Below are positions 1 through 64,000 of a stretch of DNA of 64,000 nucleotides, piece after piece. Numbering within the stretch: position 1 is the first letter of the stretch; each line of letters opens with the position of its first letter. Location of the stretch: the IMG/VR virus record IMGVR_UViG_3300031229_000002, positions 7,797 to 71,796 of that record; one strand, given 5' to 3'. The translations under genes were made by a program, and so were the position numbers. This DNA is from a virus. A model generated the notes under the pieces. That model saw nothing but the letters and a program-made list of their open reading frames with translations, made no database searches and was not told where the DNA came from.

Positions 1-39
1 AAGGGGACCGGCCGCCACAAAGCATCCGGTGGCGGCACG

Positions 40-894
40 TTGCCGCGCGGGCTCGGCTCTACCGCACGCAAGGGCCTCAAGCAGAAGCTGGACCGCAAGC
101 AGCAGAGGGCCAAGGACGCCGCCGCCAAGACGAAGGCCGCAAAGAAAGCGATCAAGCAGGCGGCCAAGGGCCTCACCTCGAAAGCAGGGAAGACCGGCAA
201 GAGCCGGGCCCTCGCCGCAGGGGCAGCACGAGCCGCCCGCGCCATGCGAGACAAGGCCCACCCGCACACCACCCGCATGCGTAAGGCCGCCACACGGACA
301 GCACGCCGCAGCGGCGGCGCCCTGTGGGACGCACTCTGCTCCGCGGGCGCAGGCGCCTGGACGTGGCTGCGCCGCCGCGACCGCAAGAGCGCACTGCACC
401 GCCTCAAAGCGGTCTGGGCGCGCCGCCGCCACAACCGCGCCAAGCCCGACACGCCCGCCCCCGACACACCCGAAATCGCCGCGACCGTACGACGCCCCGC
501 AAACACCGCACCCACAAGCACAGGAGGACCCATGTCCGGTGGAGGACACCACTTCGTTGCCCCCGCAATGGAACTCGCCCGCGCCGCAGCCCACTACCAG
601 CCGCAAGGGATGCTCCAAGTCGGCGCGGACTTCGCCGGACTGGAGGAGGCGCTGCGCCTGCACGCCGAGGCGATGAAGGTCACCGTCGAGAACGCCGACG
701 CCACGCAGCCGCTGCACCCGAACATCGTCGAGCTCATGCGGCAGATCCACGGCCTGCAACTCAAGGCCGCTGAACTCGCGAGCGAACTCTCGCCCGCGTT
801 CCGCAGCCTCCACGACGTGGACATCGCCCGCCTGGAAAACCCCCGCAAGGGCGCAGCTGGCGAGCGCATGTGGGACGTCTCCGCCAACCTCTAA
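40..894 (+). CDS. Conjugation-associated protein (TraA/Spd-like); may begin upstream of the window; possible internal start at 532
   Basis: Basic N-terminus and helical C-terminal domain; AGGAGG RBS before ATG 532; directly upstream of the TraB-like gene, as in Streptomyces plasmids/AICEs. Confidence 0.45.
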   Translation: MPRGLGSTARKGLKQKLDRKQQRAKDAAAKTKAAKKAIKQAAKGLTSKAGKTGKSRALAAGAARAARAMRDKAHPHTTRMRKAATRTARRSGGALWDALCSAGAGAWTWLRRRDRKSALHRLKAVWARRRHNRAKPDTPAPDTPEIAATVRRPANTAPTSTGGPMSGGGHHFVAPAMELARAAAHYQPQGMLQVGADFAGLEEALRLHAEAMKVTVENADATQPLHPNIVELMRQIHGLQLKAAELASELSPAFRSLHDVDIARLENPRKGAAGERMWDVSANL

Positions 895-914
895 CCCGCG
901 ATCGGGAGCACGTT

Positions 915-3017
915 GTGAAGCTGGACTGGGACGCCAAGCACGGCGCGGTCACCGGCCCCATCAACACCGGCCTCGCTGCCTTGGCGGTCGGCTACGGAGG
1001 CCACGAGTTCGGCATGCCGTGGGAGTGGGCCGCGCTCACCGCGGGCGCGGGGCTGCTCGGCACGCACATCGCCGGGCGCCGCGCCTCCGTCACCTCGGCC
1101 ACCCTGGCTCTGCGGGCCGCGGGCTGGCTGGGTGCGGGCGGCTGGTGTTCGTGGGCCATCGTCAACGGGGCGTGGTCGCAGGCCGGTATCGGGAGCCTCC
1201 TCGTCGGTGTGCTCGGGTTGGGTGCGGCGATGGCCGGGGCGCACAACGTCGAGCAGAAGGCGGAAGCCAAGCGCGCCGAGCAGGAGGCCGCAGCCAGGCG
1301 CGCCACCCTCGACGGGAAACGCAAGCAGATCGCGGATGAGTGGGAGGACCGCATCGTCCGAGTCTGCGCGGCCGCCGTCGTGCAGATCGTCGGCGTCGAA
1401 GAATGGAGGGACGAGGACGGGAAGCCCACCGGCGGCGGATTCAGTCTCGACGGGGAGTGCGGCGCCGGCGGCACCCGCTGGAAGGACATCGCCGTCTTCA
1501 AGGAGCAGCTCGCCGCGGACGCCCGACTGCCCGAAGGGTGCGGGATCGAGGTCGGGCCCGGCGCGCACCGCGGGGCGGTCCTCATCCACGTGTCAACCGC
1601 CAACCACCTGATCAAGGACGTGTACTACCCGGACGACTACTCCCCGCTCACCGTCAACGCGCCCGCACCCATCGGTGTGCGCCGCGACGGCGGGGCCGAG
1701 GGCCCGGTCAACCGGCAGGCGTCGATGCTCATCGTCGGGCAGCGCGAGTCCGGCAAGACGAACCTGATGAACGTGATGATCGGCAACCAGTGCCGCATGA
1801 CCGACTCGCTCACCTTCGTCATCGACCTCAACGGCGGCGGTGTCGCCCTGAAGTGGATGCGCGCCTGGCACGCGGCCGGACGCCCGGGCCGGCCGCCCAT
1901 CGACTGGGTCGCCGACACCCCGGCCAAGGCCGCCGCGATGGCGCAGGCCCTGGTACGTATCTCGAAGGCGCGGAAGATCGGCTACCAGGATCGGGAGATC
2001 GCCGCCAACGACGACAAGCTGCCCGTCGACCATGAGGTTCCGGAGATCCGCGTGTTCAGCGACGAGGGCGCGGAGATCTTCTCCACCCGCTCCCGCCGCG
2101 ACGAGACCCTGAGGGGGATCGCCGACAACCTGATCCAGACGCTGGAGATCGCCCGGGCCGCCGCGGTAAACGAGACGACCAGCGGCCTGCGGGCCACTCA
2201 GGATGTCCTGTCCGACCCGCAGATCCTGAAGCAGTCCACGTTCAAGGCGGGCCTGCGGATGTCCGATGACGCGGAGCTGAACTACTTCTTCGGCTACAAC
2301 CACAACGCCTCCGTCGAGGACGCCCCGTACCCGGGGTGCGCGCTCGTACGGGACGGCCAGGGCCAGGTCCACCCGCTGAAGATCTACCGGATGAAACCGG
2401 ACCAGATCCTCGACATCGTCAAGGCGACCGCCGACCGGCACCCGGAACTCGACGCACTGTCCCGGCAGGCTGCGGGCGAGGCGTACGAGCAGCGGTGGAT
2501 GAACACCGACCACCTCTTCGGCGGGCCCATGCCCGAACCGGCCGCCGCCGAGGAGCCGCCCACTCCCGAGCAGCCAGCCCGCGGCACGGGGGTGACCGCA
2601 GGATGGGGCAGCGCCCCGGCAGGCGGGAAAGCGCAGGACGCGATCGACCAGGCCGACGAGGCACGCCGCCGACTGCACGAGGCGATGAACGAGACCGGGA
2701 ACCGCGACCAGGACCTGGACGCGCAGTTCCTGGACATCCTCGCGGGCGGCGGCGTCACCTGGCAGCCACCCGCCAGCGAGACGGAGGCCAGCGGCGACAC
2801 CTCCGATGGCGATCCGCGGCGGGAGCTGGTGTACGAGATCGTCGCCAAGGCGGGCCCGGACGGGATCGGTCCCGAGGCGATCCGTGACGCGATCGGACGC
2901 CTGTACCCCACCGTCGAGGTTCCGCATGCGGCGACGATCGGCCGCTGGCTGGCCGCTGACCCCCGTGTTCACAAGCCCAAGTTTGGCCGCTACGCCGTAC
3001 GCCCGACCGAGAACTGA
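915..3017 (+). CDS. TraB-like FtsK/SpoIIIE DNA translocase (Streptomyces conjugative transfer type)
   Basis: N-terminal TM helices; Walker A GQRESGKT; FVIDLNGG; Walker B VFSDEG; C-terminal wHTH-like domain; GGGAG RBS before GTG 915. Confidence 0.75.
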   Translation: MKLDWDAKHGAVTGPINTGLAALAVGYGGHEFGMPWEWAALTAGAGLLGTHIAGRRASVTSATLALRAAGWLGAGGWCSWAIVNGAWSQAGIGSLLVGVLGLGAAMAGAHNVEQKAEAKRAEQEAAARRATLDGKRKQIADEWEDRIVRVCAAAVVQIVGVEEWRDEDGKPTGGGFSLDGECGAGGTRWKDIAVFKEQLAADARLPEGCGIEVGPGAHRGAVLIHVSTANHLIKDVYYPDDYSPLTVNAPAPIGVRRDGGAEGPVNRQASMLIVGQRESGKTNLMNVMIGNQCRMTDSLTFVIDLNGGGVALKWMRAWHAAGRPGRPPIDWVADTPAKAAAMAQALVRISKARKIGYQDREIAANDDKLPVDHEVPEIRVFSDEGAEIFSTRSRRDETLRGIADNLIQTLEIARAAAVNETTSGLRATQDVLSDPQILKQSTFKAGLRMSDDAELNYFFGYNHNASVEDAPYPGCALVRDGQGQVHPLKIYRMKPDQILDIVKATADRHPELDALSRQAAGEAYEQRWMNTDHLFGGPMPEPAAAEEPPTPEQPARGTGVTAGWGSAPAGGKAQDAIDQADEARRRLHEAMNETGNRDQDLDAQFLDILAGGGVTWQPPASETEASGDTSDGDPRRELVYEIVAKAGPDGIGPEAIRDAIGRLYPTVEVPHAATIGRWLAADPRVHKPKFGRYAVRPTEN

Positions 3018-3028
3018 GGAAGGCCGCC

Positions 3029-3469
3029 ATGCTGCCCGAGCGCTACCAGAGCTACGCCCAGCCCGCCGGGCAGCGTGTTCTGCAGCCCCGTGAGATCGAG
3101 CTGTACGACGAGTACGACCCGGTGGTGTGGGTGCCGTCCGCGTACGGGGAGATGGTGCCCATGCGGAAGTCGCAGGCCCCGGCGGCGGTCCAGCCGATGC
3201 CGCCCCGCGACCTCAGCCCGCAGCCGTTGTTCGATCCGCTCGCGCAGCGCATGTTCGGCGGCGGCCTCGGGGCCGGAGCCGCGGGGGCTGGGGTCGGCTG
3301 GGGGATCGGGCAGGCCGCGGCCGGTATCGCGACGATTGGCGGGACGACTGCTGTGTTGGCGATGCTCGCACTGTGGCTGCTGGCCAAGGCCGGGCGGTCG
3401 ACGGTGCACGTGCGGCAAGAGGTCCACAACCACAACCGCGGGTTCGGGCGCAGCACCACGAACCTTTGA
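3029..3469 (+). CDS. Small membrane protein, possibly Spd (spread)-like
   Basis: GAGGAAGG RBS; Gly-rich hydrophobic segment; follows the TraB-like gene. Confidence 0.5.
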   Translation: MLPERYQSYAQPAGQRVLQPREIELYDEYDPVVWVPSAYGEMVPMRKSQAPAAVQPMPPRDLSPQPLFDPLAQRMFGGGLGAGAAGAGVGWGIGQAAAGIATIGGTTAVLAMLALWLLAKAGRSTVHVRQEVHNHNRGFGRSTTNL

Positions 3470-3628
3470 CGCGCCTGCCACACTGAAGACGCGCGCCGGG
3501 TAGCGCCCGGCATGAAGACCCCGCCGGCACCCCCCCCCCCCCCGCTGGTGGGGTCTTCGCCTGTTTCCGTCCGTGTTGTCGGCGCCGGCCGCTACGATCC
3601 GGGCCACTGTCACGTCCTTGGGGGGACC

Positions 3629-3934
3629 ATGCGCCGCACCACCATCGCCCTGCTCGCCGCTGCCACGCTCGTCGTCGTTGCTGGTGTGGCCGTCGCCGTT
3701 TGGCTGCTCGTGAGGCCCAGCTACGACGACCACGTGAAGGCCTGCCAGAAAGCCCTCGCCGCACAGTTCAAAGTCGGGGGTAAGGGCAAACCGGACGCGT
3801 GCCGGGACGTGGAGGAGGACGACTACTCGGCGATCCTCATGAATCAGATCATGGGCGATGAGGGCTGGCTGGATGAGGACGGCCGGTTCGACAAGGGCAA
3901 GTTTTATGAGGACGCGTTCGATGGGGAGCAGTAG
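3629..3934 (+). CDS. Secreted/membrane-anchored hypothetical protein
   Basis: GGGGGA RBS; MRRTTIALLAAA hydrophobic N-terminus; two Cys. Confidence 0.6.
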   Translation: MRRTTIALLAAATLVVVAGVAVAVWLLVRPSYDDHVKACQKALAAQFKVGGKGKPDACRDVEEDDYSAILMNQIMGDEGWLDEDGRFDKGKFYEDAFDGEQ

Positions 3935-3949
3935 CTGTAGTGCGTGAAG

Positions 3950-3982
3950 AGGCCCCGCTCCGGGATGGTCCGGGCGGGGCCT
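3950..3982. terminator. Hairpin between convergent genes
   Basis: AGGCCCCGCTCCGG...CCGGGCGGGGCCT inverted repeat. Confidence 0.6.
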
Positions 3983-3995
3983 TCGTCATGCGGGG

Positions 3996-4190
3996 TCAGA
4001 TGACCATGGGTTCGGTGGCGAGCAGCTCGCGGCCGCGCTGCTGATACCAGGCGTCGAGCGCTGCGCCGATCACGTCCTGCATCTCTTCGACGACGTCGTC
4101 GGCGTACATCTGCTCGCCGTCCTTGGTTGGTAGATGCTCGGGGCTGTGGACGGTGCAGGCGATTCCGATGTGCCGCAGTTCCTTGCTCAT
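3996..4190 (-). CDS. Hypothetical protein
   Basis: GAGGAG RBS; ATGA overlap with upstream gene. Confidence 0.6.
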   Translation of the reverse strand: MSKELRHIGIACTVHSPEHLPTKDGEQMYADDVVEEMQDVIGAALDAWYQQRGRELLATEPMVI

Positions 4191-4456
4191 GTGCTCGTCT
4201 CCTCGCTGCTCACCGGGCGCTCCGGCAGGTCGGCGTCGCTCAGTCGTTCCGCCGAACGGTCGAGTGCAGCACGGTTCATGTCCCACAGCGCGTCCATCTC
4301 CTGCTCACGCTGCACCTGCTTGATCCATGGGGACGGATCGATGTCGGCGAGGAGCCAGTCGCGTTCACGGCGCAGCTTCTCCTGCTCGCTGACGTGGATC
4401 GACCAGTCGGCGTTGAGTAGGAGCCGCTCGGGCTCGGGGGTGGCGTTGTCGCTCAT
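4187..4456 (-). CDS. Hypothetical protein
   Basis: GAGGAG RBS; translationally coupled. Confidence 0.6.
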   Translation of the reverse strand: MSDNATPEPERLLLNADWSIHVSEQEKLRRERDWLLADIDPSPWIKQVQREQEMDALWDMNRAALDRSAERLSDADLPERPVSSEETST

Positions 4457-4805
4457 GCGGTCTGCTCCTCGCTGGTCATCGGGCGCTCCCGAAGCGCGGC
4501 CACCTCGGCACGCAGGACCTGGATCGTCCGTACGAACTGCTCCGTCGTGTGCGTGTCCAGATGCTCCCGCAGCGCGGTCTCCGTCCGCTCGGCCTCCGTG
4601 AGACTGGCGCTGAGGACGACGGAGCTGATCGCCTCGTGGATGTCCCGGGCTGCCGGGTCTGCGGTGGCGCCCAGCTCGGCAGCCCGCTCAACAGTGGGTG
4701 GTGGGACGTCGTGGTGCCAGCCGCATTCGAGGGGGCACAGGTAGCGGGTCGTACCCGCGACGGGGCTCATCAGTTCTTCTCCTCGCTGCTCACCGGGCGC
4801 TCCGG
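4198..4805 (-). repeat. Dispersed 28-bp gene-junction repeat (4198-4225, 4778-4805; degenerate copy 4465-4489)
   Basis: Minus-strand CCGGAGCGCCCGGTGAGCAGCGAGGAGA occurs twice identically; third copy has 2 mismatches over 25 bp; each contains the RBS of the next gene. Confidence 0.85.
4453..4770 (-). CDS. Hypothetical protein with CxxxCxxH motif
   Basis: YLCPLECGWHH; GAGGAG RBS. Confidence 0.6.
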   Translation of the reverse strand: MSPVAGTTRYLCPLECGWHHDVPPPTVERAAELGATADPAARDIHEAISSVVLSASLTEAERTETALREHLDTHTTEQFVRTIQVLRAEVAALRERPMTSEEQTA

Positions 4806-5221
4806 GGCACGTCGCTGTCCGCCGCCATCCGACGCCGCTGCTCATCGGCTTCCGCGCGCTCCCGCATCCACGCAGCCTCCTTCAGCCGCTCAGCCGCGAT
4901 GAACTCCGGCACACCGGGCAGCGACTGGAACTCCGGGTCGGAGAACACCGGCACTAGGCCGCCGCACTGCACGGGGCCGTTCATGAAGTACAGCTGGTTG
5001 TGCCCGATGCTGCCGCGCGCGTGGTCGATTCCGTCAGGCACGATGATCTCGACGGCGTTTGCGCCGCACTCGCCGCCGAGGGTGAAGTCGCGGGTGGCGG
5101 TGAGCCAGGTCTGTCGGGACCACGGGTAGTCGTAGGCGTGGGTGGGTGGCCGCCAAGGCGTGAGCCAGGCGCGTAGCCAGGTCAGGTATTCGTCGAGGGT
5201 GGCGGGGCGTAGGACGCTCAT
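4790..5221 (-). CDS. Hypothetical protein
   Basis: Coupled to upstream gene; GAGGAG RBS. Confidence 0.6.
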   Translation of the reverse strand: MSVLRPATLDEYLTWLRAWLTPWRPPTHAYDYPWSRQTWLTATRDFTLGGECGANAVEIIVPDGIDHARGSIGHNQLYFMNGPVQCGGLVPVFSDPEFQSLPGVPEFIAAERLKEAAWMRERAEADEQRRRMAADSDVPRSAR

Positions 5222-5724
5222 ACGGTGGTCTCCTCGTTGCCGTACACCTCGTCGTGCGTCAGCAGCCCCATACTCAGCGCCGACGACACGACGGTGAAAT
5301 CCTTGTACGCCTCCCGGGCCTGAGCCGCGTCCTGGTCCAGCTTCCTCGTTTGCAAGTCGTCGGCGCGGGAGCGGGCCAGCTCGGCGAGCGTCTTCGCTTC
5401 CTCGTCGGTCAACGGGCGCCCCTCACGTGGCTCCGGCTTCGGCCGCGCTGGCTGCTGCCTCGGCGTGGCCCCGGTGCGCGGGGTGGAAGGCCGGGCGGCC
5501 GGTGGCGGTGGGGTAGTGCTCAGTTCCTCCACCCTCCGGCGCAGCGCCTTGACCTCCGCCAAGGCTTCGGCCGCACTGTCGTACCACTCCGGCGGCACGA
5601 CGTAACCGGCAGGCTTCCCGCGCCGGGTGATCTCGGTGTGCGCGTTGCGGAACTGGCTGCCGTCGAGGACGTCGGCGAACTTCTTGCGGGCCTCCTCGAC
5701 GGGGAGGCTCTGCGGCTTAGTCAT
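5218..5724 (-). CDS. Phd/YefM-like DNA-binding domain with C-terminal extension
   Basis: EEARKKFADVLD...TEITRRGKPAGYVVP; apparently leaderless (TACACT 6 nt before ATG). Confidence 0.75.
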   Translation of the reverse strand: MTKPQSLPVEEARKKFADVLDGSQFRNAHTEITRRGKPAGYVVPPEWYDSAAEALAEVKALRRRVEELSTTPPPPAARPSTPRTGATPRQQPARPKPEPREGRPLTDEEAKTLAELARSRADDLQTRKLDQDAAQAREAYKDFTVVSSALSMGLLTHDEVYGNEETTV

Positions 5725-5729
5725 GTCAG

Positions 5730-5825
5730 GAGTGTAAGGGATGCAAGTTCCGTAAGGAAGGAGTTCGTAAGGTCTGCATGGAGCTTGCTAACTGTAAGGT
5801 TGGACTGTAAGGTTTGTAGGGAAGT
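5730..5825. promoter_or_regulatory. Divergent promoter region with repeated GTAAGG boxes
   Basis: GTAAGG x5 plus GTAGGG; ACTGTAAGGTT at 5791 and 5804. Confidence 0.6.
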
Positions 5826-5849
5826 CGAGGAACGAACGAGGGGGACCAC

Positions 5850-6206
5850 ATGAACGCCGCAGCCACCACCCACCAGCACACCAACTGCCTCCGCTGCGGC
5901 AGGAAGTTGACCTCGGCCAAGTCATGCGCCGCCGGGTATGGCCCCACCTGCAAGCGCAAGGTCCGCGAAGCCGCCAAAGCCGAGGTCGTAGCCCAGTACA
6001 AGCCCCACCAGATCGCCAAAGCCGAAGAACTTATCGAGCAAGGCGCCCTCATCCCCCTCCGCCGCGGCATCTACCTCGCCCCCTCCTCCGACGGAACGCG
6101 CACCTACAAGGCCCACCGCACCGCCTGCTCCTGCCCCGCAGGGATCAAGGGCCTCCACCCGTGCAAGCACCGCATCGCCGCCCACATCCTCAGCCTCGCC
6201 GCCTAG
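5850..6206 (+). CDS. DUF6011-like zinc finger plus SWIM zinc finger protein
   Basis: CLRCGRKLT...GYGPTC and CSCP...PCKH motifs. Confidence 0.75.
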   Translation: MNAAATTHQHTNCLRCGRKLTSAKSCAAGYGPTCKRKVREAAKAEVVAQYKPHQIAKAEELIEQGALIPLRRGIYLAPSSDGTRTYKAHRTACSCPAGIKGLHPCKHRIAAHILSLAA

Positions 6207-6215
6207 GAGCCCGCC

Positions 6216-6398
6216 ATGCCGATCAACACCGACCAGACCAACAGCAGCGAAGACGCACCCGAGACCCCCCGCAGTATCCGGCCCGTCATCGAGCACGCGC
6301 TCACCGTCTACTACGACGGGAACGCCGAGCTTGCCCGCACCCTCATCGACCGCCTACTCGGCGAGAAGGACACCCGGCCGAGTAGCCCCGCCGCCTGA
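6216..6398 (+). CDS. Hypothetical protein
   Basis: AGGAG RBS. Confidence 0.5.
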   Translation: MPINTDQTNSSEDAPETPRSIRPVIEHALTVYYDGNAELARTLIDRLLGEKDTRPSSPAA

Positions 6399-6424
6399 CC
6401 GCCCGACACGACAGGAGAAACCCC

Positions 6425-6694
6425 ATGACCGAGCTCGCCCACCGCCAGCAGCCGACCAGCCCGACCGTCTGGGTCCTCGCCCAAGGTGAAGACCACGAAG
6501 GCGGCGAAGTCCTCGGCGTCTACGCCTCCAAGGAAGCCGCCAAGGGCCCGTTCGTCGAAGCCGCCCGCCGCATCCCGTTCGACCTCGACAGCGCGTGGCA
6601 GGACGAAGAGAGCGGCGCGGTCCACGCTCATGGCGGCTGCGACTGGGTCTCCCTCGAACCGCACCCGCTCATCGGCGCACCGCAACTCGCCTGA
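6425..6694 (+). CDS. Hypothetical phage protein
   Basis: AGGAG RBS; VWVL...VLGVYASKEAA. Confidence 0.6.
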   Translation: MTELAHRQQPTSPTVWVLAQGEDHEGGEVLGVYASKEAAKGPFVEAARRIPFDLDSAWQDEESGAVHAHGGCDWVSLEPHPLIGAPQLA

Positions 6695-6707
6695 CCCCGC
6701 GCACGCC

Positions 6708-6746
6708 GAAGGCCCGCCCCCGACGCCCATCGGGAAGCGGGCCTTC
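6708..6746 (+). terminator. Stem-loop terminator
   Basis: GAAGGCCCGC...GCGGGCCTTC. Confidence 0.65.
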
Positions 6747-6753
6747 CCCGCGT

Positions 6754-6786
6754 CCGGAAGATCACCACCCCGGGCCGGGCCACAAT
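6754..6786 (+). promoter_or_regulatory. Conserved late-promoter-like motif, copy 1
   Basis: CCGGAAGATC; CACAAT at +27; ATG 6 nt later. Confidence 0.6.
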
Positions 6787-6792
6787 CACGTC

Positions 6793-7332
6793 ATGACCGC
6801 CTACCCGGCGCGGTGCCCCGCCCGCAATTTGAACGGCCGCATGTGCGACAAACCCGCCGGACAAGGCACCGCGCACCCCGGGTACGGAACCTGCATCTGG
6901 CACCGCGGCGGACAGAAGCACGTCGAGGAGGCATGGGCCATGGCGCAAGAACTCGCCGGCGAACGGAATATCACCCCGCATGAGGCGCTGCTCGGCCTCG
7001 TACGCACCGCGTCCAGCCGTGCAGCATGGACCGACACGGTCATCGTGAACGCCATGCGCGAGCACGTCGAGGCCGGCGGGGACCCGCTGAAGCCGCCGGA
7101 CGAACTGATGCCGTGGCTGCGGCAATCGCGTGAGGAACGCAAGCTCGCCGCCACCACGGCGAAGCAGGCTGTAGACGCTGGAGTGATGGTGGCCTTGGAA
7201 CGACGCTTGGATCTCGAAGGGGAGTTGGTGGCGAACGCGCTCGGAGCCGCCCTCGACGCAGCGGAACTCACGCATGAGCAGCGCGTCGCAGCACTGGAGG
7301 CGGCGCAGAGGCGCCTGCTGGAAGGGGATTGA
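6793..7332 (+). CDS. Putative terminase small subunit
   Basis: RCPAR...C...GYGTCIWHRG zinc-knuckle N-terminus, helical body, position ahead of TerL. Confidence 0.6.
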   Translation: MTAYPARCPARNLNGRMCDKPAGQGTAHPGYGTCIWHRGGQKHVEEAWAMAQELAGERNITPHEALLGLVRTASSRAAWTDTVIVNAMREHVEAGGDPLKPPDELMPWLRQSREERKLAATTAKQAVDAGVMVALERRLDLEGELVANALGAALDAAELTHEQRVAALEAAQRRLLEGD

Positions 7333-7389
7333 CGGCCTGTCATGGGAAACTGGAAGCCCATATTCCGGACGGTCAAAGGAGACCCCCCC

Positions 7390-7701
7390 GTGATAAAGGT
7401 CTGCACCCAGCTCCCCGACGGCCCCGAGGTCTGCACCACCATCGACCTCGCCAACGACGCCGCATCCCGCGCCTACACCACCACCCTCGGCAACGGCACC
7501 GACAGCACGTTCACCCTCACCCACAACCTCGACAGCCTCGACGTCCTCCCCATCGTCCGGGGCGTCGCGTCCGGCGACCTGACGGGCACCAGCCCGACCG
7601 TGACGGCGGTCGACAAGAACACGGCCCGCGTCGCCTTCACCAGCGCGCCCACGGCCGGCCAGTTCCAGGTGACGCTCCTCGCCGTCACCCCGTCCGCCTG
7701 A
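7390..7701 (+). CDS. Small beta-sandwich protein (FTLTHNL motif), possibly virion-associated
   Basis: AAAGGAG RBS; TLGNGTDSTFTLTHNL...RVAFTSAP. Confidence 0.5.
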   Translation: MIKVCTQLPDGPEVCTTIDLANDAASRAYTTTLGNGTDSTFTLTHNLDSLDVLPIVRGVASGDLTGTSPTVTAVDKNTARVAFTSAPTAGQFQVTLLAVTPSA

Positions 7702-7721
7702 CAGGGCCGGCACCACCTGCG

Positions 7722-7794
7722 GGGCGGCAGTCTCCTCCTCGGCTGCCGCCCTCTCACACGTCCGGAATGACCATCACGGATCCGCTGGCATCCT
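7722..7794 (+). promoter_or_regulatory. Hairpin (7722-7751) followed by late-promoter-like motif, copy 2 (7762-7794)
   Basis: GGGCGGCAG/CTGCCGCCC stem; CCGGAATGACC with CATCCT at +27. Confidence 0.6.
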
Positions 7795-7801
7795 GCCGCG
7801 C

Positions 7802-8071
7802 ATGCTCCTCACCCGAGATGGGCTTCTCGCCCTCGCCGACTTCACGATCCGCGCCGCGCCCGAGGAAGACGAGAACTTCAACCGCGTCGGCCACGACGGC
7901 ATCCTCCTCGAATGCGTCCACCCGCACGACGACAAGGTGTGGAGGAAGCAGTGGGCCGTCCACGTCGCCCCGCCCAGCCTTCGAGACCTGGTCTTCGTCG
8001 CCCAGCAGCACTGGGCCCGTGAGCATCGCGCCACGCAGACGGAGGGCACGGAAGCCGAGGTGGCCAAGTGA
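7802..8071 (+). CDS. Hypothetical protein
   Basis: Leaderless ATG after promoter motif; overlaps next start. Confidence 0.55.
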   Translation: MLLTRDGLLALADFTIRAAPEEDENFNRVGHDGILLECVHPHDDKVWRKQWAVHVAPPSLRDLVFVAQQHWAREHRATQTEGTEAEVAK

Positions 8072-9093
8072 CGCGCCTGCTGCTCACCGGGGCGTCCGGG
8101 TTCGTCGGCTCCACCGTCCTCGCCCACGTCCTCGCCAACACGGACTGGCACGTGACGTGCCCCGTCTCCTACCGGCACCACGGCGACGGCGCCCGCATCA
8201 ACGCCGTCCTCGACGCACAGCCCGACGCCCGCAACCGGGTCGACGTCATCGCCCACGACCTCGCCCTGCCGATCACGCCGGTCCTCGCCGAGCAGATCGG
8301 CCCCGTCGACTACGTGTGGAACATCGCCTCCGAATCCCACGTCGACCGCTCCCTGACCGGGCCGGTGCCGTTCGTCCGGAACAACGTCGAACTCCAGCTG
8401 AACATGCTGGAGTACGCCCGCCTGGCGAAGCCACGGCTGTTCCTCCACATGTCCACCGACGAGGTATTCGGGCCGGCCGCCGAGGGCTACCGGCATCACG
8501 AGTGGGACAGCATCCGCCCCTCCAACCCGTACGCCGCGTCGAAGGCCGCGCAGGAAGCGATCGCCTACTCGTATTGGCGCGCGCTCGGCGTGCCTTTGAT
8601 CGTGACGAACACGATGAATCTTCTTTCACCTGCCCCGCAGGCGTCCGAGAAGTTCATCCCGAAGATCGCCCGCGCCATCTACCGCGGAGAGAAACTCACC
8701 GTCCACGCCAGCCCTGAAGGAGTCTCCGGCTCCCGCTGCTGGGTCGATGCCCGCGACTTCGCCGCCGCCTGGCTGTGGCTCACCCAGCACTTCGACGGCG
8801 ACGAGCGGCTCACGTACTACCCGACGATGCCCACCGGCCCGCTGCGCTACAACATCGTCGGCGAGGAGGCGACCAACCTCGACGTCGCGCAGCGCATGGC
8901 GGCAGCGGCCGGGCGCACCCTGGACTACGAGTTGATCGACTATCACGGCCAGCGCCCAGGCCACGACCACCGATACGCGCTCGACGGGTCGAAGCTGGCT
9001 GAGCTGGGCTGGCCTGGTCCGCGGCCCCTCGACGAGACGCTCTCCGACATCGTGAAGTGGTACGGCGACAATCCGCAGTGGCTCGCCGCGTGA
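8068..9093 (+). CDS. rmlB: dTDP-glucose 4,6-dehydratase (RmlB-like)
   Basis: TGASGFVG, ASESHVDRS, STDEVFG, PSNPYAASK, RPGHDHRYALD. Confidence 0.85.
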   Translation: MTRLLLTGASGFVGSTVLAHVLANTDWHVTCPVSYRHHGDGARINAVLDAQPDARNRVDVIAHDLALPITPVLAEQIGPVDYVWNIASESHVDRSLTGPVPFVRNNVELQLNMLEYARLAKPRLFLHMSTDEVFGPAAEGYRHHEWDSIRPSNPYAASKAAQEAIAYSYWRALGVPLIVTNTMNLLSPAPQASEKFIPKIARAIYRGEKLTVHASPEGVSGSRCWVDARDFAAAWLWLTQHFDGDERLTYYPTMPTGPLRYNIVGEEATNLDVAQRMAAAAGRTLDYELIDYHGQRPGHDHRYALDGSKLAELGWPGPRPLDETLSDIVKWYGDNPQWLAA

Positions 9094-9767
9094 CCGGCAT
9101 CTACCGGGCTGCGGTCATCCCGACGCGGAACCGGCACGACCTGCTGACCGAGTGCGTCGGCTCCGTCGTGGACCAGGTCGACACCGTGTTCGTGATCGAC
9201 AACCAGTCCGATCCGCCGATCGACGTCGCCCAGTGGTACGGCAAGGTCCGTGCCGTACGGGCCCCGCTGGACCCGCCGAACATCAGCGCCTTGTGGAACA
9301 TCGGTCTCGCCCTCGTCGATTCGGCCGCCGCACGACACGGCGCAGACGCATGGGACATCGCCGTCCTCAACTCGGACGTGACCGTGCCGCCTGGCTGGAT
9401 CGACGGCCTGTCGAAGGCGATGCGCTCCGGGCCGGCGGTGCTCGCCTACCCCGACCAGCACGGCGGCCGGCGGCAGATCCTCCACACGAAGGCTGAGCCG
9501 GTGGACCTGCGGACGCGGATCACGGGCTACGCCTACATGCTGCGCGGCGAGGCGGGGCTGCGCATCGACGAGTCGATGGCCTGGTGGTTTTCGGACGATT
9601 CGGTGGATTGGGAGGCGCGGGAGAAGGGCGGGGCGCTCCTCGTCCCCGGCCTGGCGGTTGAGCACCGCTGCCCCAACGGGTCCATGTACGAACGGCCGGA
9701 GCTTCAGACCCAGGCAGGTCGAGACCGCGAGACCTTCAAGGCGAAGTGGGGGCGGACCCCATGGTGA
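9090..9767 (+). CDS. GT-A fold (GT2-like) glycosyltransferase
   Basis: VIPTRNR...VIDNQS...VLNSDV...WWFSDD. Confidence 0.8.
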   Translation: MTGIYRAAVIPTRNRHDLLTECVGSVVDQVDTVFVIDNQSDPPIDVAQWYGKVRAVRAPLDPPNISALWNIGLALVDSAAARHGADAWDIAVLNSDVTVPPGWIDGLSKAMRSGPAVLAYPDQHGGRRQILHTKAEPVDLRTRITGYAYMLRGEAGLRIDESMAWWFSDDSVDWEAREKGGALLVPGLAVEHRCPNGSMYERPELQTQAGRDRETFKAKWGRTPW

Positions 9768-9780
9768 ACAGGAGCACACG

Positions 9781-10596
9781 TTGAAGATCGCAGTAACAGG
9801 TGGTGCCGGTTTCTTCGGCCGCGCCACCATCGAAGCCGCCGAGGCCGCGGGGCATGAGGTGTGGGCGTTCGACCGTACGCAGGGCCTCGACGTCCTCGGC
9901 AGCCTGAGTGCGCTCGAGGGTGCGGACGCGGTGATTCACCTCGCCGGGGTCCTCGGCACTAGCGAGTTGTTCGACATGGCGGAGACCGCCATCCACGTCA
10001 ACGTCATCGGCACACTCCGGATGCTGGAGTGGTGCCGCGACCACGACGCCCGCTACGTCGGCGTGTCGATGCCGGACCCGTTCCCCAGCGTGTACACCGC
10101 GACTAAGGTCGCCGCCCGCAGGCTGACCACCGCCTGGCACCACGCCTACGGGCTGCCGGTGTCGACGGTCCGGGCGTTCAACGGGTACGGCCCCTACCAG
10201 CACTACGGGCCGGGCCATCCGCAGAAGATTCTCCCCACCTTCGCCCGCGCCGCGTGGGAGAACCGGCCGCTGCCCATCTGGGGCGACGGTGAGCAGGCCA
10301 TGGACCTCGTCCACGCCGACGACGTCGGGCGGATGCTCGTCGAAGCCACCGGATACGGGGATGACGAGACGTTCGACGCTGGAACCGGCGTGGCGGTCAC
10401 GGTGAACGAGCTCGCGGAGTTCGTGCTGAAGGAGACCGGGTCGAAGGCGGGCATCGAGTACCTGCCGATGCGTGCGGGTGAGGTGCCGGTGCAGATCACC
10501 GCGACGGGTGAGGGCTGGGACCGGTTGGACTGGAAGCCGGAACTCGATTGGGACCGGATTGCCGAGACTGTGAGGTGGTACCGCGATGGCCGCTGA
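9781..10596 (+). CDS. NAD-dependent epimerase/dehydratase
   Basis: TGGAGFFG, VIHLAG, YTATK, RAFNGYGP, IWGDGEQ. Confidence 0.85.
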   Translation: MKIAVTGGAGFFGRATIEAAEAAGHEVWAFDRTQGLDVLGSLSALEGADAVIHLAGVLGTSELFDMAETAIHVNVIGTLRMLEWCRDHDARYVGVSMPDPFPSVYTATKVAARRLTTAWHHAYGLPVSTVRAFNGYGPYQHYGPGHPQKILPTFARAAWENRPLPIWGDGEQAMDLVHADDVGRMLVEATGYGDDETFDAGTGVAVTVNELAEFVLKETGSKAGIEYLPMRAGEVPVQITATGEGWDRLDWKPELDWDRIAETVRWYRDGR

Positions 10597-11245
10597 TATC
10601 GCGATCGTGACCGCGTGCTACGACGCCTACGACACGATCAAGCCCGTCATGCCGCAGGACGGCGTCGAGGTGGAGTGGATCCTCGTCACCGACACGCCGC
10701 CAGATGCGGATGCCGCGCAGGGCTGGACGGTCGTGCATGAGCCGCGCCCGGATGTGCCGCCAGTGCGTGCGGCGAAGCGGCCGAAGTTCGAGCCGTGGCG
10801 GTACACCGACGCAGGCGCCTCGATCTGGGTGGACGCGTCGTTCCGTGTCACGTCGCCGGACTTCGCTGCGAGCTTGCTGGAGTTGGCGACGCCGATCGCG
10901 CAGTTCGTGCACCCGTGGCGGGACTGCCTCTACTTGGAGGCCGTGGAGGTGGCCGCGCTCGGCAAGGACCCCGATGGTGCGGCGGCGTGGCAGACCAAGC
11001 GGTACCGGGACGCCGGACATCCGGAGCACTGGGGGCTATGGGCGTCGGGTGTGATCGCGCGGAAGCACACGGCCGCGGTGAAGCGGACGGGTGCGGCGTG
11101 GGCGCGGGAGGTCGAGGCGGGTTCGGCGCGGGATCAGGTGTCGCAGCCGTACGTGCTGCGTCAGGCGAAGTTGAAGCCGGTGGCGTTGCCGGGCACGCAT
11201 TTGGCGAACGCGTGGCTGAAGTACGAGGGAAGCGGCAGACACTGA
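10586..11245 (+). CDS. DUF616 (TOD1/MUCI70-like) glycosyltransferase-like protein
   Basis: SIWVDAS, HPWRDCLYLEA, RDQVSQPYV. Confidence 0.7.
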   Translation: MAADIAIVTACYDAYDTIKPVMPQDGVEVEWILVTDTPPDADAAQGWTVVHEPRPDVPPVRAAKRPKFEPWRYTDAGASIWVDASFRVTSPDFAASLLELATPIAQFVHPWRDCLYLEAVEVAALGKDPDGAAAWQTKRYRDAGHPEHWGLWASGVIARKHTAAVKRTGAAWAREVEAGSARDQVSQPYVLRQAKLKPVALPGTHLANAWLKYEGSGRH

Positions 11246-11685
11246 TGGCGAGTATCGAGATCGGCGGCGGGAAACTCGCCCAACGCGGCTGGATCAACCT
11301 CGATCCGACGCACGGCACCGGCCCATGGCGGCGCCTCGCACAAGACACGCCCTGGCCCACCGGCGACCACACCATCGAGGGCATACGCGCCTCCCACGTC
11401 ATGGAACACATCCCCGCCGGAGACCCGCGGATCGCGGTGATGAACGAAGCCCACCGTGTCCTCCACCCCGGCGGCGTGTTCGAGATCCGCGTGCCCAACG
11501 CGCTCAGCGGGACGTGGCACGCGTTCGCCGACCCCACCCACGTGAGCTTCTGGTGCGTGGAGTCGTTCCACTACCTCGACGGGACGAAGGCCGCGCACGC
11601 CGACTACGGCCTGCGCCCGTGGAAGACGAGGGAGCTGCGCATCCAGGGCGACAATGAGATCTTGTGGATAGGAAGCCCGCGGTGA
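11245..11685 (+). CDS. Class I SAM-dependent methyltransferase
   Basis: IEIGGG...GWINLD, ASHVMEH, EAHRVLHPGG...VP, DPTH. Confidence 0.8.
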   Translation: MASIEIGGGKLAQRGWINLDPTHGTGPWRRLAQDTPWPTGDHTIEGIRASHVMEHIPAGDPRIAVMNEAHRVLHPGGVFEIRVPNALSGTWHAFADPTHVSFWCVESFHYLDGTKAAHADYGLRPWKTRELRIQGDNEILWIGSPR

Positions 11686-11891
11686 GCGACGACTGCATTC
11701 ACGACGTGCGGCTGTGCCCAACCTGCGGAGGACTCCAGGCCCAGCGCATGGAACGGCTGGAAGGAGAGGCCACAGCGAACGTCGTGATCACCCCCGAGGA
11801 CGGAGAGCCATTCAACTTTGCCGCGCCCCTGGAGCTTTATGTTGGCCCCGCGTTCGAGCCGTGTCCGGAGGGCAAGGAGAAGACCGAGTGA
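11682..11891 (+). CDS. Hypothetical protein
   Basis: GTGA overlaps on both sides; CxH...CPTC. Confidence 0.45.
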   Translation: MSDDCIHDVRLCPTCGGLQAQRMERLEGEATANVVITPEDGEPFNFAAPLELYVGPAFEPCPEGKEKTE

Positions 11892-12451
11892 AGCCGGTCG
11901 TGACGGTGGTCGTCCCGTACCATGCGGCCCGCAAGCGGAACGGCATGCTGCAACGCGCCATCAACTCCGTCAACGCGCAGACCATCCCCCACCTGCTGAT
12001 CACCGTCGAAGACACCCTCGGACAAGGCGCCGCCAAGACTCGGCAACGCGGCCTCGACCAAGTCACCACCGAATGGGCCGCGTTCCTCGACTCCGACGAC
12101 GAGATGGACCCCACCCACCTGCAACAACTCCTCGCCTACGCCGAACAGACCGGCGCCGACTACGTGTACCCGTGGTTCCGCGTGGTCGGGGGGCGCGACC
12201 CGTTCCCCATGTTCTTCGGCAAGCTATGGGACGACGCCCACCCACACTCGACCACCATCACCATCCTCGTACGCACCACCCTCGCGCAGCAGGTCGGATT
12301 CACTGGCGAAGGCGAAGACTTCCGCTTCACCAAAGGCTGCATCGCCGCTGGCGCGAAGATCGTGCACTATCCGGCGAAGACGTGGACGTGGCACCACGGG
12401 CCGCACAACTCCAGCGGCCGACCGAACCGCGGCGACGCCCGCCGCCGCTGA
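11888..12451 (+). CDS. GT2-family glycosyltransferase
   Basis: VTVVVP...LQRAINSVNAQT...WAAFLDSDD, GED. Confidence 0.8.
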   Translation: MKPVVTVVVPYHAARKRNGMLQRAINSVNAQTIPHLLITVEDTLGQGAAKTRQRGLDQVTTEWAAFLDSDDEMDPTHLQQLLAYAEQTGADYVYPWFRVVGGRDPFPMFFGKLWDDAHPHSTTITILVRTTLAQQVGFTGEGEDFRFTKGCIAAGAKIVHYPAKTWTWHHGPHNSSGRPNRGDARRR

Positions 12452-12596
12452 GTGGCGCCCCTGTGCGCTTCTTCCCGGGGGCGCCGACGGGTCAATGACG
12501 GGACACAAGCAACCCCTGGCGCACGGCCAGCGTACGAGGCAACGACCGGACCCCGTTCCGGACAGCACACGCCCGAACAGCAGCCACAATCCCCAC

Positions 12597-13961
12597 ATGA
12601 CCACCGAGGACCGGGCACAGATCGCGCAGCGCGCAGCCGCGCTCCTCGGCGCCCACCTCAAACCCCGCTGGCAGCCGCAACCCCACCAGAAGCCGCCCCC
12701 GGGCGAGTGGACGGGATGGCTCCTCATGGCCGGCCGAGGCGCCGGGAAATCGAAAGCCTGCGCCGAGTACGTCCGCCAGCACGTGGCAGGAAAGGCGTGC
12801 TTGCCAGGACCGGTGCCCCACTGGATCGCCATCATCGCCCCCACCCTCGGCGACGGCGTCACCTCCATGTACGAAGGCCCCGGCGGCATCCGCAACGCCG
12901 ACCCCGGCGCACGCCTCGTCCAAGCCCCCGGCGGCATGGTCATCCGCTGGCCCAACGGCAGCCAAGCCAAACTCTTCGGCAGCCACAGCCCCGAAGACGT
13001 CGAACGCCTCCGCGCCGGCGGCAACTCGTGCCTCGCTGTCCTCGAAGAGTTCGCCGCGTGGCGGTACATGGAACAGGCCTACGACCAACTCCGCTTCGGC
13101 CTCCGCTCGGGCCCGCGCCCGCACTGGATCGCGGCGACCACACCGAAGCCCCGGCCGCTCCTGAAGCGCATGCTCGCAGGCGAGATCGCCGGGGTCGTCC
13201 ACACGCACGCCACGATGTACGACAACCCGCACCTCGAACAGTCCGTCAAGGACGCCCTGGAGGACACGTACGCGGGTACCGACATCGGCGCGCAGGAACT
13301 CCAGGGGCGCCTGATCGACGAGGTCGCGGACGCACTGTGGACACGGGCGACGCTGGAGGAAACCCGGGTGCGGCCGGACGAGGTGCCGGAGCTGAAGCGA
13401 ATCTCCGTTGGCGTCGACCCGTCCGGCGGGGCCGGGGAACAGGGCATCGTCGTGGTCGGCAAGTCGGGGCTCGTACTCCCGGGGGATGGCGGCCGGCCTC
13501 AGCATCACGGGTACGTCCTCGACGACCGGTCGTGCCGCCTGTCACCGGACCAGTGGGGGCGGCGTGCGGTGCAGGCCGCGATCGACTGGGAGGCCGACGA
13601 GTTGACCTGTGAGGTCAACTACGGCGGGGCCATGTGTGTGGCCACGCTGCGCACGGCGGCCGAGGCGCTCGGCGTGGACATCCCGATCCGGACGGTCACC
13701 GCGACCCGGGGCAAGGTGGTGCGCGCGCAGCCAGTCGCCGCGCTGAGTTCTCAGGGGCGTTGGCATATGGCGGGGGTGTTCGAGGAGTTGGAAGACCAGC
13801 TCGCCACCTGGTATCCGGAGTTGGGCTGGTCGCCGGACCGGTTGGACGCGATGGTGTGGCCGGCCTGGCAGTTGAAGCTGGTTGGTACGGCGTCGCGTGG
13901 TCAGGGTTCGTTGGGTGGGGAGTTGGCCAGAAAGCAGATCGTTGGCGGGCGCGTACGGTGA
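12597..13961 (+). CDS. terL: Terminase large subunit
   Basis: AGRGAGKS Walker A, VLEE Walker B, TTP, GVDPS, EVNYGG, SPDRLDA; leaderless ATG 12597 after promoter motif (12558-12590). Confidence 0.92.
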   Translation: MTTEDRAQIAQRAAALLGAHLKPRWQPQPHQKPPPGEWTGWLLMAGRGAGKSKACAEYVRQHVAGKACLPGPVPHWIAIIAPTLGDGVTSMYEGPGGIRNADPGARLVQAPGGMVIRWPNGSQAKLFGSHSPEDVERLRAGGNSCLAVLEEFAAWRYMEQAYDQLRFGLRSGPRPHWIAATTPKPRPLLKRMLAGEIAGVVHTHATMYDNPHLEQSVKDALEDTYAGTDIGAQELQGRLIDEVADALWTRATLEETRVRPDEVPELKRISVGVDPSGGAGEQGIVVVGKSGLVLPGDGGRPQHHGYVLDDRSCRLSPDQWGRRAVQAAIDWEADELTCEVNYGGAMCVATLRTAAEALGVDIPIRTVTATRGKVVRAQPVAALSSQGRWHMAGVFEELEDQLATWYPELGWSPDRLDAMVWPAWQLKLVGTASRGQGSLGGELARKQIVGGRVR

Positions 13962-14389
13962 CCGCCATGGACCTGGGGCTGCTGCTCGTTGTGATGTCGC
14001 TGGCGACCTACCGCCTTACGCGGCTCGTCGTGGCGGACACTTTTCCGCCGGTGGTGTGGTTGCGTGACCGGCTCGCCGGGGGCTGGCGGGATCTGACGGC
14101 GGAGGAGCAGCATCTCCTCTTCGGCGGCGCCCTCCCCGGTGACAAGGCGGTGGAGCTGCGCAAGGCATGGTCCGTGAACCCGGAGGGGGAGCAGCGCTAC
14201 CTGTACCGGTGGAAGCGGTCGCCGTTCTGGCTTGCCGAGTTGCTGTCGTGCCCGTGGTGTGCGAGCGGTTGGGTCGCGCTCGGGGTGACGGGTGGGGTGT
14301 GGGCGGCGGTTGGCCTGCCGGTGCCGCTGCTGGTGTGGCTGGCGACGTGGGCGCTCGGTGCGTTGCTGGCGGCGCAGGAATGGGCGTGA
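13958..14389 (+). CDS. DUF1360-like membrane protein
   Basis: LATYRLTRLVVADT...ELLSCPWCASGWV. Confidence 0.7.
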   Translation: MTAMDLGLLLVVMSLATYRLTRLVVADTFPPVVWLRDRLAGGWRDLTAEEQHLLFGGALPGDKAVELRKAWSVNPEGEQRYLYRWKRSPFWLAELLSCPWCASGWVALGVTGGVWAAVGLPVPLLVWLATWALGALLAAQEWA

Positions 14390-14448
14390 CGTTTCCTGTG
14401 GGATGGTGACGACGAGGGCCGGTTCCCCCCGGGCTCTTGTGGTGGGGT

Positions 14449-14489
14449 GGGGAGCCGTCTGCGTACGGGCGTTCCGCAGGCGGCTCCCC
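14449..14489. terminator. Strong hairpin between convergent genes
   Basis: GGGGAGCCGTCTGCG...CGCAGGCGGCTCCCC, 15-bp stem. Confidence 0.7.
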
Positions 14490-14499
14490 TGGCGTTTGG

Positions 14500-15174
14500 T
14501 CAGTCCGTCTGCGGCTCCCAACGGGTGACCTCGTACCGGCCGAAGCCCTGCGAGCGGGATGCGCCGATGCCCTGCTGTTCGCCGGTGAGCCAGAGCATGG
14601 CCCATTCCTGGTCGGTGAACTTGTGGTCGGCGATGATCGTGAAGTCGAACGACGTCTTGTCGATGATCTCGGTGTACTGGATGCCGGTCTGACCGGTGCG
14701 CGGGTTCTTGGGGAACGACTGGAGGATCCGGGAGGGCTCGGTGACGTCGAGCTGGAGGACATCCTCGACGACCATGATGTGTTCGGCGACGAACCCGAGG
14801 ACGCCCTTGTTGGTGGCACCCCACTTCATCTTCAGCTTTTCGGCTGCTCGCGCGACTCCGGCGGCTTCCTTGATCGCGGCCTTGAGCTGTCGGCCTTCGA
14901 TGTAGAGGCCGTGTTCGTTGCGCTTGAAGCCGTTGAGGTGCTTCAGCTTGTCGACCTGCTCGGCGGCTTCGTCTGCGGTGATGCCGCGTTCGACCATGGT
15001 CTGCGCGACGAGGTCCCGGATCAGGTCGTCCTTGTCGGCGAGTTTGGTTCCGAGCCAGCCTTTGGCGACGTTGGGGTCTGAGGGGACGCCTCCGGCGAGG
15101 TTGTGGGCGGTGATGGTGGCGTTGTAGCGGTGGGGCCATGCGGTGGTGGTGTAGGTGGCGAAGGCGCTGGTCAT
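14500..15174 (-). CDS. Orphan RAMP-superfamily (Cas7/Csm3-like) RNA-binding protein
   Basis: N-terminal strand YNATITAHNLAGG; GLYIEGRQLKAAIKEA (cf. RAMP PxIPGSSLKGxxR); QYTEI; C-terminal Gly-rich loop GIGASRSQGFGRYEV; AGGAG RBS. Confidence 0.8.
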   Translation of the reverse strand: MTSAFATYTTTAWPHRYNATITAHNLAGGVPSDPNVAKGWLGTKLADKDDLIRDLVAQTMVERGITADEAAEQVDKLKHLNGFKRNEHGLYIEGRQLKAAIKEAAGVARAAEKLKMKWGATNKGVLGFVAEHIMVVEDVLQLDVTEPSRILQSFPKNPRTGQTGIQYTEIIDKTSFDFTIIADHKFTDQEWAMLWLTGEQQGIGASRSQGFGRYEVTRWEPQTD

Positions 15175-15199
15175 GGGGTTCTCCTGGTGGTGGTGGCTA

Positions 15200-16125
15200 G
15201 TCGGTGAGGCGGGGGCCGTTCCGGGGATGGCTGGGCTTGTCGCTGCGGGTAGGGCGGAACAGTGGCGCGGGGAGGTGGGTGGGGCCGGTTAGTCGTCGGG
15301 GTCGGGGCGTGCGGGCGGTGGCGACTGGGGTCGTCGGCAGGTGTAGGTGCGGGGTGTGATGTGGCGGGCGGTCTCGGGGCGCGGCGGGTAGTCGGTATGG
15401 GCCGGGGGGACCGGGTGAGGCACGAACTGGGTTGTCGGTGCGGGCGGGGATGTGCGGTGTGGGCTCGACTTGGAAGGTCGGTTCGGGTTGGGAGGGGCTC
15501 GGGTCGGTGTGGCGAGTCGGTACGGGCTGGCGCGGTTGGGCTGTGGTGAGCCGGTCCTGGGCTGGGCTGTCGACGTGGGTCGGGGTGCGCGGCGTGGGTG
15601 GGGTACGTCGGCGGGGGCTGGGAGGGTACGTACGGTGCCGTGACGCGATGGCTGGGGACGAATAGTCGGATAGTGGCGGGCAGAACGGAGTCGCGTCGGG
15701 TCGTGGTGAGAAGTCGGCAGGCAAGGGCGGGGAAGGGCTGAAGAGGGGAGTCGGCGGGAGGTGGGCGGAGAAGCGAGGAACGGGCCAGAGACGGGCCGGG
15801 TAGTCGGCATGGATCGGAAGGGAGGGCATTGCGTGGGACGGGAAGTCGGCTGGGCTCGGGTGGCGAAGGCATGCGAAGTCGGTGGGGAGCGGCAAGAAAT
15901 GCGGCGTATGGGGTGGGGCAGTCGCCGAGGTGTGAAGCGGATTGCTGGGCACTGGGAAGTCGGCGCGGCTTGTGGCGTATTGGGATGCGCCGGGAGGTCG
16001 ACGAGGGAAGGGTGGCGATGGAACGAGACGGGTGGGGATGTCGGAGCGGGATGACCGGAGGAGGGAAGCTATGACGGGGGGAGTCGTCTCGGTGTGGGGC
16101 GCGGTGCATCGGCCAGAACACGAAC
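15200..16125. repeat. Pentamer-phased array of 20 complete units (GTC anchor + n x GNNNN on + strand); putative guide-like ncRNA array, transcribed strand unknown
   Basis: 21 GTCG anchors; spacings 39,53,41,58,43,43,39,53,38,58,48,37,53,42,33,43,38,38,43,43 (15/20 exactly 5n+3); fixed G every 5 nt. Confidence 0.88.
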
Positions 16126-16129
16126 CCGC

Positions 16130-16678
16130 TCACGCAGCAGCAGCCACCGGAGCCTGAGACTTCCCCGTCACCGAGCGGTACATCGTCAGGTACTGCTCCT
16201 CCGTGAACACGTCGCCCACCACCCGGTCACCGAGCTTCTTCGCGACCGCCCGATGAAACGATGCCTCCAACTTCGCCTGCCGCGCCGTCTCGTCATACCG
16301 ACCAGCCACGAACCGGCAATCCTCCGCCGTCATCCGCGCCACCGTCCGCCGCGTGTTCTCCTCGTCCACCACATACTCCGCAGCGAACGGACTCAGCACC
16401 GCAACATCCCCCGAGTCCGCGAACGACCGAGCCGCCTCCGCGAATGCCCGACGCGGCGCCGACACGCGTGCCGCCTGCCGACGACTGTTCGACCGCCGAG
16501 CCACCGCATCCGCCAAGAAGACGGCCGCCTTCACCTCCAACCAGCCCGACAGCAGGTCCGGGTCCTCGGCGCGCAGCTTCTCCACCAGATCGGCGGCGAC
16601 GAGCGGCGCCGTGTAATCCCCCTCCGGGATGGCGTCCTCGATCGCGGCGTTCATGTCGGCGATGTAGTCCCGGCTCAT
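16130..16678 (-). CDS. Hypothetical helical protein, first gene of the RAMP/array cassette
   Basis: GAAGGGAAG RBS before ATG 16678; stop codon abuts the array. Confidence 0.75.
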   Translation of the reverse strand: MSRDYIADMNAAIEDAIPEGDYTAPLVAADLVEKLRAEDPDLLSGWLEVKAAVFLADAVARRSNSRRQAARVSAPRRAFAEAARSFADSGDVAVLSPFAAEYVVDEENTRRTVARMTAEDCRFVAGRYDETARQAKLEASFHRAVAKKLGDRVVGDVFTEEQYLTMYRSVTGKSQAPVAAAA

Positions 16679-16739
16679 CAGCAACTTCCCTTCACCGTGG
16701 CAGGCGTGACGAGTTGAGCGCCTTCAGTTCAAAGCGGCG

Positions 16740-16858
16740 GCGCGAAATCAGAATGCATTAACCGCACCGATTTGGCAAAAAGCAATTAGGTTTACCGGCC
16801 CACCTAATTCAATTCCGAATTCGCCCCGGAATGATCTTTACGAGCCCGCGCCTACCGT
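16740..16858. promoter_or_regulatory. AT-rich divergent control region: inverted repeat AATTAGGT-N10-ACCTAATT (16784-16809) and late-promoter-like motif (16826-16858)
   Basis: Markedly AT-rich; perfect 8-bp inverted repeat; CCGGAATGATC...TACCGT. Confidence 0.65.
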
Positions 16859-16895
16859 GCCCCGCGACAGCCAACCGCCCTAAGTGGAGGCACTC

Positions 16896-19800
16896 GTGGC
16901 CTGGTATCACGCCTTCAGCCGACGGCGTCCGCTGCCCACACCCCTGCCCCTCCCAACCGAAGAACCGAAGACACTCACCGCCTCAGCCGCACCCGTCACC
17001 AGCCCCCGCACCGAACTCCTCCGCACCCCCGACACCTGGCAAAACGAAGCCTGGGAGTACTACCAAAACCTCGGCGAATTCCGGTACGCCGCCGACTGGG
17101 AAGCCAACGTCCTCTCACGCATCCGCCTCTACGCCGCCAAAATCGAACCCGGCACCGACGAACCCGTACGCGCCAACGCCGGAACCGCCGTCGACCTCAT
17201 GACCAACTTCGCCGGAGGCGTCGGCGGCCAAGCCCAAATCATGGCCGGACTCGCCACCCAGCTGACTGTCCCCGGCGAGGGATACCTCATCGTCGAGAAC
17301 GTCAACGGCATCGAACAATGGTCCGTCCGCAGCATCGACGAAGTCCGCGCCGCCCGCGGCAAGTACGAAGTCCTCGACGAAAACAGCCCCCGCACCGGCG
17401 ACCAGTGGCGCCCCCTCGCCCCCGAATCCATGGCGCCGATCCGGGTGTGGCGGCCGAACAAAAGGTTCCACCACATCGCCGACAGCCCCGCCCGCGCCGC
17501 CAGGTCGACGATGCGCGAGTTGGAGCTCGTCAACCGGCACATCACCGCCCAGTACCTCAGCCGGTTGGCGTCGGCCGGAGTCGTCGTCTTCCCCGACGAG
17601 ATCACCTTCCCCGTACGCGAGGAGTTCGCAGACGCCCCCGATCCGTTCATGGCCGAGTGGATCGAGAACGCGAAGACCGCGATCAGCACCCCCGGCACGG
17701 CCGCCGCCGTGGTGCCGATGCCGATCCGGGTACCGGGCGAGTACGTCGACAAGATCGCGCACATTGATTTCACGCTGCGCTCCGACGACAAGATCATCGA
17801 GAAGCGGGACTCAGCGATCAAACGCCTCGCCTCCCAACTCAACGTCCCACCAGAAGTGTTGCTCGGAATGGGTGAGCTAAACCACTGGTGTACGTTGGAC
17901 AACGTGCGAATCATGACGCGGGCAGGGTGGAAGACGTACGACCAACTCACCGTGGGCGAGGAGGTGCTGACGCTCAACCACGACACCGGACTCTCCGAGT
18001 GGCAACCACTGCTCGCAGTGAACACCTGGGACGTGGTCGACGAACCGATGGTGACCATCACCGGGCGACGTCACACCTCGACCACCACGCTCAACCACCG
18101 CTGGCCGATCCTGTCCGGCTTGGCGCGTAAGCGAGGCAGGGACTGGACCACGACCGCCGAGCTGATGCAGGCGGCCAAGGCGGCAGGCGACGACGCCCAG
18201 CGACACGAGTACCTCGTTCTGGCCGCGCCGAGTGCCGATCTCCCCACAGAGCCCAAGTACCAGGACGCCCTAGTCGAGTTGGTCGCCTGGTACTTCACCG
18301 AAGGCAACCGAGGAGTCCGTGAGGGGCGGAATACGCCGCAGGTCATCATCCACCAGTCGCACATAGTGAACCCCGACAACTGCGCACGTATCCGCCGCGC
18401 CCTGACTGCCCTCTTTGGGCCAGCGAGCGAAAGCCTCGACAAAGGAGGCCGATACGCGACACCGGAGTCCGTGGCGCGCCGTGCAGAAGCACGGCGCCTG
18501 CGGGCCGAAAACCCGAAGATGCCAAACGTGGAGATCGCCCGTCGCCTCGGCGTCTCGGGAGCCATGGTGGCCAAGTACCTCGCCAAGGAAGCGAAGCTGC
18601 GTGACTCAGCGCCGCGCTGGCGTGAGCGAGTCAAGCGCAGCGGTCAGCTGACCATCTTCATCCTCAACTCGGCTGCTGCGGAGGTCATTCTCGAACACGC
18701 TCCGGGACGTGTCGTCACGCCGGAGTTCGTTCAGCGGCTCACCGCTGCGCAGCTTGAGTTGTTCATTGATACCGCCGTCCGGGGCGATGGGCACGTGACG
18801 GCGAAGGATTCCTCAACCTTCGGCCAGAAGGATCCGGCGATGTGCGATGCATTTGAGCTCGCGTGCATCCTGTCGGGACGCTCGGTCAACCGATACGAAG
18901 TAACCGGCTTGGGCGCATCTGCCAACGGGCCTCGTCTCAAGACTCAGCACGTCGTTTCGTCCACGAACAGGTCATTGACGTTCGCCCCGCGTGGCCGATC
19001 CTTCGAGGAGTTCACCCACACCGGAACCATCTGGTGCCCGACCACCCCCAACCGATCGTGGCTGGCCGAAGATAACGGGCACGTCTTCTTCACTGGCAAC
19101 TCCGCATGGATCGCCGACGAGACGAGCCTGAAGGTCAACACGGCCCCCGACGCTGAACTCGTCTCTCAGGCGCTGACGACCGGCTACCTCCAGCCGCGCC
19201 TCAAAGCCTCCGGCGTGGAGGACTGGGCAACCTGGGTCGTCTGGTACGACATGAGCGAACTGACCCTGCGCCCCGACCGCAGCGACGACGCAGTCCAGTT
19301 GTACGACCGGCTGGAGATCAACGGCGCCGCACTCCGTCGCGAGACCGGCTTTAACGAGGACGACCGGCCCGAAGGCGACGAGCTGAAGGAGCAGGCCCTC
19401 AAGGTCATCATCAAGACGCTGCCCTCCGGCGCCGGATCTGCCCTGTCTCAACTCGTCGGCGAACGCGTCGAGATCACCCCCGTCGCAGCCCAGACACCCG
19501 CCGCGGCAGCAGCACAGGACGACGCCCCGCAGGCAGAGGAACGCGCCGCACCCGCCACCCGCGACGAACCGCCACCGACAGACGAAGCAGCCCGGCAGGC
19601 GGCGGCCGAAGCACGCGCGGAGCGGATGGCCCAACAGGCGAAAGCGTTGCACGCAGTCCGGTTCGCTGCTGGCCGTCCGCCGGACCTGCTGCACCCGGCG
19701 CTGTGTTCCTCGCACGCCTACAGCTGCCCGTTCACGCACGCGGCAGCCAAGCTGCAGACGCTACCGAGACCCGGAACGTCGGGCGTGTACGAGGCACGGC

Positions 19801-19910
19801 TGAGCGCGTTCGGGCAGCTCACGATCGGCCGGCTGTCCCCGCATCTGGACACCACGGGTTTTCTGACCACCGTCTCCCCTCGGAGTAGCAATGGGTTCGC
19901 GAAGCGGTAA
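16896..19910 (+). CDS. Portal protein containing an intein
   Basis: WQNEAWEYY, RVWRP, RLASQLNVPPEVLLG, NHW/SAW; GGAGG RBS before GTG 16896; position after TerL. Confidence 0.85.
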   Translation: MAWYHAFSRRRPLPTPLPLPTEEPKTLTASAAPVTSPRTELLRTPDTWQNEAWEYYQNLGEFRYAADWEANVLSRIRLYAAKIEPGTDEPVRANAGTAVDLMTNFAGGVGGQAQIMAGLATQLTVPGEGYLIVENVNGIEQWSVRSIDEVRAARGKYEVLDENSPRTGDQWRPLAPESMAPIRVWRPNKRFHHIADSPARAARSTMRELELVNRHITAQYLSRLASAGVVVFPDEITFPVREEFADAPDPFMAEWIENAKTAISTPGTAAAVVPMPIRVPGEYVDKIAHIDFTLRSDDKIIEKRDSAIKRLASQLNVPPEVLLGMGELNHWCTLDNVRIMTRAGWKTYDQLTVGEEVLTLNHDTGLSEWQPLLAVNTWDVVDEPMVTITGRRHTSTTTLNHRWPILSGLARKRGRDWTTTAELMQAAKAAGDDAQRHEYLVLAAPSADLPTEPKYQDALVELVAWYFTEGNRGVREGRNTPQVIIHQSHIVNPDNCARIRRALTALFGPASESLDKGGRYATPESVARRAEARRLRAENPKMPNVEIARRLGVSGAMVAKYLAKEAKLRDSAPRWRERVKRSGQLTIFILNSAAAEVILEHAPGRVVTPEFVQRLTAAQLELFIDTAVRGDGHVTAKDSSTFGQKDPAMCDAFELACILSGRSVNRYEVTGLGASANGPRLKTQHVVSSTNRSLTFAPRGRSFEEFTHTGTIWCPTTPNRSWLAEDNGHVFFTGNSAWIADETSLKVNTAPDAELVSQALTTGYLQPRLKASGVEDWATWVVWYDMSELTLRPDRSDDAVQLYDRLEINGAALRRETGFNEDDRPEGDELKEQALKVIIKTLPSGAGSALSQLVGERVEITPVAAQTPAAAAAQDDAPQAEERAAPATRDEPPPTDEAARQAAAEARAERMAQQAKALHAVRFAAGRPPDLLHPALCSSHAYSCPFTHAAAKLQTLPRPGTSGVYEARLSAFGQLTIGRLSPHLDTTGFLTTVSPRSSNGFAKR
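17889..19100 (+). mobile_element. Intein (404 aa) with LAGLIDADG homing endonuclease, in portal
   Basis: Starts CTLDNVRIMTRAGW, ends IWCPTT...FFTGN then Ser; LVAWYFTEG and FIDTAVRGDG motifs; removal restores NHW-SAW. Confidence 0.9.
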
Positions 19911-22806
19911 GCGGTCTCGACGGGCGCCGAAGCGCATGACTCCGGCGCAGGCCCGGCAGACGGAGAAGCACCGGCAGCCCACGGCCGCGGCTGACGGCTC
20001 GCCCCTGCCGTCGATCCGTGTCGAGGTCGAGACCGGCGAGGGCGGCGACGTGGCGGTCTCCATGGTGCGGGACGCCCTCGAAGCCCATCTGCCTGTTCCG
20101 GTTCTTGTGACGGGAACTGTGCGCACCGAGCCGGTGACGGCTGCGGCGGCTGGTCCGCTGCGCCGTCAGCCCACCCAGTTGGAGCTTGCCTCGCACGCCG
20201 ACTTCGCGCAGATGGACAAGGCGTGGCACGAAGCGGTCGACGGCACGGTGGAGGCGTGGGCCACGGTGCAGGAGGCGATGCGCGCCGAGGTCACCGCCAG
20301 CATCCAGGCCGCCGCCGAGGCCGACGACTTGGACCGCCTCGACGGGCTGACCGTGGACACCGACGACGGCTCGCGTCTCCTGATCGCCCGCATGATCGCG
20401 TACGCGCGGGAGGCAGGCGAAGCCCAGCAGGCCGAAGCCGAAGCCCAAGGCGTCGACATTCCCGAGTGGTCCCTCGACGACGAGGCGGTCACCGCGGCGG
20501 CGATCCGTGACCGGCTACGACAGGTCGGCCGTACGACAGCCCGCGTGCTCGGCGTAGGCCTGGTGCAGTCCGCGGTCCGGCAGGCGATGCGCGTGTGGGG
20601 TTCCGGCTCGGCCGAGGAGGTTGCGGGCCAGGTGGACGAGCACCTCGCCGGACTGTCGGGTGCGGCAGTGGAGGAGCAGGTTGGGGCGGCCATGAGCGCC
20701 GCGCAGAACGAGGGCCGCATGGCCGTTCTCGCGGTCGCACCCCCGGCCGAGTACACGGCCAGCGAAATCCTTGATCGCAACTCATGTGCCCCATGCAGGG
20801 ACATCGACGGCACCCGCTACACCACGCTGCCCGATGCCCGCGCTGCGTACCCGTCCGGCGGCTACACGGGCTGCCTCGGCGGGTCCCGTTGCCGGGGCAC
20901 GTTGGTGACCGTGTGGCCGCAGGCCGATGAGCAGGCAGCAGCCGCCGGAATGATCTTGGCGGCTTCCGCGGACACAATGCCGCACCAAACCACCGACATG
21001 GAGGGCACGATGCCGTATCGCGTCGAGCAGGATCACCCGGACTGCGGCGCCGATACGCCGTGGGCCGTCGTCAAGGAAGACGGCGCCGAACTGATGGGCT
21101 GCCACGAAACCGAGGCGCAAGCCCTGGAACAACAGGCCGCGCTGTACGCCGAAGACGACGACAAGCCCGACGACGACGACATGGACTACGCGGGCGAGAC
21201 CGCCCCGTGGGAAGGCGTCCTCGCCGTCGAAGGCATCGTCACCGGCGACGGCCGCGAGTTCGCCGAGGGCGCCCTGCAGTGGGCAGACCTCCCCATCCCG
21301 CTGCGCTGGAACAAGGAAGACTCCCACGGCGGCGAACCCCACACCGTCGCCGTCAACGTCGGCCGCATCGACAAGGTGTGGCGCGACGGCAACAAGATCA
21401 TGGGCGCCGGAGTCCTCAACCTCGCCGAAGCGGACGGCCAGCGCGTCCACGACATGATCAAAGGCGAATTCATCCGCGGCGTCTCCATCGACGCCGACAG
21501 CATCGCGGACGCCGACGTCGAATACGTCTTCCCCGAAGACGTCAACGAAGGCATGGACGACGAGGGCGACCTCTTCGAGATGCTCTTCGCCCAGCCGGAG
21601 AAAGTCATCTTCCACGGCGGCCGCATCCGCGCCGCGACCCTCGTCGACATCCCCGCGTTCGCCGAGGCGTACGTCGCGCTCCTCGACGAGGCCGGCGCGA
21701 TCGTGGCCGGCGGCCAGCCCGTCGGTGAAGCCGCGGTCCAGGCGCTCGCGGTGCAGGAGATGGGCGCGGTCGGCACCCACGACACCGCCACCTCCGACGG
21801 GCCGTGGGACGCGGGCGCGAACGAGAAGCGCATCAACGGCCCGCTGACGGTGGATAAGGCGCGGGCCGCGTACGGCTGGTACGACGGCGGCGCGGTCGAG
21901 GACGGCGAACTCCCCAAGAGTGCGGCGAAGTTCCTCCACCATGAGGTGTCGGCGGACGGCAGCGTTGGCGCGGCGAACCTCGCCGCGTGCTCGGCGGCGA
22001 TCGGTGCCCTGCACGGCGCGCGCGGCGGGGCGAGCATCCCGGACGCGGACCGGCGCGGCGTGTACGACCACGTGGCGAAGCACCTGCGGGACGCGGGCCA
22101 GGAGCCGGAGCCGTTCCGCGCGTTGCACGCGGTGGCTGCGTCGGGTGGGGTGTGGAAGCCGCCTGCCGCCTGGTTCTCGGATCCGAAGCTCAGCCTGCCC
22201 ACCCCGATCACGGTGACGGACGACGGCCGGATTTACGGGCACGCTGCGCAGTGGGGCGTATGCCACATCGGATTCGACGGCAGTTGTGTGCAGGCTCCGC
22301 GAGAGAGCGACCACCCGTACTACCGCACTGGTGAGGTTGTTTGCGCGGACGGGTCGCGGGTGGCGGTCGGTCAGATCACCTTGGGTACCGGGCACGCGCA
22401 CATCAGCTTGGGGGCGTCCCCTGCGGCGGAGCACTACGACAACACCGGGTCGGCGGTCGCCGATGTCGCGGTCGGCAACGATGCGCATGGGATCTGGGTG
22501 GCGGGGTCGATCCGGCCGGGTGCGGATCCGTTGCGGGTGTACGAGTTGCAGGCAGCCGGGCAGGTGTCTGGGGACTGGCGGCGGATCGGCGGCCAGCTCC
22601 GCTTGGTTGGGCTGCTCGCGGTCAATGTGCCTGGTTTCCCGGTGCCGAAGATGCGCGCGCGGGTGGCGAGCGGGGAGCCGCAGGCGTTGGTGGCTGCGGG
22701 TCGTCCGCAGGTGGCGTGGGGTCGCTCGCATGCGGATGTGGAGCGTGACGCGGTGCGGATTGTGATGCGGATGCTGTCGCGTCGTGTCCACCCGGGAAGG
22801 GGGTGA
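19891..22806 (+). CDS. Minor capsid (MuF-like) domain fused to capsid maturation protease-like domains
   Basis: EILDRNSCAPCRDIDG...CLGGSRCRG; WEGVLAVEG..TGDGR, GVSID, ATLVDIPAFAEA, VSGDWR; lies between portal and capsid. Confidence 0.65.
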   Translation: MGSRSGKRSRRAPKRMTPAQARQTEKHRQPTAAADGSPLPSIRVEVETGEGGDVAVSMVRDALEAHLPVPVLVTGTVRTEPVTAAAAGPLRRQPTQLELASHADFAQMDKAWHEAVDGTVEAWATVQEAMRAEVTASIQAAAEADDLDRLDGLTVDTDDGSRLLIARMIAYAREAGEAQQAEAEAQGVDIPEWSLDDEAVTAAAIRDRLRQVGRTTARVLGVGLVQSAVRQAMRVWGSGSAEEVAGQVDEHLAGLSGAAVEEQVGAAMSAAQNEGRMAVLAVAPPAEYTASEILDRNSCAPCRDIDGTRYTTLPDARAAYPSGGYTGCLGGSRCRGTLVTVWPQADEQAAAAGMILAASADTMPHQTTDMEGTMPYRVEQDHPDCGADTPWAVVKEDGAELMGCHETEAQALEQQAALYAEDDDKPDDDDMDYAGETAPWEGVLAVEGIVTGDGREFAEGALQWADLPIPLRWNKEDSHGGEPHTVAVNVGRIDKVWRDGNKIMGAGVLNLAEADGQRVHDMIKGEFIRGVSIDADSIADADVEYVFPEDVNEGMDDEGDLFEMLFAQPEKVIFHGGRIRAATLVDIPAFAEAYVALLDEAGAIVAGGQPVGEAAVQALAVQEMGAVGTHDTATSDGPWDAGANEKRINGPLTVDKARAAYGWYDGGAVEDGELPKSAAKFLHHEVSADGSVGAANLAACSAAIGALHGARGGASIPDADRRGVYDHVAKHLRDAGQEPEPFRALHAVAASGGVWKPPAAWFSDPKLSLPTPITVTDDGRIYGHAAQWGVCHIGFDGSCVQAPRESDHPYYRTGEVVCADGSRVAVGQITLGTGHAHISLGASPAAEHYDNTGSAVADVAVGNDAHGIWVAGSIRPGADPLRVYELQAAGQVSGDWRRIGGQLRLVGLLAVNVPGFPVPKMRARVASGEPQALVAAGRPQVAWGRSHADVERDAVRIVMRMLSRRVHPGRG

Positions 22807-22813
22807 ATGGATC

Positions 22814-22876
22814 GTGTGCAGCTGCAATAAGAGGCGTCGTCCGGCACCTCCGCCGCCGCCCCCGCCAAGCTCCTGA
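22814..22876 (+). CDS. 20-aa CxC/poly-Pro micro-ORF (MCSCNKRRRPAPPPPPPPSS)
   Basis: AGGGGGTGA RBS then GTG; too short for the ORF track. Confidence 0.5.
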   Translation: MCSCNKRRRPAPPPPPPPSS

Positions 22877-22890
22877 CCTTTACAATCACC

Positions 22891-22953
22891 GCACCGGCAA
22901 AGGTAATTGACTCTTTGCCGGTGCGTGTGCTATGCGCTAACCTCCGGCGAAAG
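22891..22953 (+). promoter_or_regulatory. 12-bp inverted repeat overlapping a sigma70/HrdB-like promoter for the capsid gene
   Basis: GCACCGGCAAAG-N10-CTTTGCCGGTGC; TTGCCG-N17-TAACCT. Confidence 0.55.
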
Positions 22954-23000
22954 GGCGCCAACACGACGGGCGCACAACCCTCTTCGCAACGGAGGACAAC

Positions 23001-24761
23001 GTGGCAGCCGAAGAGCTCTTCAGTGCCCCGTCAGATCTGACACTCAGCAGCGACACCGACCTCGCCGAGCTTGAAGCCAAGGCGGTTGCCGAGTTCGAGC
23101 GCGTCCACGGCTCCGACAACGTCGACCCCGAGACGCTCCAGTACGCGATGCGCCTCACCGACGACCTCGACCGCATCCGCGCCGAACTGAGGGTGCGTGA
23201 AGTCCGCGCCGAGCAGGAGGCCAGCCTCCAGCAGGCCCGCGTCGCCGACCAGCTCGCCTCTCTGCAGGCCCGCGTCAGCGGAGCCCCCGCCGCAGCCGAG
23301 CAGCAGCCCGCAGCCCCCGCGGTCGATGCTGAGGCCATCGCGCAGGCCACCGCGCAGGGCGTCACCGCCGCCCTGTCGACGTTCATGATGGACCGCCGCG
23401 GCGGCACCGTCCGGCCCGGCGAGGTCGCCCGCCGGGCGACCGCATCTCTGGCCGAGACCGCCGCGCACGCGCCGAAGCCGAAGGTCCCCGAGAAGCGTCT
23501 CGCCGTCACCGCATCCGTCGACATTCCCGGCGTGGCCCACGGCGGTGAACTGCCCACCCTCGGCTCGTTGGCCGACGTGGTCGCCCGCAAGGCCAAGTCC
23601 ATGCCGGTCACGCAGGGCCAGCCGTCCGAGCAGCTCGTCGCATCGATCCGTAACGACTTCGGTCACACCGTCGACGACCGCACGTCCCGCGGCGAGATGA
23701 AGGAACTCATCGAGTACCTCACCGGCCCGGACAAGCAGCAGGCGTTGGTGGCCGGTGGCGGATGGTGCGCGCCGTCGGAGATCCGCTACGACTTCTTCAA
23801 CATCGCCTGCGAAGACGGCATGATCGACCTGCCGACCTTCGGCGTCAGCCGCGGCGGCATCCAGTTCCCGACCAGCCCGTCCCTCGCGGACGCGCTCGGC
23901 GGCGGCACCGCCTTCGCAGAGTTCGCCGCCACCCTCTCCAACGAGAGCACGCCGTTCCTGTGGACCGAGGCTAGCGACATCGCCGCCGCCACCGGCGACC
24001 CCACCAAGCCCTGCATCCGCGTCCCTTGCCCGGACTTCGAAGAGGTCCGCCTGGAGTGCTACGGCTACTGCCTCACCGCAGGCAACCTGACCGACGACGC
24101 GTTCCCTGAGGCCACGGCCAACATGCTGCAACTGCTGATGGCAGCACACGCACACGTCATCAACGCCCGCCTCATCGCGCAGATGCTCCTCGCATCCAGC
24201 GCCACCACCACCATTGACGGGGGCGCCGCGACCGACGCCGCCGCACCCCGCATCTACAACGCGGTCGGCCTCGCGGCCACCGACTACCGGGCCCGGTACG
24301 GCATGTGCATCGACGACATCCTCGAAGTCGTCCTCCCGTACTGGGTCCGCGAGGTCATCCGCGGCGACCTCGCGTGGAAGGCAGGCGTCGAACTCCAGGC
24401 AGTCACCAACGCCGAGGTCGACTCGTACTTCACCGCCCGCAACGTCCGCGTCCAGTGGGTCAACGACTGGCAGGTCCGCGGCGCCTCGCAGTTCGGCAAC
24501 AGCTCGGCGATGACCGCATGGCCGACCACCGTCGACTTCCTCATCTATGCGGCCGGCACCTTCGTCCACGGCAACGGCCTCTCCCTCGATCTCGGCGTGA
24601 TCCGCGACTCGGTTCTCAACGAGACCAACGACCACACCGCCGCCTGGTCGGAGGAGTGCCACCTCATCGCCCGCGTCGGCCACGAGTCCCGCCGGTACAC
24701 CGTCGGCTTCCAGGTCAACGGATCCACCTCAGCGCTGCTGGACGGCGCGGAGAGGGTCTGA
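23001..24761 (+). CDS. Major capsid protein with N-terminal scaffold-like region
   Basis: GGAGG RBS; coiled-coil N-terminus; AGGGWCAPSEIRYD, LPTFGVSRGGI, LDLGVIRDS. Confidence 0.85.
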   Translation: MAAEELFSAPSDLTLSSDTDLAELEAKAVAEFERVHGSDNVDPETLQYAMRLTDDLDRIRAELRVREVRAEQEASLQQARVADQLASLQARVSGAPAAAEQQPAAPAVDAEAIAQATAQGVTAALSTFMMDRRGGTVRPGEVARRATASLAETAAHAPKPKVPEKRLAVTASVDIPGVAHGGELPTLGSLADVVARKAKSMPVTQGQPSEQLVASIRNDFGHTVDDRTSRGEMKELIEYLTGPDKQQALVAGGGWCAPSEIRYDFFNIACEDGMIDLPTFGVSRGGIQFPTSPSLADALGGGTAFAEFAATLSNESTPFLWTEASDIAAATGDPTKPCIRVPCPDFEEVRLECYGYCLTAGNLTDDAFPEATANMLQLLMAAHAHVINARLIAQMLLASSATTTIDGGAATDAAAPRIYNAVGLAATDYRARYGMCIDDILEVVLPYWVREVIRGDLAWKAGVELQAVTNAEVDSYFTARNVRVQWVNDWQVRGASQFGNSSAMTAWPTTVDFLIYAAGTFVHGNGLSLDLGVIRDSVLNETNDHTAAWSEECHLIARVGHESRRYTVGFQVNGSTSALLDGAERV

Positions 24762-24789
24762 TCCAGATGCCAGCGAGAGGAGCAGTTTG

Positions 24790-25044
24790 ATGGCGATTTT
24801 CTACGGCGCGGTCGTGGCTATCTCAGCCAATACAGCAACGAAGTTGATCGACTCTGCCGAGGTGGATCGGCAAGTACACATCGGCGGCACTCTGGAGCGC
24901 CTGGGATTCGCATCCGCAGAGGTCAGCTCGTCATCGAACAGCCTCAGCCTGAGCGATCTTGTACTTCCTGCGGGCAAAGAGCTGTGGGCTTACACCGGGA
25001 GTGCTCGGGATCTTCGGTTCCTCGTCACTGCGATCGCACGATAG
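24790..25044 (+). CDS. Hypothetical protein (lower GC)
   Basis: GAGGAG RBS; atypical codon usage. Confidence 0.5.
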   Translation: MAIFYGAVVAISANTATKLIDSAEVDRQVHIGGTLERLGFASAEVSSSSNSLSLSDLVLPAGKELWAYTGSARDLRFLVTAIAR

Positions 25045-25061
25045 AAGGGTGGTGAGCGCCG

Positions 25062-25937
25062 ATGGCCGCACGCCAACTCATCGACCCACCAGCGTTCACC
25101 GCCCTGCCCTACGGGCTGTGGGACACAATCCAGCACCCGCCCCCGCCGCCGCACTGGCAGCAGGGCGTCACCTGGGTGGACCGCTGCCCGACCGGCGACA
25201 CCACCTACGACGAGTGCCTCACGGTCACCGGCACCGGCGCACCCCCCGAACCCGCCGCCAAAACCGGCAACGTTGAGCAGACCTACCGCGGGGCGACACC
25301 GTTCACGGTGTACGCCGAGTTTGAATGCTCCGCGGTCGGTGTGGGCGGCGCGGAGTCGGTGGCCGCTGATGCTTTGGCGCGTGTCGAGCAGCAGCAGGTA
25401 GAGGCCGCGTTCTGGACCGGCACCGCCGGGTCGCAGGCGGTGGTGTTCCCGCACCTCGCCGCCGACACGGAGGTTGTCGACTCGCAGGACATTGTGCTTC
25501 AGCCGGTCGCGTCCCCGGCGGTGACCGGTGCTGACGTCGCTCACGCGCTGGGCGAGCTGGAGGCCGAACTCGCGGACTGCTACGCCGGCCAAGGCCTCAT
25601 CCACGTCTCCCGTGAGGCGCTACCCACGTTGGCGGCGTGGAACCTTATCGCCGAGCGGGACGGCCGCCTGTACACGACCGGCGGGAACCTCGTCGTCGTG
25701 GGCGGCGGCTACACCGGCAGCGGCCCTGACGGGTCGGCACCGGCCGCCGGAACCACATGGATCTATGCCACGGGTGCCGCGTTCGGCTACCGCTCGGACG
25801 TGTTCTTCACCGACGTCCGCGAGTCCCTTGACCGGTCCGAGAACACCATCCGCATGATCGCCGAGCGCACCTACGTCATCGGCTTCGAATGCTGCCTACT
25901 TGCCGCGCAGATCACGCTCGGCGTGCCCACCGACTAG
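25062..25937 (+). CDS. Minor capsid/cement-like protein
   Basis: Follows capsid; HWQQGVTW, PFTVYA, AERTYVIG. Confidence 0.6.
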   Translation: MAARQLIDPPAFTALPYGLWDTIQHPPPPPHWQQGVTWVDRCPTGDTTYDECLTVTGTGAPPEPAAKTGNVEQTYRGATPFTVYAEFECSAVGVGGAESVAADALARVEQQQVEAAFWTGTAGSQAVVFPHLAADTEVVDSQDIVLQPVASPAVTGADVAHALGELEAELADCYAGQGLIHVSREALPTLAAWNLIAERDGRLYTTGGNLVVVGGGYTGSGPDGSAPAAGTTWIYATGAAFGYRSDVFFTDVRESLDRSENTIRMIAERTYVIGFECCLLAAQITLGVPTD

Positions 25938-25946
25938 GGGATTGTC

Positions 25947-26624
25947 ATGGCTGTTGTCTCCACGTGCGCCACCCCGATCAAGGGCACGCACCTCCGAATC
26001 ATCGAACTCGACGCGTGCGGTGTCCCCGTGACGGGCGACGGCGGCCTGGTCATCGTGACCACCGGCTTCGTCCAGGTCGTCCAGGAACCCCAGTACGAGG
26101 AAGGCACCGAGTTCTTCGAGCGCACCGCATCGGGTGAGGCGTGCGTGAACCAGAAGGACGACCCCATCCTCAAGCGCATGCAGCTCACGGCGCAGTACTG
26201 CCTCTTCAACGTGTCCGGCATGGCCCACGTCATGTCCGCCCGCGAACTCATGACCGGCACTCCCACCACCGGCACCGGGTTCGCCGTCGCCGAAGGATCC
26301 TCCTCCAACCGGTACAGCCTGGAGGTGTGGCAGGAAGTCGCAGGCTCCGGGGCGTGCGACGCGGACGGCAACCAGCGGTACGTGTACAACGCGTGGCCCA
26401 ACGTCGGCGCGACGATGATCGGCGGCTACACCATCGAGAACGGCCGCTCCACCCTGGAAACCACCTCCGAAACGAGGGGAGCCGCAGCGAACTGGGACAC
26501 CCTCGTCGGCGGGGACTGGCTTCCGGCTGGTGAGTCAGTGCTGACAGACGAGCACTGGGTGTGGAACGTGACCACCACCGCGCCGCCGACCGCCGCCTGC
26601 GACCCGACCACGCTCGCCGCATAA
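25947..26624 (+). CDS. Major tail protein
   Basis: RIIELDACG, YEEGTEF..RTASGEACV, SLEVW; size and position. Confidence 0.7.
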   Translation: MAVVSTCATPIKGTHLRIIELDACGVPVTGDGGLVIVTTGFVQVVQEPQYEEGTEFFERTASGEACVNQKDDPILKRMQLTAQYCLFNVSGMAHVMSARELMTGTPTTGTGFAVAEGSSSNRYSLEVWQEVAGSGACDADGNQRYVYNAWPNVGATMIGGYTIENGRSTLETTSETRGAAANWDTLVGGDWLPAGESVLTDEHWVWNVTTTAPPTAACDPTTLAA

Positions 26625-26648
26625 CCTGACCCGCCCCGAGGGGGAGCC

Positions 26649-28079
26649 ATGGCGCTTGCCCAGTACAGCGAGCTGTTCTGGTTCCCCTCCGGGGAGTTGG
26701 CGGCGAACGTGACCGCGAGAGTGTTCCGACACGCCTCGAACACGCTCGCCACGCTGTACGCCGACGCGGCCGGCACGACACCGCTCGCGAATCCGATGTC
26801 AACATCGGGGACCGGGCGGCTGACGTTCTACGTCGAAGAAGGCCGCTACTGGGTTCACATCGACTCCGAGACGTTCGAGATCGGGGTGGGTGCGGCAGCA
26901 CAGGCAGCGACCCAGGGCGACATCACCACCGCGGTCGCCGCCCACAGCGCTGCGGTTGATCCGCACGCCGACCGCGCTTATACCGACACGCAGATCGCTG
27001 CACTGTCGGCGCTGACCCAGCTCAAAGTAAAGACCGCCGACGAAGCCCGCACAGCCGACACCACCGTCAGCGACGACCTGCACCTGTTCGCCTCCCTGGA
27101 AGCGAACAGCGTCTACCGCTTCACCAGCATGCTGCTGTTCGACGGGCCCGAAGCCGCCGACGCCACCATCAGCTTCACCGCCCCATCCGGAGCGTCGGGC
27201 GGCTGGTCGCCCGTCGCCGGAACCCTCGGCACCACCACCCCCGACGGGGCTGCCCAGCTGAAGATGGCCGGCCGCCAGTTCGGCTCCGAGGTCGACGTGG
27301 GTGTGATGGCGTCGTCAGCGTCGCTGGCCGGACTGATGGTGCTGCCGCACGGCATCGTCGTCACCGGCGCCACAGCCGGGACGCTGCGCCTGCAGTGGGC
27401 GCAAGCCTCCAGCAACATCACCGCAGTGAACCTGAAAGCCGGGTCCACGCTGGAAGTCGTCAAAGTCTCCGGGGCCGGGCCGTCCGCGTCCGGCATCAAC
27501 CTCGACTTCCCCGGCAACTACCCGACGGATCAGGGCCTCCTCGCCTGGACGTACGATCCGGACATGGCCGGGCACGTCACCGCCCAGTCGTCCGGCTCCC
27601 CGGCCGGTTCGGATGTGCGGGGCATCATCACCCTCACGAAAATCCAAATCCGCAAGTCGATCACCTGGTCACAGATTTGGTTCGGGCTGTCCGGCATCGA
27701 CACCGGGGCCAGCCTCAGCGACTGCTACCTCGGCGTGTACAACTCGGCTGGTACCCGCCTCGGTACCACCGCCGACATTGCCGCCGACCTCATGACCGGC
27801 GCCATCGCTAAACCCGTGGACCTGGCCGCCACGTTCACCGCCGCGCCGGGCGAATACTTCATCGCGATGCTACTGAACGGCACCTGGACCACGAACGGCC
27901 TGCACTTCAAAGCGTCCGGCGCGGGAATCTCGGTGAACGCCAACCTGACCGCGCCGCAGCTGCGCTACTCGAACATGCTCACCGGCCAAACGTCCCTGCC
28001 CGCATCGCTGGACCTCACCCAGCAGACCACTACCCGCATCAACACCGGCTGGGCTTCCCAGTGGTACGGGATCAGCTGA
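26649..28079 (+). CDS. Virion structural protein (fibre/decoration-like)
   Basis: LANP...GRLTFY Ig-like N-terminus; DPHADRAY linker; LRLQWAQ beta-rich domains. Confidence 0.55.
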   Translation: MALAQYSELFWFPSGELAANVTARVFRHASNTLATLYADAAGTTPLANPMSTSGTGRLTFYVEEGRYWVHIDSETFEIGVGAAAQAATQGDITTAVAAHSAAVDPHADRAYTDTQIAALSALTQLKVKTADEARTADTTVSDDLHLFASLEANSVYRFTSMLLFDGPEAADATISFTAPSGASGGWSPVAGTLGTTTPDGAAQLKMAGRQFGSEVDVGVMASSASLAGLMVLPHGIVVTGATAGTLRLQWAQASSNITAVNLKAGSTLEVVKVSGAGPSASGINLDFPGNYPTDQGLLAWTYDPDMAGHVTAQSSGSPAGSDVRGIITLTKIQIRKSITWSQIWFGLSGIDTGASLSDCYLGVYNSAGTRLGTTADIAADLMTGAIAKPVDLAATFTAAPGEYFIAMLLNGTWTTNGLHFKASGAGISVNANLTAPQLRYSNMLTGQTSLPASLDLTQQTTTRINTGWASQWYGIS

Positions 28080-28092
28080 GAAGGGGCCCAGC

Positions 28093-28926
28093 ATGCCGGT
28101 CATCAACCCCATCCTGAGTACACCGTCCGGAACGGGCGGAATCAGCGGGCCGTGCGCGGACTGGCCCGTCACCTGGACCTGCGAGTTGGACACGCTGAAC
28201 CCTGCCGTCACCGGCATCGCCGTGAGCATGGCGACGGAAACGCTGTGGGCTTTGACGGGCATGCGGTTCGGGACGTGCCAGGTCACGCTGCGGCCGTGCG
28301 CCCGCGAGTGCCAGACCGGTTCGTTCTACGACGACTTCGGGCCGCCGTGGGCGTCGGGCTCCTATCCGCAGCCCGCGCTGGTCGGGGGGCTTTGGTACAA
28401 CCTCACCTGCGGGTCGTGTACGGGTGACTGCTCGTGCACTGAGGTGTCGGAGGTGCGGCTTCCGGCTCCGGTGCACACGATCGTTGAGGTGAAGATCGAC
28501 GGTACGCCGATGGTGTCGGGCGCGTACCGCGTCGACAATAACCGGCTGCTGGTGCGTACGGATGGCGGGCGGTGGCCGCGCTGCAACGATCTAAACCTGG
28601 ACGACACGGAGGTGGGTACGTGGTCGGTGACGGCAACGTACGGGGAGTCGTTGCCGGAGGGCGCCTCTTTGGCTGTGGGCCAGTTGGCGTGTGAGATCGC
28701 GAAGGCTGCGGCGGGCGGGGACTGCAAGCTGCCGGCCGGGTTGCAGCAGTTGGTGCGGCAGGGCGTGACCATCAGCTATCCCGATGTCGGGGAGTTGTTC
28801 CGGCAGGGCCGCACAGGGCTGTATCTGGTGGACATGTTCGTCAGCACATGGAATCCGTACGGGCTGCGGCAACGCTCACGGGTGTATTCGGTGGACCGGC
28901 CGACGGTGCGGAGAGCGGGGACCTGA
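28093..28926 (+). CDS. Head-to-tail adaptor
   Basis: LWALTGMRFG.C..TLRPC, WPRCNDL, LACE, RQGVT, TGLYLVD. Confidence 0.7.
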   Translation: MPVINPILSTPSGTGGISGPCADWPVTWTCELDTLNPAVTGIAVSMATETLWALTGMRFGTCQVTLRPCARECQTGSFYDDFGPPWASGSYPQPALVGGLWYNLTCGSCTGDCSCTEVSEVRLPAPVHTIVEVKIDGTPMVSGAYRVDNNRLLVRTDGGRWPRCNDLNLDDTEVGTWSVTATYGESLPEGASLAVGQLACEIAKAAAGGDCKLPAGLQQLVRQGVTISYPDVGELFRQGRTGLYLVDMFVSTWNPYGLRQRSRVYSVDRPTVRRAGT

Positions 28927-28928
28927 AC

Positions 28929-29432
28929 ATGTCGATGATCTCCGGCGAGTTGAAGTGGTACACCGTCGCCGAACGTCTCCGCGCCGCGATCCACGCCGAC
29001 CTCACCGTCAAGCCTGACCGCTCTGGCGTCATCCCCGGAGCCATCGCCTGGGACGCCTGCGACTGCGGCATGCTCGCCGTGTCCGTCGCCCAGGTGTACC
29101 CGTCGGAGGACTTCCCCGACCCGCAGACCGTCAAGGTAGGCCCGTGCGACGCCCCATGGGAAGTTGCCGAACTCGTCGTGCAGATCGTCCGCTGCGCCCC
29201 CAACCCCGACGGGCAAGAGCTGGCCCCCACGGTAACCGCGCTCGACGCTTCCGCCCGCGAGGTTGCCCGCGACGCGTACGAGACCCTGCGCGCGGTGTCT
29301 GTCGCGCTCTGCCAGATGGACACCGACCGCGAGATCTCCGACTTCCTCGTCCGCCCCCAGACCGCACAAGGCCCCGAGGGCGGATGCGTCGGCTCCGAAC
29401 TGCGCGCGCTCGTCGCCCTCGGAAGGAACTGA
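28929..29432 (+). CDS. Neck/tail-terminator-like protein
   Basis: Position; WDACDCG, VRCAP, GPEGGCVG. Confidence 0.55.
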   Translation: MSMISGELKWYTVAERLRAAIHADLTVKPDRSGVIPGAIAWDACDCGMLAVSVAQVYPSEDFPDPQTVKVGPCDAPWEVAELVVQIVRCAPNPDGQELAPTVTALDASAREVARDAYETLRAVSVALCQMDTDREISDFLVRPQTAQGPEGGCVGSELRALVALGRN

Positions 29433-29435
29433 CCG

Positions 29436-29828
29436 ATGGCCGACTTCATCAAGTCCGGGCAGATCCGCATCGACCGCACCCGGCTGGAACGCATGCTGCG
29501 CCTGCCCGGCGGCCTCGTCGACCGTAACCTGCGGCGCCGTACCATCCGTGTCGTCAACCGTGCCCGGGAGTTGGCGCCGGGCAGTATGGGGCGCGGCATC
29601 GTCTGGCACATCGAGGGCCGTGGCCGCGACCTGTCAGCGGTGATCGTCTCCACGCACCACGCCACCCAGTACGTGGTCAACGGCACGAGGCCGCACCAGA
29701 TCCGGCCGGTGCGTGCGAAGGCTCTGCGCTTCACCGTCAACGGCAGGGTCGTGTTCGCCCAGCTCGTCAATCACCCGGGCAGCCAGGCCAATGACTTCCT
29801 CAACAAGGCCTTGCGCGAGGCACTCTGA
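29436..29828 (+). CDS. HK97 gp10-like tail completion protein
   Basis: YVVNGTRPHQIRP...VNHPG...FL. Confidence 0.7.
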   Translation: MADFIKSGQIRIDRTRLERMLRLPGGLVDRNLRRRTIRVVNRARELAPGSMGRGIVWHIEGRGRDLSAVIVSTHHATQYVVNGTRPHQIRPVRAKALRFTVNGRVVFAQLVNHPGSQANDFLNKALREAL

Positions 29829-29872
29829 GCCACCGGAATGATCATGCGCGGGGGGTGCCTACCGTCACCCGC

Positions 29873-30376
29873 ATGACCGAACTCCTCCAGCACCCGAACG
29901 GCATGACCGCCAACCCGCCCCCCATCATGGCCGCAGCCGCGCCGCCGCCCTCCGCCCGCGACTTCAGCCGCCAGCGCAAGCGCCTCACCTTCACCATCGA
30001 TGGCGACACCTTCGAAGCCGCACCCGCACTGCCCGGCGACATCTACGCCGAATTCGTCACCCTCTACAACAGCACCGGCGAAACCGACACCTACCAGGAA
30101 CAGCACGATCTCCTGAAGCGTGCCCTCGAACTCGCCCTCCTGGAGGACTCCTTCCAGCGGTTCACCGCCCGGCTAAAGGACAAGACGAAGCCGATCGACG
30201 ACGACCAGATGGCCGACGTCGTCCTGTGGCTCCTGGAGGAATACGGCATGCGCCCTACACAGCCGTCGCCGGACTCATCGGATGGATCTGCCAACCCGGA
30301 ATCTGGCACCAACTCGACGGCGAATACGCAGCCCGCGGAGTCGACTTCGCAGACCTCCCCGCCGACCGCTTCCTGA
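29873..30376 (+). CDS. Tail assembly chaperone (gpG-like)
   Basis: Leaderless ATG after promoter motif (29833-29865); upstream of tape measure. Confidence 0.7.
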   Translation: MTELLQHPNGMTANPPPIMAAAAPPPSARDFSRQRKRLTFTIDGDTFEAAPALPGDIYAEFVTLYNSTGETDTYQEQHDLLKRALELALLEDSFQRFTARLKDKTKPIDDDQMADVVLWLLEEYGMRPTQPSPDSSDGSANPESGTNSTANTQPAESTSQTSPPTAS

Positions 30377-30609
30377 ACGCGATCTACACAGAAATGCTGC
30401 AGCGGCTGATCGTCCACGACGGACAGACCGAGGAACAGGCACGAGCCCGCTTCGACGCCGACCTCGGAGTCTCCGCATGGGCGCTGCCCGGCCGCGAACG
30501 CCGCGAGATGGAGCAGAAGCCGGACGACGGCGCGCCCTGGTGGTGGCAAGGCGGCGAGGACGCTAGCCAGTCGTTCCTCGCCTCGATGGGGGTGACACTC
30601 GATGGCTGA
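30250..30609 (+). CDS. Tail assembly chaperone extension (gpT-like), probably made by -1 frameshift
   Basis: Overlapping ORF in the -1 frame without a good start; candidate shift at CGC CCT AC (~30251). Confidence 0.55.
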   Translation, partial: APYTAVAGLIGWICQPGIWHQLDGEYAARGVDFADLPADRFLNAIYTEMLQRLIVHDGQTEEQARARFDADLGVSAWALPGRERREMEQKPDDGAPWWWQGGEDASQSFLASMGVTLDG

Positions 30610-33600
30610 GCTGATCGGCACTGCGACGATCCGCGTCGACATGAACACCGCCGACGCGGTCCGCAACATCCGCCGCATGGTCAACCAGGCCGACGGCCCA
30701 CTGCGGAATTTGCAGCGACGCATCGGTCTCGTACGCGCCGATCTCGCGTCACTGCGCGGCGCCAGCATCAGTGTCACCGTCGATGACGGGACCGGGCCAG
30801 GAGCCGCCAGGGTCCGCGCCGCTGTACGCGACCTCCAACAGCTCGGCCCCATCCGTATCAGCGCCCGCATCGACACGGACACAGCCGGCACCACCGCGGC
30901 CACGGCGGCGCTGCGAGCCTTGCGGGACGAGGCAGCCGACACCACCCGCGCGCTGCGCGGCCTGGCCGCGCAGGCCCTCGCCGCTGCGGCCGCACTGCGA
31001 CTGCTCGGCACCCAAGCCCGCAGCCTGCGCGGCGACATGGACGATCTCGACGGTGTCATCCGCCGCGTCAGGGACGGCCTCAACAACCTCGGAGGCGGCT
31101 TCGGCGATGCGGGTGGCGCGGTGGACAAGCTGCGTTCCGCCGCGCTACTGCTGGCCCCGGCGCTCCTTCCGATTGCGGCGCAGGCCATCCATATTCTTCC
31201 CCTGGCCGCGAACTTTGGTGCGGCCGCCGTGGCCGTGGGCGTATTCGGTGCGGCCATCGCAGGACAGGTCGTGGCGATCAAGGATGTGGCGGAGGCGGAG
31301 AAGAAGGCCGCCGACGCAGTCAAGACCCACGGCGCCAGCTCGGCGGAGGCCGCCAAGGCACAGGACGCCTACCGGGCGGCGCTCTCCGCACTGCCCCCAG
31401 CCACCCGGACTGCGGCGGCGGCGTTCAGTGTGCTCAGTGACCAGTACCGGGAGTGGTCGGACAGTCTCGCCGACAACACGATGCCGGTGGCGACGAAAGC
31501 GTTCGCCGCGTTCGGTGCAGTCTTCCCGAAGCTCACTCCGCTGGTTCAGGGCACGTCGCAGCAGCTGAACCGGTTTGTGACGATCGCTGCGGGCGGCGTT
31601 CAATCCGCTGGCTTCGACCGGTTTATGCAGTCGTTCGCGGAGTTCGCGACGGGCGCCCTGTCGAAGGCCAATGATGCGCTGATCCGGTTCACGCGCACCC
31701 TGGACACGGGGAAGATCAGCGGTGGCGTGGCCGAGTTCATGGAGTACGCGCGCGCTAACGGGCCGCTGGTGCGGGACGTGCTGTCGAATGTGGCGCAGGC
31801 GCTGGGCAACATCCTCGAAGGTGCAGCGAACGTCGGGCCTGGCCTGCTGGTGGTGGTGAACGCTTTGGCCGGGATTGCGGCCGCGGTGCCGCCGGGTGTG
31901 ATCACGGCGATGCTGCAGTTGGCGATCGCGTTGAAGGCGGTCCGGCTTGCGGCCGTGGCAATGGCTGCGTCTTCGACTGGTCTGGCCGCGTTCGGTGCGG
32001 CGATCACCGCGATGCGGGTGGCGGCGGCGGGCGCGACGGGTGTGCTGCCTCGGCTGGCGGCGGCGATCGGTGTGATGTCGCGTGCCACGAAGATTGCCCT
32101 GGCGGGAACCGGGATCGGCCTGTTGGTGATCGCGCTCACCGAGTTGTCGCAGATCGGGAGGCAGGCACCCCCGGACGTCGACAAGCTGACGGGGTCGCTG
32201 GCCCGGCTCGGTAAGTCCGGGAAGGTCGCGGGGGAGGCCGCGAGGGCGTTCGGCAGCGACCTTGGCGGCCTGAACGACAAGGTGCAGGCGCTGACCGACC
32301 CGGGCACCGCCGACAAGGTGCAGCAGTTCCTTGTCGGCTGGACCGGCTGGGATTCCACGCCGGTGAAGGAGGCGAAGGAGAACCTCGACTCCGTTGACAA
32401 AGCGCTCGCGAATCTCGTCAAGGACGGGAAGGCGGACCTTGCTGCTGCTGCGTTGAAGCGGCTGACGGCGGAGTACGGCAAGGGCGGCCGGGATACCAAG
32501 GAGTTCACGAGCCGTCTCGACGATTACAAGGCGTCGTTGGAGGACGCGAAGTTCGAGCAGCAGTTGGCTGCTGATGCGATGGGTTTGTTCGGGCAGCAGG
32601 CGCAGGCCACGTCGGCGAAGCTCGCCGAGCAGAAGCAGAGCACGGACGGGCTGCGGCAGGCGATCCATGCACTGAACGAGGCGACTCTCATGGCGCGCGG
32701 CGGGATCCGCGGTATGGAGGCGGCCATCGACGCTGCCGCGGAGGCGGCGCGGGAGAACGGCCGCACGCTGGACGAGAACACAGAGAAGGGCCGCGCGAAC
32801 AACCAGGCCTTGGACAACCTCGCTTCATCGACGATGAAGGCCGCGGAGGCCGCAAGGGAGAACGGCGCCTCGTGGTCTACCGTCAACGGGATTTACGACC
32901 GCGGGCGCGGGAAGCTCATCGAGTCCGCAATACAGATGGGCCTCACACGCAAAGAGGCCAAAGCCCTCGCCGATCAGATCCTGAAGACGCCGAACAAGAC
33001 GGCGCTGCTGAAAGCCGACATCACCGACTGGAAAACGAAGATCTCCGCTGCGGAGAAGCAACTCAAGACCGCCAAGGGCGACAAGAAAGCGAAACTGACC
33101 GCCGACATCGCCGACTGGAGAGTCAAGGTCGCGCAGGCCGAGCAGCAACTGGTGAAGGCGAAGGGCAACAAGCGGGCGAAGCTGACCGCCGATATCGACG
33201 TGTGGAAGGCGAAGGTTGCGCAGGCCGAGCAGCAGCTGAAGACCGCCAAGGGTGACAAGAAAGCCAAGCTGACGGCGAACATCGACGACTGGCAGTCGAA
33301 GATCGCCGAGGCGTTGAGGGCGATCAACAACCTGCCTAGGAGCAGGTCGACGAAGCTGACTGCGCACTACGTCAACATCACCGAGAACCGCACGATCTAC
33401 ACCGGCCAGGGCGGCCGCGGCCCCAACGCAGCCACCGGCGGCCTGTACACGGGCAGCGGGTTCAAGTACCGGGGGAAGGGCTACGCCAACGGCGGCATGG
33501 TGGAGGGCCCGGGCACGGGCACCTCGGACAGTGTGTTCGCGCCGTGGCTGAGCAAGAACGAGTTCGTCGTCAACGCCCGCCGCACCCGCCAGCACCTGCC

Positions 33601-34579
33601 CCTACTCAAAGCAATCAACGACGGCCGCCTGGACACCGGCACCACCAGCAATACCGCAGGCATGGCCGGGTCCTCGGCGATCGGCCGCATCGCCCAGGCC
33701 ATCGTCGCGATGATGCGGAACACAATCAACTCCGCTGCCGAGCGGGCCCGCACGCTCGCCGCGTCCGCTGTCTCAGCCATCAGCCGCGACATCGGACGCG
33801 GCCTCATCACCGGGCTCCAAACGGCGATGCCGCAGGTAGCGGCAGCAGCCAAGAAGGCCACAGCAGCGGCCACTCCCCGCACGGCAACCATGCAGCGCGC
33901 GAGCAGCAGCCCGACCACCGGATTCGGGGCAGCCGCCGCCGAGCTGCAACGCCTGGTGGACACCGGCCGGTGGACCCGGTCCGGGTCGATGCTGTTCGAG
34001 GACATTTCCTTCCAGGGCATGTCGAAGAACTTCCAGCGGCACCAGATGAAAATCGCGGACGGGTTCTGGGCTGCGGTCAATGAGATCAAGAAGGCGGTGA
34101 AGTCGGGGAAGAAGGTCTTCGAGGACATGACCTTCAAGGGCATGAGCAGCAACGTCAACCGCTTCCACGACGAGATCGCACAAATCTGGAAGGGCAACCC
34201 GTACGGCCGGAACTTCGGCGACTGGGGAAACTTCGGCACCTACGGCCGCTACGGCAAATACGCACGAGGCGGACTCATCCAGGGACCGGGCACGGGCACC
34301 TCGGACAGGGTGCCGGTCCTTGCCTCCGACGGCGAGTACATGATCCGCGCAGCCGCCGTACGCCGCTACGGCGTCGGGCTGTTCGATCAGCTCAACTCGA
34401 TGACCACCCGCTCGCCGCGCACCACAGGACCCTCCGCAGCCGCGCCCAGCGGAGACCTCCACCTGCACATCCACAACGACGGCGTGATCGGCTCCCAGAT
34501 GGAGCTCGACAACTGGCTGGCGAAATCCATGGACCGCCTGAACCGCACCAACCGCCTCCCCGCAGCGAGGAGGGCCTGA
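30602..34579 (+). CDS. Tape measure protein
   Basis: 1325 aa, Ala-rich helical; IGTATIRV N-terminus; two GPGTGTSD motifs; four 29-aa repeats at ~33000-33320. Confidence 0.9.
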   Translation: MAELIGTATIRVDMNTADAVRNIRRMVNQADGPLRNLQRRIGLVRADLASLRGASISVTVDDGTGPGAARVRAAVRDLQQLGPIRISARIDTDTAGTTAATAALRALRDEAADTTRALRGLAAQALAAAAALRLLGTQARSLRGDMDDLDGVIRRVRDGLNNLGGGFGDAGGAVDKLRSAALLLAPALLPIAAQAIHILPLAANFGAAAVAVGVFGAAIAGQVVAIKDVAEAEKKAADAVKTHGASSAEAAKAQDAYRAALSALPPATRTAAAAFSVLSDQYREWSDSLADNTMPVATKAFAAFGAVFPKLTPLVQGTSQQLNRFVTIAAGGVQSAGFDRFMQSFAEFATGALSKANDALIRFTRTLDTGKISGGVAEFMEYARANGPLVRDVLSNVAQALGNILEGAANVGPGLLVVVNALAGIAAAVPPGVITAMLQLAIALKAVRLAAVAMAASSTGLAAFGAAITAMRVAAAGATGVLPRLAAAIGVMSRATKIALAGTGIGLLVIALTELSQIGRQAPPDVDKLTGSLARLGKSGKVAGEAARAFGSDLGGLNDKVQALTDPGTADKVQQFLVGWTGWDSTPVKEAKENLDSVDKALANLVKDGKADLAAAALKRLTAEYGKGGRDTKEFTSRLDDYKASLEDAKFEQQLAADAMGLFGQQAQATSAKLAEQKQSTDGLRQAIHALNEATLMARGGIRGMEAAIDAAAEAARENGRTLDENTEKGRANNQALDNLASSTMKAAEAARENGASWSTVNGIYDRGRGKLIESAIQMGLTRKEAKALADQILKTPNKTALLKADITDWKTKISAAEKQLKTAKGDKKAKLTADIADWRVKVAQAEQQLVKAKGNKRAKLTADIDVWKAKVAQAEQQLKTAKGDKKAKLTANIDDWQSKIAEALRAINNLPRSRSTKLTAHYVNITENRTIYTGQGGRGPNAATGGLYTGSGFKYRGKGYANGGMVEGPGTGTSDSVFAPWLSKNEFVVNARRTRQHLPLLKAINDGRLDTGTTSNTAGMAGSSAIGRIAQAIVAMMRNTINSAAERARTLAASAVSAISRDIGRGLITGLQTAMPQVAAAAKKATAAATPRTATMQRASSSPTTGFGAAAAELQRLVDTGRWTRSGSMLFEDISFQGMSKNFQRHQMKIADGFWAAVNEIKKAVKSGKKVFEDMTFKGMSSNVNRFHDEIAQIWKGNPYGRNFGDWGNFGTYGRYGKYARGGLIQGPGTGTSDRVPVLASDGEYMIRAAAVRRYGVGLFDQLNSMTTRSPRTTGPSAAAPSGDLHLHIHNDGVIGSQMELDNWLAKSMDRLNRTNRLPAARRA

Positions 34580-34580
34580 C

Positions 34581-37500
34581 ATGGCGTTGATCGGCACGCT
34601 GCGGGACACCTTCAACGACAACGTCGTCGACCCCACGAAGTGGCCCGACTCGTACGGCACCCACAGTGAGACCGGCGGCCGGGCCCGCGTCGCCTGCGAC
34701 ACCGGGTTCAACGCCTACGCGACCGACGAAGCGTGGACCCTCGAAGCATCCGAGGCCAAATGCCAACTGTTCCCCCCGGCTGCGGGCGGCGCGGCCACGG
34801 AGGCGTGGGCGCAGCTCCTCATCACCTCCACCACCGCCGGCACCGACGCCATCATCGAAGTCAACGCCGCAACCGGCGACCTCGGCATGGCGGTACGCGT
34901 CGGGTTCTTCGACCCGGGCTTCACCAGCCTGCCGTACGACCCGGTCGCGCACGCCTGGGTGCGGATCAGGGAGGACAGCGGGGATGTGCACTGGGAGACC
35001 AGCGCGGACGGCATCACATGGACGACACGGCGTACGGAGACGTCTCCGGCGTGGGTGGCGGACGTCGACCTGCAAGTTCAGCTGATCGCCCACCGGGACG
35101 GCGGTGTCGACGACTTCGCCGAGTTCGACAACTTCAACGTCAACGCGTTCGCTGCCCTCGCCGACAACTTCAACGACAACACCGTCGACACCGCCAAATG
35201 GCCGGACTCGTTCGGTACCTTCTCCGAGACCGGCGGCCGGGCCCGCGTCGCCTGCGACACAGGATTCTCCGGGTACGCATCGGCCGCGATCTACACCCTC
35301 GAAGGATCGGCGGCCAGCACCCAGGTCTTCCCCCCGGCTGCGGGCGGCGCCACAGTCGACGCGTGGGCGCAACTACTGGTCACCTCAGCGACGCCCGGCA
35401 CCGACGCGGTGATGAAAGTCAACGCCGCAACCGGCGACCTGGCGATGGAACTGCGAACCGGATTCTTCGACCCGGGCGCCGTCCTGCTGCCCTACGATCC
35501 GGCCGCCCACGCCTGGCTACGGGTCCGAGAAGCCGGCGGGGATCTGCTGTGGGACACATCCCCGGACGGCGTCACGTGGACGACACGGCGTACCGCGGCA
35601 GCTCCCACGTGGGTATCCGATACCGATCTTCAGGTGCAGCTCGTCGCGCACCGCGACAGCGGCACGGACGATTTCGCGGAGTTCGACAACTTCAACGTCG
35701 CACCGTTCGCCCAGCTCACCGACGACTTCACCTCGACAACCGTCGACACCGAGAAGTGGCCGGCCAACTACAACGAGGGCGGCGGCGGACTGCCCGACCA
35801 GCCCGACGGCCGCGCCCGCGTGCCCTGCGACACCGGGTTCGCCGCGTACGCCTCCGCAGCCGCCTACACTCTGGACGAGTCGTATGCGGGCGTGCATGCC
35901 TTCCCGCCCCCCAGCGCGGGAATGTCGGAGGCGTACGCCCAGCTGCTCATCCTCTCCGGTGTGGTGGGTACGCAGATCGTGTTCGAGATCGACGCGGCCA
36001 CCAACCTGTTGCTGATGACCGTCCACGTCGACTTCACCGACGAGGGCGGCGCCACCCTCCCCTACGACGCGGCCGAGCATGCGTGGCTGCGGGTCCGTGA
36101 GACCGCCGGAACCCTGTACTGGGAGACCTCGCCCGACGGCCGCGACTGGACGGCACGCCACTCCGACGCGGCGCCCGCCTGGGTGTCGGACAACAACCTG
36201 CAAGTGCAGCTCCTGGCGCACTGCTCGCCTGCGGTGACCGGAGGCGGCCCGACCGGCGAGTTCGCCGAATTCGATGACTTCAACATCACGCCCGAGTTGC
36301 CCGACGGGTACACGGTTGCGGTCGACTGGAACAGTGACGGCGACTTCGACGACCCCAACGACGACGTCACCGCCGATGTCCTGCGCCGAGGCGCGGTCAC
36401 CTTCCAGTACGGGCGTGACCAAGCCCGCCAGTTGTCGCCGCCGATGGTCGGCAGCCTCTCCTTCGGCCTGTGCAACGCCGACCGCATCTACAGCCCGGAG
36501 AACCCGGACTCGCCGATCGTCAACGACATCGCACCCGCAGCCCCGGTCAAAGTCGAAGTCGTCACCGGGGACACCCTGTACCCGCTGATCCGCGGCCGCA
36601 TCGACGATTTCGAAGTACACCCGGACCGCGACAACCGGACGGCGGACATCAGCGCGCTGGACGATCTGTCACTGCTGCGCGGCACCACCATCTCCACCGA
36701 ACTGTACGAGGCACAGCGCACCGGCACCCTGATCGCCGTCATCCTCGACGCCATCGGCTGGACCGCGCCCCGCGATCTGGACCTGGGCGGGACGTTCGTG
36801 CCGTGGTGGTGGGCGGAGAACAAAGACGCCTTCACCGCGCTCACGGAACTCCTCGAATCGGAGGGCCCACCGTCGATCGCGTATGTCGCCCCGGACGGCA
36901 CCTTCGTGTTCCGCGACCGGCACCACCGCCTGCTGCGGGACGCGTCGATCACCTCGCAAGCCGCCTTCGCTGCACGAGAGGTGACATGCGACTCCCCGGC
37001 GGTGACGGGCTTCTCCTACCTCCCCCCGTTCGAATACGTCCATGGCTGGCGCGACATCATCAACAGCGTGGTGTTCGCCGTCGAAGAACGCCGCCCCGAG
37101 GCAGGCTTGTCGGTGGTGTGGGAATCCGACGACACCATCAGCCTCGCCCTCGGCCAGTCCATCCAGGTCGACGTGCAAGCGTCCGATCCGTTCCGTGACG
37201 TCCAAGACCTGCGCGATGGAACCGACATCGTCTACACCGGCAGCGGCGTCCCCCTCATCCTGCTGTCCCGCCGCTCCGGCCAGGCCCTGACCGTCACCAT
37301 CACCGCGGCAGGCGGCACCCTGAACATCACGCATCTGCAGGTGCGGGCCCGACCTGTTCCGGTGGCGCGCACGGTGCAGGTGGCGGCGGACGACTCGGTG
37401 AGTATCGCGAGGCACTCCCGCCGTTCCTATCCGGAGACGCCGCCGTGGGTGAGCGCCAACGATGCTGTCGCGATCACACAGTTGTTGCTGGCGCACTATG

Positions 37501-37889
37501 CGGAACGCAGGCCGACGGTGCAGTTGCGGATCGTGTCGTCCGACATGGCGCACTGGTTGCAGATCCTCACCCGGACGCTGTCGGACCGCATCACCATCCG
37601 CAACGGCGAACTCGGGCTGGACGCGGATTTCCATATCGAGCGGATCGAGCAGACCCTCACCCGCATGATGGTCGACGAGGACACCTGCGAAGACCCGGTG
37701 CACTACGCGGTCTTCGGCTGCGAGCGCACCCTCGGGGACCCGACCGAGAACCCGTTCACCTTCGATGTGGCCGGGCTCGGCTTCGACGACGGCGTGTTCG
37801 ACCCGACCGCGGCCGACAATCCGGAGACGGTGTTCATCTTCGACCACGCCACGCAGGGCCAGTTCAACACGGGCCAGTTCGGTACCTGA
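34581..37889 (+). CDS. Minor tail protein with three N-terminal 186-aa repeats
   Basis: Repeats start at ~34605/35163/35721 (DxF....VD..KWP...WLRVRE..G.L.WETS.DG..W); baseplate-hub-like C-terminus. Confidence 0.8.
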   Translation: MALIGTLRDTFNDNVVDPTKWPDSYGTHSETGGRARVACDTGFNAYATDEAWTLEASEAKCQLFPPAAGGAATEAWAQLLITSTTAGTDAIIEVNAATGDLGMAVRVGFFDPGFTSLPYDPVAHAWVRIREDSGDVHWETSADGITWTTRRTETSPAWVADVDLQVQLIAHRDGGVDDFAEFDNFNVNAFAALADNFNDNTVDTAKWPDSFGTFSETGGRARVACDTGFSGYASAAIYTLEGSAASTQVFPPAAGGATVDAWAQLLVTSATPGTDAVMKVNAATGDLAMELRTGFFDPGAVLLPYDPAAHAWLRVREAGGDLLWDTSPDGVTWTTRRTAAAPTWVSDTDLQVQLVAHRDSGTDDFAEFDNFNVAPFAQLTDDFTSTTVDTEKWPANYNEGGGGLPDQPDGRARVPCDTGFAAYASAAAYTLDESYAGVHAFPPPSAGMSEAYAQLLILSGVVGTQIVFEIDAATNLLLMTVHVDFTDEGGATLPYDAAEHAWLRVRETAGTLYWETSPDGRDWTARHSDAAPAWVSDNNLQVQLLAHCSPAVTGGGPTGEFAEFDDFNITPELPDGYTVAVDWNSDGDFDDPNDDVTADVLRRGAVTFQYGRDQARQLSPPMVGSLSFGLCNADRIYSPENPDSPIVNDIAPAAPVKVEVVTGDTLYPLIRGRIDDFEVHPDRDNRTADISALDDLSLLRGTTISTELYEAQRTGTLIAVILDAIGWTAPRDLDLGGTFVPWWWAENKDAFTALTELLESEGPPSIAYVAPDGTFVFRDRHHRLLRDASITSQAAFAAREVTCDSPAVTGFSYLPPFEYVHGWRDIINSVVFAVEERRPEAGLSVVWESDDTISLALGQSIQVDVQASDPFRDVQDLRDGTDIVYTGSGVPLILLSRRSGQALTVTITAAGGTLNITHLQVRARPVPVARTVQVAADDSVSIARHSRRSYPETPPWVSANDAVAITQLLLAHYAERRPTVQLRIVSSDMAHWLQILTRTLSDRITIRNGELGLDADFHIERIEQTLTRMMVDEDTCEDPVHYAVFGCERTLGDPTENPFTFDVAGLGFDDGVFDPTAADNPETVFIFDHATQGQFNTGQFGT

Positions 37890-37934
37890 CCACTCCCGGA
37901 ATGATCTTCGGCGGGCGGGTTCTACCGTCACCGC

Positions 37935-38309
37935 ATGGTCCAGCTGATCGCCACGCGAGCACGCGCCTACGTCTACTCCGGAGACTGGGTTGCCGACTGC
38001 CCGCGCGCCTGCGGCAACGTCGAGCACCTCTACGCCCGCACCTCACGCAATCCGGCGGCGCCGCGGGTGGTGCAGCTGCCTGCCTTCTCCTGCTCGTACT
38101 GCAAACTCGCGGACGTGCCGATCGACTGGCCGCCGAACCTCGCCGACATCACGGCCGTCCTCGCACTGCGCCCGGTCCCGCACACCCGTAACTGGTATCC
38201 GGCCGGGCACGACACCGCGGTCAAGTTCCGGGTACCGCACGGGCAGACAGTGGACGAGCTGCGCGAAGAGAACGCCGAACACGGCGTCCCGACCGGGGCG
38301 GTGGCCTGA
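37935..38309 (+). CDS. Hypothetical Zn-binding protein
   Basis: WVADCPRAC...CSYC; leaderless after promoter motif (37896-37928). Confidence 0.6.
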   Translation: MVQLIATRARAYVYSGDWVADCPRACGNVEHLYARTSRNPAAPRVVQLPAFSCSYCKLADVPIDWPPNLADITAVLALRPVPHTRNWYPAGHDTAVKFRVPHGQTVDELREENAEHGVPTGAVA

Positions 38310-38851
38310 TGGCTTGGTCGGCGCCAATGACTGCGGTGGCAAATACGATCTTTTCAGCCGCGCAATTCAATCAGTACGTTCGCGACAATTTGAACGAGAC
38401 GGCGCCCGCGAAAGCCACCTCGGCCGGAAGCTACTTCGCCGTCGACGGCGTCAACAGCATCGCCGAACGCACCCCGAACCTGGATGGCATCCTCACCGCC
38501 GAAGAAACCGACTCCAGCGCCTTCACCGACCTGGACACCTTCGGGCCGTCCGTCACCGTGGACACCGGACCGTACGCCCTCGTCCTCACCCACTGCCAGG
38601 TGGAAAACGACGGCGCAGGATCCGCGTACGCCGGTGTCGAAGTCACCGGCGCCTCATCGATCGCCCCCGCCCTCAACCGGGCCATCAACGTTTTCAACTC
38701 CGCGGACACCCGCGTCGGCGCGGGGACGGCGGTGCTGTATGCGGGCGGCCTGCTCCTCACCCCAGGGTCGAACACGTTCACGATGAAATACCGGGTCAGT
38801 AGTGGCACGGGCACGTTCGCTGACCGCCGCATCATCGTGATGCCGCTCTGA
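38309..38851 (+). CDS. Minor tail/fibre protein, paralogue 1
   Basis: MAWSAPMTAVA...AAQFNQYVRDNL. Confidence 0.7.
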   Translation: MAWSAPMTAVANTIFSAAQFNQYVRDNLNETAPAKATSAGSYFAVDGVNSIAERTPNLDGILTAEETDSSAFTDLDTFGPSVTVDTGPYALVLTHCQVENDGAGSAYAGVEVTGASSIAPALNRAINVFNSADTRVGAGTAVLYAGGLLLTPGSNTFTMKYRVSSGTGTFADRRIIVMPL

Positions 38852-38867
38852 AGGGGGGCTGATTCAC

Positions 38868-39416
38868 ATCGCCTGGACAGCACCAATGACAGCGGTCGCC
38901 GGAAGCGTCTACACCGCAGCCCAATTCAACCAATTCGTCAGAGACAACCTGAACGAAACCGCCCCCGCCAAAGCAGCAACCGCAGGCGCCTACTTCGCCG
39001 TCGACGGCACCAACAGCATCATCGAACGCGTCCCCGAAGGCGCCCTCGACACCGACTCCGGCACCACCACCTCCACCAGCTTCACCGACCTCGACGCACC
39101 CGCCCTCGCCGGGCCCTCCGTGACGGTCACTACCGGGGTTTCCGCCGTGGTCATCGTGCACTGCACCCTCTCCAATTCGGGCGCTGGCTCCGCGCGCATG
39201 GGATACGACATCTCAGGCGCCGGCGCCGTAGCTGCGGCCGACAACCGCAGCATCGGTTTTTTCGGGGCTGCAGGCGCCAGCTTGGTGGCGGGCACCACTG
39301 TGCTGCACCAGTCGGGCAGCCTGACGCCTGGTGTCAACACGTTCACGGCGAAGTACCGCGTCTCGTCGGGCACGGGCACTTTCTCCGCTCGCCGTATCGC
39401 CGTTTTGCCCCTCTGA
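38868..39416 (+). CDS. Minor tail/fibre protein, paralogue 2 (ATC at homologous start; in-frame ATG at 38886)
   Basis: (I)AWTAPMTAVA...AAQFNQFVRDNL, colinear with paralogue 1. Confidence 0.7.
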   Translation: MAWTAPMTAVAGSVYTAAQFNQFVRDNLNETAPAKAATAGAYFAVDGTNSIIERVPEGALDTDSGTTTSTSFTDLDAPALAGPSVTVTTGVSAVVIVHCTLSNSGAGSARMGYDISGAGAVAAADNRSIGFFGAAGASLVAGTTVLHQSGSLTPGVNTFTAKYRVSSGTGTFSARRIAVLPL

Positions 39417-39430
39417 TCGGAGGCCTTGTT

Positions 39431-39910
39431 GTGTCTCTTCTCGTGTGCTCGCTGATCACCTCCGAACCCCAGGAAATCCCGCCTGGTGGTTATCACGTTG
39501 TGCGGTTCCCGTTCGGCGGCGGCGAATCTTATGACGCGCACGGCATGCACCAAATGTTGCAGCCGGACGGCTACCAGATCACCGACTGGCAGGCGGATGA
39601 CCGGGCCGGGCTGATCTGGCCCACCGTCGACGGGTGGGGTGTGCTCACCGCGAACATTCACTGGGAGGCGGGGAACTACAGCGAGCTGCGGGACCGGTTC
39701 GTTCGCGACCCGCTCGGCTTGTCGACGGGCTACGACTCGACCGCAACCGATCACCGGCCACCGTCGCCGGGCATGCAGTGTTTCACCAAGCAGCATCAGA
39801 TGTTCGTGCATCCGGGTACGCCGGTGGCGTTGCTGGTCGCGCACACCGACAGCAGCCCGCGGCGTGTGACGCACGCGCAGTTCAAACTCGCCATTCACGC
39901 GGGGGGTTGA
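39431..39910 (+). CDS. Hypothetical tail-region protein
   Basis: GGAGG RBS. Confidence 0.6.
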   Translation: MSLLVCSLITSEPQEIPPGGYHVVRFPFGGGESYDAHGMHQMLQPDGYQITDWQADDRAGLIWPTVDGWGVLTANIHWEAGNYSELRDRFVRDPLGLSTGYDSTATDHRPPSPGMQCFTKQHQMFVHPGTPVALLVAHTDSSPRRVTHAQFKLAIHAGG

Positions 39911-39911
39911 G

Positions 39912-40754
39912 ATGGCCTGGTATCCGGGCGCCGTGAAGATGGAGCTGCAGCCGGAGTCGGATGCGCAGCCCGCGATCCGGCCGACGCAGCTCATCTTCCA
40001 CAGCGTCGTCGCCCCGTGGACGGCACGGCGTACGTATGAGTTCTGGCGGGACAGCACGAACCTCGAGAGTCATTTCGGTGTCGGCTACGACGGCGACATC
40101 GCCCAGTACATCGGCACCGAGACCCGCGCGGACGCCAACGCGGCAGCGAACCGGCGCCCGGACGGAACCGGCGCGATCAGCTGCGAGACCGCCTCCAACA
40201 CCAGCGCATCCGACCCGTGGACAGCGCAGCAGATCGAGCAACTCATCCGGCTCGGCGTGTGGATGCACCAACGGCACGAGGTCCCGCTGAGGATCTGCCG
40301 CAGCTGGTCCGACCCCGGATACGGCTACCACCGCCTGTTCCCACAGTGGTCTACCAGCGGGACCGCGTGCCCCGGCAACGCCCGCATCGAGCAGTTCAAG
40401 ACGGTCGTGTTCCCGGGCATCGTCGCCCGCGCCGCCGGCCAGAGCGAGGAGGACGACATGCCCACCGTCGAAGAGATCGTCAAGGGCATCGCCACGAAGG
40501 ACGGCCACTTCGGCGTGTCCGCACGCTGGCGTGAGGCCAACCCGACCAACGACAAATGGAAGCTCGAATCCATCCTCGCCTACATCGGCGACCGGGTCCT
40601 CGACGTCAGCGCCCAGGTGAACGGACTCACCGCGGCCGGGCTGACGGACGCGCAAGTCCAGGCCATCGCCGACAAGGTCGCCGCATCCCCGCAACTGGCC
40701 GACACCATCGCCTCCAAGGTCGCGGACCTGCTGGCCGCGCGCCTCGCCGAATAG
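39912..40754 (+). CDS. Endolysin, N-acetylmuramoyl-L-alanine amidase (Amidase_2-like)
   Basis: LIFHS, SHFGVGYDGDIAQY, ISCET, GYHR, TACPG. Confidence 0.85.
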   Translation: MAWYPGAVKMELQPESDAQPAIRPTQLIFHSVVAPWTARRTYEFWRDSTNLESHFGVGYDGDIAQYIGTETRADANAAANRRPDGTGAISCETASNTSASDPWTAQQIEQLIRLGVWMHQRHEVPLRICRSWSDPGYGYHRLFPQWSTSGTACPGNARIEQFKTVVFPGIVARAAGQSEEDDMPTVEEIVKGIATKDGHFGVSARWREANPTNDKWKLESILAYIGDRVLDVSAQVNGLTAAGLTDAQVQAIADKVAASPQLADTIASKVADLLAARLAE

Positions 40755-40771
40755 AAACGGAAACCCGAACC

Positions 40772-40966
40772 ATGAAGATCAGCCCCTATTGGAAGGCCAT
40801 CGTCGCCGCGATCGCGGCCGGCGCCGCGTCCATATCCGCCGCGCTGGAGGACAACCGCGTCACCGCAGAGGAAGGCTGGACGACGTTGATCGCCGTGCTG
40901 GTCGCGCTCGGCTTCACCTGGGCTGTACCGAACAAGCCCGTCACTGGAGAGGACAGCAACGCATGA
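40772..40966 (+). CDS. Holin-like two-TM protein
   Basis: YWKAIVA...VTAEEGW...TWAVPN after endolysin. Confidence 0.7.
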   Translation: MKISPYWKAIVAAIAAGAASISAALEDNRVTAEEGWTTLIAVLVALGFTWAVPNKPVTGEDSNA

Positions 40967-41226
40967 GCAGCCCCTTGGATGGACGTATCCGCAAGCTCGC
41001 CCGCGAGGAAGCCGCCGACCTGCTCGGCGTGGGGGCGCCCGAGGCGCCGGACCTCCAGGGACTACAGCAGCAGATCACCGACCTGCACGAGCACCTCCAT
41101 CACGCCGCGACCACCATCGCCCGCCTCGAAGACCGCGTGGACGTGCTGGAGAAGACACCGTCTGCGGGCGAGCAGGCCAAGACGGTGAGCCGCCGCACCG
41201 CGGCCCGCAAGGAGACCAGCGAGTGA
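40963..41226 (+). CDS. Hypothetical coiled-coil protein
   Basis: ATGA coupling; heptad pattern. Confidence 0.55.
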   Translation: MSSPLDGRIRKLAREEAADLLGVGAPEAPDLQGLQQQITDLHEHLHHAATTIARLEDRVDVLEKTPSAGEQAKTVSRRTAARKETSE

Positions 41227-43430
41227 AGGTCATCGTGTACCCGGCCGATGCCTTCGGGTGTGGCAGCTTCCGTATGCGTTGGCCTGGTGAGGCGTGCGCG
41301 GCGGCCGGGCACGATGTGAGCGTGGTCGAGCCCAGGGACCGCAAGCTGCGGGTGGTGATGGAGGGCGACACCGTCAAGGACGTCCTCGACATCGACGCGG
41401 ACGTCGTCGTCTTGCAGCGGGTCACGCACGCGTACATGGCTCAAGCGGTCGCCGTGATGCGGGCGAAGGGGGTCACGGTGGTGGTGGATGTCGACGACGA
41501 CCTGTCGTCGATCCACCCGTCGAATCCGGCGTGGGCGATGCATCATCCGGGGAATGAGGGCAAGCGGCTGGAGGGTAGTCGGCAGGTGCACCGGCATTCG
41601 TGGCGGAACCTCGCCGCGGCGTGCCGGGATGCGACGTTGGTGACGGTGTCGACGCCTGCCCTGCTGGACGTGTACGCCAGGCACGGCCGCGGGCATGTGC
41701 TGCCGAACTACCTGCCCGACATGTACTACGGGATCGAGCGTACGGACTCGGACACGGTCGGCTGGCCGGGCTCCTTCCACTCGCATCCGAACGATCCGGA
41801 GGTGGTCGGCGGCGCGGTCGCGCGGCTCGTCGAGGAGGGCGCGTCGTTCGTGATGCGCGGCGACTCGACGGGCGCGGGGAAGGCGCTCGGTCTCGCGGCC
41901 GATCCGCCGGGCGGTGCGGTGCCGATCGAGGAGTGGCCGCGGGCGGTCGCCTCGTTGGGGGTGGGGATTGCGCCACTGGCTGATACCCGCTTCAACGCCG
42001 CAAAGTGTGTAGACTCAAGTATGCGAATCTGCACCCATAGAGGGGTAGTTGAAGCCGGTGAGATCGAACCCGGCGATCAGGTATGGCGCAACGGCTGGAA
42101 GGCTGTCGAAGCCGTCGAGCACGACGTACCGCAGCCCGGCGTAGAGATCACGACCGAAGGCGGGTACAAGCTCCGGCTGACCCCCGAGCACCGGATGCTC
42201 GTCAACGGAGAGTGGACCCACGCGAAGAACATCGCCGTGGGCGACACCATGGCCATGGAGCCAGAGCCGATTGGGCCGACGGCCCAGGTGCGGGCTCCGT
42301 GGCCTGCCGACAGTCGCATGAACCGTCGTGCGGAAGTGGACTACTCGGCCTTCCTCACGGCGCCTGACAGCCCGCGCATCGATATCTCTCCCAGGTGGGG
42401 ACGCTTCTTCGGGGCGTTCGTTGGGGACGGGAGTTGCAGGCACACAACTCAACTTGAGATCTCGTGCGATGGGCAGGACCAGGACTGGATCGACATACTC
42501 ATGGACGACTTCCGTGCTTTCGGGTTCAGTCCGTTGACCGAGAAGAAGACCATGTTCAACGGCACTGTGCTGCGTCGGCGCGGCGTGCGCGTCTCATCCG
42601 CACACCTCCTTCGGGTTCTGAACAGTCTGGGTCTCACCGAGGATCGTCCAAGCGGGGTTCCCATCAGGAAGGTATGCGTGCCGGAAGTGATCTGGCGATC
42701 CCCGCGCGAGGTGATCGCTGAGTTCCTAGCGGGCTACTTCGAGGCGGATGGGTGTCCGGCCAGAAACGGGGTCAGCGCCGTATCGAAGGACGAGCAGTTG
42801 ATCCGTGACATTCAGCGACTCCTGCTGCTCTTCGGCATCGTCTCCCGGGTGGGCCCCCGAACTCACCGAGCGCAGAACGGGTTCAGCGGCGAGTACTGGC
42901 ACCTGACAATGGGGCGTGCGGCCGCAGATGTCTTCGCCAAGGAGATCGGGTTCCGCTCGGCGCGCAAGTCGGCGCGGCTGGCTGAGATCACCGGCAGGCC
43001 GCACTCGAATGCGTACCGGCCGATGAACTGGGCGCCGAAGGTGACCGAGGTCAAGCCGTGCATGGTCACGCCGGTGGACATCCAGGTGGAGGGAAGCGAG
43101 TACATCGCGGCCGGGTTCGTGAGCCACAACTCGTGGCTGAAGCCGTTGGAGATGTCGGCGGCTGGGGTGCCGTGGGTGGCGTCACCGCGGGCCGAGTACC
43201 GGCGTCTGCATGATATGGGCGCGGGTGTGCTCGCCGAGCGGCCGCGGGTCTGGTACCGGCAGTTGCGTAGGTTGCGGGAGTCGGCCGCGATGCGGGAGGA
43301 CTTGAGCGACGCAGGGCGCATGGTGGCCGACAGGCTCCGGCTGTCACAGCACTCGTGGCGTTGGGCTGAGGCGTGGCAGAGGGCGTACGAGGTGCAGCAG
43401 GCTACGCCGCGCACTGCGGTAGTGGTGTAG
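41223..43430 (+). CDS. GT-B (GT4-like) glycosyltransferase containing an intein
   Basis: VVVLQR, VDVDDDL, VTVSTPAL, LPNY, GIAPL..TRFNAAK/SWLKPLEMSAAGVPWVAS. Confidence 0.8.
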   Translation: MKVIVYPADAFGCGSFRMRWPGEACAAAGHDVSVVEPRDRKLRVVMEGDTVKDVLDIDADVVVLQRVTHAYMAQAVAVMRAKGVTVVVDVDDDLSSIHPSNPAWAMHHPGNEGKRLEGSRQVHRHSWRNLAAACRDATLVTVSTPALLDVYARHGRGHVLPNYLPDMYYGIERTDSDTVGWPGSFHSHPNDPEVVGGAVARLVEEGASFVMRGDSTGAGKALGLAADPPGGAVPIEEWPRAVASLGVGIAPLADTRFNAAKCVDSSMRICTHRGVVEAGEIEPGDQVWRNGWKAVEAVEHDVPQPGVEITTEGGYKLRLTPEHRMLVNGEWTHAKNIAVGDTMAMEPEPIGPTAQVRAPWPADSRMNRRAEVDYSAFLTAPDSPRIDISPRWGRFFGAFVGDGSCRHTTQLEISCDGQDQDWIDILMDDFRAFGFSPLTEKKTMFNGTVLRRRGVRVSSAHLLRVLNSLGLTEDRPSGVPIRKVCVPEVIWRSPREVIAEFLAGYFEADGCPARNGVSAVSKDEQLIRDIQRLLLLFGIVSRVGPRTHRAQNGFSGEYWHLTMGRAAADVFAKEIGFRSARKSARLAEITGRPHSNAYRPMNWAPKVTEVKPCMVTPVDIQVEGSEYIAAGFVSHNSWLKPLEMSAAGVPWVASPRAEYRRLHDMGAGVLAERPRVWYRQLRRLRESAAMREDLSDAGRMVADRLRLSQHSWRWAEAWQRAYEVQQATPRTAVVV
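42006..43130 (+). mobile_element. Intein (375 aa) with LAGLIDADG endonuclease
   Basis: Starts CVDSSMRI, LRLTPEHR block B, FFGAFVGDG and FLAGYFEADG, ends GFVSHN then Ser. Confidence 0.92.
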
Positions 43431-43791
43431 CGGCGATTGGTTCCTCGCGCACGTCCCGAATCCACGAGATCCCGCAGGCGATGCAGAGTTCGTGCGGGTC
43501 GGAGTAGACCAGCGCCGTGCCGAGACACAGCGGGCACTTCGCCCTCGTACGGACGCGGCGCAACTGGTCGCGCTGGTAGGTGGTCGTCCCGCCCCAATAC
43601 CCTTCGGCCCGGTTGAGCATCGCCCACGCCAGGCAGCGGGTGCGGACGTCGCACGTCTGGCACCACTCCTGCGCGGCGGCGAGACCGGCGTCCGTTTCGA
43701 CGTCGGGGACGAAGTCGTAGCCGACGGTGGCGCAGGGGGCGTCGGCCTGCCAGGCGACGTCATCGGCGGAGAAGAAATCGACGATGCTCAC
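43402..43791 (-). CDS. WhiB-family regulator with C-terminal zinc ribbon
   Basis: WQADAPC...CQTCDVRTRC...GYWGGTT; CPLC...CIAC. Confidence 0.8.
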   Translation of the reverse strand: MSIVDFFSADDVAWQADAPCATVGYDFVPDVETDAGLAAAQEWCQTCDVRTRCLAWAMLNRAEGYWGGTTTYQRDQLRRVRTRAKCPLCLGTALVYSDPHELCIACGISWIRDVREEPIAATPLPQCAA

Positions 43792-43801
43792 GGCCGCCTC
43801 C

Positions 43802-44071
43802 TCACGGGCATGGGGTGCCGTCGTCGACGACCCACACCATGCCGACGCCGTCTGAGCACGTACGGATCCGTGCGGCCTTCTTCAGGCGTTTCGTGGACTC
43901 GGCAACGGTCGGCCGGTCCAGGCCGGTTGCCTGAGCGAGGGCGCTGCGGGAGCCGATGCCGTCGGCGATGAGCTTGTAGATGGTCTCGTCGCGGGCGATC
44001 ACTTGGGGACTGCGTGGCCGTCCGGGGCGTCCGGTGCGGTGTGCGGTCTGCTGCATTGCGGGGCCTCGCAT
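43802..44071 (-). CDS. HTH DNA-binding protein (start may be 44056)
   Basis: GRPRSPQVIARD...SRSALAQATGLDRPTV. Confidence 0.65.
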   Translation of the reverse strand: MRGPAMQQTAHRTGRPGRPRSPQVIARDETIYKLIADGIGSRSALAQATGLDRPTVAESTKRLKKAARIRTCSDGVGMVWVVDDGTPCP

Positions 44072-44210
44072 TCACTTGGCCGATTGGCTGAATACCATTA
44101 TGCAGAGGGATGCAAGTGACCACCGTTGCCGGAATATGCCAGACAGCACGCGTGTGACACTCACGTTCGAAAGGCCCGCACCGTGGGCCCGCGTGACCCT
44201 GGAGGGACCG

Positions 44211-44501
44211 ATGGATCTGCTCATCCTCGTCGGCGGTGGGGCCGCTGCGCTGCTTGCGATCGGGGCACTGGCTCGCGGGGTATGGCGGATCAACCGCAGG
44301 ATCGTGACGATCGTGGACGCGGTACAGGAACTGTCACCGAACGGCGGCCGGTCCATCAAAGACACGGTCACCAGGACGGAGCAGAAGGTGGACGACGCAG
44401 CGTCCAAGGTGGACGCCACCGCAGCGAGAGTCGACGACACGGCACGGGAGTTGTGCGAGCTGAAGCAGCAGTTCGAGGAGCACCTCAACGGAGGTAGCTG
44501 A
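44211..44501 (+). CDS. Membrane protein with coiled coil (SPNGG motif)
   Basis: GGAGGG RBS; TM helix; ELSPNGGRSIKD. Confidence 0.65.
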   Translation: MDLLILVGGGAAALLAIGALARGVWRINRRIVTIVDAVQELSPNGGRSIKDTVTRTEQKVDDAASKVDATAARVDDTARELCELKQQFEEHLNGGS

Positions 44502-44568
44502 CCACGGGCTGCGGCGTTGGATCCGCAGCGCCACCAGTACGCGTGAGGCGTCTGCCATCCTGGGACGC

Positions 44569-44766
44569 GTGGACGATGTGGTGATCGAGGTGACCCGCGA
44601 GGAGTGGCTCGCCGGGTGCCGCCGCGCGCTCGCCGACCTCGGGTTGACGTACACCGAGTTGGAGCGGCAGGCACGGGACCGTGGCGGAACCTTCGTGTCG
44701 GCGCAGGCGCAGGTGCTGTGGGTGTCGATCGGGGGCACGGTGACGTCCGAGGAGCTCGGGGAGTAG
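44569..44766 (+). CDS. Hypothetical protein
   Basis: CATCCT 7 nt before GTG. Confidence 0.5.
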   Translation: MDDVVIEVTREEWLAGCRRALADLGLTYTELERQARDRGGTFVSAQAQVLWVSIGGTVTSEELGE

Positions 44767-44769
44767 CAG

Positions 44770-44949
44770 CTACGCCGCTTCGACGATCTCGGCCCGTACC
44801 GCGGCAGCCCACTCCGTATACAACTCCTCCAACCGGGCCCGACCCTCCGCCGTCAGCCGCACCCGCGGGTCCGCCCACAGCGCGCGGATCTCCTCGTTGA
44901 GCACGGCAGCAGACCGCACGGAACCAGGGCTCACAGGGGTGGAGGGCAT
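44770..44949 (-). CDS. Hypothetical protein
   Basis: RSAAVLNEEIRALW...EWAAA; divergent from XRE gene. Confidence 0.6.
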   Translation of the reverse strand: MPSTPVSPGSVRSAAVLNEEIRALWADPRVRLTAEGRARLEELYTEWAAAVRAEIVEAA

Positions 44950-45066
44950 GCGGACAAGCCTACGGGCAACGCCCACCCCACCCCAGCAAGTTGACGACGA
45001 CCTCCCACACACGCCCCGCCAGCCGTACCGTGGAAACACCACATCCTCTGGCGGGGAGAACACACC

Positions 45067-46290
45067 ATGGCCACACCCGGGCCCATCGGCCGCGCCCTCA
45101 GCACACTCCGCGACTTCCGCGGCGGCATCACCCAAGAAGACCTCGCGGAACGCTCCGGCGTCCACGTCGACACCATCCGCAAACTCGAACAGGGCACACG
45201 CCAGTCCGCGCGCATCGACACCCTCCGCAAACTCGCCCGCGCCCTGGACACCGAACTCGACCGGCTCCTAGGACATCCCACCGTGACCCAGCACAGTCCC
45301 GACGACGGCGGCCTCCTCGCACTCCGCGACGCGGTCCAAGACGTCGATACCCTCCCCGGCGTACCGGCCGGCGCGCTTGACGACGAGCCGCCGCCCGCAG
45401 CCGAGTGGATGGCCAACGTGAAGCAAGCCACCACCCTCTACTGGGGCGGCGGCTACAGCGACTTGTCGGGCACACTCCCGCTGCTGCTGCGCCAGGGGCG
45501 GGCCGTTGCCCGCGACGCGACCGGCGGCATCGTCGAGCAGGTGTGGCGGCAGCTCGCGCTCGCCTACCAGCTGGCGGCTTCGTTGGCGACGCAGGCCGGG
45601 CACCCGGACTGGGCGTTCGCCGCCGTCGAGAAGCAACTCGCCGCCGCGCAACGGGCGTCCGATCCGCTCATGGAGGGCATGGGCGTGAGCACGCTCTCGT
45701 GGATCCTGCTCAGGCAGGGCCGCTGGGAGCAGGCACAAGCGGTCTCCGAGCGGAAGGCGAGCGCGCTGGAGCCCAGCTTCAGCAAGTCCACCGCAGCGCA
45801 GTACGCGGTGTATGGGAATCTGCTGGTGTCGGCTGCTACTCCGGCTGCGCGACGCGACCGGCACAACGACGCGAAGCAGTTCCTGAACATGGCCGAGTCG
45901 GCGGCTGTCCGTTCCGGTCCCGTCCGCGTGTACGGGACGGCGTTCTCCGTGCCCGATGTGAAGACCCAGCAGGTGAACATCGCGCTGGCCGGTGAGGAGC
46001 CGCGGCCGGACGAGGCGCTGTCCCTCGCCGGTGATGTAGATCTCGGCGCCATCACGCGACCGGTTCATGCGGCGTCGCACCGTGTGGATGTGGCGCAGGC
46101 TCAGTACCAGATCGGCGACAGCGACAGCGCACTCACGACCTTGCTGGAGGTGGAGGAAGTACAGCCTGAGTGGATCCGTTACCAGACACTGGCGACGGCC
46201 ACGGTGCGGGAGATGCTGGAGACGGAGCGCCGCCGGAACACACTGCTGAGAGGGCTCGCCGCGCGACTCGGGGTCGACCCGGCTCTGTAA
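45067..46290 (+). CDS. XRE-family HTH regulator with TPR-like C-terminus
   Basis: ITQEDLAERSGVHVDTIRKLEQG; helical repeats; PEWIRYQ. Confidence 0.85.
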   Translation: MATPGPIGRALSTLRDFRGGITQEDLAERSGVHVDTIRKLEQGTRQSARIDTLRKLARALDTELDRLLGHPTVTQHSPDDGGLLALRDAVQDVDTLPGVPAGALDDEPPPAAEWMANVKQATTLYWGGGYSDLSGTLPLLLRQGRAVARDATGGIVEQVWRQLALAYQLAASLATQAGHPDWAFAAVEKQLAAAQRASDPLMEGMGVSTLSWILLRQGRWEQAQAVSERKASALEPSFSKSTAAQYAVYGNLLVSAATPAARRDRHNDAKQFLNMAESAAVRSGPVRVYGTAFSVPDVKTQQVNIALAGEEPRPDEALSLAGDVDLGAITRPVHAASHRVDVAQAQYQIGDSDSALTTLLEVEEVQPEWIRYQTLATATVREMLETERRRNTLLRGLAARLGVDPAL

Positions 46291-46460
46291 GCAGGTAGGA
46301 CAACGCGTCCTAGTCGGGGGAGAATTGACGGTGCGACTGGTGGCCTATGTCACTGGGCTGTGTTCACACAGACACCTAGCGTGATCTGTCGTGAGGCGGC
46401 GCCGACCCATCCCCCGCCAGAGGACCGGTCGGCGCCGCGGCAACCCAAGCCCCTGGAGTC

Positions 46461-47070
46461 GTGATGCCCGCCCGGGAACGCCAGCAGACCCTGCAGGAAC
46501 CACCCATCAGCCTGCCGGACCCCACACGCCCACCCACGCCGGCGCCGGGCTGCGACGTGTGCGAGGCCCTTGACCGGCAGCGCGCGGCCGCCGAGGAAGC
46601 CGGGGACATACGGCGCGCCACCGCGTACGAGGTCGAGATGCGACGGCATCCCAAGCACCGCGACGGCCTCTCATGACCGGCGCCGGCAGCACCGAATGGG
46701 ACTGGCGCGACACCAGCGGCAGCCGTCCCCGCCCCCAACGGATCGCCGCCCGGAGTCTGCCCTCCGCCGAGAGCCTCACCTACGGCCAGTCCGCCGGATG
46801 GAACTGCGTCTGGTGCGGCACCAAGCTCACCTCCGGCGCCGTCAGCGCAGGCGTAGCCCGCGGCAGACAGGGCGCACACGTCCTCGACATCGAGGTGTAC
46901 GCCTGCCCCGACTGCGCCCGCCGAGAAGACGACCAGTGAAGATCTGCGAGAAGTGCAGCCGGATGATCCGGCCCGGCGAGCCGTACACGTCGTACGACAA
47001 GCTGTCGATGTCCGCGGCCGGCCTGACCATCCACATGCACAAGGTGTGCCCGATACCCCCGCGCCGCTGA
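46461..47070 (+). CDS. Three small coupled Cys-motif ORFs (46461-46676, 46673-46939, 46936-47070)
   Basis: CDVC; CVWC...CPDC; CEKC...H..C; overlapping stop/start codons. Confidence 0.55.
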
Positions 47071-47174
47071 ACCCCTGCTGCCGGTAACCGCGACCGGTAG
47101 CAGGATGAGCCGCCCGCATCCCCCGAGGTGGGCGGCTGGGGGCCCGCCGCGGTCACGCCCATGGCCGCGGCGGG

Positions 47175-47408
47175 TCACCTCACCAGGTCAGCGAGCGAGG
47201 TATCGAGAGCGTCAGCGATGCGGATCAGGTTGTCGACCACCGGAGAAGCATGACCCTGCTCGATCCGGTTGATGGACTGCCGGTCGATGCCGGCCAGTTC
47301 GCCGAGTCGCTCTTGGGTGAGGTTGGCATGCAGGCGGGCGGCACGGATGTGGTCACCGATGGCCCGGCGACGGGCGAGTACCCAGTCGGGCGGTGGGGCG
47401 GACGGCAC
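47175..47408 (-). CDS. XRE-family HTH regulator
   Basis: IRAARLHANLTQERLGELAGIDRQSINRIEQG. Confidence 0.85.
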   Translation of the reverse strand: MPSAPPPDWVLARRRAIGDHIRAARLHANLTQERLGELAGIDRQSINRIEQGHASPVVDNLIRIADALDTSLADLVR

Positions 47409-47633
47409 CCCGCAACGCTCGCCTGTTCATGATCCACTGTCTGTATCGTTGACCGTACATTTTAGGATCAGTTCCTACCCGCAGACGCAAGGTTTCTGCA
47501 GTTAAAACGCACGTTCGGGTGACCTGCGGGCAAACCCCTTGCCCCGCACAAAGACCACCTCAAGAGTGGGTAATGCTCACGCCATGGACCGGCCCCCGCC
47601 GCTCTGCCCCCCAGGTGGGCGGCGGACGGGCCG

Positions 47634-47665
47634 CAGCGCCCCCGGATCCCGATCCGGGGGCGCTG
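47634..47665 (-). terminator. Perfect 15-bp inverted repeat directly after integrase stop
   Basis: CAGCGCCCCCGGATC-CC-GATCCGGGGGCGCTG. Confidence 0.7.
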
Positions 47666-49270
47666 TCACTTCCAATCGATCTGAATCGTGTCCGTGTCGA
47701 AGTACGTCCCCCCAGGAAGCCTGCCCCGCCGAGCGGGATGCACCGTGACCGTCATCAGATACGAGATCACCGCCCGCTTCCGCGACAGACCCAGCCGATT
47801 CCACTCCCCCTCGACGTCCTCCGCACCCACCAAACCAGCAACCGGATTCGCCTCAACCGCCCGCGCCAGCAGATCCTCCGCAGCCGCCTTACGAGCACGG
47901 GCAGACTTCGTCGCGATCCTCCACTCCTGAAGATCCATCTCCCCCGAACCGAGCTCCTCCGCCAACCCGTCAAGCGTCACGCGAGCCTCACGCAAGTCCC
48001 TCTGCGCGGCCCGAACATCCACCGGATCATCCCTACGGGCAAGGAGTTCAGCCGCATCCGACCTCGACAACCGCCCGATCACCAACAGCTGAATGTAGTC
48101 GTCAAGCGGCTCAATCTTCCGCACCACATGCTTAGCCTTCCGGCAGGTGTACGCCGCGAAGAACCTCCCGCCCGCCCGCTTGTTGCTCGTGCCCGCACGC
48201 ATCGTCTGATCCGGGCACACACCACACCGGTACAGACCCGACCCCAGGTACCTGCGCTCATTGCCGGGGGAACTCCGCCGGCCCGGATCATCGAGGAGAG
48301 CTACGAGGCTCCGCCAGGTCGGCTCGTCCAGAGGCGCGGGCCAGTTCCCCGGCCCTGCCTCCTGGCCGCGGTGCACAAGGATCCCGGCATTGCGGGGACG
48401 CCGCAGCATCGACCCGACTTCCGGGCCTTCCCAATCGCTGCCTGTACTCGTCAGCACCGGCGGTGTCATGGCATTCCATTCGGCGGCAATCGACCGCAGG
48501 GACGCACCGGCAAGGACCGAATCCGCGGCATCCCTGATGCGGTTGAACTCGCTGTCGTCGACCACGTTCGCCGACAGGCCGCAGCGCTTGCACTCGCACC
48601 ACACGTGCCGCCCATTCGGCGCCCCACAGGATGTACAGGACCATCCTTCGATATTCGTTGCGCTGCACTCCTGGCAGCTGATGACGATGGCGAAGTCATC
48701 GGGTTTGTCGCGGCCACAGTTGAGGCAGCACAGCGACCGCGGGGTGACGCCGTCGGCTTCGTACCCGAACGGGCGTCGGCCGCCAAAGAACTTGCCGTGC
48801 TGGGCCATCTCATCCCGCTTGCGGCGCTGCCGCTCGACCATCCGCTCGACTTCGTAGCGGGCTTGGACGCCGAGCTGCCTGGCGATCATCCGCCCGGTGG
48901 CGGTCGCAAGGTCAAGGTGCCCGGCCTTTACGGTGCGGGTCTGCACGCGTCGCGGCTCGCAGACGTCGATGTACTCCTCCAACTCGACTGGGGAGCGGTG
49001 GAGGCGGTCTGTATGCCAGGCCAGCACGGTGTCTGCTCGACCCGCTCGCAGGTCATCGAGGAGCTTTTGGTACCCGGGGCGCGGCTTGCCGCTGTAAGCG
49101 CTCAGATCGTTGTCGGAGTAGACGGCGGTGATCTCCACACCGAGCTGTTTGGCGAGGGCTTCGCAGTCCTCGCGCTGCCGCTCGACGCCGAGTCCTGCGC
49201 CTTCGCGGTCGCGGCTGATGCGGCAGTAGATGATGGCGCGGGTCGGGATGCCGGGCGTGTCGATGGCCAT
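47666..49270 (-). CDS. int: Large serine integrase
   Basis: IYCRISRD catalytic Ser, DNDLSA, RPGY, DRLHR, PFGY, LGSGLYRCGVC...YTC, coiled coil. Confidence 0.95.
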   Translation of the reverse strand: MAIDTPGIPTRAIIYCRISRDREGAGLGVERQREDCEALAKQLGVEITAVYSDNDLSAYSGKPRPGYQKLLDDLRAGRADTVLAWHTDRLHRSPVELEEYIDVCEPRRVQTRTVKAGHLDLATATGRMIARQLGVQARYEVERMVERQRRKRDEMAQHGKFFGGRRPFGYEADGVTPRSLCCLNCGRDKPDDFAIVISCQECSATNIEGWSCTSCGAPNGRHVWCECKRCGLSANVVDDSEFNRIRDAADSVLAGASLRSIAAEWNAMTPPVLTSTGSDWEGPEVGSMLRRPRNAGILVHRGQEAGPGNWPAPLDEPTWRSLVALLDDPGRRSSPGNERRYLGSGLYRCGVCPDQTMRAGTSNKRAGGRFFAAYTCRKAKHVVRKIEPLDDYIQLLVIGRLSRSDAAELLARRDDPVDVRAAQRDLREARVTLDGLAEELGSGEMDLQEWRIATKSARARKAAAEDLLARAVEANPVAGLVGAEDVEGEWNRLGLSRKRAVISYLMTVTVHPARRGRLPGGTYFDTDTIQIDWK

Positions 49271-49288
49271 GCTTCAGCCTGACACGGC

Positions 49289-49342
49289 AGTACGGCTCTT
49301 CGCTAGGTTTCGCTAGATCGAAGACCGGCGAAGAGCCGTACT
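49289..49342. other. Candidate intact attP
   Basis: AGTACGGCTCTTCGC...GCGAAGAGCCGTACT arms; inner TTCG/CGAA symmetry around AG (49315-16); 18 bp upstream of int. Confidence 0.65.
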
Positions 49343-49377
49343 AAAACCTAAGGTCATAGACCTGCGGATGCCAGGGA

Positions 49378-49722
49378 CTACCTACTTCCGGGCCAGCCCT
49401 GAACCCACGACACCTGACTCGCGATGCGCTGGAACAGATCATCAAACTCGCGCTGAGCCTGTTCTGACACATGCTCCTTGGACGCGAGACAGATGAACGT
49501 TCCTTCCTGCTCTACGCCGACAACGGCCCTTCCTCCCGGGAGGCTGTCACGCAACTCCATGCGGAACTCCGCCTGAGGCTTAGCCTCTTGGGAATCGTCC
49601 GGGCCGTGAAGCCCGCCGCCGCTCTGCCGGTTGACGCTTTCATCATCCGCCATCGCACATGCCTCCCTGCTCACAACCACGCGCTCGTTCAGCAGTTCGA
49701 GCGCATGGTTAAGGTGATCCAT
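49378..49722 (-). CDS. Hypothetical protein
   Basis: Between repressor and integrase; start uncertain. Confidence 0.5.
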   Translation of the reverse strand: MDHLNHALELLNERVVVSREACAMADDESVNRQSGGGLHGPDDSQEAKPQAEFRMELRDSLPGGRAVVGVEQEGTFICLASKEHVSEQAQREFDDLFQRIASQVSWVQGWPGSR

Positions 49723-49805
49723 TTGCGCCCCCCAGGCGGATCACCGACTGTGCCATACCGGTCAGGGTGTGACCAGAGCGAATCACTGTGTAGTGGGAAG
49801 TCGTA

Positions 49806-50237
49806 CTAATTTCCGGCATTCCCGTCACCCTGAGTGCGCCTACGGGCAAAGGTTTCAGCAATCTCGGCGAGCTGCCGCCGATCCTCGTCCGTCATCTCCT
49901 CGGCGCGAGCCACGATGACACGCGTCGTCAGATCCTCACTCCAGACGGAAGCGGAATCGCCGGCCGGGTCATAGTCGAGGAACTGCGCCGCCGCGGCCTC
50001 CTTGACGATCCGTAGCGGGAGTTCGAGTCCCACGGCGAGCGCCTGGAGGATCTCCGGCTTCGGCGCATCGACAGATGCGCCCTTCTCCACCTTCGAGAGC
50101 CATCCGAACTTGGCTTGCGCGCCGCTCTCCGGGGCGATGGCACGGGCTTCCAGTTCCCGAAGGCTGTAGCCCAGCTCTGCACGCCGGGCCTTGATGAGGT
50201 CCGTGAAGTCCGTTCGCTGCTCAGGCATGGTGGTCAT
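49806..50237 (-). CDS. Immunity repressor (XRE HTH)
   Basis: IKARRAELGYSLRELE...WLSKVEKG; divergent from cro-like gene. Confidence 0.75.
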   Translation of the reverse strand: MTTMPEQRTDFTDLIKARRAELGYSLRELEARAIAPESGAQAKFGWLSKVEKGASVDAPKPEILQALAVGLELPLRIVKEAAAAQFLDYDPAGDSASVWSEDLTTRVIVARAEEMTDEDRRQLAEIAETFARRRTQGDGNAGN

Positions 50238-50267
50238 CCTGCCCTGTCTCTCCCAATGTGACGCGTG

Positions 50268-50485
50268 ATGTCTACGTTGCGGCCCTGAAATTACGGACTT
50301 TTCACCTGGTCAGAGTGCGTAGACGATCACCCTACTCACCAGAGTGTCTACGGAAAGACGCGTTCCGCGATAGTCCCTCGACGACTGATGGCCGATTTCA
50401 CAACGGCGTGCGTTTCCGTAGACAGCGCGTCTACGGGTATGTAATGTCGTCTCTGTTCACGCAAACGCACAAAGCGTCTACGGAG
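50268..50485. promoter_or_regulatory. Lysis/lysogeny switch with GTCTACG operator half-sites
   Basis: GTCTACG/CGTAGAC at ~50270, 50318, 50345, 50417, 50429, 50476; palindrome CCGTAGAC-N5-GTCTACGG at 50416-50436. Confidence 0.7.
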
Positions 50486-50494
50486 GTGACACAC

Positions 50495-50785
50495 GTGCGC
50501 ATGCAGTCCAACCCGATGACCATCGTCAGCCCTGACCTGCTGATCATGCTGATGGAACGCACCGGCGACGGCACCAGCGTCAGCGTCCGCGACCTCGCCG
50601 ACGCGGCCGGCTGCCACCCCAGCAAGATCGGGCACCTACGCAAAGGCGAGCGCGAGACAGCAACTGAAGCCGAGGCATTGGCAATTGCCAGACGTCTTGG
50701 AGTTGACCTCCTCGTCCTCTGGATCCCCACCGGCCGCACCAACCCGGCCCCCGCCGAACCCGAGCATCTCGCGGTCGCCGTATGA
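50495..50785 (+). CDS. Cro-like HTH protein
   Basis: GGAGGTG RBS; SVRDLADAAGCHPSKIGHLRKG. Confidence 0.75.
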   Translation: MRMQSNPMTIVSPDLLIMLMERTGDGTSVSVRDLADAAGCHPSKIGHLRKGERETATEAEALAIARRLGVDLLVLWIPTGRTNPAPAEPEHLAVAV

Positions 50786-50970
50786 GCGCGCCGCAGCCGT
50801 TCTCCCGCACCGCCGCTGAGCGGCGCCTCGGCCCGGCCGCCATCGAGGCAGCCCGCCGCAACGTCGAGGCCGCTCCCCCACTTCGCCCCGAACTGCGCGA
50901 GCAGCTGCGGGCGGTATTCGCCTCGGCCTACGCGATGCGGCCGAAGGCGCCGACGGCCGACGCCGCCTGA
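50782..50970 (+). CDS. Hypothetical protein
   Basis: ATGA coupling; APPL motif. Confidence 0.55.
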   Translation: MSAPQPFSRTAAERRLGPAAIEAARRNVEAAPPLRPELREQLRAVFASAYAMRPKAPTADAA

Positions 50971-51056
50971 CCCATTACGCGCCGAAGGGCCGCTCCGACT
51001 TCCCGGCCTGAGCGACCCCACGACTCGGCACCCCACCACCAGAAAGTGAGGCCACC

Positions 51057-51503
51057 GTGGCATCAGTTTCCCAGACCCTGGACTCGGGTCAGATCAGAGT
51101 CCTCCCCCTGCATGAGGCGCCGGTTGCGCGTCCGTCGACTGTGCCAGCTGTGTTTCGTGCGGCCGCCCGGTTGATCGTGGCGAACGGGCACTACCAGGGC
51201 GACTACTGCCCCGACCCGTTCGACCGGGTGTCGAAGACGTCGCACGCCGAGCGTCCGCTGTCGATCGTCGCGTCGATCCGCTGCGTGGTGTCGGGGAGCC
51301 CGCACCGGAAGACGCCGCTCGCCGAGGCCGCGGTGAAGGTGCTGGCCGGCCGTCTGGAGGTGGACGGCGAGCCCGCGTGGAACGAGGAGCCGTTCTGGCT
51401 GGAGACGCACGTCGCGAACTGGGGTGACGTGGAGGGCCGCCGGGTGGAGTCGGTTGTCGCGGTGCTTGAGGCGGCTGCGGACGCGTCGGCGGTGGCCGCA
51501 TGA
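51057..51503 (+). CDS. Hypothetical phage protein (DUF6197-like)
   Basis: AAARLI..NGHYQG...VANWGD..GR....VVAVL..AA. Confidence 0.55.
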   Translation: MASVSQTLDSGQIRVLPLHEAPVARPSTVPAVFRAAARLIVANGHYQGDYCPDPFDRVSKTSHAERPLSIVASIRCVVSGSPHRKTPLAEAAVKVLAGRLEVDGEPAWNEEPFWLETHVANWGDVEGRRVESVVAVLEAAADASAVAA

Positions 51504-53491
51504 GCGCCCCGACGTCGCATGACCCGCTGGTGGTGAACACCAAGGACGGCGCCTGCTGGACGCGTCGCACGGTGACGGAGAGCGGGCTCGCCCTGTACGC
51601 GCTGGCCGATGTCTGCAAGTGCCCGGAGTTCGTGATGGTGACGCTGGCTGAACTGGCTGAGCGCGGGATCGTCGGTTCGTCGGATGCGCTGCCGATGCCG
51701 GTCGGGCCGGAGCCGCGCACGCTGGATGTGGTTGAGGAAGAGCTGACGGGCGTGAACCTGTCGCTCTACGAGGAGGAGCTGGAGAACGCGCGGCTGCGGC
51801 TGGCGCTCGCGTCGGCTCAGCGTGGGCGTCAAGAGTTGCGGGCTCGGGTCGCCGAGCTGGAGCAGCGTGAGACCGCCGTCGCGGAGTTCGTGGCGAAGCG
51901 CGCCGAGTACATCACCGCGATCCGTAACTGCCACCCGGACAACGGGCACGACTACGACCGGTGGCAGGGGCATGCGGAGGCTCGGCGGCAGCTTGCCAAG
52001 TTGTTGGGGCTGCCGGTGGCGTGGCCGCCAGAGGATGCCGTGTCTGTGGCGAAGTCGGCGGACAGGCTGACGCGGTTCTTCGCACCGACGCAGGCGTTGC
52101 GTGAGGAGTCGCACGATTCGCCGCTGCACCACGACTACCGCGTGCCCCGGGACCTGCCTGAGCCCGCGCATCCGGTGCCGTGCCGGTTCCCGAAGTCGCC
52201 GGGCTGCACCTGCGGCCTGACCGGGGCGGACGTCGAGCCTTCGGGTGGTGCGTGATGGCGAACACCCACGACCTCGCCGAGTGGGCGCAGTTCTTGTCGC
52301 TCGGTGTCGGCTTCACCGCTACCGGCTGGCTGCTGTGGCTGCTGCTGTTCGAGCCGCTGCTGGACTGCGACCTCGACCCGCGCCCGCTGGTGCGCCGTAC
52401 GGCCAGGACGGTGCACGAGGCCGCCATCCACGCGGGCCACGACCTTAACCGGGCCATCGCCACCAGCCAGCGTGCTTCGCATGACGCGGCGGTCAAGGCC
52501 GCGATCACCGCGGCTGCGCTCCTCGCACTCCTCATCCCCACCGCCCCGGAGGCGACCCGATGAACCACTCGTCGAAGCCGCAGCAGTCGTTCAGTCTCGG
52601 CGCCAACCACCTCCACGGCGTCGCCCGGTTCGACGCCATCCGTACCGACACCCTCGTCTCCCTCGTCGCCAAGTGGGGTGACCCCGACACCCGCGACCAG
52701 GTCCTCGACGCGCTCGACGAGCTGGCCGCTGTCGTGAACAGCGCCCGCCGTGAGGGCGAGTTGGACGCGGCGCTGGAAGAGGTCGAGGACGTCGCCGGGA
52801 TGGACACGGCGCAAGTTGAGGTGCCGATCCCGGACGTACGCCGTCTGCTGGCCGAGCTGGTCGAGGTGGAGCGGGTGTTGTCCCGCTTCAACCCGCAGCG
52901 GTCGCAGGGCGCGTCGCTGATCAAGCACCCGTCGCACGCTGCGACCCGCCGGTATCTGAAGGCCAACCCGCTTCCGGAGCAGGACGGGAGGCGGTCCGCA
53001 TGAGCGCGCGCGATGACCTGATTGAGATCGTCACCAGTTCCCCGGAGTCGTCGGGCGGCGACGTCGTCTGGGCCACGGACCTCGTCGACGCGCACCGCGT
53101 CGAAGTCCTCGCCGAGGCCGAGCTGCTGCCCAAGGCGCACGTCGTCGCCTGGCTGGTGAAGAAGGCCCGCGAGGGCGACCCGATCGAGAACCTCGCCTCC
53201 AAGGTCGCCCGCGGCGCTATCCGCCCGAACAACCTGCGCACGCTGCCCGCCGACTTCTTCGAACCCGGCCGCACCTACCGCAGCACGCACACCGGCTACA
53301 CCGCACCCGAACTCATCCTCACCTTCCAAGTCGAGCACATCACCCGCCACCCCGACCGCGGCCACCTCCGCGCAATCGGCTGGATGCGCACCGGGGAGCC
53401 CGACACCGGATGGCACGGCCACTTCCGCGACGAGGGCGAATTCGACGGCTGGACCGACATCACCGACACCACCACGGGGGACAGCACGTGA
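51500..53491 (+). CDS. Coupled hypothetical early genes (51500-52255, 52255-52563, 52560-53003, 53000-53491)
   Basis: ATGA/TGATG overlaps; GC3-rich codon usage. Confidence 0.6.
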
Positions 53492-54411
53492 GCACCACCA
53501 CCGAGCGGTCCGGGGCTACAGCCCCGGCCGCCGGCCGCAGCCGGAAGAAGGCAGCGGCCCCCGCACCCACCGGACCCGACCGCATCCCCCAACCCTCCCA
53601 AGGCTGGTACCGCGTCCCCGGCACCGACACCAAACTCCGCCGCGTCACCACCATCCTCAACGGCGGATACCCCAAGCCCGAGCTGATGTTCTGGGCAGCG
53701 AACCTCACCGCGCAGGACGCGTTCGCCACCCTCCCCACCCTCGTCGCAGCCTCACTCAACCCGGCCGCCAAGGAGGAGGCCTACGACTGGCTGCGCAAAG
53801 GCCACATCCGCAAGAAGGAAGAACGCGGAGACCTCGGCACCGCCGCCCACACGCTCGTCGAATCCCACGTCCTGGGCACGCCGCTGCCCGAAGAGCTGCT
53901 GAACGACCCGGAGATGGCGCCGTACCTCGACAACTTCCTCCGCTTCGTCGCCGAGTGGGAAGTCGAGTTCGAGGCGTCGGAGATGACCGTCGGGAACTTC
54001 GCCCACGGCTACGCGGGGAAGCTCGACTACCTCTTCCGCTCTCGCCTCATCGCCGCAGAGCTGAAGGTGTCCGCGGACACGCTGTTCCTCGGCGACACCA
54101 AGACCGGCGGCGAGCTCGACGAGAAGGGCGTCTACCCGGAGGCCGGCTTGCAGATGTCGGCGTACCGGCGGGCCGAGGTCTGCTGGCTGCGGGACGGCAC
54201 GCAACTCCCGATGCCGCAAATCCACGAGGTGGGGATCGTCCTCCACCTGCGGCCCGAGGGCTATCGGCCCATGCCGCTGAAGTGCGGCGACGACGTGTTC
54301 GCCGCGTTCCTCCACGTCCAGCAGGTCGCCGAGTTCAAGCGCGTCCTCGCCAAGTCCGTTGTGGGCGACGCCCTCGCCCTTCCCCAGCTCACCGAAGAGA
54401 GGGCCGCCTGA
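53488..54411 (+). CDS. PD-(D/E)XK exonuclease (Cas4/RecB-like phage recombination nuclease)
   Basis: RVTTIL, GTAAH, ASE, GYAGKLD, GDTKTG, LQMSAY. Confidence 0.75.
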   Translation: MSTTTERSGATAPAAGRSRKKAAAPAPTGPDRIPQPSQGWYRVPGTDTKLRRVTTILNGGYPKPELMFWAANLTAQDAFATLPTLVAASLNPAAKEEAYDWLRKGHIRKKEERGDLGTAAHTLVESHVLGTPLPEELLNDPEMAPYLDNFLRFVAEWEVEFEASEMTVGNFAHGYAGKLDYLFRSRLIAAELKVSADTLFLGDTKTGGELDEKGVYPEAGLQMSAYRRAEVCWLRDGTQLPMPQIHEVGIVLHLRPEGYRPMPLKCGDDVFAAFLHVQQVAEFKRVLAKSVVGDALALPQLTEERAA

Positions 54412-55550
54412 TGCCCATCATCGACCTCCAAATGCGAATGCGTCAGCTCGGCGAGATCCGCATCGGCCGCGTCGTCGACACCGGCCGCGTCTCCCAGAAG
54501 ACCGGCAAGCCGATCCTGCGCCCCGAGAAGCTCAACAAGTTCCGCTTCACTTCCGCCTCCCGCGAGATCCTCACCAGCGTCGCCACCCTGTACGGCGGCG
54601 AGGTCCAGCCGTGGACCCCCGCCAACGGCGGCCCCTCCGAGTTCGAGGTCTATTCCACTTTCAACCGGCTCCCGGTGCTGATCCCGCCGCGGGACGCCGT
54701 CTCCCAGTGGTACGAGCTGTACGCCGGATCGAAGTGCCAGCGCCGATGCGACGGCCAGACCGAGCTCAAGTCCGACCGGCCCTGCATGTGCGACCCGGAC
54801 GACCGCGAGTGCGCCATCACCACCCGCGTCAACGTGATGCTCCGCGATGTGCCTGCTCTCGGCCAGTGGCTCCTCGTCTCCAAGGGCTACCACGCTGCCG
54901 TCACTCTGCCTCCGGCGGCAGAGCTGCTCGCGCAGGCTGGCGGATACGTAGCCGGGTGGCTCGGGATGGAAGAGAAGACGGCCATCGTCAAGGACAAGCT
55001 GGCCCGGTTCATGGTGCCGACGCTCGACGTCGAGATCACCCCCGCCGCCCTGATGGCGGGGAATGTCACCGGCGGTAAGGCGGAGGTGGCGTCGGGCCCG
55101 GAGCGGACCGCGATCGAGGCGCCTCGCCCGGACTACGTACTACTCGCCTCGGCGGCGAAAACCGCCGATGAGGTGCGCGCCGTGTACAAGCAGGCGGCCG
55201 AGGCCGGGCACATGAACAAGGAGATCGGCGACGCGCTCACCGCGCGGGCCGCTGAACTCGGTGCGCCGCGCAAGACGAAGGAGAAGCAGGACCCGCCGCC
55301 ACCGGCAGAGACGCCGCCTCCGGTCGTCGAGGACGGTGTCGAGGTGTACGACGCCGAGGTGCTCGACGACCCGGCGGACGTGCAGGACATCTGGTTCCAG
55401 GTCATCGCCGCGGCTGGCGGGCATGGGCTGACGACTGAGCAGGTCGAGGCCGGGTTCGCGCAACGCAACGGCGGCATCCATCCGTCGTCGGGCACGGTCG
55501 CGCAGATGACCGCCTACCTCGCCGCGGTGAAGGCGGGTGAGGTCCGGTGA
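54411..55550 (+). CDS. Recombination directionality factor, phiC31/phiBT1 gp3-like
   Basis: MPIIDLQ...LGEIRIG, KFRFTS, YGG, RRCDG, CMC...C..TTRVNVML. Confidence 0.65.
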   Translation: MPIIDLQMRMRQLGEIRIGRVVDTGRVSQKTGKPILRPEKLNKFRFTSASREILTSVATLYGGEVQPWTPANGGPSEFEVYSTFNRLPVLIPPRDAVSQWYELYAGSKCQRRCDGQTELKSDRPCMCDPDDRECAITTRVNVMLRDVPALGQWLLVSKGYHAAVTLPPAAELLAQAGGYVAGWLGMEEKTAIVKDKLARFMVPTLDVEITPAALMAGNVTGGKAEVASGPERTAIEAPRPDYVLLASAAKTADEVRAVYKQAAEAGHMNKEIGDALTARAAELGAPRKTKEKQDPPPPAETPPPVVEDGVEVYDAEVLDDPADVQDIWFQVIAAAGGHGLTTEQVEAGFAQRNGGIHPSSGTVAQMTAYLAAVKAGEVR

Positions 55551-56275
55551 GCTGGCACCTCGGCCGCCTGTGCGGCTTTGATCTTGAGACCTCGGGCGTC
55601 GATGTCGAGAACGACCGCATCGTCACCGCCTGCGTCGTCCAATGCGGCGGCGGACACGACACCCAGTCCGCAACGTGGATGGCCGACCCAGGGATTGAGA
55701 TCCCCAAAGCCGCCAGCGACATCCACAAGGTGACGACCGAGCGCGCCCGCGCGGAGGGACGGCCGGCCGTCGAGGTCGTCGAGCAGGTCGTGGCCGCGCT
55801 CGCCGAAGTCGTCCTCGCGGGCACGCCCGTCGTCGCGATGAACGCCTCGTTCGATCTGACGATCCTCGACCGCGAGGCCCGCCGCCACGGCGTGCAGCCC
55901 CTCGTCGACATCGTCGGCGACGACCTGCGAGTCATCGACCCGCGCGTCCTCGACAAGAAGATCGACCCGTACCGGCGCGGTGGGCGCAAGCTCGAAGACC
56001 TCTGCCGCACCTACCAAGTGGCCCTCGACGGCGCGCACTCGGCGGACGCCGACGCGATCGCCGCGTGCCGGGTCGCGTGGCGCATCGGGCAGAAGGAGTC
56101 CGCCATCGGCGGGGCCGCGCTCGCCTTTCTCCACGAGAAGCAGGTGGATTGGGCTCGTCAGCAAGCGGAGTCTCTGGCGGACTACTTCCGGCGGACGCCT
56201 GGCAAGGAGTCGTGGGCTGACGGTGTCCGCACCGAGTGGCCGCTGATCCCGGCCCAGCGTGGGGAGGGCCAGTGA
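55547..56275 (+). CDS. DnaQ-like DEDDh 3'-5' exonuclease
   Basis: FDLETSG, MNASFD, AHSADAD. Confidence 0.9.
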   Translation: MSWHLGRLCGFDLETSGVDVENDRIVTACVVQCGGGHDTQSATWMADPGIEIPKAASDIHKVTTERARAEGRPAVEVVEQVVAALAEVVLAGTPVVAMNASFDLTILDREARRHGVQPLVDIVGDDLRVIDPRVLDKKIDPYRRGGRKLEDLCRTYQVALDGAHSADADAIAACRVAWRIGQKESAIGGAALAFLHEKQVDWARQQAESLADYFRRTPGKESWADGVRTEWPLIPAQRGEGQ

Positions 56276-57065
56276 TGTTCGGACTCGTCACCCGCCGCCG
56301 CCACAACGCTGAACTCGCCGCCGCCCGCGCCGAAGCCGACCGCATCCGCGCCGAGCGCGACGCCACCGTCAGCAAGCTCGCCACTGCCATCTACAACCGC
56401 GAGCAAGTCCTGAGGCAGAACGCCGAGCAGGACGCCGTCAACCGGCGCCTGCACGGCCGGAACTTGGAACTCGGCCGCCGCCTCAGCGCTGTTCGTGAAG
56501 CCGACCCCGAATACGCGGCCAGCTTGGAGCGCCGTCTCGACCGTGCGCTGACCGCGTGCGCCCGCTACCTGGCCGCTTACCACGCCGAACGGCGGCGCAC
56601 CGACCGGCTTCATGCCCGCCTCGACGACGCATGCGGCCTCGACCACCCCGCCGTCGACGAGGGCGCCACCTCGCAGGCACGCCGCATGGACAAACCCCGG
56701 CCACGGCCCACCACAGCGAAAGCACCGGAGGTGGCGTCGTGAACGATCAGATCACGGTAGGCGCAGCCGCCATCATGGCGGGCCTCACCATCACCACACT
56801 CGGCACCCGCTGGTACGTGAAACCGCTCGGCGAACACCGCAAACCACGCACCCGAGCAGTCCTCGACGACGCGTCCCTCGACGAACTCCTGCCGCCGTGG
56901 CCCGAGCCGGTCCATGGGCCGGTCGTCGCGCAGGAGTGGCGGGACTGCCCGCGCTGCGACAACACCGAATCCTGCACACGCAACCGGGACGGCTGGCTAT
57001 GCGGGCACTGTCTGCTGCCGCTGCCGACCGGGCTCAGCACGCTTGCTGCGGGGGACGGCTCATGA
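56275..57065 (+). CDS. Two hypothetical proteins (56275-56742 coiled coil; 56739-57065 TM + zinc ribbon)
   Basis: Coupled; CPRC...CGHC. Confidence 0.55.
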
Positions 57066-57691
57066 GTACACCCGCCCTGTTCGACCTCACCCCGCAGGTT
57101 CCGGCCGCCACACCGGCGCCCGGACCCCGGCCCCTCGTCATCGCCCTGGACGCCGCAACCATCGTCACCGGCACCGCAGGCGTCGGCTGGACCGACTACG
57201 TCCACGCCCCCGCCAAAAACCTCCACGAACGCTTCGCCCAACAACTCGACGGCTGCGCCACCTTCTACCGCCACGCCGACTACGTCGTCATCGAAGGCGC
57301 CGCATTCTCCAAAAACAACACCGGCGCCGACGCCCTGGCCGCCATGCGGTGGATGCTCCGCCAAGACCTGTGGAAACGCGGCATCCCCTACGCCGTCATC
57401 AACCCGCAGTCCCGCAACGTGTACGCCACCGGCAAGAGCCGCCCCGTCCCTACGACAGTGCCGAAGAACAAGCGGTACGACGTCGGCAAAGCCATGATCC
57501 GCGACGCCGTCCACCAGCGGTACGGGCTGCTGACCGAGGGCAAACACCGCTACGACCAGAGCGACGCCTACATCCTCCTCGCTCTCGGCCTCCACTCCCT
57601 CGGCCACGTCCTCGCGGAGGTGCCAGAGGCGTGGGCAGCCCAGGCGCTACGCGGGGTGCAGTGGCACAACCTCCCGGCGGTGGCCCGATGA
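57062..57691 (+). CDS. RuvC-like Holliday junction resolvase
   Basis: VIALD, VVIEG, YATGK, DQSDA. Confidence 0.7.
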   Translation: MSTPALFDLTPQVPAATPAPGPRPLVIALDAATIVTGTAGVGWTDYVHAPAKNLHERFAQQLDGCATFYRHADYVVIEGAAFSKNNTGADALAAMRWMLRQDLWKRGIPYAVINPQSRNVYATGKSRPVPTTVPKNKRYDVGKAMIRDAVHQRYGLLTEGKHRYDQSDAYILLALGLHSLGHVLAEVPEAWAAQALRGVQWHNLPAVAR

Positions 57692-58053
57692 CCGCCCTCA
57701 CCCTCTTCGACCTCACCGACCTCACGCCCACGGATGTCGAGGACTGCTCCCACTGCGACGCACCCGCCACAACCCGAGTCCACGCCGCCACCAACCTCCT
57801 CGGCACCGTCCCCGCATACCTCGGCCCAACCCGATACCGGCACCTCCAACCCATCACCTCCCGCCCGTGCTGCGATCGCTGCGCCTGGAATCTCGCCGTC
57901 GCCTGGTGGAGCCCCGTCTACGCCTGCCCCCACACAGGCGTGTGCTTCGTATGGCTCCGCACGCTCGCGGACCCGCGCCCGGAACTGGACTGCCGGCGGC
58001 ATCACCGGGAGGACACCGTCGTATGGCGGACCCCGATCGGGGGCGCGGCATGA
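57688..58053 (+). CDS. Hypothetical Cys-rich protein
   Basis: CSHC...CCDRC; coupled. Confidence 0.5.
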   Translation: MTALTLFDLTDLTPTDVEDCSHCDAPATTRVHAATNLLGTVPAYLGPTRYRHLQPITSRPCCDRCAWNLAVAWWSPVYACPHTGVCFVWLRTLADPRPELDCRRHHREDTVVWRTPIGGAA

Positions 58054-58352
58054 AGCTCGTCAACGCCTACCCCGACACCCTCGAACCCGGCCGCGCCTGG
58101 CTGAAACAAGCCGCATGCCGCACCGAAGGCGTCGACCCGGAGTGGTTCTACCCGGACAACAACGTCCACGGCATCGAACGCGCCCGCGCCATCTGCAAGC
58201 CGTGCCCCGTACGCCGCCTCTGCCTCATGGACTGCCTGCGCCATGAGGGCGGCCGGTCGTCGGTGTCCCGCTGGGGTGTGTACGCAGGCCTCACCCCACG
58301 GCAGCGGGTGCGCCTGTACCAGAAGCTCCGCGACCTGGGCAGGCGACCATGA
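58050..58352 (+). CDS. WhiB-family transcription factor
   Basis: WLKQAAC...DPEWFYP...ICKPCPVRRLC...WGVYAGLT. Confidence 0.85.
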   Translation: MKLVNAYPDTLEPGRAWLKQAACRTEGVDPEWFYPDNNVHGIERARAICKPCPVRRLCLMDCLRHEGGRSSVSRWGVYAGLTPRQRVRLYQKLRDLGRRP

Positions 58353-59390
58353 CCGGCCCGCGCCAGAACCGCGCCTGCGACGTGCCGAGCTTCCCCCACG
58401 GCCTGAAGCGCGCCCGACCGTACCCGTGCGGCTGGCTCTGCGACCGCCACACACCCCGCGCCCTCCAAGGACTGCCCGAAATCGCAACCGGACCCGGCAA
58501 GCCAGCCGGCGCCTGGTCGACCTTCAGCCCGCTGTCTGCATCCCGCATCGCCGACGAACGCGCCATCGCCTCGGGGAAGCGGCGCTCCAGCCCCGAGGCG
58601 TACCGGGCCGCGCAGCAGGCGGTGCATCGAACCACCTGACCCTCCGAACCGGCGGCCGGCCCGAACCCCCACGCGCCGACCGCCACCCGGGGCCAGCCCA
58701 CTTCCCCCCGAAGGGCTGGCCCCGGGACCCACAAACCCAGCACCAACCAGAAAGGCAACCAGCCCACATGGATCACATCGACGCCGACGTCAAATTCGAC
58801 AGCAAAGTCCTCACCGACGTCGCCGAAGCCCTCGAACCCCACGCCACCGAAATGTTCAAGCAGCGCCGCGGACGGTGGATGGCCGTCGTCGAGCTCTCCC
58901 ACGTCGAGCGCGTCGAGCCCGGCCCCGACGAGGACAAGCAGCCCGCGGTGAAGGTGCGGGTGACGGGCATCGAGGTGGCGGCCGACGAGATCACCGGCGG
59001 CCGACTCCGCGGCCTGCAACGGGAGATGTACGACCGCCGCACCGCCGACGGAACCCTCTTCGAGGGCGACGAGGCACAAAGCGCGTGAGGCCTCGGCCGA
59101 GCACAAACGGAGCGTCGCGCCGGTCATGCGACCGGTGCGACGCCCCCGTGCTGCGCCAAACAACCGACGTGCCGTGGGTGGTGACGGTCGACGAGGAACG
59201 CCGTACGCCCGCCGAAGCCGCGAAGCTCACCGGCCCGAACCGGCTCGCCTGGTGCCTCCGCGAAAGCAAGTGGACCGGGATGCGACTCGTCGAAGTACTG
59301 CCATCCCACAACCGGGAGTGCCCGCACGCCCACCTCATCGCGCACGAATGCCCGCCAGACACACCGCAAATACCGGGGGCGCTGTGGTGA
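58349..59390 (+). CDS. Hypothetical proteins (58349-58639, 58768-59088, 59085-59390)
   Basis: Coupling/RBS; Cys/His motifs. Confidence 0.55.
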
Positions 59391-59392
59391 CG

Positions 59393-59590
59393 CTACTTCT
59401 CCAGGGACTCCAGCCGGCCCCGGTCTTCCAGGGCGCGCTCGTAGAACTCGGGCGATACGAGCACGGCTTGGGGCTTCTCACGACGCGTGAGCACGACGCG
59501 TTGCCCGAGCAGACGCACCTTCGCAATGACCTCGGTGAGGTTGGCGCGAGCCTCGGACACTCCCATGCGCACTTCGTCGGACGTAGCCAT
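59393..59590 (-). CDS. Solo Phd/YefM antitoxin-like protein
   Basis: GVSEARANLTEVI...VVLTRREKPQAVLVS; TATCCT 6 nt before ATG. Confidence 0.8.
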   Translation of the reverse strand: MATSDEVRMGVSEARANLTEVIAKVRLLGQRVVLTRREKPQAVLVSPEFYERALEDRGRLESLEK

Positions 59591-59731
59591 GCGCTCAGGA
59601 TACACACCCGACCAGCATGTAAGTCCGTCGCGTTGTACAATTCATGGACTGGTGGGACGCCGGAGATACCGCCCTGATCAGCCAATTCCCCTTGCCCCGA
59701 CCCCACCAACCCGCACCGAGGAGACCCGCCC

Positions 59732-61549
59732 GTGGACAACGTCCGCCACATGCCGCGCGACCAGGCGGACCAGGACGGCCTCACACGCGCCAGCCCTCAC
59801 GACGCCGAGGCCGAAGAACTGGTCATCGGCGCCGTCATGCACTCCGCGCAGGCCTACAACGAGTGCGCCCTCGTCATCACCCGCGACGACTTCTACCGGC
59901 CCGCCCACCAACTCATCTGGGACGTCGTCGCCGGGCTCGTCGCCACGAACACCCCGCCCCACCCCGTACTCGTCCGCGCCGAGATCGAGAAACAGAACCA
60001 GCTTCACCGCGTCGACAACGGCAACCTCATCATCCGTCTGGGCTCCGAAACCCTGCCCGCCACCATGGCGCAGAGCTTCGCCCATCAAGTCGCCGAGGTC
60101 GCCCGCGCCCGCCGTTACGACGCTCACTCCACCGCGCTGAAAGCCGCCATCGACCGCAAAGCCGACGGCGATGAACTCGCCGCGCTGGTCGCCGACTTCC
60201 AGCAGGCCGAGCAACTCCGCGAGAACACCGGCCGCGGCCCCGCCCACCTCGTCGCCAGCCTGCTCAACTGGGACGCCTTCTTCACCACCGACTTCGGTGC
60301 CATCCAGCTGCTTCCCGGCAAGCTCATGGGCCCTGGTCAGCAGATCACCCTCGTCGGCGACGGCAAGGCCGGCAAGTCCCTGTTCACGCAGGAGTGGATG
60401 TGGCGCATGGCCACCGGCCAGGGCTTCCTCGGCGACAAACCACAGGACCCGGTGCCGGTGCTCTACCTCGATGCGGAGAACGGGCAGGAACAGGTACAGG
60501 AGCGCTTCCTGTCCTTCGGTGCCGGGCCGCGCGCCATGGGCGATCTCAAGTACGCCTCGTTCCCGCCCATCCGCCCCCTCGACACCGCGGGCGGCGGCGC
60601 CGACCTCCTCGCCCTGGCGAAAGCCATCGGCGCCGAACTCGTCGTCATCGACACCGTGTCCCGCTTCATCTCCGGCCCGGAGAACGACGCCGACACGTGG
60701 CTCAACCTCTACCGGCACACCCTCCTGCCGATGAAGCGGGACCGCATCGCGTCCGTACGCCTCGACCACTTCGGCAAGGACAAGGACCGCGGAGGCCGCG
60801 GCTCCTCCGCGAAGACACAGGACGTCGACCACGTGTGGGAACTGTCCGCGCAGGGCGGCGGCGCCCTCGTACTCAAGCGCACCCACACCCGTACCGGCAT
60901 CGGCCCCGACAACTTCTCCATCGTCCGCCAGGCCCGCCGCGACGGCGACAACTGGGCCCTCGGCGGCACCCGTCACGTCCTCATGACGTACGAGAACGAA
61001 CCGGTTAACGGCATGGCCGCCATACCCGGAACCGACGAGTACATCATCGCCGCGCTGAACCGCGCCGGGGTGCCGCTCGATGCCGGGAACCGGGTCGTGA
61101 AAGCCAAGCTCGCCGACCTCCAGATCCCGGCCGGATCCGACAAGGTCAGCCGCGTCGTCAAGATCCGCCAAAACCAGGCCAAAGCAGACGACGCCAACGT
61201 TCCCCCGGGACGTTCCCCCGACCCGTTCCCGGAGACGTTCCCCGGGAACGTTCCCCGGAACGCATCACAGGAGCATAACGCCGCAGGTCAAACGTTCCCC
61301 GGTAACGCGGAGGGAACGTCAGGAACGCCCCCCGTTCCCCCCGTCCCTCCCTCACATGTGAGGGACGGGGAGGGAACACCCGCACCACAGGACTCAGACG
61401 AAGCCCTCTGCACCGTCTGCGAGACACCCCTCACCGGCTACCGACTCGACCGCGGCTACGAGACGCATCTCGGCTGCGACCCCGAAACCGGCAGCCACCC
61501 CGACCGCCCCACCCACGGCCACGAAGACGCCCACCACGGCGCCGCATAG
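59732..61549 (+). CDS. Replicative helicase/initiator: DnaB N-terminal domain + RecA-like AAA_25 ATPase
   Basis: PHDAEAEELVIG...DDFYRPAHQLIW; GDGKAGKS; LYLDAEN; VVIDT; LDHFGK; RGSSAK. Confidence 0.85.
   Translation: MDNVRHMPRDQADQDGLTRASPHDAEAEELVIGAVMHSAQAYNECALVITRDDFYRPAHQLIWDVVAGLVATNTPPHPVLVRAEIEKQNQLHRVDNGNLIIRLGSETLPATMAQSFAHQVAEVARARRYDAHSTALKAAIDRKADGDELAALVADFQQAEQLRENTGRGPAHLVASLLNWDAFFTTDFGAIQLLPGKLMGPGQQITLVGDGKAGKSLFTQEWMWRMATGQGFLGDKPQDPVPVLYLDAENGQEQVQERFLSFGAGPRAMGDLKYASFPPIRPLDTAGGGADLLALAKAIGAELVVIDTVSRFISGPENDADTWLNLYRHTLLPMKRDRIASVRLDHFGKDKDRGGRGSSAKTQDVDHVWELSAQGGGALVLKRTHTRTGIGPDNFSIVRQARRDGDNWALGGTRHVLMTYENEPVNGMAAIPGTDEYIIAALNRAGVPLDAGNRVVKAKLADLQIPAGSDKVSRVVKIRQNQAKADDANVPPGRSPDPFPETFPGNVPRNASQEHNAAGQTFPGNAEGTSGTPPVPPVPPSHVRDGEGTPAPQDSDEALCTVCETPLTGYRLDRGYETHLGCDPETGSHPDRPTHGHEDAHHGAA
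61196..61345. repeat. CGTTCCC direct/inverted repeats (putative replication-origin iterons)
   Basis: About 7 CGTTCCC copies plus inverted GGAACG copies in 150 bp. Confidence 0.65.
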
Positions 61550-61557
61550 GAGACCCC

Positions 61558-61827
61558 ATGACCACCCAGCAGCAGCGAACCGACGCCCGCCACGCCGCCA
61601 CGGAACTCACCCTCCACCGCCTCACCAACACCCAACCCGGCGCCATCTACGACGAGATCGTCCGCCTCTGCGCTGGCCGCGGCATCGAACCCCTCGCAGC
61701 CATGACCATCCACCTCGCCGACGCCATGGCCGCCGTCCTCATCAAGGACTGCGGCACCCGCGAAGAAGCCATCGCAGCCCTCCAGCAGCAGCTCGCCGAG
61801 ACCGACACCGAGCGGAGCGCCAAGTGA
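61558..61827 (+). CDS. Hypothetical protein
   Basis: AGGAG RBS. Confidence 0.55.
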   Translation: MTTQQQRTDARHAATELTLHRLTNTQPGAIYDEIVRLCAGRGIEPLAAMTIHLADAMAAVLIKDCGTREEAIAALQQQLAETDTERSAK

Positions 61828-62495
61828 CCATCCAGGCCATTGAGACCCGCTACGCCGGCCACCACTTCCGGTCCCGCCTCGAAGCACGCTGGGCCGTCTT
61901 TCTCAACGCGCTCGGCATCAAGTGGGAGTACGAACCCCAGGGCTACACCGTCGGCCCCAACAAGATCCCGTACCTGCCGGACTTCTACCTGCCCGACCTC
62001 AAGGTCGCCGTCGAGGTCAAGGGCGACAGCGAGCGCCTCAGCCTCAACCTCCTCGCCGACTTCCTCGAGGGCAGTCGCGACGCCCACACCGTGCTCGTCC
62101 TCGGCAGCATCCCCAAGGAGGAACAGCGCGGCACTCCCACCCACCTGCTCCTGTACCGGGCCTTCGATATCCGGCCCGACCCCATCACCGTCGAGCGGAT
62201 CAACGAGTTCGGGCCCGTCATAGACAAGCTGGACGCCGAGGACCGCAACATCGTCAACCGGTTCGCGCGCGACCGAGGGCGCCCGACCGTCGCCATGACG
62301 CAGGCCGCGTTCTTCTACGGGAAGGGCCCTTTCATCAGCCCGCTCGGGATCATGCCGTCGCTGCCGAACACGGGCGTCATCGAACCGCTGTCGCCGCCGA
62401 TCATGCCCACGCTGGCCTACCCGAAGGTGCAGCAGGCGTACGAGGCCGCCCGCTCGGCCCGCTTCGAGCACGGCGAGACGTCAGCCCCCGCCTGA
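61824..62495 (+). CDS. PD-(D/E)XK endonuclease
   Basis: FRSRLEARWA, WEYEPQ, YLPDF, VEVKG. Confidence 0.8.
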   Translation: MTIQAIETRYAGHHFRSRLEARWAVFLNALGIKWEYEPQGYTVGPNKIPYLPDFYLPDLKVAVEVKGDSERLSLNLLADFLEGSRDAHTVLVLGSIPKEEQRGTPTHLLLYRAFDIRPDPITVERINEFGPVIDKLDAEDRNIVNRFARDRGRPTVAMTQAAFFYGKGPFISPLGIMPSLPNTGVIEPLSPPIMPTLAYPKVQQAYEAARSARFEHGETSAPA

Positions 62496-62547
62496 CCCGC
62501 CCGCCCCAAACGATCCCTAACGCGCGCGACCCAACCGAGAGGCGCCC

Positions 62548-63060
62548 ATGACCAACCCCCAAGCACAAGACGACGAAGCCGCCCGCTTCTGGGCCAAGGC
62601 AGACAAGACCAACACCTGCTGGCTCTGGACAGCCGCCATGGCCCGAGGTGGCTACGGCTCCTTCAGTAGCGGGATCCACGGACGCACTTACCGCGCCCAC
62701 CGCTACGCCTACGAGCTCACCAACGGGCCGATCCCGGACGGCCTGTACCTCGACCACACCTGTCACAACGAGGACCCGACATGCCTGGGCGGGGACGACT
62801 GCCAGCACCGGCGTTGCGTGAACCCTGCGCACTTGGAGGCGGTCACTCCGCGCGAGAACTCCCTGCGCGGGTCGGCCACAGCCGCAGTCAACGCCGCCAA
62901 GACGCACTGCGTGAACGGCCACGAGTTCACCCCGGAGAACACGCACCACATAAAGCCGTCCAGGACCCAGCCGAACGGCGCCCGTCGCTGCCGCGCTTGC
63001 CGGCGGGCGGCGCAGAGCCGCTTCAGGTTGAAGCGTCAAGCGGCGACGGCCTCCGCCTGA
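62548..63060 (+). CDS. HNH endonuclease
   Basis: CWLW, GYG, AHRYAY, LDHTC...CVNPAHLE..T..EN, THCVNGH, CRAC. Confidence 0.9.
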   Translation: MTNPQAQDDEAARFWAKADKTNTCWLWTAAMARGGYGSFSSGIHGRTYRAHRYAYELTNGPIPDGLYLDHTCHNEDPTCLGGDDCQHRRCVNPAHLEAVTPRENSLRGSATAAVNAAKTHCVNGHEFTPENTHHIKPSRTQPNGARRCRACRRAAQSRFRLKRQAATASA

Positions 63061-63106
63061 CCCCACCCGCCCACCACACCCACCCCAACGCCACGAAGGA
63101 ACCGCC

Positions 63107-63837
63107 ATGACCACCGCACCACGCACCCACACCCCCGACCGCGCCAACGACGACGGCTCCACCACGATCAAGCTGAAGCGCGCCTGCAACGGCTGCGGCC
63201 AGCTGCTCGGCGACCGGGACATCACCGACCACGGCGGCCTCACCGACGTCCGCGCCGAATGCCCCAACTGCGCCCCGCTCGTCGAGCTGGAGGCCGCGGG
63301 CTGCCGCACCTGGCAGCTCACCCTCCGGAACGTCCACGGCGTCGACCACGAACTCGACCGCCTCGACGTCTTCGCCAAGGGCTACACCCAGTACGTCGAT
63401 GACCGCCTGCGCCTCGTTGGCCTGCGCGTCGGGGAGCGCCCCAACCACGTCGTTGCCCGCTTCGGCGACTGGCTCGTGATGCACCCCGACGGCCACTTCA
63501 CCGTCCACGCCGCGCCCGCCGCCATCCCCGCCTGATGTCCGGTTCCGTCCGGCCCGCACACACCCAGGAGCAGCACATGACCCTCGCCGAACTCCGCCGC
63601 CAGCTCGACGCCCTCAGCCACCTGCCCGGCGACACCCCGGTGATCCTCGCCAACTCCGCCGAAGGCAACGGCTTCAGCCCGCTACACCTCGCCGTCGACG
63701 GCATGTACGAGGCACACAACCGTTTCACCGGCCAGTGGTACGCCACCGACGAACAACGAGCCGCCGCCAACGACGGCGAGTGGGACGAAGCCCCCGACCG
63801 CGCAGTGCCCGCGGTGTTCCTGTGGCCGACGAGCTGA
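63107..63837 (+). CDS. Two hypothetical proteins (63107-63535 zinc ribbon; 63577-63837)
   Basis: RBSs; CNGC...CPNC; EGNGFSPL. Confidence 0.6.
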
Positions 63838-63852
63838 GCCCGCACGCACGAA

Positions 63853-63885
63853 CCGGCCGCCGCTGCTCGAACCAGCGGCGGCCGG
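63853..63885 (+). terminator. 13-bp stem-loop
   Basis: CCGGCCGCCGCTG-N7-CAGCGGCGGCCGG. Confidence 0.6.
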
Positions 63886-64000
63886 CCCGATTCCATCACG
63901 AACCCAGGAGCCACACCGTGACCGAGACACCCGACCGCACGACCGCCTTCTACGACGCCATCGCCGCGTTCCAGCGCACGCACCGGCTGCCGGGTTTGCA

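Follow-up and report, generated by a model that had tools for sequence, protein, structure and literature searches.

A virus contig of 71,796 bp, with TerL and portal genes, carries a minus-strand cassette in which a small gene is followed by a long periodic tract and a gene for a Cas7-like protein. The cassette raises the question of whether this is an RNA-guided system outside CRISPR, of what kind, and which strand of the tract would provide the guides. We addressed it within a window of 64,000 nucleotides (the whole stretch analysed, to which all positions refer) by computing the grammar of the array and its conservation, the fold of the RAMP protein, its homology to SUSP1 Vipr, in-frame target matches under a 1-nt-skip rule, and the turnover of the array. 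The locus is probably a VIPR system of an actinobacterial phage, with the C-rich guide array in the sense orientation of the genes. VIPR (Viral Interference Programmable Repeat), proposed as the ancestor of CRISPR RAMPs, is a CRISPR-related, RNA-guided DNA silencer described in 2026 preprints (10.64898/2026.04.26.720920; 10.64898/2026.04.26.720927). An earlier, sequence-only reading of this DNA had likened the locus to VIPR systems. As these are real and published, the locus belongs to a known kind of system and is not a new one; it would add a well-resolved actinophage example to a class so recent that 2026 preprints are the only source on it.

A minus-strand cassette between TerL and portal genes

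The sequence-only reading placed the cassette between TerL/DUF1360 and the portal, and this position was confirmed by a Terminase_6N/6C match on the TerL side, by the DUF1360 gene itself, and by a match to phrog_776 for the portal (E 1.7e-114). In the closest relative (L001), as in the window, the cassette lies antisense between TerL and portal. It occupies 14500-16684 on the minus strand: a gene of 182/184 aa comes first, then 955 nt of non-coding array and a gene of 224 aa, and a strong hairpin closes it. The features are as follows.

14449..14489, minus strand: strong hairpin 3' of vipr, between convergent genes; presumed terminator (RNA fold)
14500..15174, minus strand: vipr, 224-aa Vipr-family RAMP (Cas7-like) protein (AF2/Foldseek; hhalign against the SUSP1 Vipr family)
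15175..16129, minus strand: candidate guide (vrRNA-type) array, non-coding, with a 43-nt leader and ~20 CGAC-punctuated pentamer units (5-nt periodicity)
15337..15394, minus strand: predicted guide unit, 58 nt, 11 variable pairs, DUF932/TIGR03299 (Streptomyces genome matches)
15611..15668, minus strand: predicted guide unit, 58 nt, 11 variable pairs, SF2-helicase motif VI (decoded target matches)
16087..16129, minus strand: non-periodic leader that separates the accessory gene's stop codon from the first unit
16130..16684, minus strand: vap-like accessory gene, 184 aa from TTG, 182 aa from ATG 16678 (conserved upstream homologue)
16685..16883, no strand: lower-GC divergent intergenic region between the cassette (minus) and the portal gene (plus); presumed promoter region

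Much of this layout had been read correctly from the letters. The 224-aa gene is present where it was claimed. The upstream gene has the 182 aa given for it when started at ATG 16678, but its open reading frame extends to 184 aa, and the tract described as an array of ~930 bp is non-coding and periodic but measures 955 nt. The proposed terminator hairpin (14489-14449) folds strongly, at -39.5 kcal/mol (z -4.3; one of 200 shuffles folds equally well), but a T-run is missing and a terminator scan passed over it. The supposed AT-rich promoter region proved to be a mere dip in GC (0.59 at 16650-16949, against ~0.68 nearby), and a sigma-70 consensus scan of 14200-17100 returned no promoter-like sites; a promoter role for 16685..16883 is presumed from the arrangement of the genes. 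As to the reported absence of cas1/2/3/5/6/10 and of CRISPR, it holds for Cas1, the cas family searched, which was not detected in the contig (the control was positive in 7 of 14 genomes), and for CRISPR-like repeats, none of which occurred among the five Tandem Repeats Finder rows for the window.

The accessory gene belongs to a family of 119 proteins, its relatives typically being 182 aa long, and in each of the seven viral loci whose sequence extends that far a homologue lies upstream of the array. In a Streptomyces genome, the accessory gene and vipr carry adjacent NCBI locus tags. The AF2 model of the protein is mostly helical (pLDDT 83); it has no Foldseek match in the PDB at E<=1e-3, and no Pfam, PHROG or NCBIfam model matches its sequence. 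It may have an accessory role.

The Vipr-family protein and its periodic array

The 224-aa protein, read from its motifs as a RAMP, models as a Cas7/Csm3-type RAMP fold (AF2 pLDDT 92.4). The top PDB ranks in Foldseek are Cas7-type subunits of type VII, type III (Csm/Cmr) and Cas7-11/gRAMP complexes, with a best E of 1.1e-8, 165 matches at E<=1e-3 and TM values of ~0.45-0.55. It has 1514 homologues at E<=1e-3, forming 542 clusters at 50 % identity, and is matched by no Pfam, PHROG or NCBIfam model, including any CRISPR RAMP profile in Pfam or NCBIfam. By profile-profile comparison, the protein is homologous to Vipr of Escherichia phage SUSP1. Alignment of the protein's own 63-sequence family with the 37-sequence SUSP1 Vipr family by hhalign gave Prob 94.9 % and E 4.5e-8 over 126 columns that span helix-1 to G-loop, with the N-terminal strand outside the alignment; against the lone SUSP1 sequence the values were just Prob 25 % and E 7.7e-4.

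The grammar of the adjoining array is clear: a unit opens with CGAC, has a length of 5n+3 nt and keeps one invariant letter per pentamer. On the minus strand the tract is 52 % C and 18 % G, with a plus-strand GC skew of ~+0.5. Autocorrelation is 0.41 at lag 5 and 0.40 at lag 10, against ~0.33 at other lags, and the seven best-scoring 300-nt periodicity windows of the contig all lie at 15205-15905. The best of them stands ~5 SD over the contig mean, and the 5-nt periodicity is unique in the contig. Since each unit starts a new register, a Fourier transform of the whole tract shows no peak at period 5. The GAC delimiters of the sequence-only reading are well supported: CGAC occurs at 29 sites, compared with 7.6 +/- 2.7 in 500 shuffles, and CCGAC at 20, compared with 4.1 +/- 1.9. 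CGAC cuts the array into ~20 units of 28-58 nt, mostly of 5n+3 nt (14 of the 21 units that are at least 23 nt long), and is the sole invariable element of the abutting units, whose junctions shift the frame by -2. The in-phase minus-strand pentamer has the composition N, C.56, C.63, C.92, N, and for the 13 regular units with 33 nt or more its third position is C in 123 of 125 pentamers. An Rfam search of the array gave no family match, the invariable structured 3' tail of type II vrRNAs was not found in it, and the plus strand of 15150-16160, the strand scanned for canonical GGY/NN, holds no run of at least three YNNGG units.

Periodic arrays had also been expected beside homologues of the protein, and they were found there. 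In all eight viral loci (six distinct arrays, one shared by L005 and L006 and another by L007 and L008), a periodic tract that is C-rich on the gene strand lies directly upstream of the vipr homologue. A tract of this kind occurs in 10 of 12 genome loci, those with at least 54 % identity, and each of the 18 close relatives examined has a C-rich gene strand. CGAC punctuation, 5n+3 unit length and in-phase C recur in the arrays of relatives, and the grammar is kept down to 51 % protein identity while unit content turns over. In L001, vipr is 92 % identical in DNA and the array aligns over its first ~215 nt and last ~30 nt only; such turnover relative to the flanking genes is guide-like. The leader has a motif form, GGCCGAYRCACCGCGCCYCRCACCG, that is common to the window, L001, L004 and L005 and absent from L003.

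The backbone subunits of class 1 CRISPR effectors (Cas7 of type VII, Csm3/Cmr4 of type III and the Cas7 domains of Cas7-11) have an RRM core and a glycine-rich loop and polymerise on guide RNA with a fixed step, and they are the best structural matches of the 224-aa protein. The locus is unlike class 1 CRISPR in its step of 5 nt rather than 6, in having neither a repeat-spacer array nor Cas1 in the contig, with an array period of 5 nt and not ~60-70 nt, and in targets that are read through a gapped code.

Known VIPR systems and the strand of the predicted guide

The type II VIPR of Escherichia phage SUSP1 comprises Vipr, vap1 and four vrRNAs (KT454805.2, genes 28031-29061, minus strand; 10.64898/2026.04.26.720920, 10.64898/2026.04.26.720927). 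A VIPR locus pairs vipr, which encodes a RAMP fold with RRM core, glycine-rich loop and thumb, with one accessory gene of the vap1-vap6 set; most such loci lie in viruses or proviruses, and they are expected to express vrRNAs of ~100 nt that co-purify with Vipr. The locus in the window shares with SUSP1 a small single-RRM RAMP whose helix-1 and G-loop motifs align, a phage-borne two-gene locus without CRISPR repeats or cas genes (here, without Cas1 in the contig), and a flanking 5-nt repeat array with two variable letters per repeat. It also resembles the SUSP1 system in that decoding with a 1-nt skip yields in-frame matches in which the wobble base is skipped, as the preprint text states for natural VIPR targets (10.64898/2026.04.26.720920), and in targets that lie in mobile-element genes, with sites in both orientations. 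The differences are several. The gene strand reads ccC/NN here and GGY/NN in SUSP1; ~20 predicted guides share one array upstream of vipr, between both genes; the units are 28-58 nt long, CGAC-delimited and abutting, with a -2 register shift and without a 3' tail or pseudoknot; the residues that contact G are replaced; and the accessory protein has no similarity to vap1, the vap sequence compared.

Other published arrays share some of these traits. The main text and fig. S18 legend of one preprint mention 'staggered arrays with overlapping vrRNAs' and an NNNGG/YNNNG/NNNNG consensus (10.64898/2026.04.26.720920); the units here are likewise tail-less and abutting with overlapping ends, by 2 nt here and by 1 nt in that legend. 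Another lists 21 clusters with non-canonical 5-mers, e.g. GAC/NN, CAC/NN, WGT/NN and TGH/NN (10.64898/2026.10.21.760802), which, like the present locus, combine fixed trinucleotides other than GGY with a Vipr-like fold; the GAC and CAC cores have C as their last letter, a trait shared here by the GAC that opens a unit and by the ccC/CAC pentamers inside it. Since the preprint texts allow 'a related consensus' (10.64898/2026.04.26.720920) and non-canonical cores (10.64898/2026.10.21.760802), the missing GGY/NN argues against the canonical type and not against the VIPR class. The preprint text, the basis of our comparison with the seven types and 21 clusters, mentions neither a 5n+3 rule nor a core of the form ccC/NN (or NNC/NN). 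The locus may represent a divergent type, as the sequence-only reading had suggested from its C-rich strand and GAC delimiters; both are conserved across the clade.

A C-anchored guide code on the gene strand is likely, because all 18 close relatives are C-rich on that strand, SUSP1-type loci carry GGY on theirs, and the G-contacting residues are replaced. In SUSP1 the YNNGG runs are on the gene strand, and among six high-GC loci with a SUSP1-type Vipr, GGY/NN runs occur on the gene strand in five and on the other strand in none. SUSP1 Vipr contacts G1 through D177 and H17, counts D177 and W178 among its G1/G2-contacting residues, and holds the pyrimidine Y3 with R179 in a pocket that excludes purines, according to the preprint text (10.64898/2026.04.26.720927). 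In the hhalign-based alignment, which does not cover the N-terminal strand bearing H17, the D177 equivalent is Ala in 55 of 63 family sequences, that of W178 is Ser or Thr in 38 of 63, and that of R179 is retained in 63 of 63. The retained R179 fits an invariant C at the position equivalent to Y3. We infer that the array is produced as RNA and that this RNA has the C-rich sense polarity.

The guide could instead be the G-rich plus strand of the same VIPR system, antisense to vipr, with the array inverted relative to the gene and read as (G-N-N-N-N)n ending in GTCG. This would be the 'NNNGG/NNNNG'-type consensus of some published VIPR types, and the consensus forms given in the text of one preprint are all G-based (GGY, NNNGG, YNNNG and NNNNG; 10.64898/2026.04.26.720920). 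The first base of the plus-strand pentamer is G in ~92 % and the next in 63 %, and read-through from TerL or the late operon would yield the plus strand where, as in the window and L001, the cassette is antisense between TerL and portal. We consider this orientation unlikely, though it is the strongest of the alternatives. The G motif sits on the gene strand in SUSP1 and in the five high-GC loci, the array abuts the vipr ribosome-binding site, and the neighbours of vipr in L004, L007, L010 and L011 point the same way as vipr itself, so that nothing there would drive antisense transcription. A plus-strand guide would also place an invariant G1 opposite an Ala at D177 (the H17 equivalent being outside the alignment), and a third base that is mostly G, a purine, in a pocket that admits no purine in SUSP1 and whose Arg this family retains. 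Since both strands predict identical double-stranded DNA targets, target matches do not discriminate between them.

Returning to the C-rich strand, it is about an even call whether the clade reads a pyrimidine-anchored sense-strand code with all of the following properties: NNC/NN (usually ccC/NN) replacing GGY; guides that open with GAC and overlap their neighbour by two letters; ~20 tail-less guides per transcript, kept apart by the -2 register shift and not by processing signals; and a Vipr with D177 changed to Ala and W178 to Ser/Thr that keeps the Y3-holding Arg. If true, the clade would have solved the VIPR code in a second way. Should the C-rich strand prove to be the RNA, it would show that a protein-RNA code can exchange purine anchors for pyrimidine ones, a point relevant to the evolution of these effectors and to their engineering.

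Decoded targets and a proposed model of silencing

Decoding took the two variable letters of each pentamer and applied the published 1-nt-skip rule. Two array units decode under this rule to mobile-element genes, in frame, in line with the earlier proposal that the variable bases specify targets. The variable pairs of the unit at 15611..15668 spell SF2-helicase motif VI, YVQMVGRVLRP. Exact 22/22 matches were found once in viral contigs and ten times in metagenome contigs, all 11 of them in frame with the skipped base at the wobble position. Their wobble bases vary, they fall into four flanking peptide contexts, and the GC of their contigs ranges from 0.39 to 0.71. On the same contig, 22 of 22 letters match with a skip of 1 compared with 14 of 22 with skips of 0, 2 and 3. 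The matches are homologues of one another, so that 11 of 11 does not represent eleven independent events. The target ORF has ResIII/DEAD and Helicase_C domains and adjoins a Zn-ribbon/Toprim primase. One of the matching contigs, L030, looks like the same contig as L022.

The second unit, at 15337..15394, matches genes for a DUF932/TIGR03299 phage/plasmid-like protein (Pfam DUF932 E 1.4e-58; TIGR03299 E 1.5e-99) in 12 of 401 Streptomyces genomes at no more than two mismatches. Seven genomes have one mismatch and five have two (20-21 of 22 letters); none of the 401 has a perfect match, the best being 21/22, and the pattern run backwards as a control matched 0 of 401. At each of the ten loci inspected the site is in frame and encodes the peptide YA[AG]ER[AT]IT[GD]YL.

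A reading without guide RNA treats the tract as degenerate or as functioning only as DNA (for example an array that has decayed, binding sites for protein or a relic of composition), so that its units would match conserved protein motifs by coincidence. It would suit the other units: three of the five long units (20-22 specified letters) have no credible target, and the exact match (20/20) of the unit at 15295-15243 in L023, a low-GC contig in which the skipped base falls on codon position 2, looks like chance. Nor is skip 1 enriched among weak matches, with 11 compared with 17, 5 and 13 for skips of 0, 2 and 3, when 97 units of 17 arrays were compared with 288 kb of fetched loci and the hits that had brought loci into the set were put aside. 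We nevertheless regard this reading as very improbable. The grammar persists to 51 % protein identity while the units turn over, the 123 in-phase C of 125 show selection on the register, the array always adjoins a Vipr homologue, a 22-letter pattern falls 11 times out of 11 in one frame of one motif, and the DUF932 pattern has 12 matches against none for its control. That the tract is a protein-coding gene is almost certainly wrong: a 320-aa open frame with a proline-rich product does exist at 15171-16133 (minus strand), stop codons being rare on a strand that is 52 % C, but the periodicity is 5 nt and not 3 (lag 3 = 0.338, background), the frame does not pass the GC3 test by which real genes of the contig are recognised, unit boundaries shift it by -2 at each junction, and the adjacent locus tags in the Streptomyces genome suggest no gene call between the flanking genes.

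For the VIPR reading with C-rich guides, the proposed mechanism is as follows. A minus-strand transcript would start ahead of the 182-aa gene and extend through vipr to the hairpin, and its 955-nt array would yield ~20 short guides. By analogy with the SUSP1 experiments of the preprints, Vipr protomers would polymerise on this RNA, one per pentamer, as the sequence-only reading had proposed for the RAMP with its protein-binding fixed bases. Each protomer would grip the fixed C together with the two C-biased bases that precede it and leave two variable bases exposed. The variable dinucleotides would pair with double-stranded target DNA and skip every third target base, so that a guide would follow a protein motif through codon positions 1-2, whatever the wobble base. 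This is expected of guides against conserved motifs if silent mutations cannot give escape. CGAC at the start of each unit, with its length of 5n+3, would shift the register by -2, and a filament could therefore not run on into the next guide. By the same analogy, binding may silence genes that rival mobile elements use for replication or transfer; the SF2 helicase and the DUF932/TIGR03299 protein are the two targets identified.

No self-target emerged in the phage's own contig, the best site having 16 of 20 specified letters under any skip rule. A unit of the related L010 array matches at all 14 of its 14 specified letters in the helicase gene of L033, ~65 nt upstream, in the opposite orientation and in frame.

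The cassette and its Cas7-like protein

The cassette (16684 to 14500) lies antisense to three plus-strand neighbours, which encode TerL (Terminase_6N/6C), a DUF1360 protein and a portal protein (phrog_776, E 1.7e-114), and the window belongs to a single virus record of 71,796 bp. The locus is minimal and phage-borne, and comprises the following features:

up to 16684, minus strand: accessory ORF, 184 aa (182 aa if started at the ATG at 16678)
between the accessory ORF and vipr, minus strand: array, 955 nt without a credible gene
down to 14500, minus strand: vipr ORF, 224 aa
14489-14449, minus strand: hairpin 3' of vipr, -39.5 kcal/mol, z -4.3

A cassette of this composition had been noticed in the sequence-only reading, which took it for a candidate RNA-guided system built on an orphan RAMP gene and a pentamer-phased array; the observation was confirmed and the interpretation is supported. 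When phage records were searched by blastn, the cassette had a single short match, located within vipr, and an Rfam search of 14300-17000 returned no match. An orphan-CRISPR reading of the locus was rejected because Cas1 is absent from the contig and a tandem-repeat scan found no CRISPR-like repeats at the locus.

The 224-aa protein matches no Pfam, PHROG or NCBIfam model and, by phmmer, no PDB sequence. Its family is large, with 1514 homologous proteins in one library at E<=1e-3 and, in a second, 542 clusters at 50 % identity; all named members, which are from Streptomyces, Streptacidiphilus or Actinomadura, are labelled hypothetical. An AlphaFold2 model based on 63 sequences (pLDDT 92.4) has 165 PDB fold matches with E<=1e-3, the closest being Cas7-type subunits of type VII, type III (Csm/Cmr) and Cas7-11/gRAMP complexes (best E 1.1e-8). 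These matches therefore support the RAMP fold that had been proposed from sequence hallmarks.

The same reading had pointed to a viral class named VIPR, and such a class is indeed described in a preprint (bioRxiv 10.64898/2026.04.26.720920), in which Vipr is a minimal RAMP accompanied by a vap accessory gene. As set out there, vrRNAs are built of YNNGG repeats whose NN letters base-pair to DNA under a 1-nt-skip rule (each letter pair joined to the next by one unread target base), natural targets lie in satellites and prophages, with the wobble base skipped, and seven types as well as staggered overlapping arrays occur, with NNNGG, YNNNG and NNNNG as other consensus forms (10.64898/2026.04.26.720920). 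In a later preprint, 21 clusters beside Vipr-like folds are reported to have non-canonical cores, GAC/NN and CAC/NN among them (10.64898/2026.10.21.760802). In the reference for type II, Escherichia phage SUSP1 (KT454805.2), the genes are located at 28474-29061(-), 195 aa, and 28031-28471(-), 146 aa, with YNNGG runs at their flanks, on that strand too. A profile of the 224-aa family aligned with that of the SUSP1-protein family from helix 1 to the G-loop (Prob 94.9 %, E 4.5e-8, 126 columns), and against the single SUSP1 sequence it reached a Prob of only 25 %.

We file the locus as a VIPR system. It differs from SUSP1 type II in that both the canonical GGY motif and the type II 3' tail are absent. 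A search of 121 Streptomyces-genus genomes with protein P0355 as query turned up no SUSP1-type Vipr. VIPR is a kind of system already known from the 2026 preprints; the locus adds a new member to it, in a divergent clade, and the array grammar of that clade may be a C-anchored variant of the VIPR code. The accessory protein, modelled as helical for the most part (pLDDT 83), has no PDB fold match, no Pfam, PHROG or NCBIfam model and no similarity to SUSP1 vap1. Its gene precedes the array in all seven viral loci that hold upstream sequence.

The neighbouring portal ORF (16884-19910, plus strand, 1008 aa) contains an insertion of ~404 aa at residues ~336-739, which is missing from the homologue in the related locus L001, where both matching halves are contiguous. 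The insertion has no Pfam domain match at E<=1e-3, starts with Cys and ends in ...GN followed by Ser; from its sequence, it looks intein-like. Tandem repeats of 87 nt (3.4 copies) and 13 nt (4.9 copies, also given a 25-nt period by TRF) occur at 33007-33306 and 61196-61259, respectively.

Array grammar and turnover

On the minus strand, the array is 52 % C and 18 % G. Its autocorrelation peaks at lag 5 (0.41) and lag 10 (0.40), compared with ~0.33 elsewhere, with lag 3 at background; of all 300-nt windows in the contig, the seven with the strongest 5-nt period fall within it, the best ~5 SD over the mean. The tract includes 29 CGAC sites, compared with 7.6 +/- 2.7 in shuffles, and because CGAC cuts the tract the register is not continuous over the array. 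Among the CGAC-delimited units of at least 23 nt, 14 of 21 have a length of 5n+3 nt. Counted from each CGAC, pentamer positions 2, 3 and 4 are C in 56 %, 63 % and 92 % of cases, with N at positions 1 and 5. Among the 125 pentamers of the 13 regular units (>=33 nt), 123 have C at the fourth position, a count that takes in the last pentamer of each unit, which shares two letters with the next CGAC. A 320-aa open frame across the array was rejected as a gene, given the 5-nt period, a failed GC3 test and the adjacent locus tags of its flanks: homologues of the accessory gene and vipr hold adjacent NCBI locus tags in a Streptomyces genome. Between the accessory stop codon and the first unit is a GC-rich leader of the form GGCCGAYRCACCGCGCCYCRCACCG (16087-16129, minus strand), which is conserved in three relatives (L001, L004 and L005), was not seen in a fourth (L003), and may act as a signal for processing or assembly.

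In each of the eight viral loci with 51-93 % identity, which represent six distinct arrays, the stretch immediately 5' of the vipr homologue is 5-periodic and rich in C on the gene strand. A C-rich 5-periodic tract is likewise found upstream of the homologue in 10/10 genome loci at >= 54 % identity. The search of homologue flanks for 5-nt autocorrelation that the initial reading had proposed located periodic tracts in the 8 viral loci and in 10 of the 12 genome loci examined; the other two, from an Actinomycetes MAG and an Acidimicrobiaceae MAG (L020 and L021, 27 % identity), showed none within 3 kb at the applied threshold. The relatives' arrays share the in-phase C and are likewise cut by CGAC into units that follow the 5n+3 rule. 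The locus in a Nanopelagicales MAG (L018) has a different layout, with a periodic tract (1351-2400) that is 700-1600 nt upstream of the vipr homologue and does not adjoin it, and a second periodic window (~3901-4100) downstream.

Between L001 and the window, vipr DNA is 92 % identical and the alignable array is confined to the first ~215 nt and the last ~30 nt. More distant relatives have at most single array units in common with the window. One such unit (15845-15892, minus strand) is shared with positions 2534-2580 of a Streptomyces prophage locus, L011 (48 nt, 89.6 % identity), in which the rest of the array is unrelated. In these alignments, the array turns over much faster than its flanks.

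Decoded targets

For decoding, the letter pairs lying between consecutive fixed triplets were strung together with one free base from pair to pair, and the double-stranded target so predicted is identical whichever array strand is the RNA. Shorter units (12-16 specified letters) were left out of the collection searches because chance matches would dominate. The chance expectation is ~0.1-0.2 matches per 20-letter pattern, a rough estimate on an assumed collection size.

The unit at 15668-15611 (22 specified letters) was matched exactly once in viral contigs and ten times in metagenome contigs. All 11 matches are in frame and fall at YVQMVGRVLRP, which is motif VI of an SF2 helicase; the skipped base is at the wobble position in each, the wobble letters vary, and the matches occur in four flanking peptide contexts and in contigs with GC from 0.39 to 0.71. 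Other skip rules applied to the same helicase contig reached 14/22 at best. The target gene, which has ResIII/DEAD and Helicase_C domains, adjoins a primase, and relatives of the helicase were found in 1106 phage records. Another case comes from the locus L010, where a 14-letter array unit matches the helicase gene of the locus L033 at 14/14 letters, in frame, ~65 nt upstream and in the opposite orientation.

The unit at 15394-15337 (22 specified letters), with no matches in viral or metagenome contigs, matches 12/401 Streptomyces-genus genomes at one or two mismatches; its backwards control gave 0 in the same genomes. In each of the ten inspected loci the match is in frame, within a DUF932/TIGR03299 'phage/plasmid-like' protein. 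The Streptomyces genome of L011 (G001) has a DUF932 site on contig C32 (37875-37906) that matches the window's guide at 21/22 letters, and carries a VIPR prophage of the clade apart from it, on contig C5.

Unit 15806 had no matches in viral contigs or, at <=1 mismatch, in 391 Streptomyces-genus genomes (control, 1 match), and unit 15572 had none in viral contigs. The one exact match of unit 15295 (L023) looks like chance, as it lies in a low-GC contig and places the skipped base at codon position 2. Skip-1 matches of 97 units were not enriched in 288 kb of fetched loci once seeded matches were removed, and a self-target search of the phage's own contig gave nothing over 80 %.

Probable strand of the proposed guide RNA

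The predicted guide RNA is probably the C-rich sense strand. The less probable candidate is the G-rich strand, antisense to vipr. Its polarity is what read-through from TerL in the window would yield, and the consensus forms given in the available part of the VIPR preprint (10.64898/2026.04.26.720920) are all G-based. In favour of the C-rich strand, it is the gene strand that carries the fixed motif in SUSP1, and also in 5/6 high-GC loci with SUSP1-type proteins, which carry the G-loop GLGDWRPRFG; the other strand has it in 0/6. The arrangement of the genes also argues against the G-rich strand, as the neighbours are all co-directional with vipr in several relatives and the array extends to the vipr ribosome-binding site.

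The G-loop itself points to the C-rich strand as well. According to a structural account of SUSP1, G1 is contacted by H17 and D177, G2 by R138 and W178, and Y3 occupies a pocket with R179 from which purines are excluded (10.64898/2026.04.26.720927). The D177 equivalent is Ala in 55/63 family members and the W178 equivalent is Ser or Thr in 38/63, and the pyrimidine-holding Arg is retained in 63/63. Such changes, with the Arg kept, speak against a G-rich guide, and the residue pattern fits one invariant C preceded by two relaxed positions.

What the first reader, a model, noticed from the sequence alone, without database searches (positions are those of the whole stretch)
15200..16125. Array grammar: GTC anchor + (GNNNN)n, unit lengths quantised at 5n+3
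GTCG anchors on + lie at 15200, 15239, 15292, 15333, 15391, 15434, 15477, 15516, 15569, 15607, 15665, 15713, 15750, 15803, 15845, 15878, 15921, 15959, 15997, 16040 and 16083. Fifteen of 20 spacings are 33/38/43/48/53/58; the other five fit 1-2 nt indels. By hand count, in 14 indel-free units all 104 non-anchor pentamers have G at the same phase, e.g. 15997: GTCGA CGAGG GAAGG GTGGC GATGG AACGA GACGG GTGGG GAT. The next base is usually G, and the two bases before the fixed G vary freely. No two units share sequence, so this is not a satellite, and period 5 excludes codon bias. Inference: each unit is a separate guide carrying information in discontinuous dinucleotides, and the anchor (CCGAC on the minus strand) marks a processing boundary.
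Basis: partly seen in the sequence, partly recalled or inferred. Interest (0 to 1): 0.9.

Follow-up and report, generated by a model that had tools for sequence, protein, structure and literature searches.

The report
Phage VIPR guide-RNA array, C-based
This 0.9-kb stretch of a soil actinophage is very likely the guide-RNA array of a VIPR system, a CRISPR-related phage weapon first described in 2026 preprints, so it is a real and neat example of a known kind and not a new one.

Summary
All 21 GTCG anchors are present and 15 of 20 spacings are 5n+3. In the 16 units whose length is 5n+3, 133 of 136 pentamers carry G at one phase.

No reading frame across the array is conserved in relatives. The same grammar, (NNNNC)n-GAC on the other strand, lies beside the homologous gene in 58 of 79 related phage loci, some with only 28-31% protein identity and 46% GC.

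That gene (14500-15174, minus strand) folds as a Cas7/Csm3-type RAMP (Z 11.6). Its family matches the published Vipr family profile to profile (probability 95.4%, E 2e-8). The locus is therefore a VIPR system as described in bioRxiv 10.64898/2026.04.26.720920: a Vipr gene, a partner gene and pentamer-coded guides.

It differs from the characterised type II in four ways. Only one base per step is fixed. The units have no tail and run on directly from one another. The partner gene is unrelated to Vap1. The RNA is probably the C-rich strand.

Two guides in related arrays match rival vipr genes perfectly under the published 1-nt-skip rule. One of them matches the window's own vipr gene. No target was found for the window's own units.

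This scan has already reported this clade on other DNA.

The parts
14500..15174 (-). vipr gene: 224-aa lone Cas7-like RAMP protein (Vipr family, divergent clade)
   Evidence: No Pfam or PHROG family. The only sequence hits are weak ones on RAMP glycine-loop regions. AlphaFold model pLDDT 93. All top fold matches are Cas7-family subunits: Foldseek E 1.4e-8 and Z 11.6 over residues 11-224 to type VII Cas7 and Csm3. Profile-profile match to 39 type II Vipr homologues: probability 95.4%, E 2e-8, 132 columns.
15175..15199 (-). spacer between the last GAC and the vipr start codon, containing a GGAGA ribosome-binding-site-like motif
   Evidence: Read directly from the sequence. There is no room here for a promoter, so the vipr mRNA must start inside or upstream of the array (inference).
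15200..16085 (-). array of 21 guide-like units. On the minus strand each reads GAC-(NN-ccC)k, i.e. k dinucleotides flanked by k+1 triplets, which gives 5k+3 nt. On the plus strand each reads GTC-(GNNNN)n.
   Evidence: Plus-strand anchors lie at 15200, 15239, 15292, 15333, 15391, 15434, 15477, 15516, 15569, 15607, 15665, 15713, 15750, 15803, 15845, 15878, 15921, 15959, 15997, 16040, 16083. The fixed base is present in 133 of 136 pentamers. The grammar is conserved in relatives although the sequence is not. The strand assignment is inferred.
16086..16129 (-). about 44-nt leader between the partner gene's stop codon and the first GAC
   Evidence: With the 3' end of the partner gene, this is the only long stretch of the upstream region that aligns with the closest relative L016 (86% over 242 nt, which runs through this leader and past the first GAC). 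Apart from one unit (90%/50 nt), the rest of the array does not align (sequences).
16130..16684 (-). partner (vap-like) gene: 184-aa all-helical protein of unknown fold
   Evidence: 119 homologues and no Pfam family. Found upstream of vipr on the same strand in 42 of 79 loci. Model pLDDT 87. No fold match: Foldseek E > 1 and best VIA Z 4.2. No similarity to SUSP1 Vap1 (E 0.35).
14531..14550 (-). site inside the window's vipr gene (codons for QGFGRYE, the G-loop) that a guide unit of the related phage locus L063 matches 14 of 14 under the 1-nt-skip rule, with the skipped base at codon position 3
   Evidence: row WIN: 14, '+', gene nt 625. I converted the position to window coordinates by hand. 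The same guide also matches its own phage's vipr gene, which I cannot explain.

Best explanation
The array, the 224-aa gene and the 184-aa gene together form a VIPR (Viral Interference Programmable Repeat) system carried by a soil actinophage.

Proposed mechanism, by homology with the characterised type II system. The array is transcribed and Vipr protomers bind it one per five-base step. Each protomer locks the fixed part of the step and exposes the two variable bases. The string of exposed dinucleotides reads double-stranded DNA of a competing phage or mobile element, skipping every third base. That skipped base is usually the codon wobble position. Binding silences transcription.

Features particular to this clade (inferred):
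- The RNA is the C-rich strand, which is the minus strand here and the sense strand of both genes.
- Only the last base of the triplet, a C, is strictly fixed. It probably sits in the pocket that holds the pyrimidine of GGY in type II.
- Each unit has k dinucleotides flanked by k+1 triplets, the first triplet being GAC. This accounts for the 5n+3 length rule.
- Units follow one another with no tail, so 21 guides are packed into 886 bases.

What is shown: the grammar, its conservation across relatives, the RAMP fold, the homology to Vipr, and perfect 1-nt-skip matches of two related guides to vipr genes.

What is inferred: transcription, the strand, processing at the GAC, silencing activity, and the targets of this phage's own guides.
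For: Grammar and significance.

Not coding: the frame that is open across the array in the window (351 codons) is closed within 5-108 codons in L002, L005, L008, L010, L011, L013 and L015.

Conserved association: 58 of 79 loci have at least 3 clean units within 2 kb on the vipr strand, 5 have them on the other strand, 3 are mixed and 13 have fewer than 3. Unit density is 2.39 per kb near the gene against 0.23 per kb farther away. Phages of 46% GC use the same grammar.

Protein.

Published system: lone RAMP, vap gene and pentamer vrRNAs; one protomer per repeat; the 1-nt-skip rule; seven types; alternative NNNGG, YNNNG and NNNNG repeats; staggered arrays (10.64898/2026.04.26.720920, Results, Discussion and two Methods sections read; 10.64898/2026.04.26.720927, abstract and section 5). 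Non-canonical triplets GAC/NN and CAC/NN are reported in 10.64898/2026.10.21.760802 (passages).

Guide function in this clade:
- A unit of L022 (8 NN) matches 16 of 16 on the KVAEGWLK codons of 8 rival vipr genes, but only 14 of 16 on its own gene.
- A unit of L063 (7 NN) matches 14 of 14 on the QGFGRYE codons of 14 vipr genes, including the window's.
- In every one of these hits the skipped base is codon position 3.
- Among 303 guides with at least 7 NN there are 2 perfect hits under the 1-nt skip, against 0 under skips of 0, 2 or 3, three shuffles and one swap.

Strand:
- In SUSP1 the GGY strand is the vipr strand. Here the C strand is the vipr strand in 58 loci against 5.
- The array fills the gap between two co-oriented genes and leaves no space for a promoter.
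- In the G-loop alignment, SUSP1 D177 (a G1 contact) aligns to Ala (52 of 61 sequences), W178 (G2) to a variable position and R138 (G2) to Ile. R179, which lines the pyrimidine pocket, aligns to the invariant R207 (61 of 61) (residue roles from 10.64898/2026.04.26.720927 section 5).
Against: None of the window's own units has a target. Best matches in the phage's own 71.8-kb genome do not clearly exceed shuffled controls. In the 0.88 Mb of related loci, the 1-nt-skip rule is not enriched overall over skips of 0, 2 or 3 or over a shuffle.

Among all 426 guides, hits with at most one mismatch on vipr genes are as common under the control rules as under the 1-nt skip: 18 (2 with 0 + 16 with 1 mismatch) against 16-22. 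The support therefore rests on two guides.

The L063 guide also matches its own phage's vipr gene, whereas the preprint reports no self-targeting.

The NN composition fits codon positions 1-2 no better than a flat distribution does.

Canonical features are missing: there is no GGY (on the G strand phase 3 is a pyrimidine in only 32% of pentamers), no 3' tail, and 6-11 steps per unit instead of 9-16.

Strand evidence is mixed. In L084 the hairpin between vipr and the array has a T-rich tail only for G-strand transcripts. The preprint names NNNNG repeats, which would be this array read on the G strand.

No RNA data are available.
Confidence: 0.8

Rival explanations
1. It is the same VIPR system, but the guide RNA is the G-rich plus strand: GUC-(G g g N N)n, an 'NNNNG'-type repeat. 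It would be transcribed antisense to vipr and the partner gene, for instance by read-through of the plus-strand terminase-to-portal operon.
For: The fixed base is G, as in canonical GGY, and conservation falls 5' to 3' within the triplet (98, 57, 54% G) as it does in GGY. The preprint lists NNNNG repeats. In L084 the hairpin next to the array scores as a terminator only for the G strand. TerL and portal, on the plus strand, flank the cassette.
Against: The C strand is the sense strand of vipr in 58 loci against 5, mirroring the co-orientation seen in SUSP1. The residues that hold G1 and G2 in SUSP1 are not kept, while the Arg of the pyrimidine pocket is invariant. Phase 3 is purine-rich, but the canonical pocket excludes purines. 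In L064 the G strand would begin 2 nt after a strong terminator. The C-strand RNA must exist in any case, as part of the vipr mRNA.
Confidence: 0.2
2. The array is a scaffold or decoy RNA. It loads Vipr protomers, its own or a rival's, and does not guide them to DNA. This would resemble the satellite vrRNAs that redirect a phage's VIPR to decoy sites.
For: No targets were found for the window's units. The variable positions are compositionally flat. The abstract of 10.64898/2026.10.15.759431 describes standalone vrRNAs used to misdirect VIPR.
Against: Two related guides spell conserved vipr motifs exactly, in codon register. Single units stay 88-95% identical across phages whose neighbouring units are unalignable, which suggests that unit sequence matters. 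The local search space of 0.88 Mb is far too small to expect targets.
Confidence: 0.08
3. The region is translated. The 320-codon proline-rich frame at 15171-16133 on the minus strand overlaps the stop codon of the upstream gene and the start codon of vipr.
For: The frame is open across the whole array in the window and in L006/L007, and has GTGA and ATGA overlaps at its two ends.
Against: The frame is closed in 7 of the other loci examined. A strict 5-nt period cannot come from codons. All three minus frames are long because the strand is 52% C. NCBI locus tags of the two flanking genes are consecutive in three annotated genomes. The translation has no Pfam or PHROG family.
Confidence: 0.01
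4. It is a DNA-level element, such as a G-quadruplex-prone tract, a packaging site or a replication site, unrelated to the RAMP gene.
For: The plus strand is 52% G and lies between terminase and portal.
Against: The array travels with the vipr gene through unrelated neighbourhoods: only vipr and the partner gene are conserved around it. It lies upstream or downstream of vipr and on either strand. Low-GC versions with no G runs keep the grammar.
Confidence: 0.01

Closest known systems
Type II VIPR of Escherichia phage SUSP1 (KT454805.2 / NC_028808.2) and the Pseudomonas fulva prophage: Vipr + Vap1 + vrRNAs (bioRxiv 10.64898/2026.04.26.720920 and 10.64898/2026.04.26.720927)
   Same: - Phage-borne, two-gene locus with a lone small RAMP protein.
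- The protein family is homologous: probability 95.4%, E 2e-8.
- Non-coding tracts of five-base steps lie beside the gene, each step with a fixed part and two free bases.
- Guides in this clade obey the 1-nt-skip, wobble-aligned rule in two cases, and vipr genes are among the targets.
   Different: - One fixed C (or G) per step instead of GGY.
- 6-11 steps per unit instead of 9-16.
- No conserved structured 3' tail; 21 units abut one another and are separated only by a GAC triplet.
- The array sits inside the operon, between the partner gene and vipr.
- The partner gene shows no similarity to Vap1.
- The G1 and G2 contact residues D177, W178 and R138 are not conserved.
- The protein is 224 aa against 195 aa.
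Non-canonical VIPR arrays in the 2026 preprints: NNNGG, YNNNG and NNNNG repeats and 'staggered arrays' (10.64898/2026.04.26.720920, Methods and legend of fig. S18); GAC/NN, CAC/NN, WGT/NN and TGH/NN motifs (10.64898/2026.10.21.760802, section 2.3)
   Same: Five-base period with a reduced or altered fixed triplet, next to a Vipr-like fold. Triplets ending in C (GAC, CAC) are reported. [quoted passage not shown]
   Different: I could read only text and legends. The figures and supplementary data that would show whether this actinophage clade, its GAC punctuation and its 5n+3 rule are already covered were not available. The staggered arrays were not among the layouts that the preprint says were confirmed by RNA sequencing.
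Cas7 backbone subunits of type III (Csm3/Cmr4) and type VII CRISPR-Cas effector complexes
   Same: Same fold over almost the whole protein: Z 11.6, rmsd 3.5-4.9, 157-171 residues aligned. RAMP glycine-rich loop present.
   Different: 12-16% identity. The step is 5 nt instead of 6 nt. There are no CRISPR repeats and no cas5, cas10 or cas11 beside it. The RNA itself carries a fixed base at every step.
Type IV-B Csf2 (Cas7-like) plus Cas11 filament on non-CRISPR RNA (PMC7937560; only the start of the abstract was seen, in a search listing)
   Same: A minimal Cas7-like filament with a small helical partner and no CRISPR array.
   Different: As I read the start of that abstract, type IV-B assembles on an RNA other than a crRNA. 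Here a dedicated patterned array is encoded next to the gene. The 184-aa partner gave no match to Cas11 or to any other solved fold.

Membership tests
VIPR system | Lone RAMP protein homologous to described Vipr proteins | tested here: met
   Profile of 61 family members against a profile of 39 SUSP1-type Vipr homologues: probability 95.4%, E 2e-8, 132 columns. Against the single SUSP1 sequence: E 1.1e-3, probability 20%. Fold Z 11.6 to Csm3 and type VII Cas7.
VIPR system | RAMP hallmarks: RRM core, glycine-rich loop, thumb | tested here: inconclusive
   The G-loop is present (G202-x-G204-A-x-R207-S-Q-G-x-G212, nearly invariant) and the whole fold superposes on Cas7 subunits. I did not map the thumb explicitly. 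The model has a long beta hairpin at residues 166-182.
VIPR system | Tandem five-base repeats with a fixed part and a hypervariable NN, next to the vipr gene | tested here: met
   133 of 136 pentamers carry the fixed base and two phases are flat. The same holds beside the gene in 58 of 79 loci.
VIPR system, type II (canonical) | GGY triplet in each repeat | tested here: not met
   On the G strand: G 98%, G 57%, pyrimidine 32%. On the C strand only the last C is fixed. The contact residues for G1 and G2 are not conserved.
VIPR system, type II (canonical) | 9-16 repeats followed by an invariable structured 3' tail on each vrRNA | tested here: not met
   Units have 6-11 steps and abut one another, with only GAC between them. 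No Rfam family matches in 14000-17200.
VIPR system | Adjacent accessory (vap) gene | tested here: inconclusive
   A conserved 184-aa partner lies upstream in 42 of 79 loci, and a different 179-aa neighbour in 10 more. The 184-aa protein shows no similarity to Vap1 and has no recognisable fold. The sequences of vap2-6 were not available to me.
VIPR system | Targets recognised by NN-x-NN (the 1-nt-skip rule), often with the skipped base at the wobble position | tested here: inconclusive
   At family level there are 2 perfect hits among 303 guides against 0 in each of 7 controls, all in codon register. There is no overall enrichment in the 0.88-Mb local set and no target for the window's own units.
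VIPR system | vrRNAs expressed and bound by Vipr | not testable with these tools
   No RNA run was listed for this DNA. No protein-RNA modelling tool was available.
VIPR system | Carried mainly by phages or proviruses, with no CRISPR array or cas operon | tested here: met
   The genome is a single 71.8-kb virus record. TerL and portal flank the cassette. There are no long direct repeats in 13000-19000. Only the two cassette proteins were screened against the cas and defence libraries.
CRISPR-Cas (type III, IV or VII) | CRISPR array of conserved direct repeats separated by spacers | tested here: not met
   The only shared element between units is about 11 degenerate bases (nCC-GAC-TWCCC). Tandem Repeats Finder finds no such array.

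The most novel reading that the evidence does not exclude
This actinophage clade is a distinct VIPR type that the preprints have not resolved. It would differ as follows:
- The guide is the C-rich strand.
- Only the pyrimidine pocket of the ancestral GGY site survives.
- Each guide has k dinucleotides framed by k+1 triplets and begins with GAC.
- Some twenty tail-less guides are strung end to end inside the operon, which would need a way of phasing or cutting the RNA unlike that of the tailed or ribozyme-separated arrays.
- Some guides are aimed at the conserved motifs of rival vipr genes.
Probability: 0.4. Interest if true: 0.55.

Novelty: new member of a known kind. Interest (0 to 1): 0.35.

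Why it matters
VIPR was first described in 2026 preprints, and only the GGY type has been studied at the bench.

This clade is large. It gave 542 clusters at 50% identity (E up to 1e-3) and more than 1500 proteins. If the inferred strand is right, it writes its guides with a single fixed C. It also packs about 20 guides per kilobase with no tails.

If confirmed, three things would follow:
- It would show how far the Vipr-RNA code can drift.
- It would offer a very compact multi-guide format.
- It would raise the question of how a continuous array is cut or phased into separate filaments.

The guide-versus-vipr matches suggest that these phages fight one another's VIPR systems, as reported for SUSP1 relatives.

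For the scan itself, this is a further example of a clade it has already reported several times.

Tried and rejected
Translation of the array is rejected: the open frame is not conserved.

Self-targeting of the phage genome: the units were matched at the four non-fixed positions of every pentamer against both strands of the 71.8-kb genome. Best scores did not clearly exceed 20 shuffles per unit; three units topped their shuffles by 1-2 matches.

Skip-rule search in 0.88 Mb of related loci showed no overall difference between skips of 0-3 and a shuffle.

NN composition against codon phases: codon positions 1-2 fit better than phases containing the wobble base, but no better than a flat distribution. 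Within-unit coherence was raised for all three phases, so it is not specific.

DNA search of the phage collection with 14400-16800 gave only a 66-nt match in Microcystis phage Mae-JY09. A protein search there gave the same phage for vipr and nothing for the partner gene.

Rfam gave no match.

The promoter scan of 14200-17000 found nothing. Its terminator-like hits were not above what shuffles gave.

Partner protein: no Pfam hit above threshold (DUF7291, E 0.076) and no NCBIfam or PADLOC hit. Foldseek gave no match below E 1. The wide VIA search gave a best Z of 4.2 over 39 residues, to a SopB DNA-binding domain, which is below any useful level.

Complex prediction for Vipr with the partner protein returned no verdict (score 0.03).

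The look-up of sequencing runs listed no RNA holder.

A 300-genome sample of the genus of locus L011 had no further carrier of the family: 1 of 301, and that one is the genome already known.

Literature searches that returned nothing relevant before the VIPR lead: 'Cas7-like / phage-encoded / array', 'every fifth nucleotide / Cas7', 'RAMP / actinobacteriophage / CRISPR-like' and 'Csm3-like / prophage'.

I did not run the decisive search of large collections with the gapped NN-x-NN patterns of the window's units.

Supplementary files of the preprints (figs S17 and S18, data S3 and S4) were not available. They may already show this clade.
Full report
**The observation.** Fifteen of the 20 spacings are 33, 38, 43, 48, 53 or 58, and the other five are 37-42. 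In the 16 units whose length is 5n+3, 133 of 136 pentamers begin with G. The next two positions are G in 57% and 54% of pentamers. The last two positions are flat. The lag-5 autocorrelation of G is 0.186, above all 2000 first-order Markov simulations (maximum 0.132). Units do not repeat one another.

**Not a gene.** A 320-codon proline-rich frame on the minus strand spans the array and overlaps the flanking stop and start codons. In relatives the corresponding frame is closed after 5-108 codons in seven loci and open only in the window and in L006/L007. All three minus frames are long because the strand is C-rich. NCBI locus tags of the two flanking genes are consecutive in three annotated genomes.

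**Surroundings.** The window belongs to a single 71.8-kb virus record. The cassette lies on the minus strand, between TerL plus a DUF1360 protein on one side and the portal gene on the other. It has three parts: a 184-aa gene (16130-16684), the array, and a 224-aa gene (14500-15174). Neither protein has a Pfam or PHROG family.

**Conservation of the array.** The 224-aa protein has more than 1500 homologues and 542 clusters at 50% identity. I fetched 79 distinct loci.
- Clean units ((NNNNC) five times or more, then GAC) are ten times denser within 2 kb of the gene than farther away: 2.39 against 0.23 per kb.
- 58 loci have them on the gene's strand, 5 on the other strand, 3 mixed, and 13 have fewer than three. 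Several of those 13 are cut short.
- The array may lie upstream (29 loci), downstream (12) or on both sides (17).
- Phages of 46% GC whose protein is only about 30% identical use the same grammar, so it is not a by-product of high GC.
- Pooled over 74 clean units, the boundary reads nCC-GAC-TWCCC.
- Sequences are not conserved. Against the closest relative (93% protein identity), only the leader and one unit align. Single units can nonetheless stay 88-95% identical in phages whose other units differ.
- Around the gene, only the 184-aa family (42 loci) and a 179-aa neighbour (10 loci) recur.

**The protein.** Sequence searches touch only the glycine-rich loops of Cas6, Csm3 and Csm4, weakly. 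The AlphaFold model is confident (pLDDT 93). Its matches are Cas7-family backbone subunits throughout (Foldseek E 1.4e-8). Z is 11.6 over residues 11-224 to type VII Cas7 and Csm3, and all 50 rows shown are of this kind.

**What is known.** My first four literature searches found nothing relevant.

The discovery paper (Results, Discussion and two Methods sections read) describes:
- phage-borne loci with a lone RAMP (Vipr), an accessory vap gene and vrRNAs of 9-16 YNNGG repeats followed by a 3' tail;
- recognition of double-stranded DNA by the NN dinucleotides, skipping one base that is usually the wobble position;
- silencing of competing phages and satellites;
- seven types, alternative NNNGG, YNNNG and NNNNG repeats, staggered arrays and ribozyme-separated arrays.

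The structure paper (abstract and one section) shows one protomer per repeat and names the residues that hold G1, G2 and Y3. A third preprint (passages) lists non-canonical triplets such as GAC/NN and CAC/NN.

**Membership.** I fetched SUSP1. Its 195-aa gene at 28474-29061 carries the residues named in the structure paper, and its GGY repeats are on the same strand as the genes. A profile of my family against a profile of 39 homologues of that protein gives probability 95.4%, E 2e-8 over 132 columns. The window's gene is therefore a Vipr homologue and the locus is a VIPR system.

It is not the canonical type. There is no GGY and no tail, the units are shorter, and the partner shows no similarity to Vap1 and has no recognisable fold.

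**Which strand.** A search for double-stranded targets cannot tell, because the pattern is its own mirror image. Four lines favour the C-rich strand (minus in the window):
- It is the sense strand of vipr in 58 loci against 5, as the vrRNA strand is in SUSP1.
- The array fills the space between two co-oriented genes and leaves 25 nt before the start codon, so it must be part of the vipr mRNA.
- In L064 the G strand would start 2 nt after a strong terminator.
- In the G-loop alignment, the SUSP1 residues that hold G1 and G2 (D177, W178, R138) align to Ala, a variable position and Ile. R179 of the pyrimidine pocket aligns to the invariant R207.

On the C strand the step reads (c c C)(N N), the same order as (G G Y)(N N), with the pyrimidine retained.

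Against this, the L084 hairpin looks like a terminator only for the G strand, and the preprint's NNNNG class may be this array read the other way. I put the C strand at about 0.75.

**The 5n+3 rule.** Read as triplets and dinucleotides, a unit is GAC-NN-ccC-NN-...-nCC. That is k dinucleotides each flanked by a triplet on both sides, so 5k+3 bases, and the next unit starts at once with its own GAC. This is my inference. It fits the published picture in which two adjacent protomers hold each triplet.

**Do the units guide?** The window's own units have no target in the phage's own genome or in 0.88 Mb of related loci, where the four skip rules and a shuffle perform alike.

Two guides of related arrays stand out. 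A unit of L022 with 8 dinucleotides matches 16 of 16 on the KVAEGWLK codons of 8 rival vipr genes, 15 of 16 on 5 more, and 14 of 16 on its own gene. A unit of L063 with 7 dinucleotides matches 14 of 14 on the QGFGRYE codons of 14 vipr genes, including the window's (14531-14550) and, oddly, its own. In every case the skipped base is codon position 3.

Among 303 guides with at least 7 dinucleotides, perfect hits number 2 under the 1-nt skip and 0 under each of seven controls. With shorter guides included, one-mismatch hits are no more frequent than in controls. This is suggestive support for VIPR-type targeting in the clade. It is not proof for this array.

**Verdict.** The system was already described in 2026 preprints, and this scan has already reported this clade on other DNA. 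I file it as a new member of a known kind.

Open points that could make it a distinct variant are the C-based code, the tail-less end-to-end layout and the unknown partner protein. I could not see the preprints' supplementary figures, which may already cover these points.

Noticed in passing
window 16884-19910 (+): The portal gene is 1008 aa. The PHROG portal family (phrog_776, E 1.7e-114) matches in two stretches, the best at residues 21-336, and Pfam gives nothing. The long middle part may be an inserted element such as an intein. That is my guess from reading the translation and was not tested.
   Followed up: partly
L063 5717 onward (unit just downstream of its vipr gene, 5001-5696): This guide unit matches its own phage's vipr gene 14 of 14 under the 1-nt-skip rule, as well as 13 other vipr genes. 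The discovery preprint reports no self-targeting. It could be autoregulation, a decoy or chance.
   Followed up: partly
L084 vs L086, position 6217-6219: Two phage contigs that are 99.7% identical (33 mismatches in 10,759 nt) differ by three adjacent substitutions inside one pentamer of the array, with the fixed C kept. There is a second cluster of changes at 8704-8740, outside the array.
   Followed up: no
L084 vs L083, about 6123-6268 / 6107-6667: Two phages 88% identical along the locus differ by about 400 nt of extra units in one array and share a single unit in the middle (94%). Arrays therefore change by gain and loss of whole units.
   Followed up: partly
L064 about 2085-3000 (minus strand): A well-formed array convergent with vipr contains an internal duplication of three short units and several units that share a beginning. 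This suggests growth by duplication and divergence. A 16-bp bidirectional terminator hairpin (2042-2079) separates it from vipr.
   Followed up: partly
L010 about 3460-3750: A run of N (masked or withheld sequence) lies inside the array of the Streptacidiphilus carbonis locus.
   Followed up: no
L001 (Microcystis phage Mae-JY09, PP395641.1) 4708-5064: A cyanophage has a homologue of the vipr gene (32% identity) followed downstream by about 10 units of the same grammar, and a 179-aa gene just upstream that recurs in 10 loci. All are annotated as hypothetical proteins.
   Followed up: partly
301 genomes of the genus of locus L011 (genome search): The Vipr family profile found a match in only 1 of 301 sampled genomes, the one already known. 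The clade seems to live mostly in free phages and metagenomes, not in sequenced chromosomes of that genus.
   Followed up: partly
window 15569-15622: A short 19-nt, 2.8-copy tandem repeat inside the array (score 62) is the only place where neighbouring units resemble each other.
   Followed up: no
window 40-3469 and 8068-12451: Other first-reader notes on this window mention a TraB-type conjugation module and a sugar or glycosylation operon between the terminase genes. I did not look at them.
   Followed up: no
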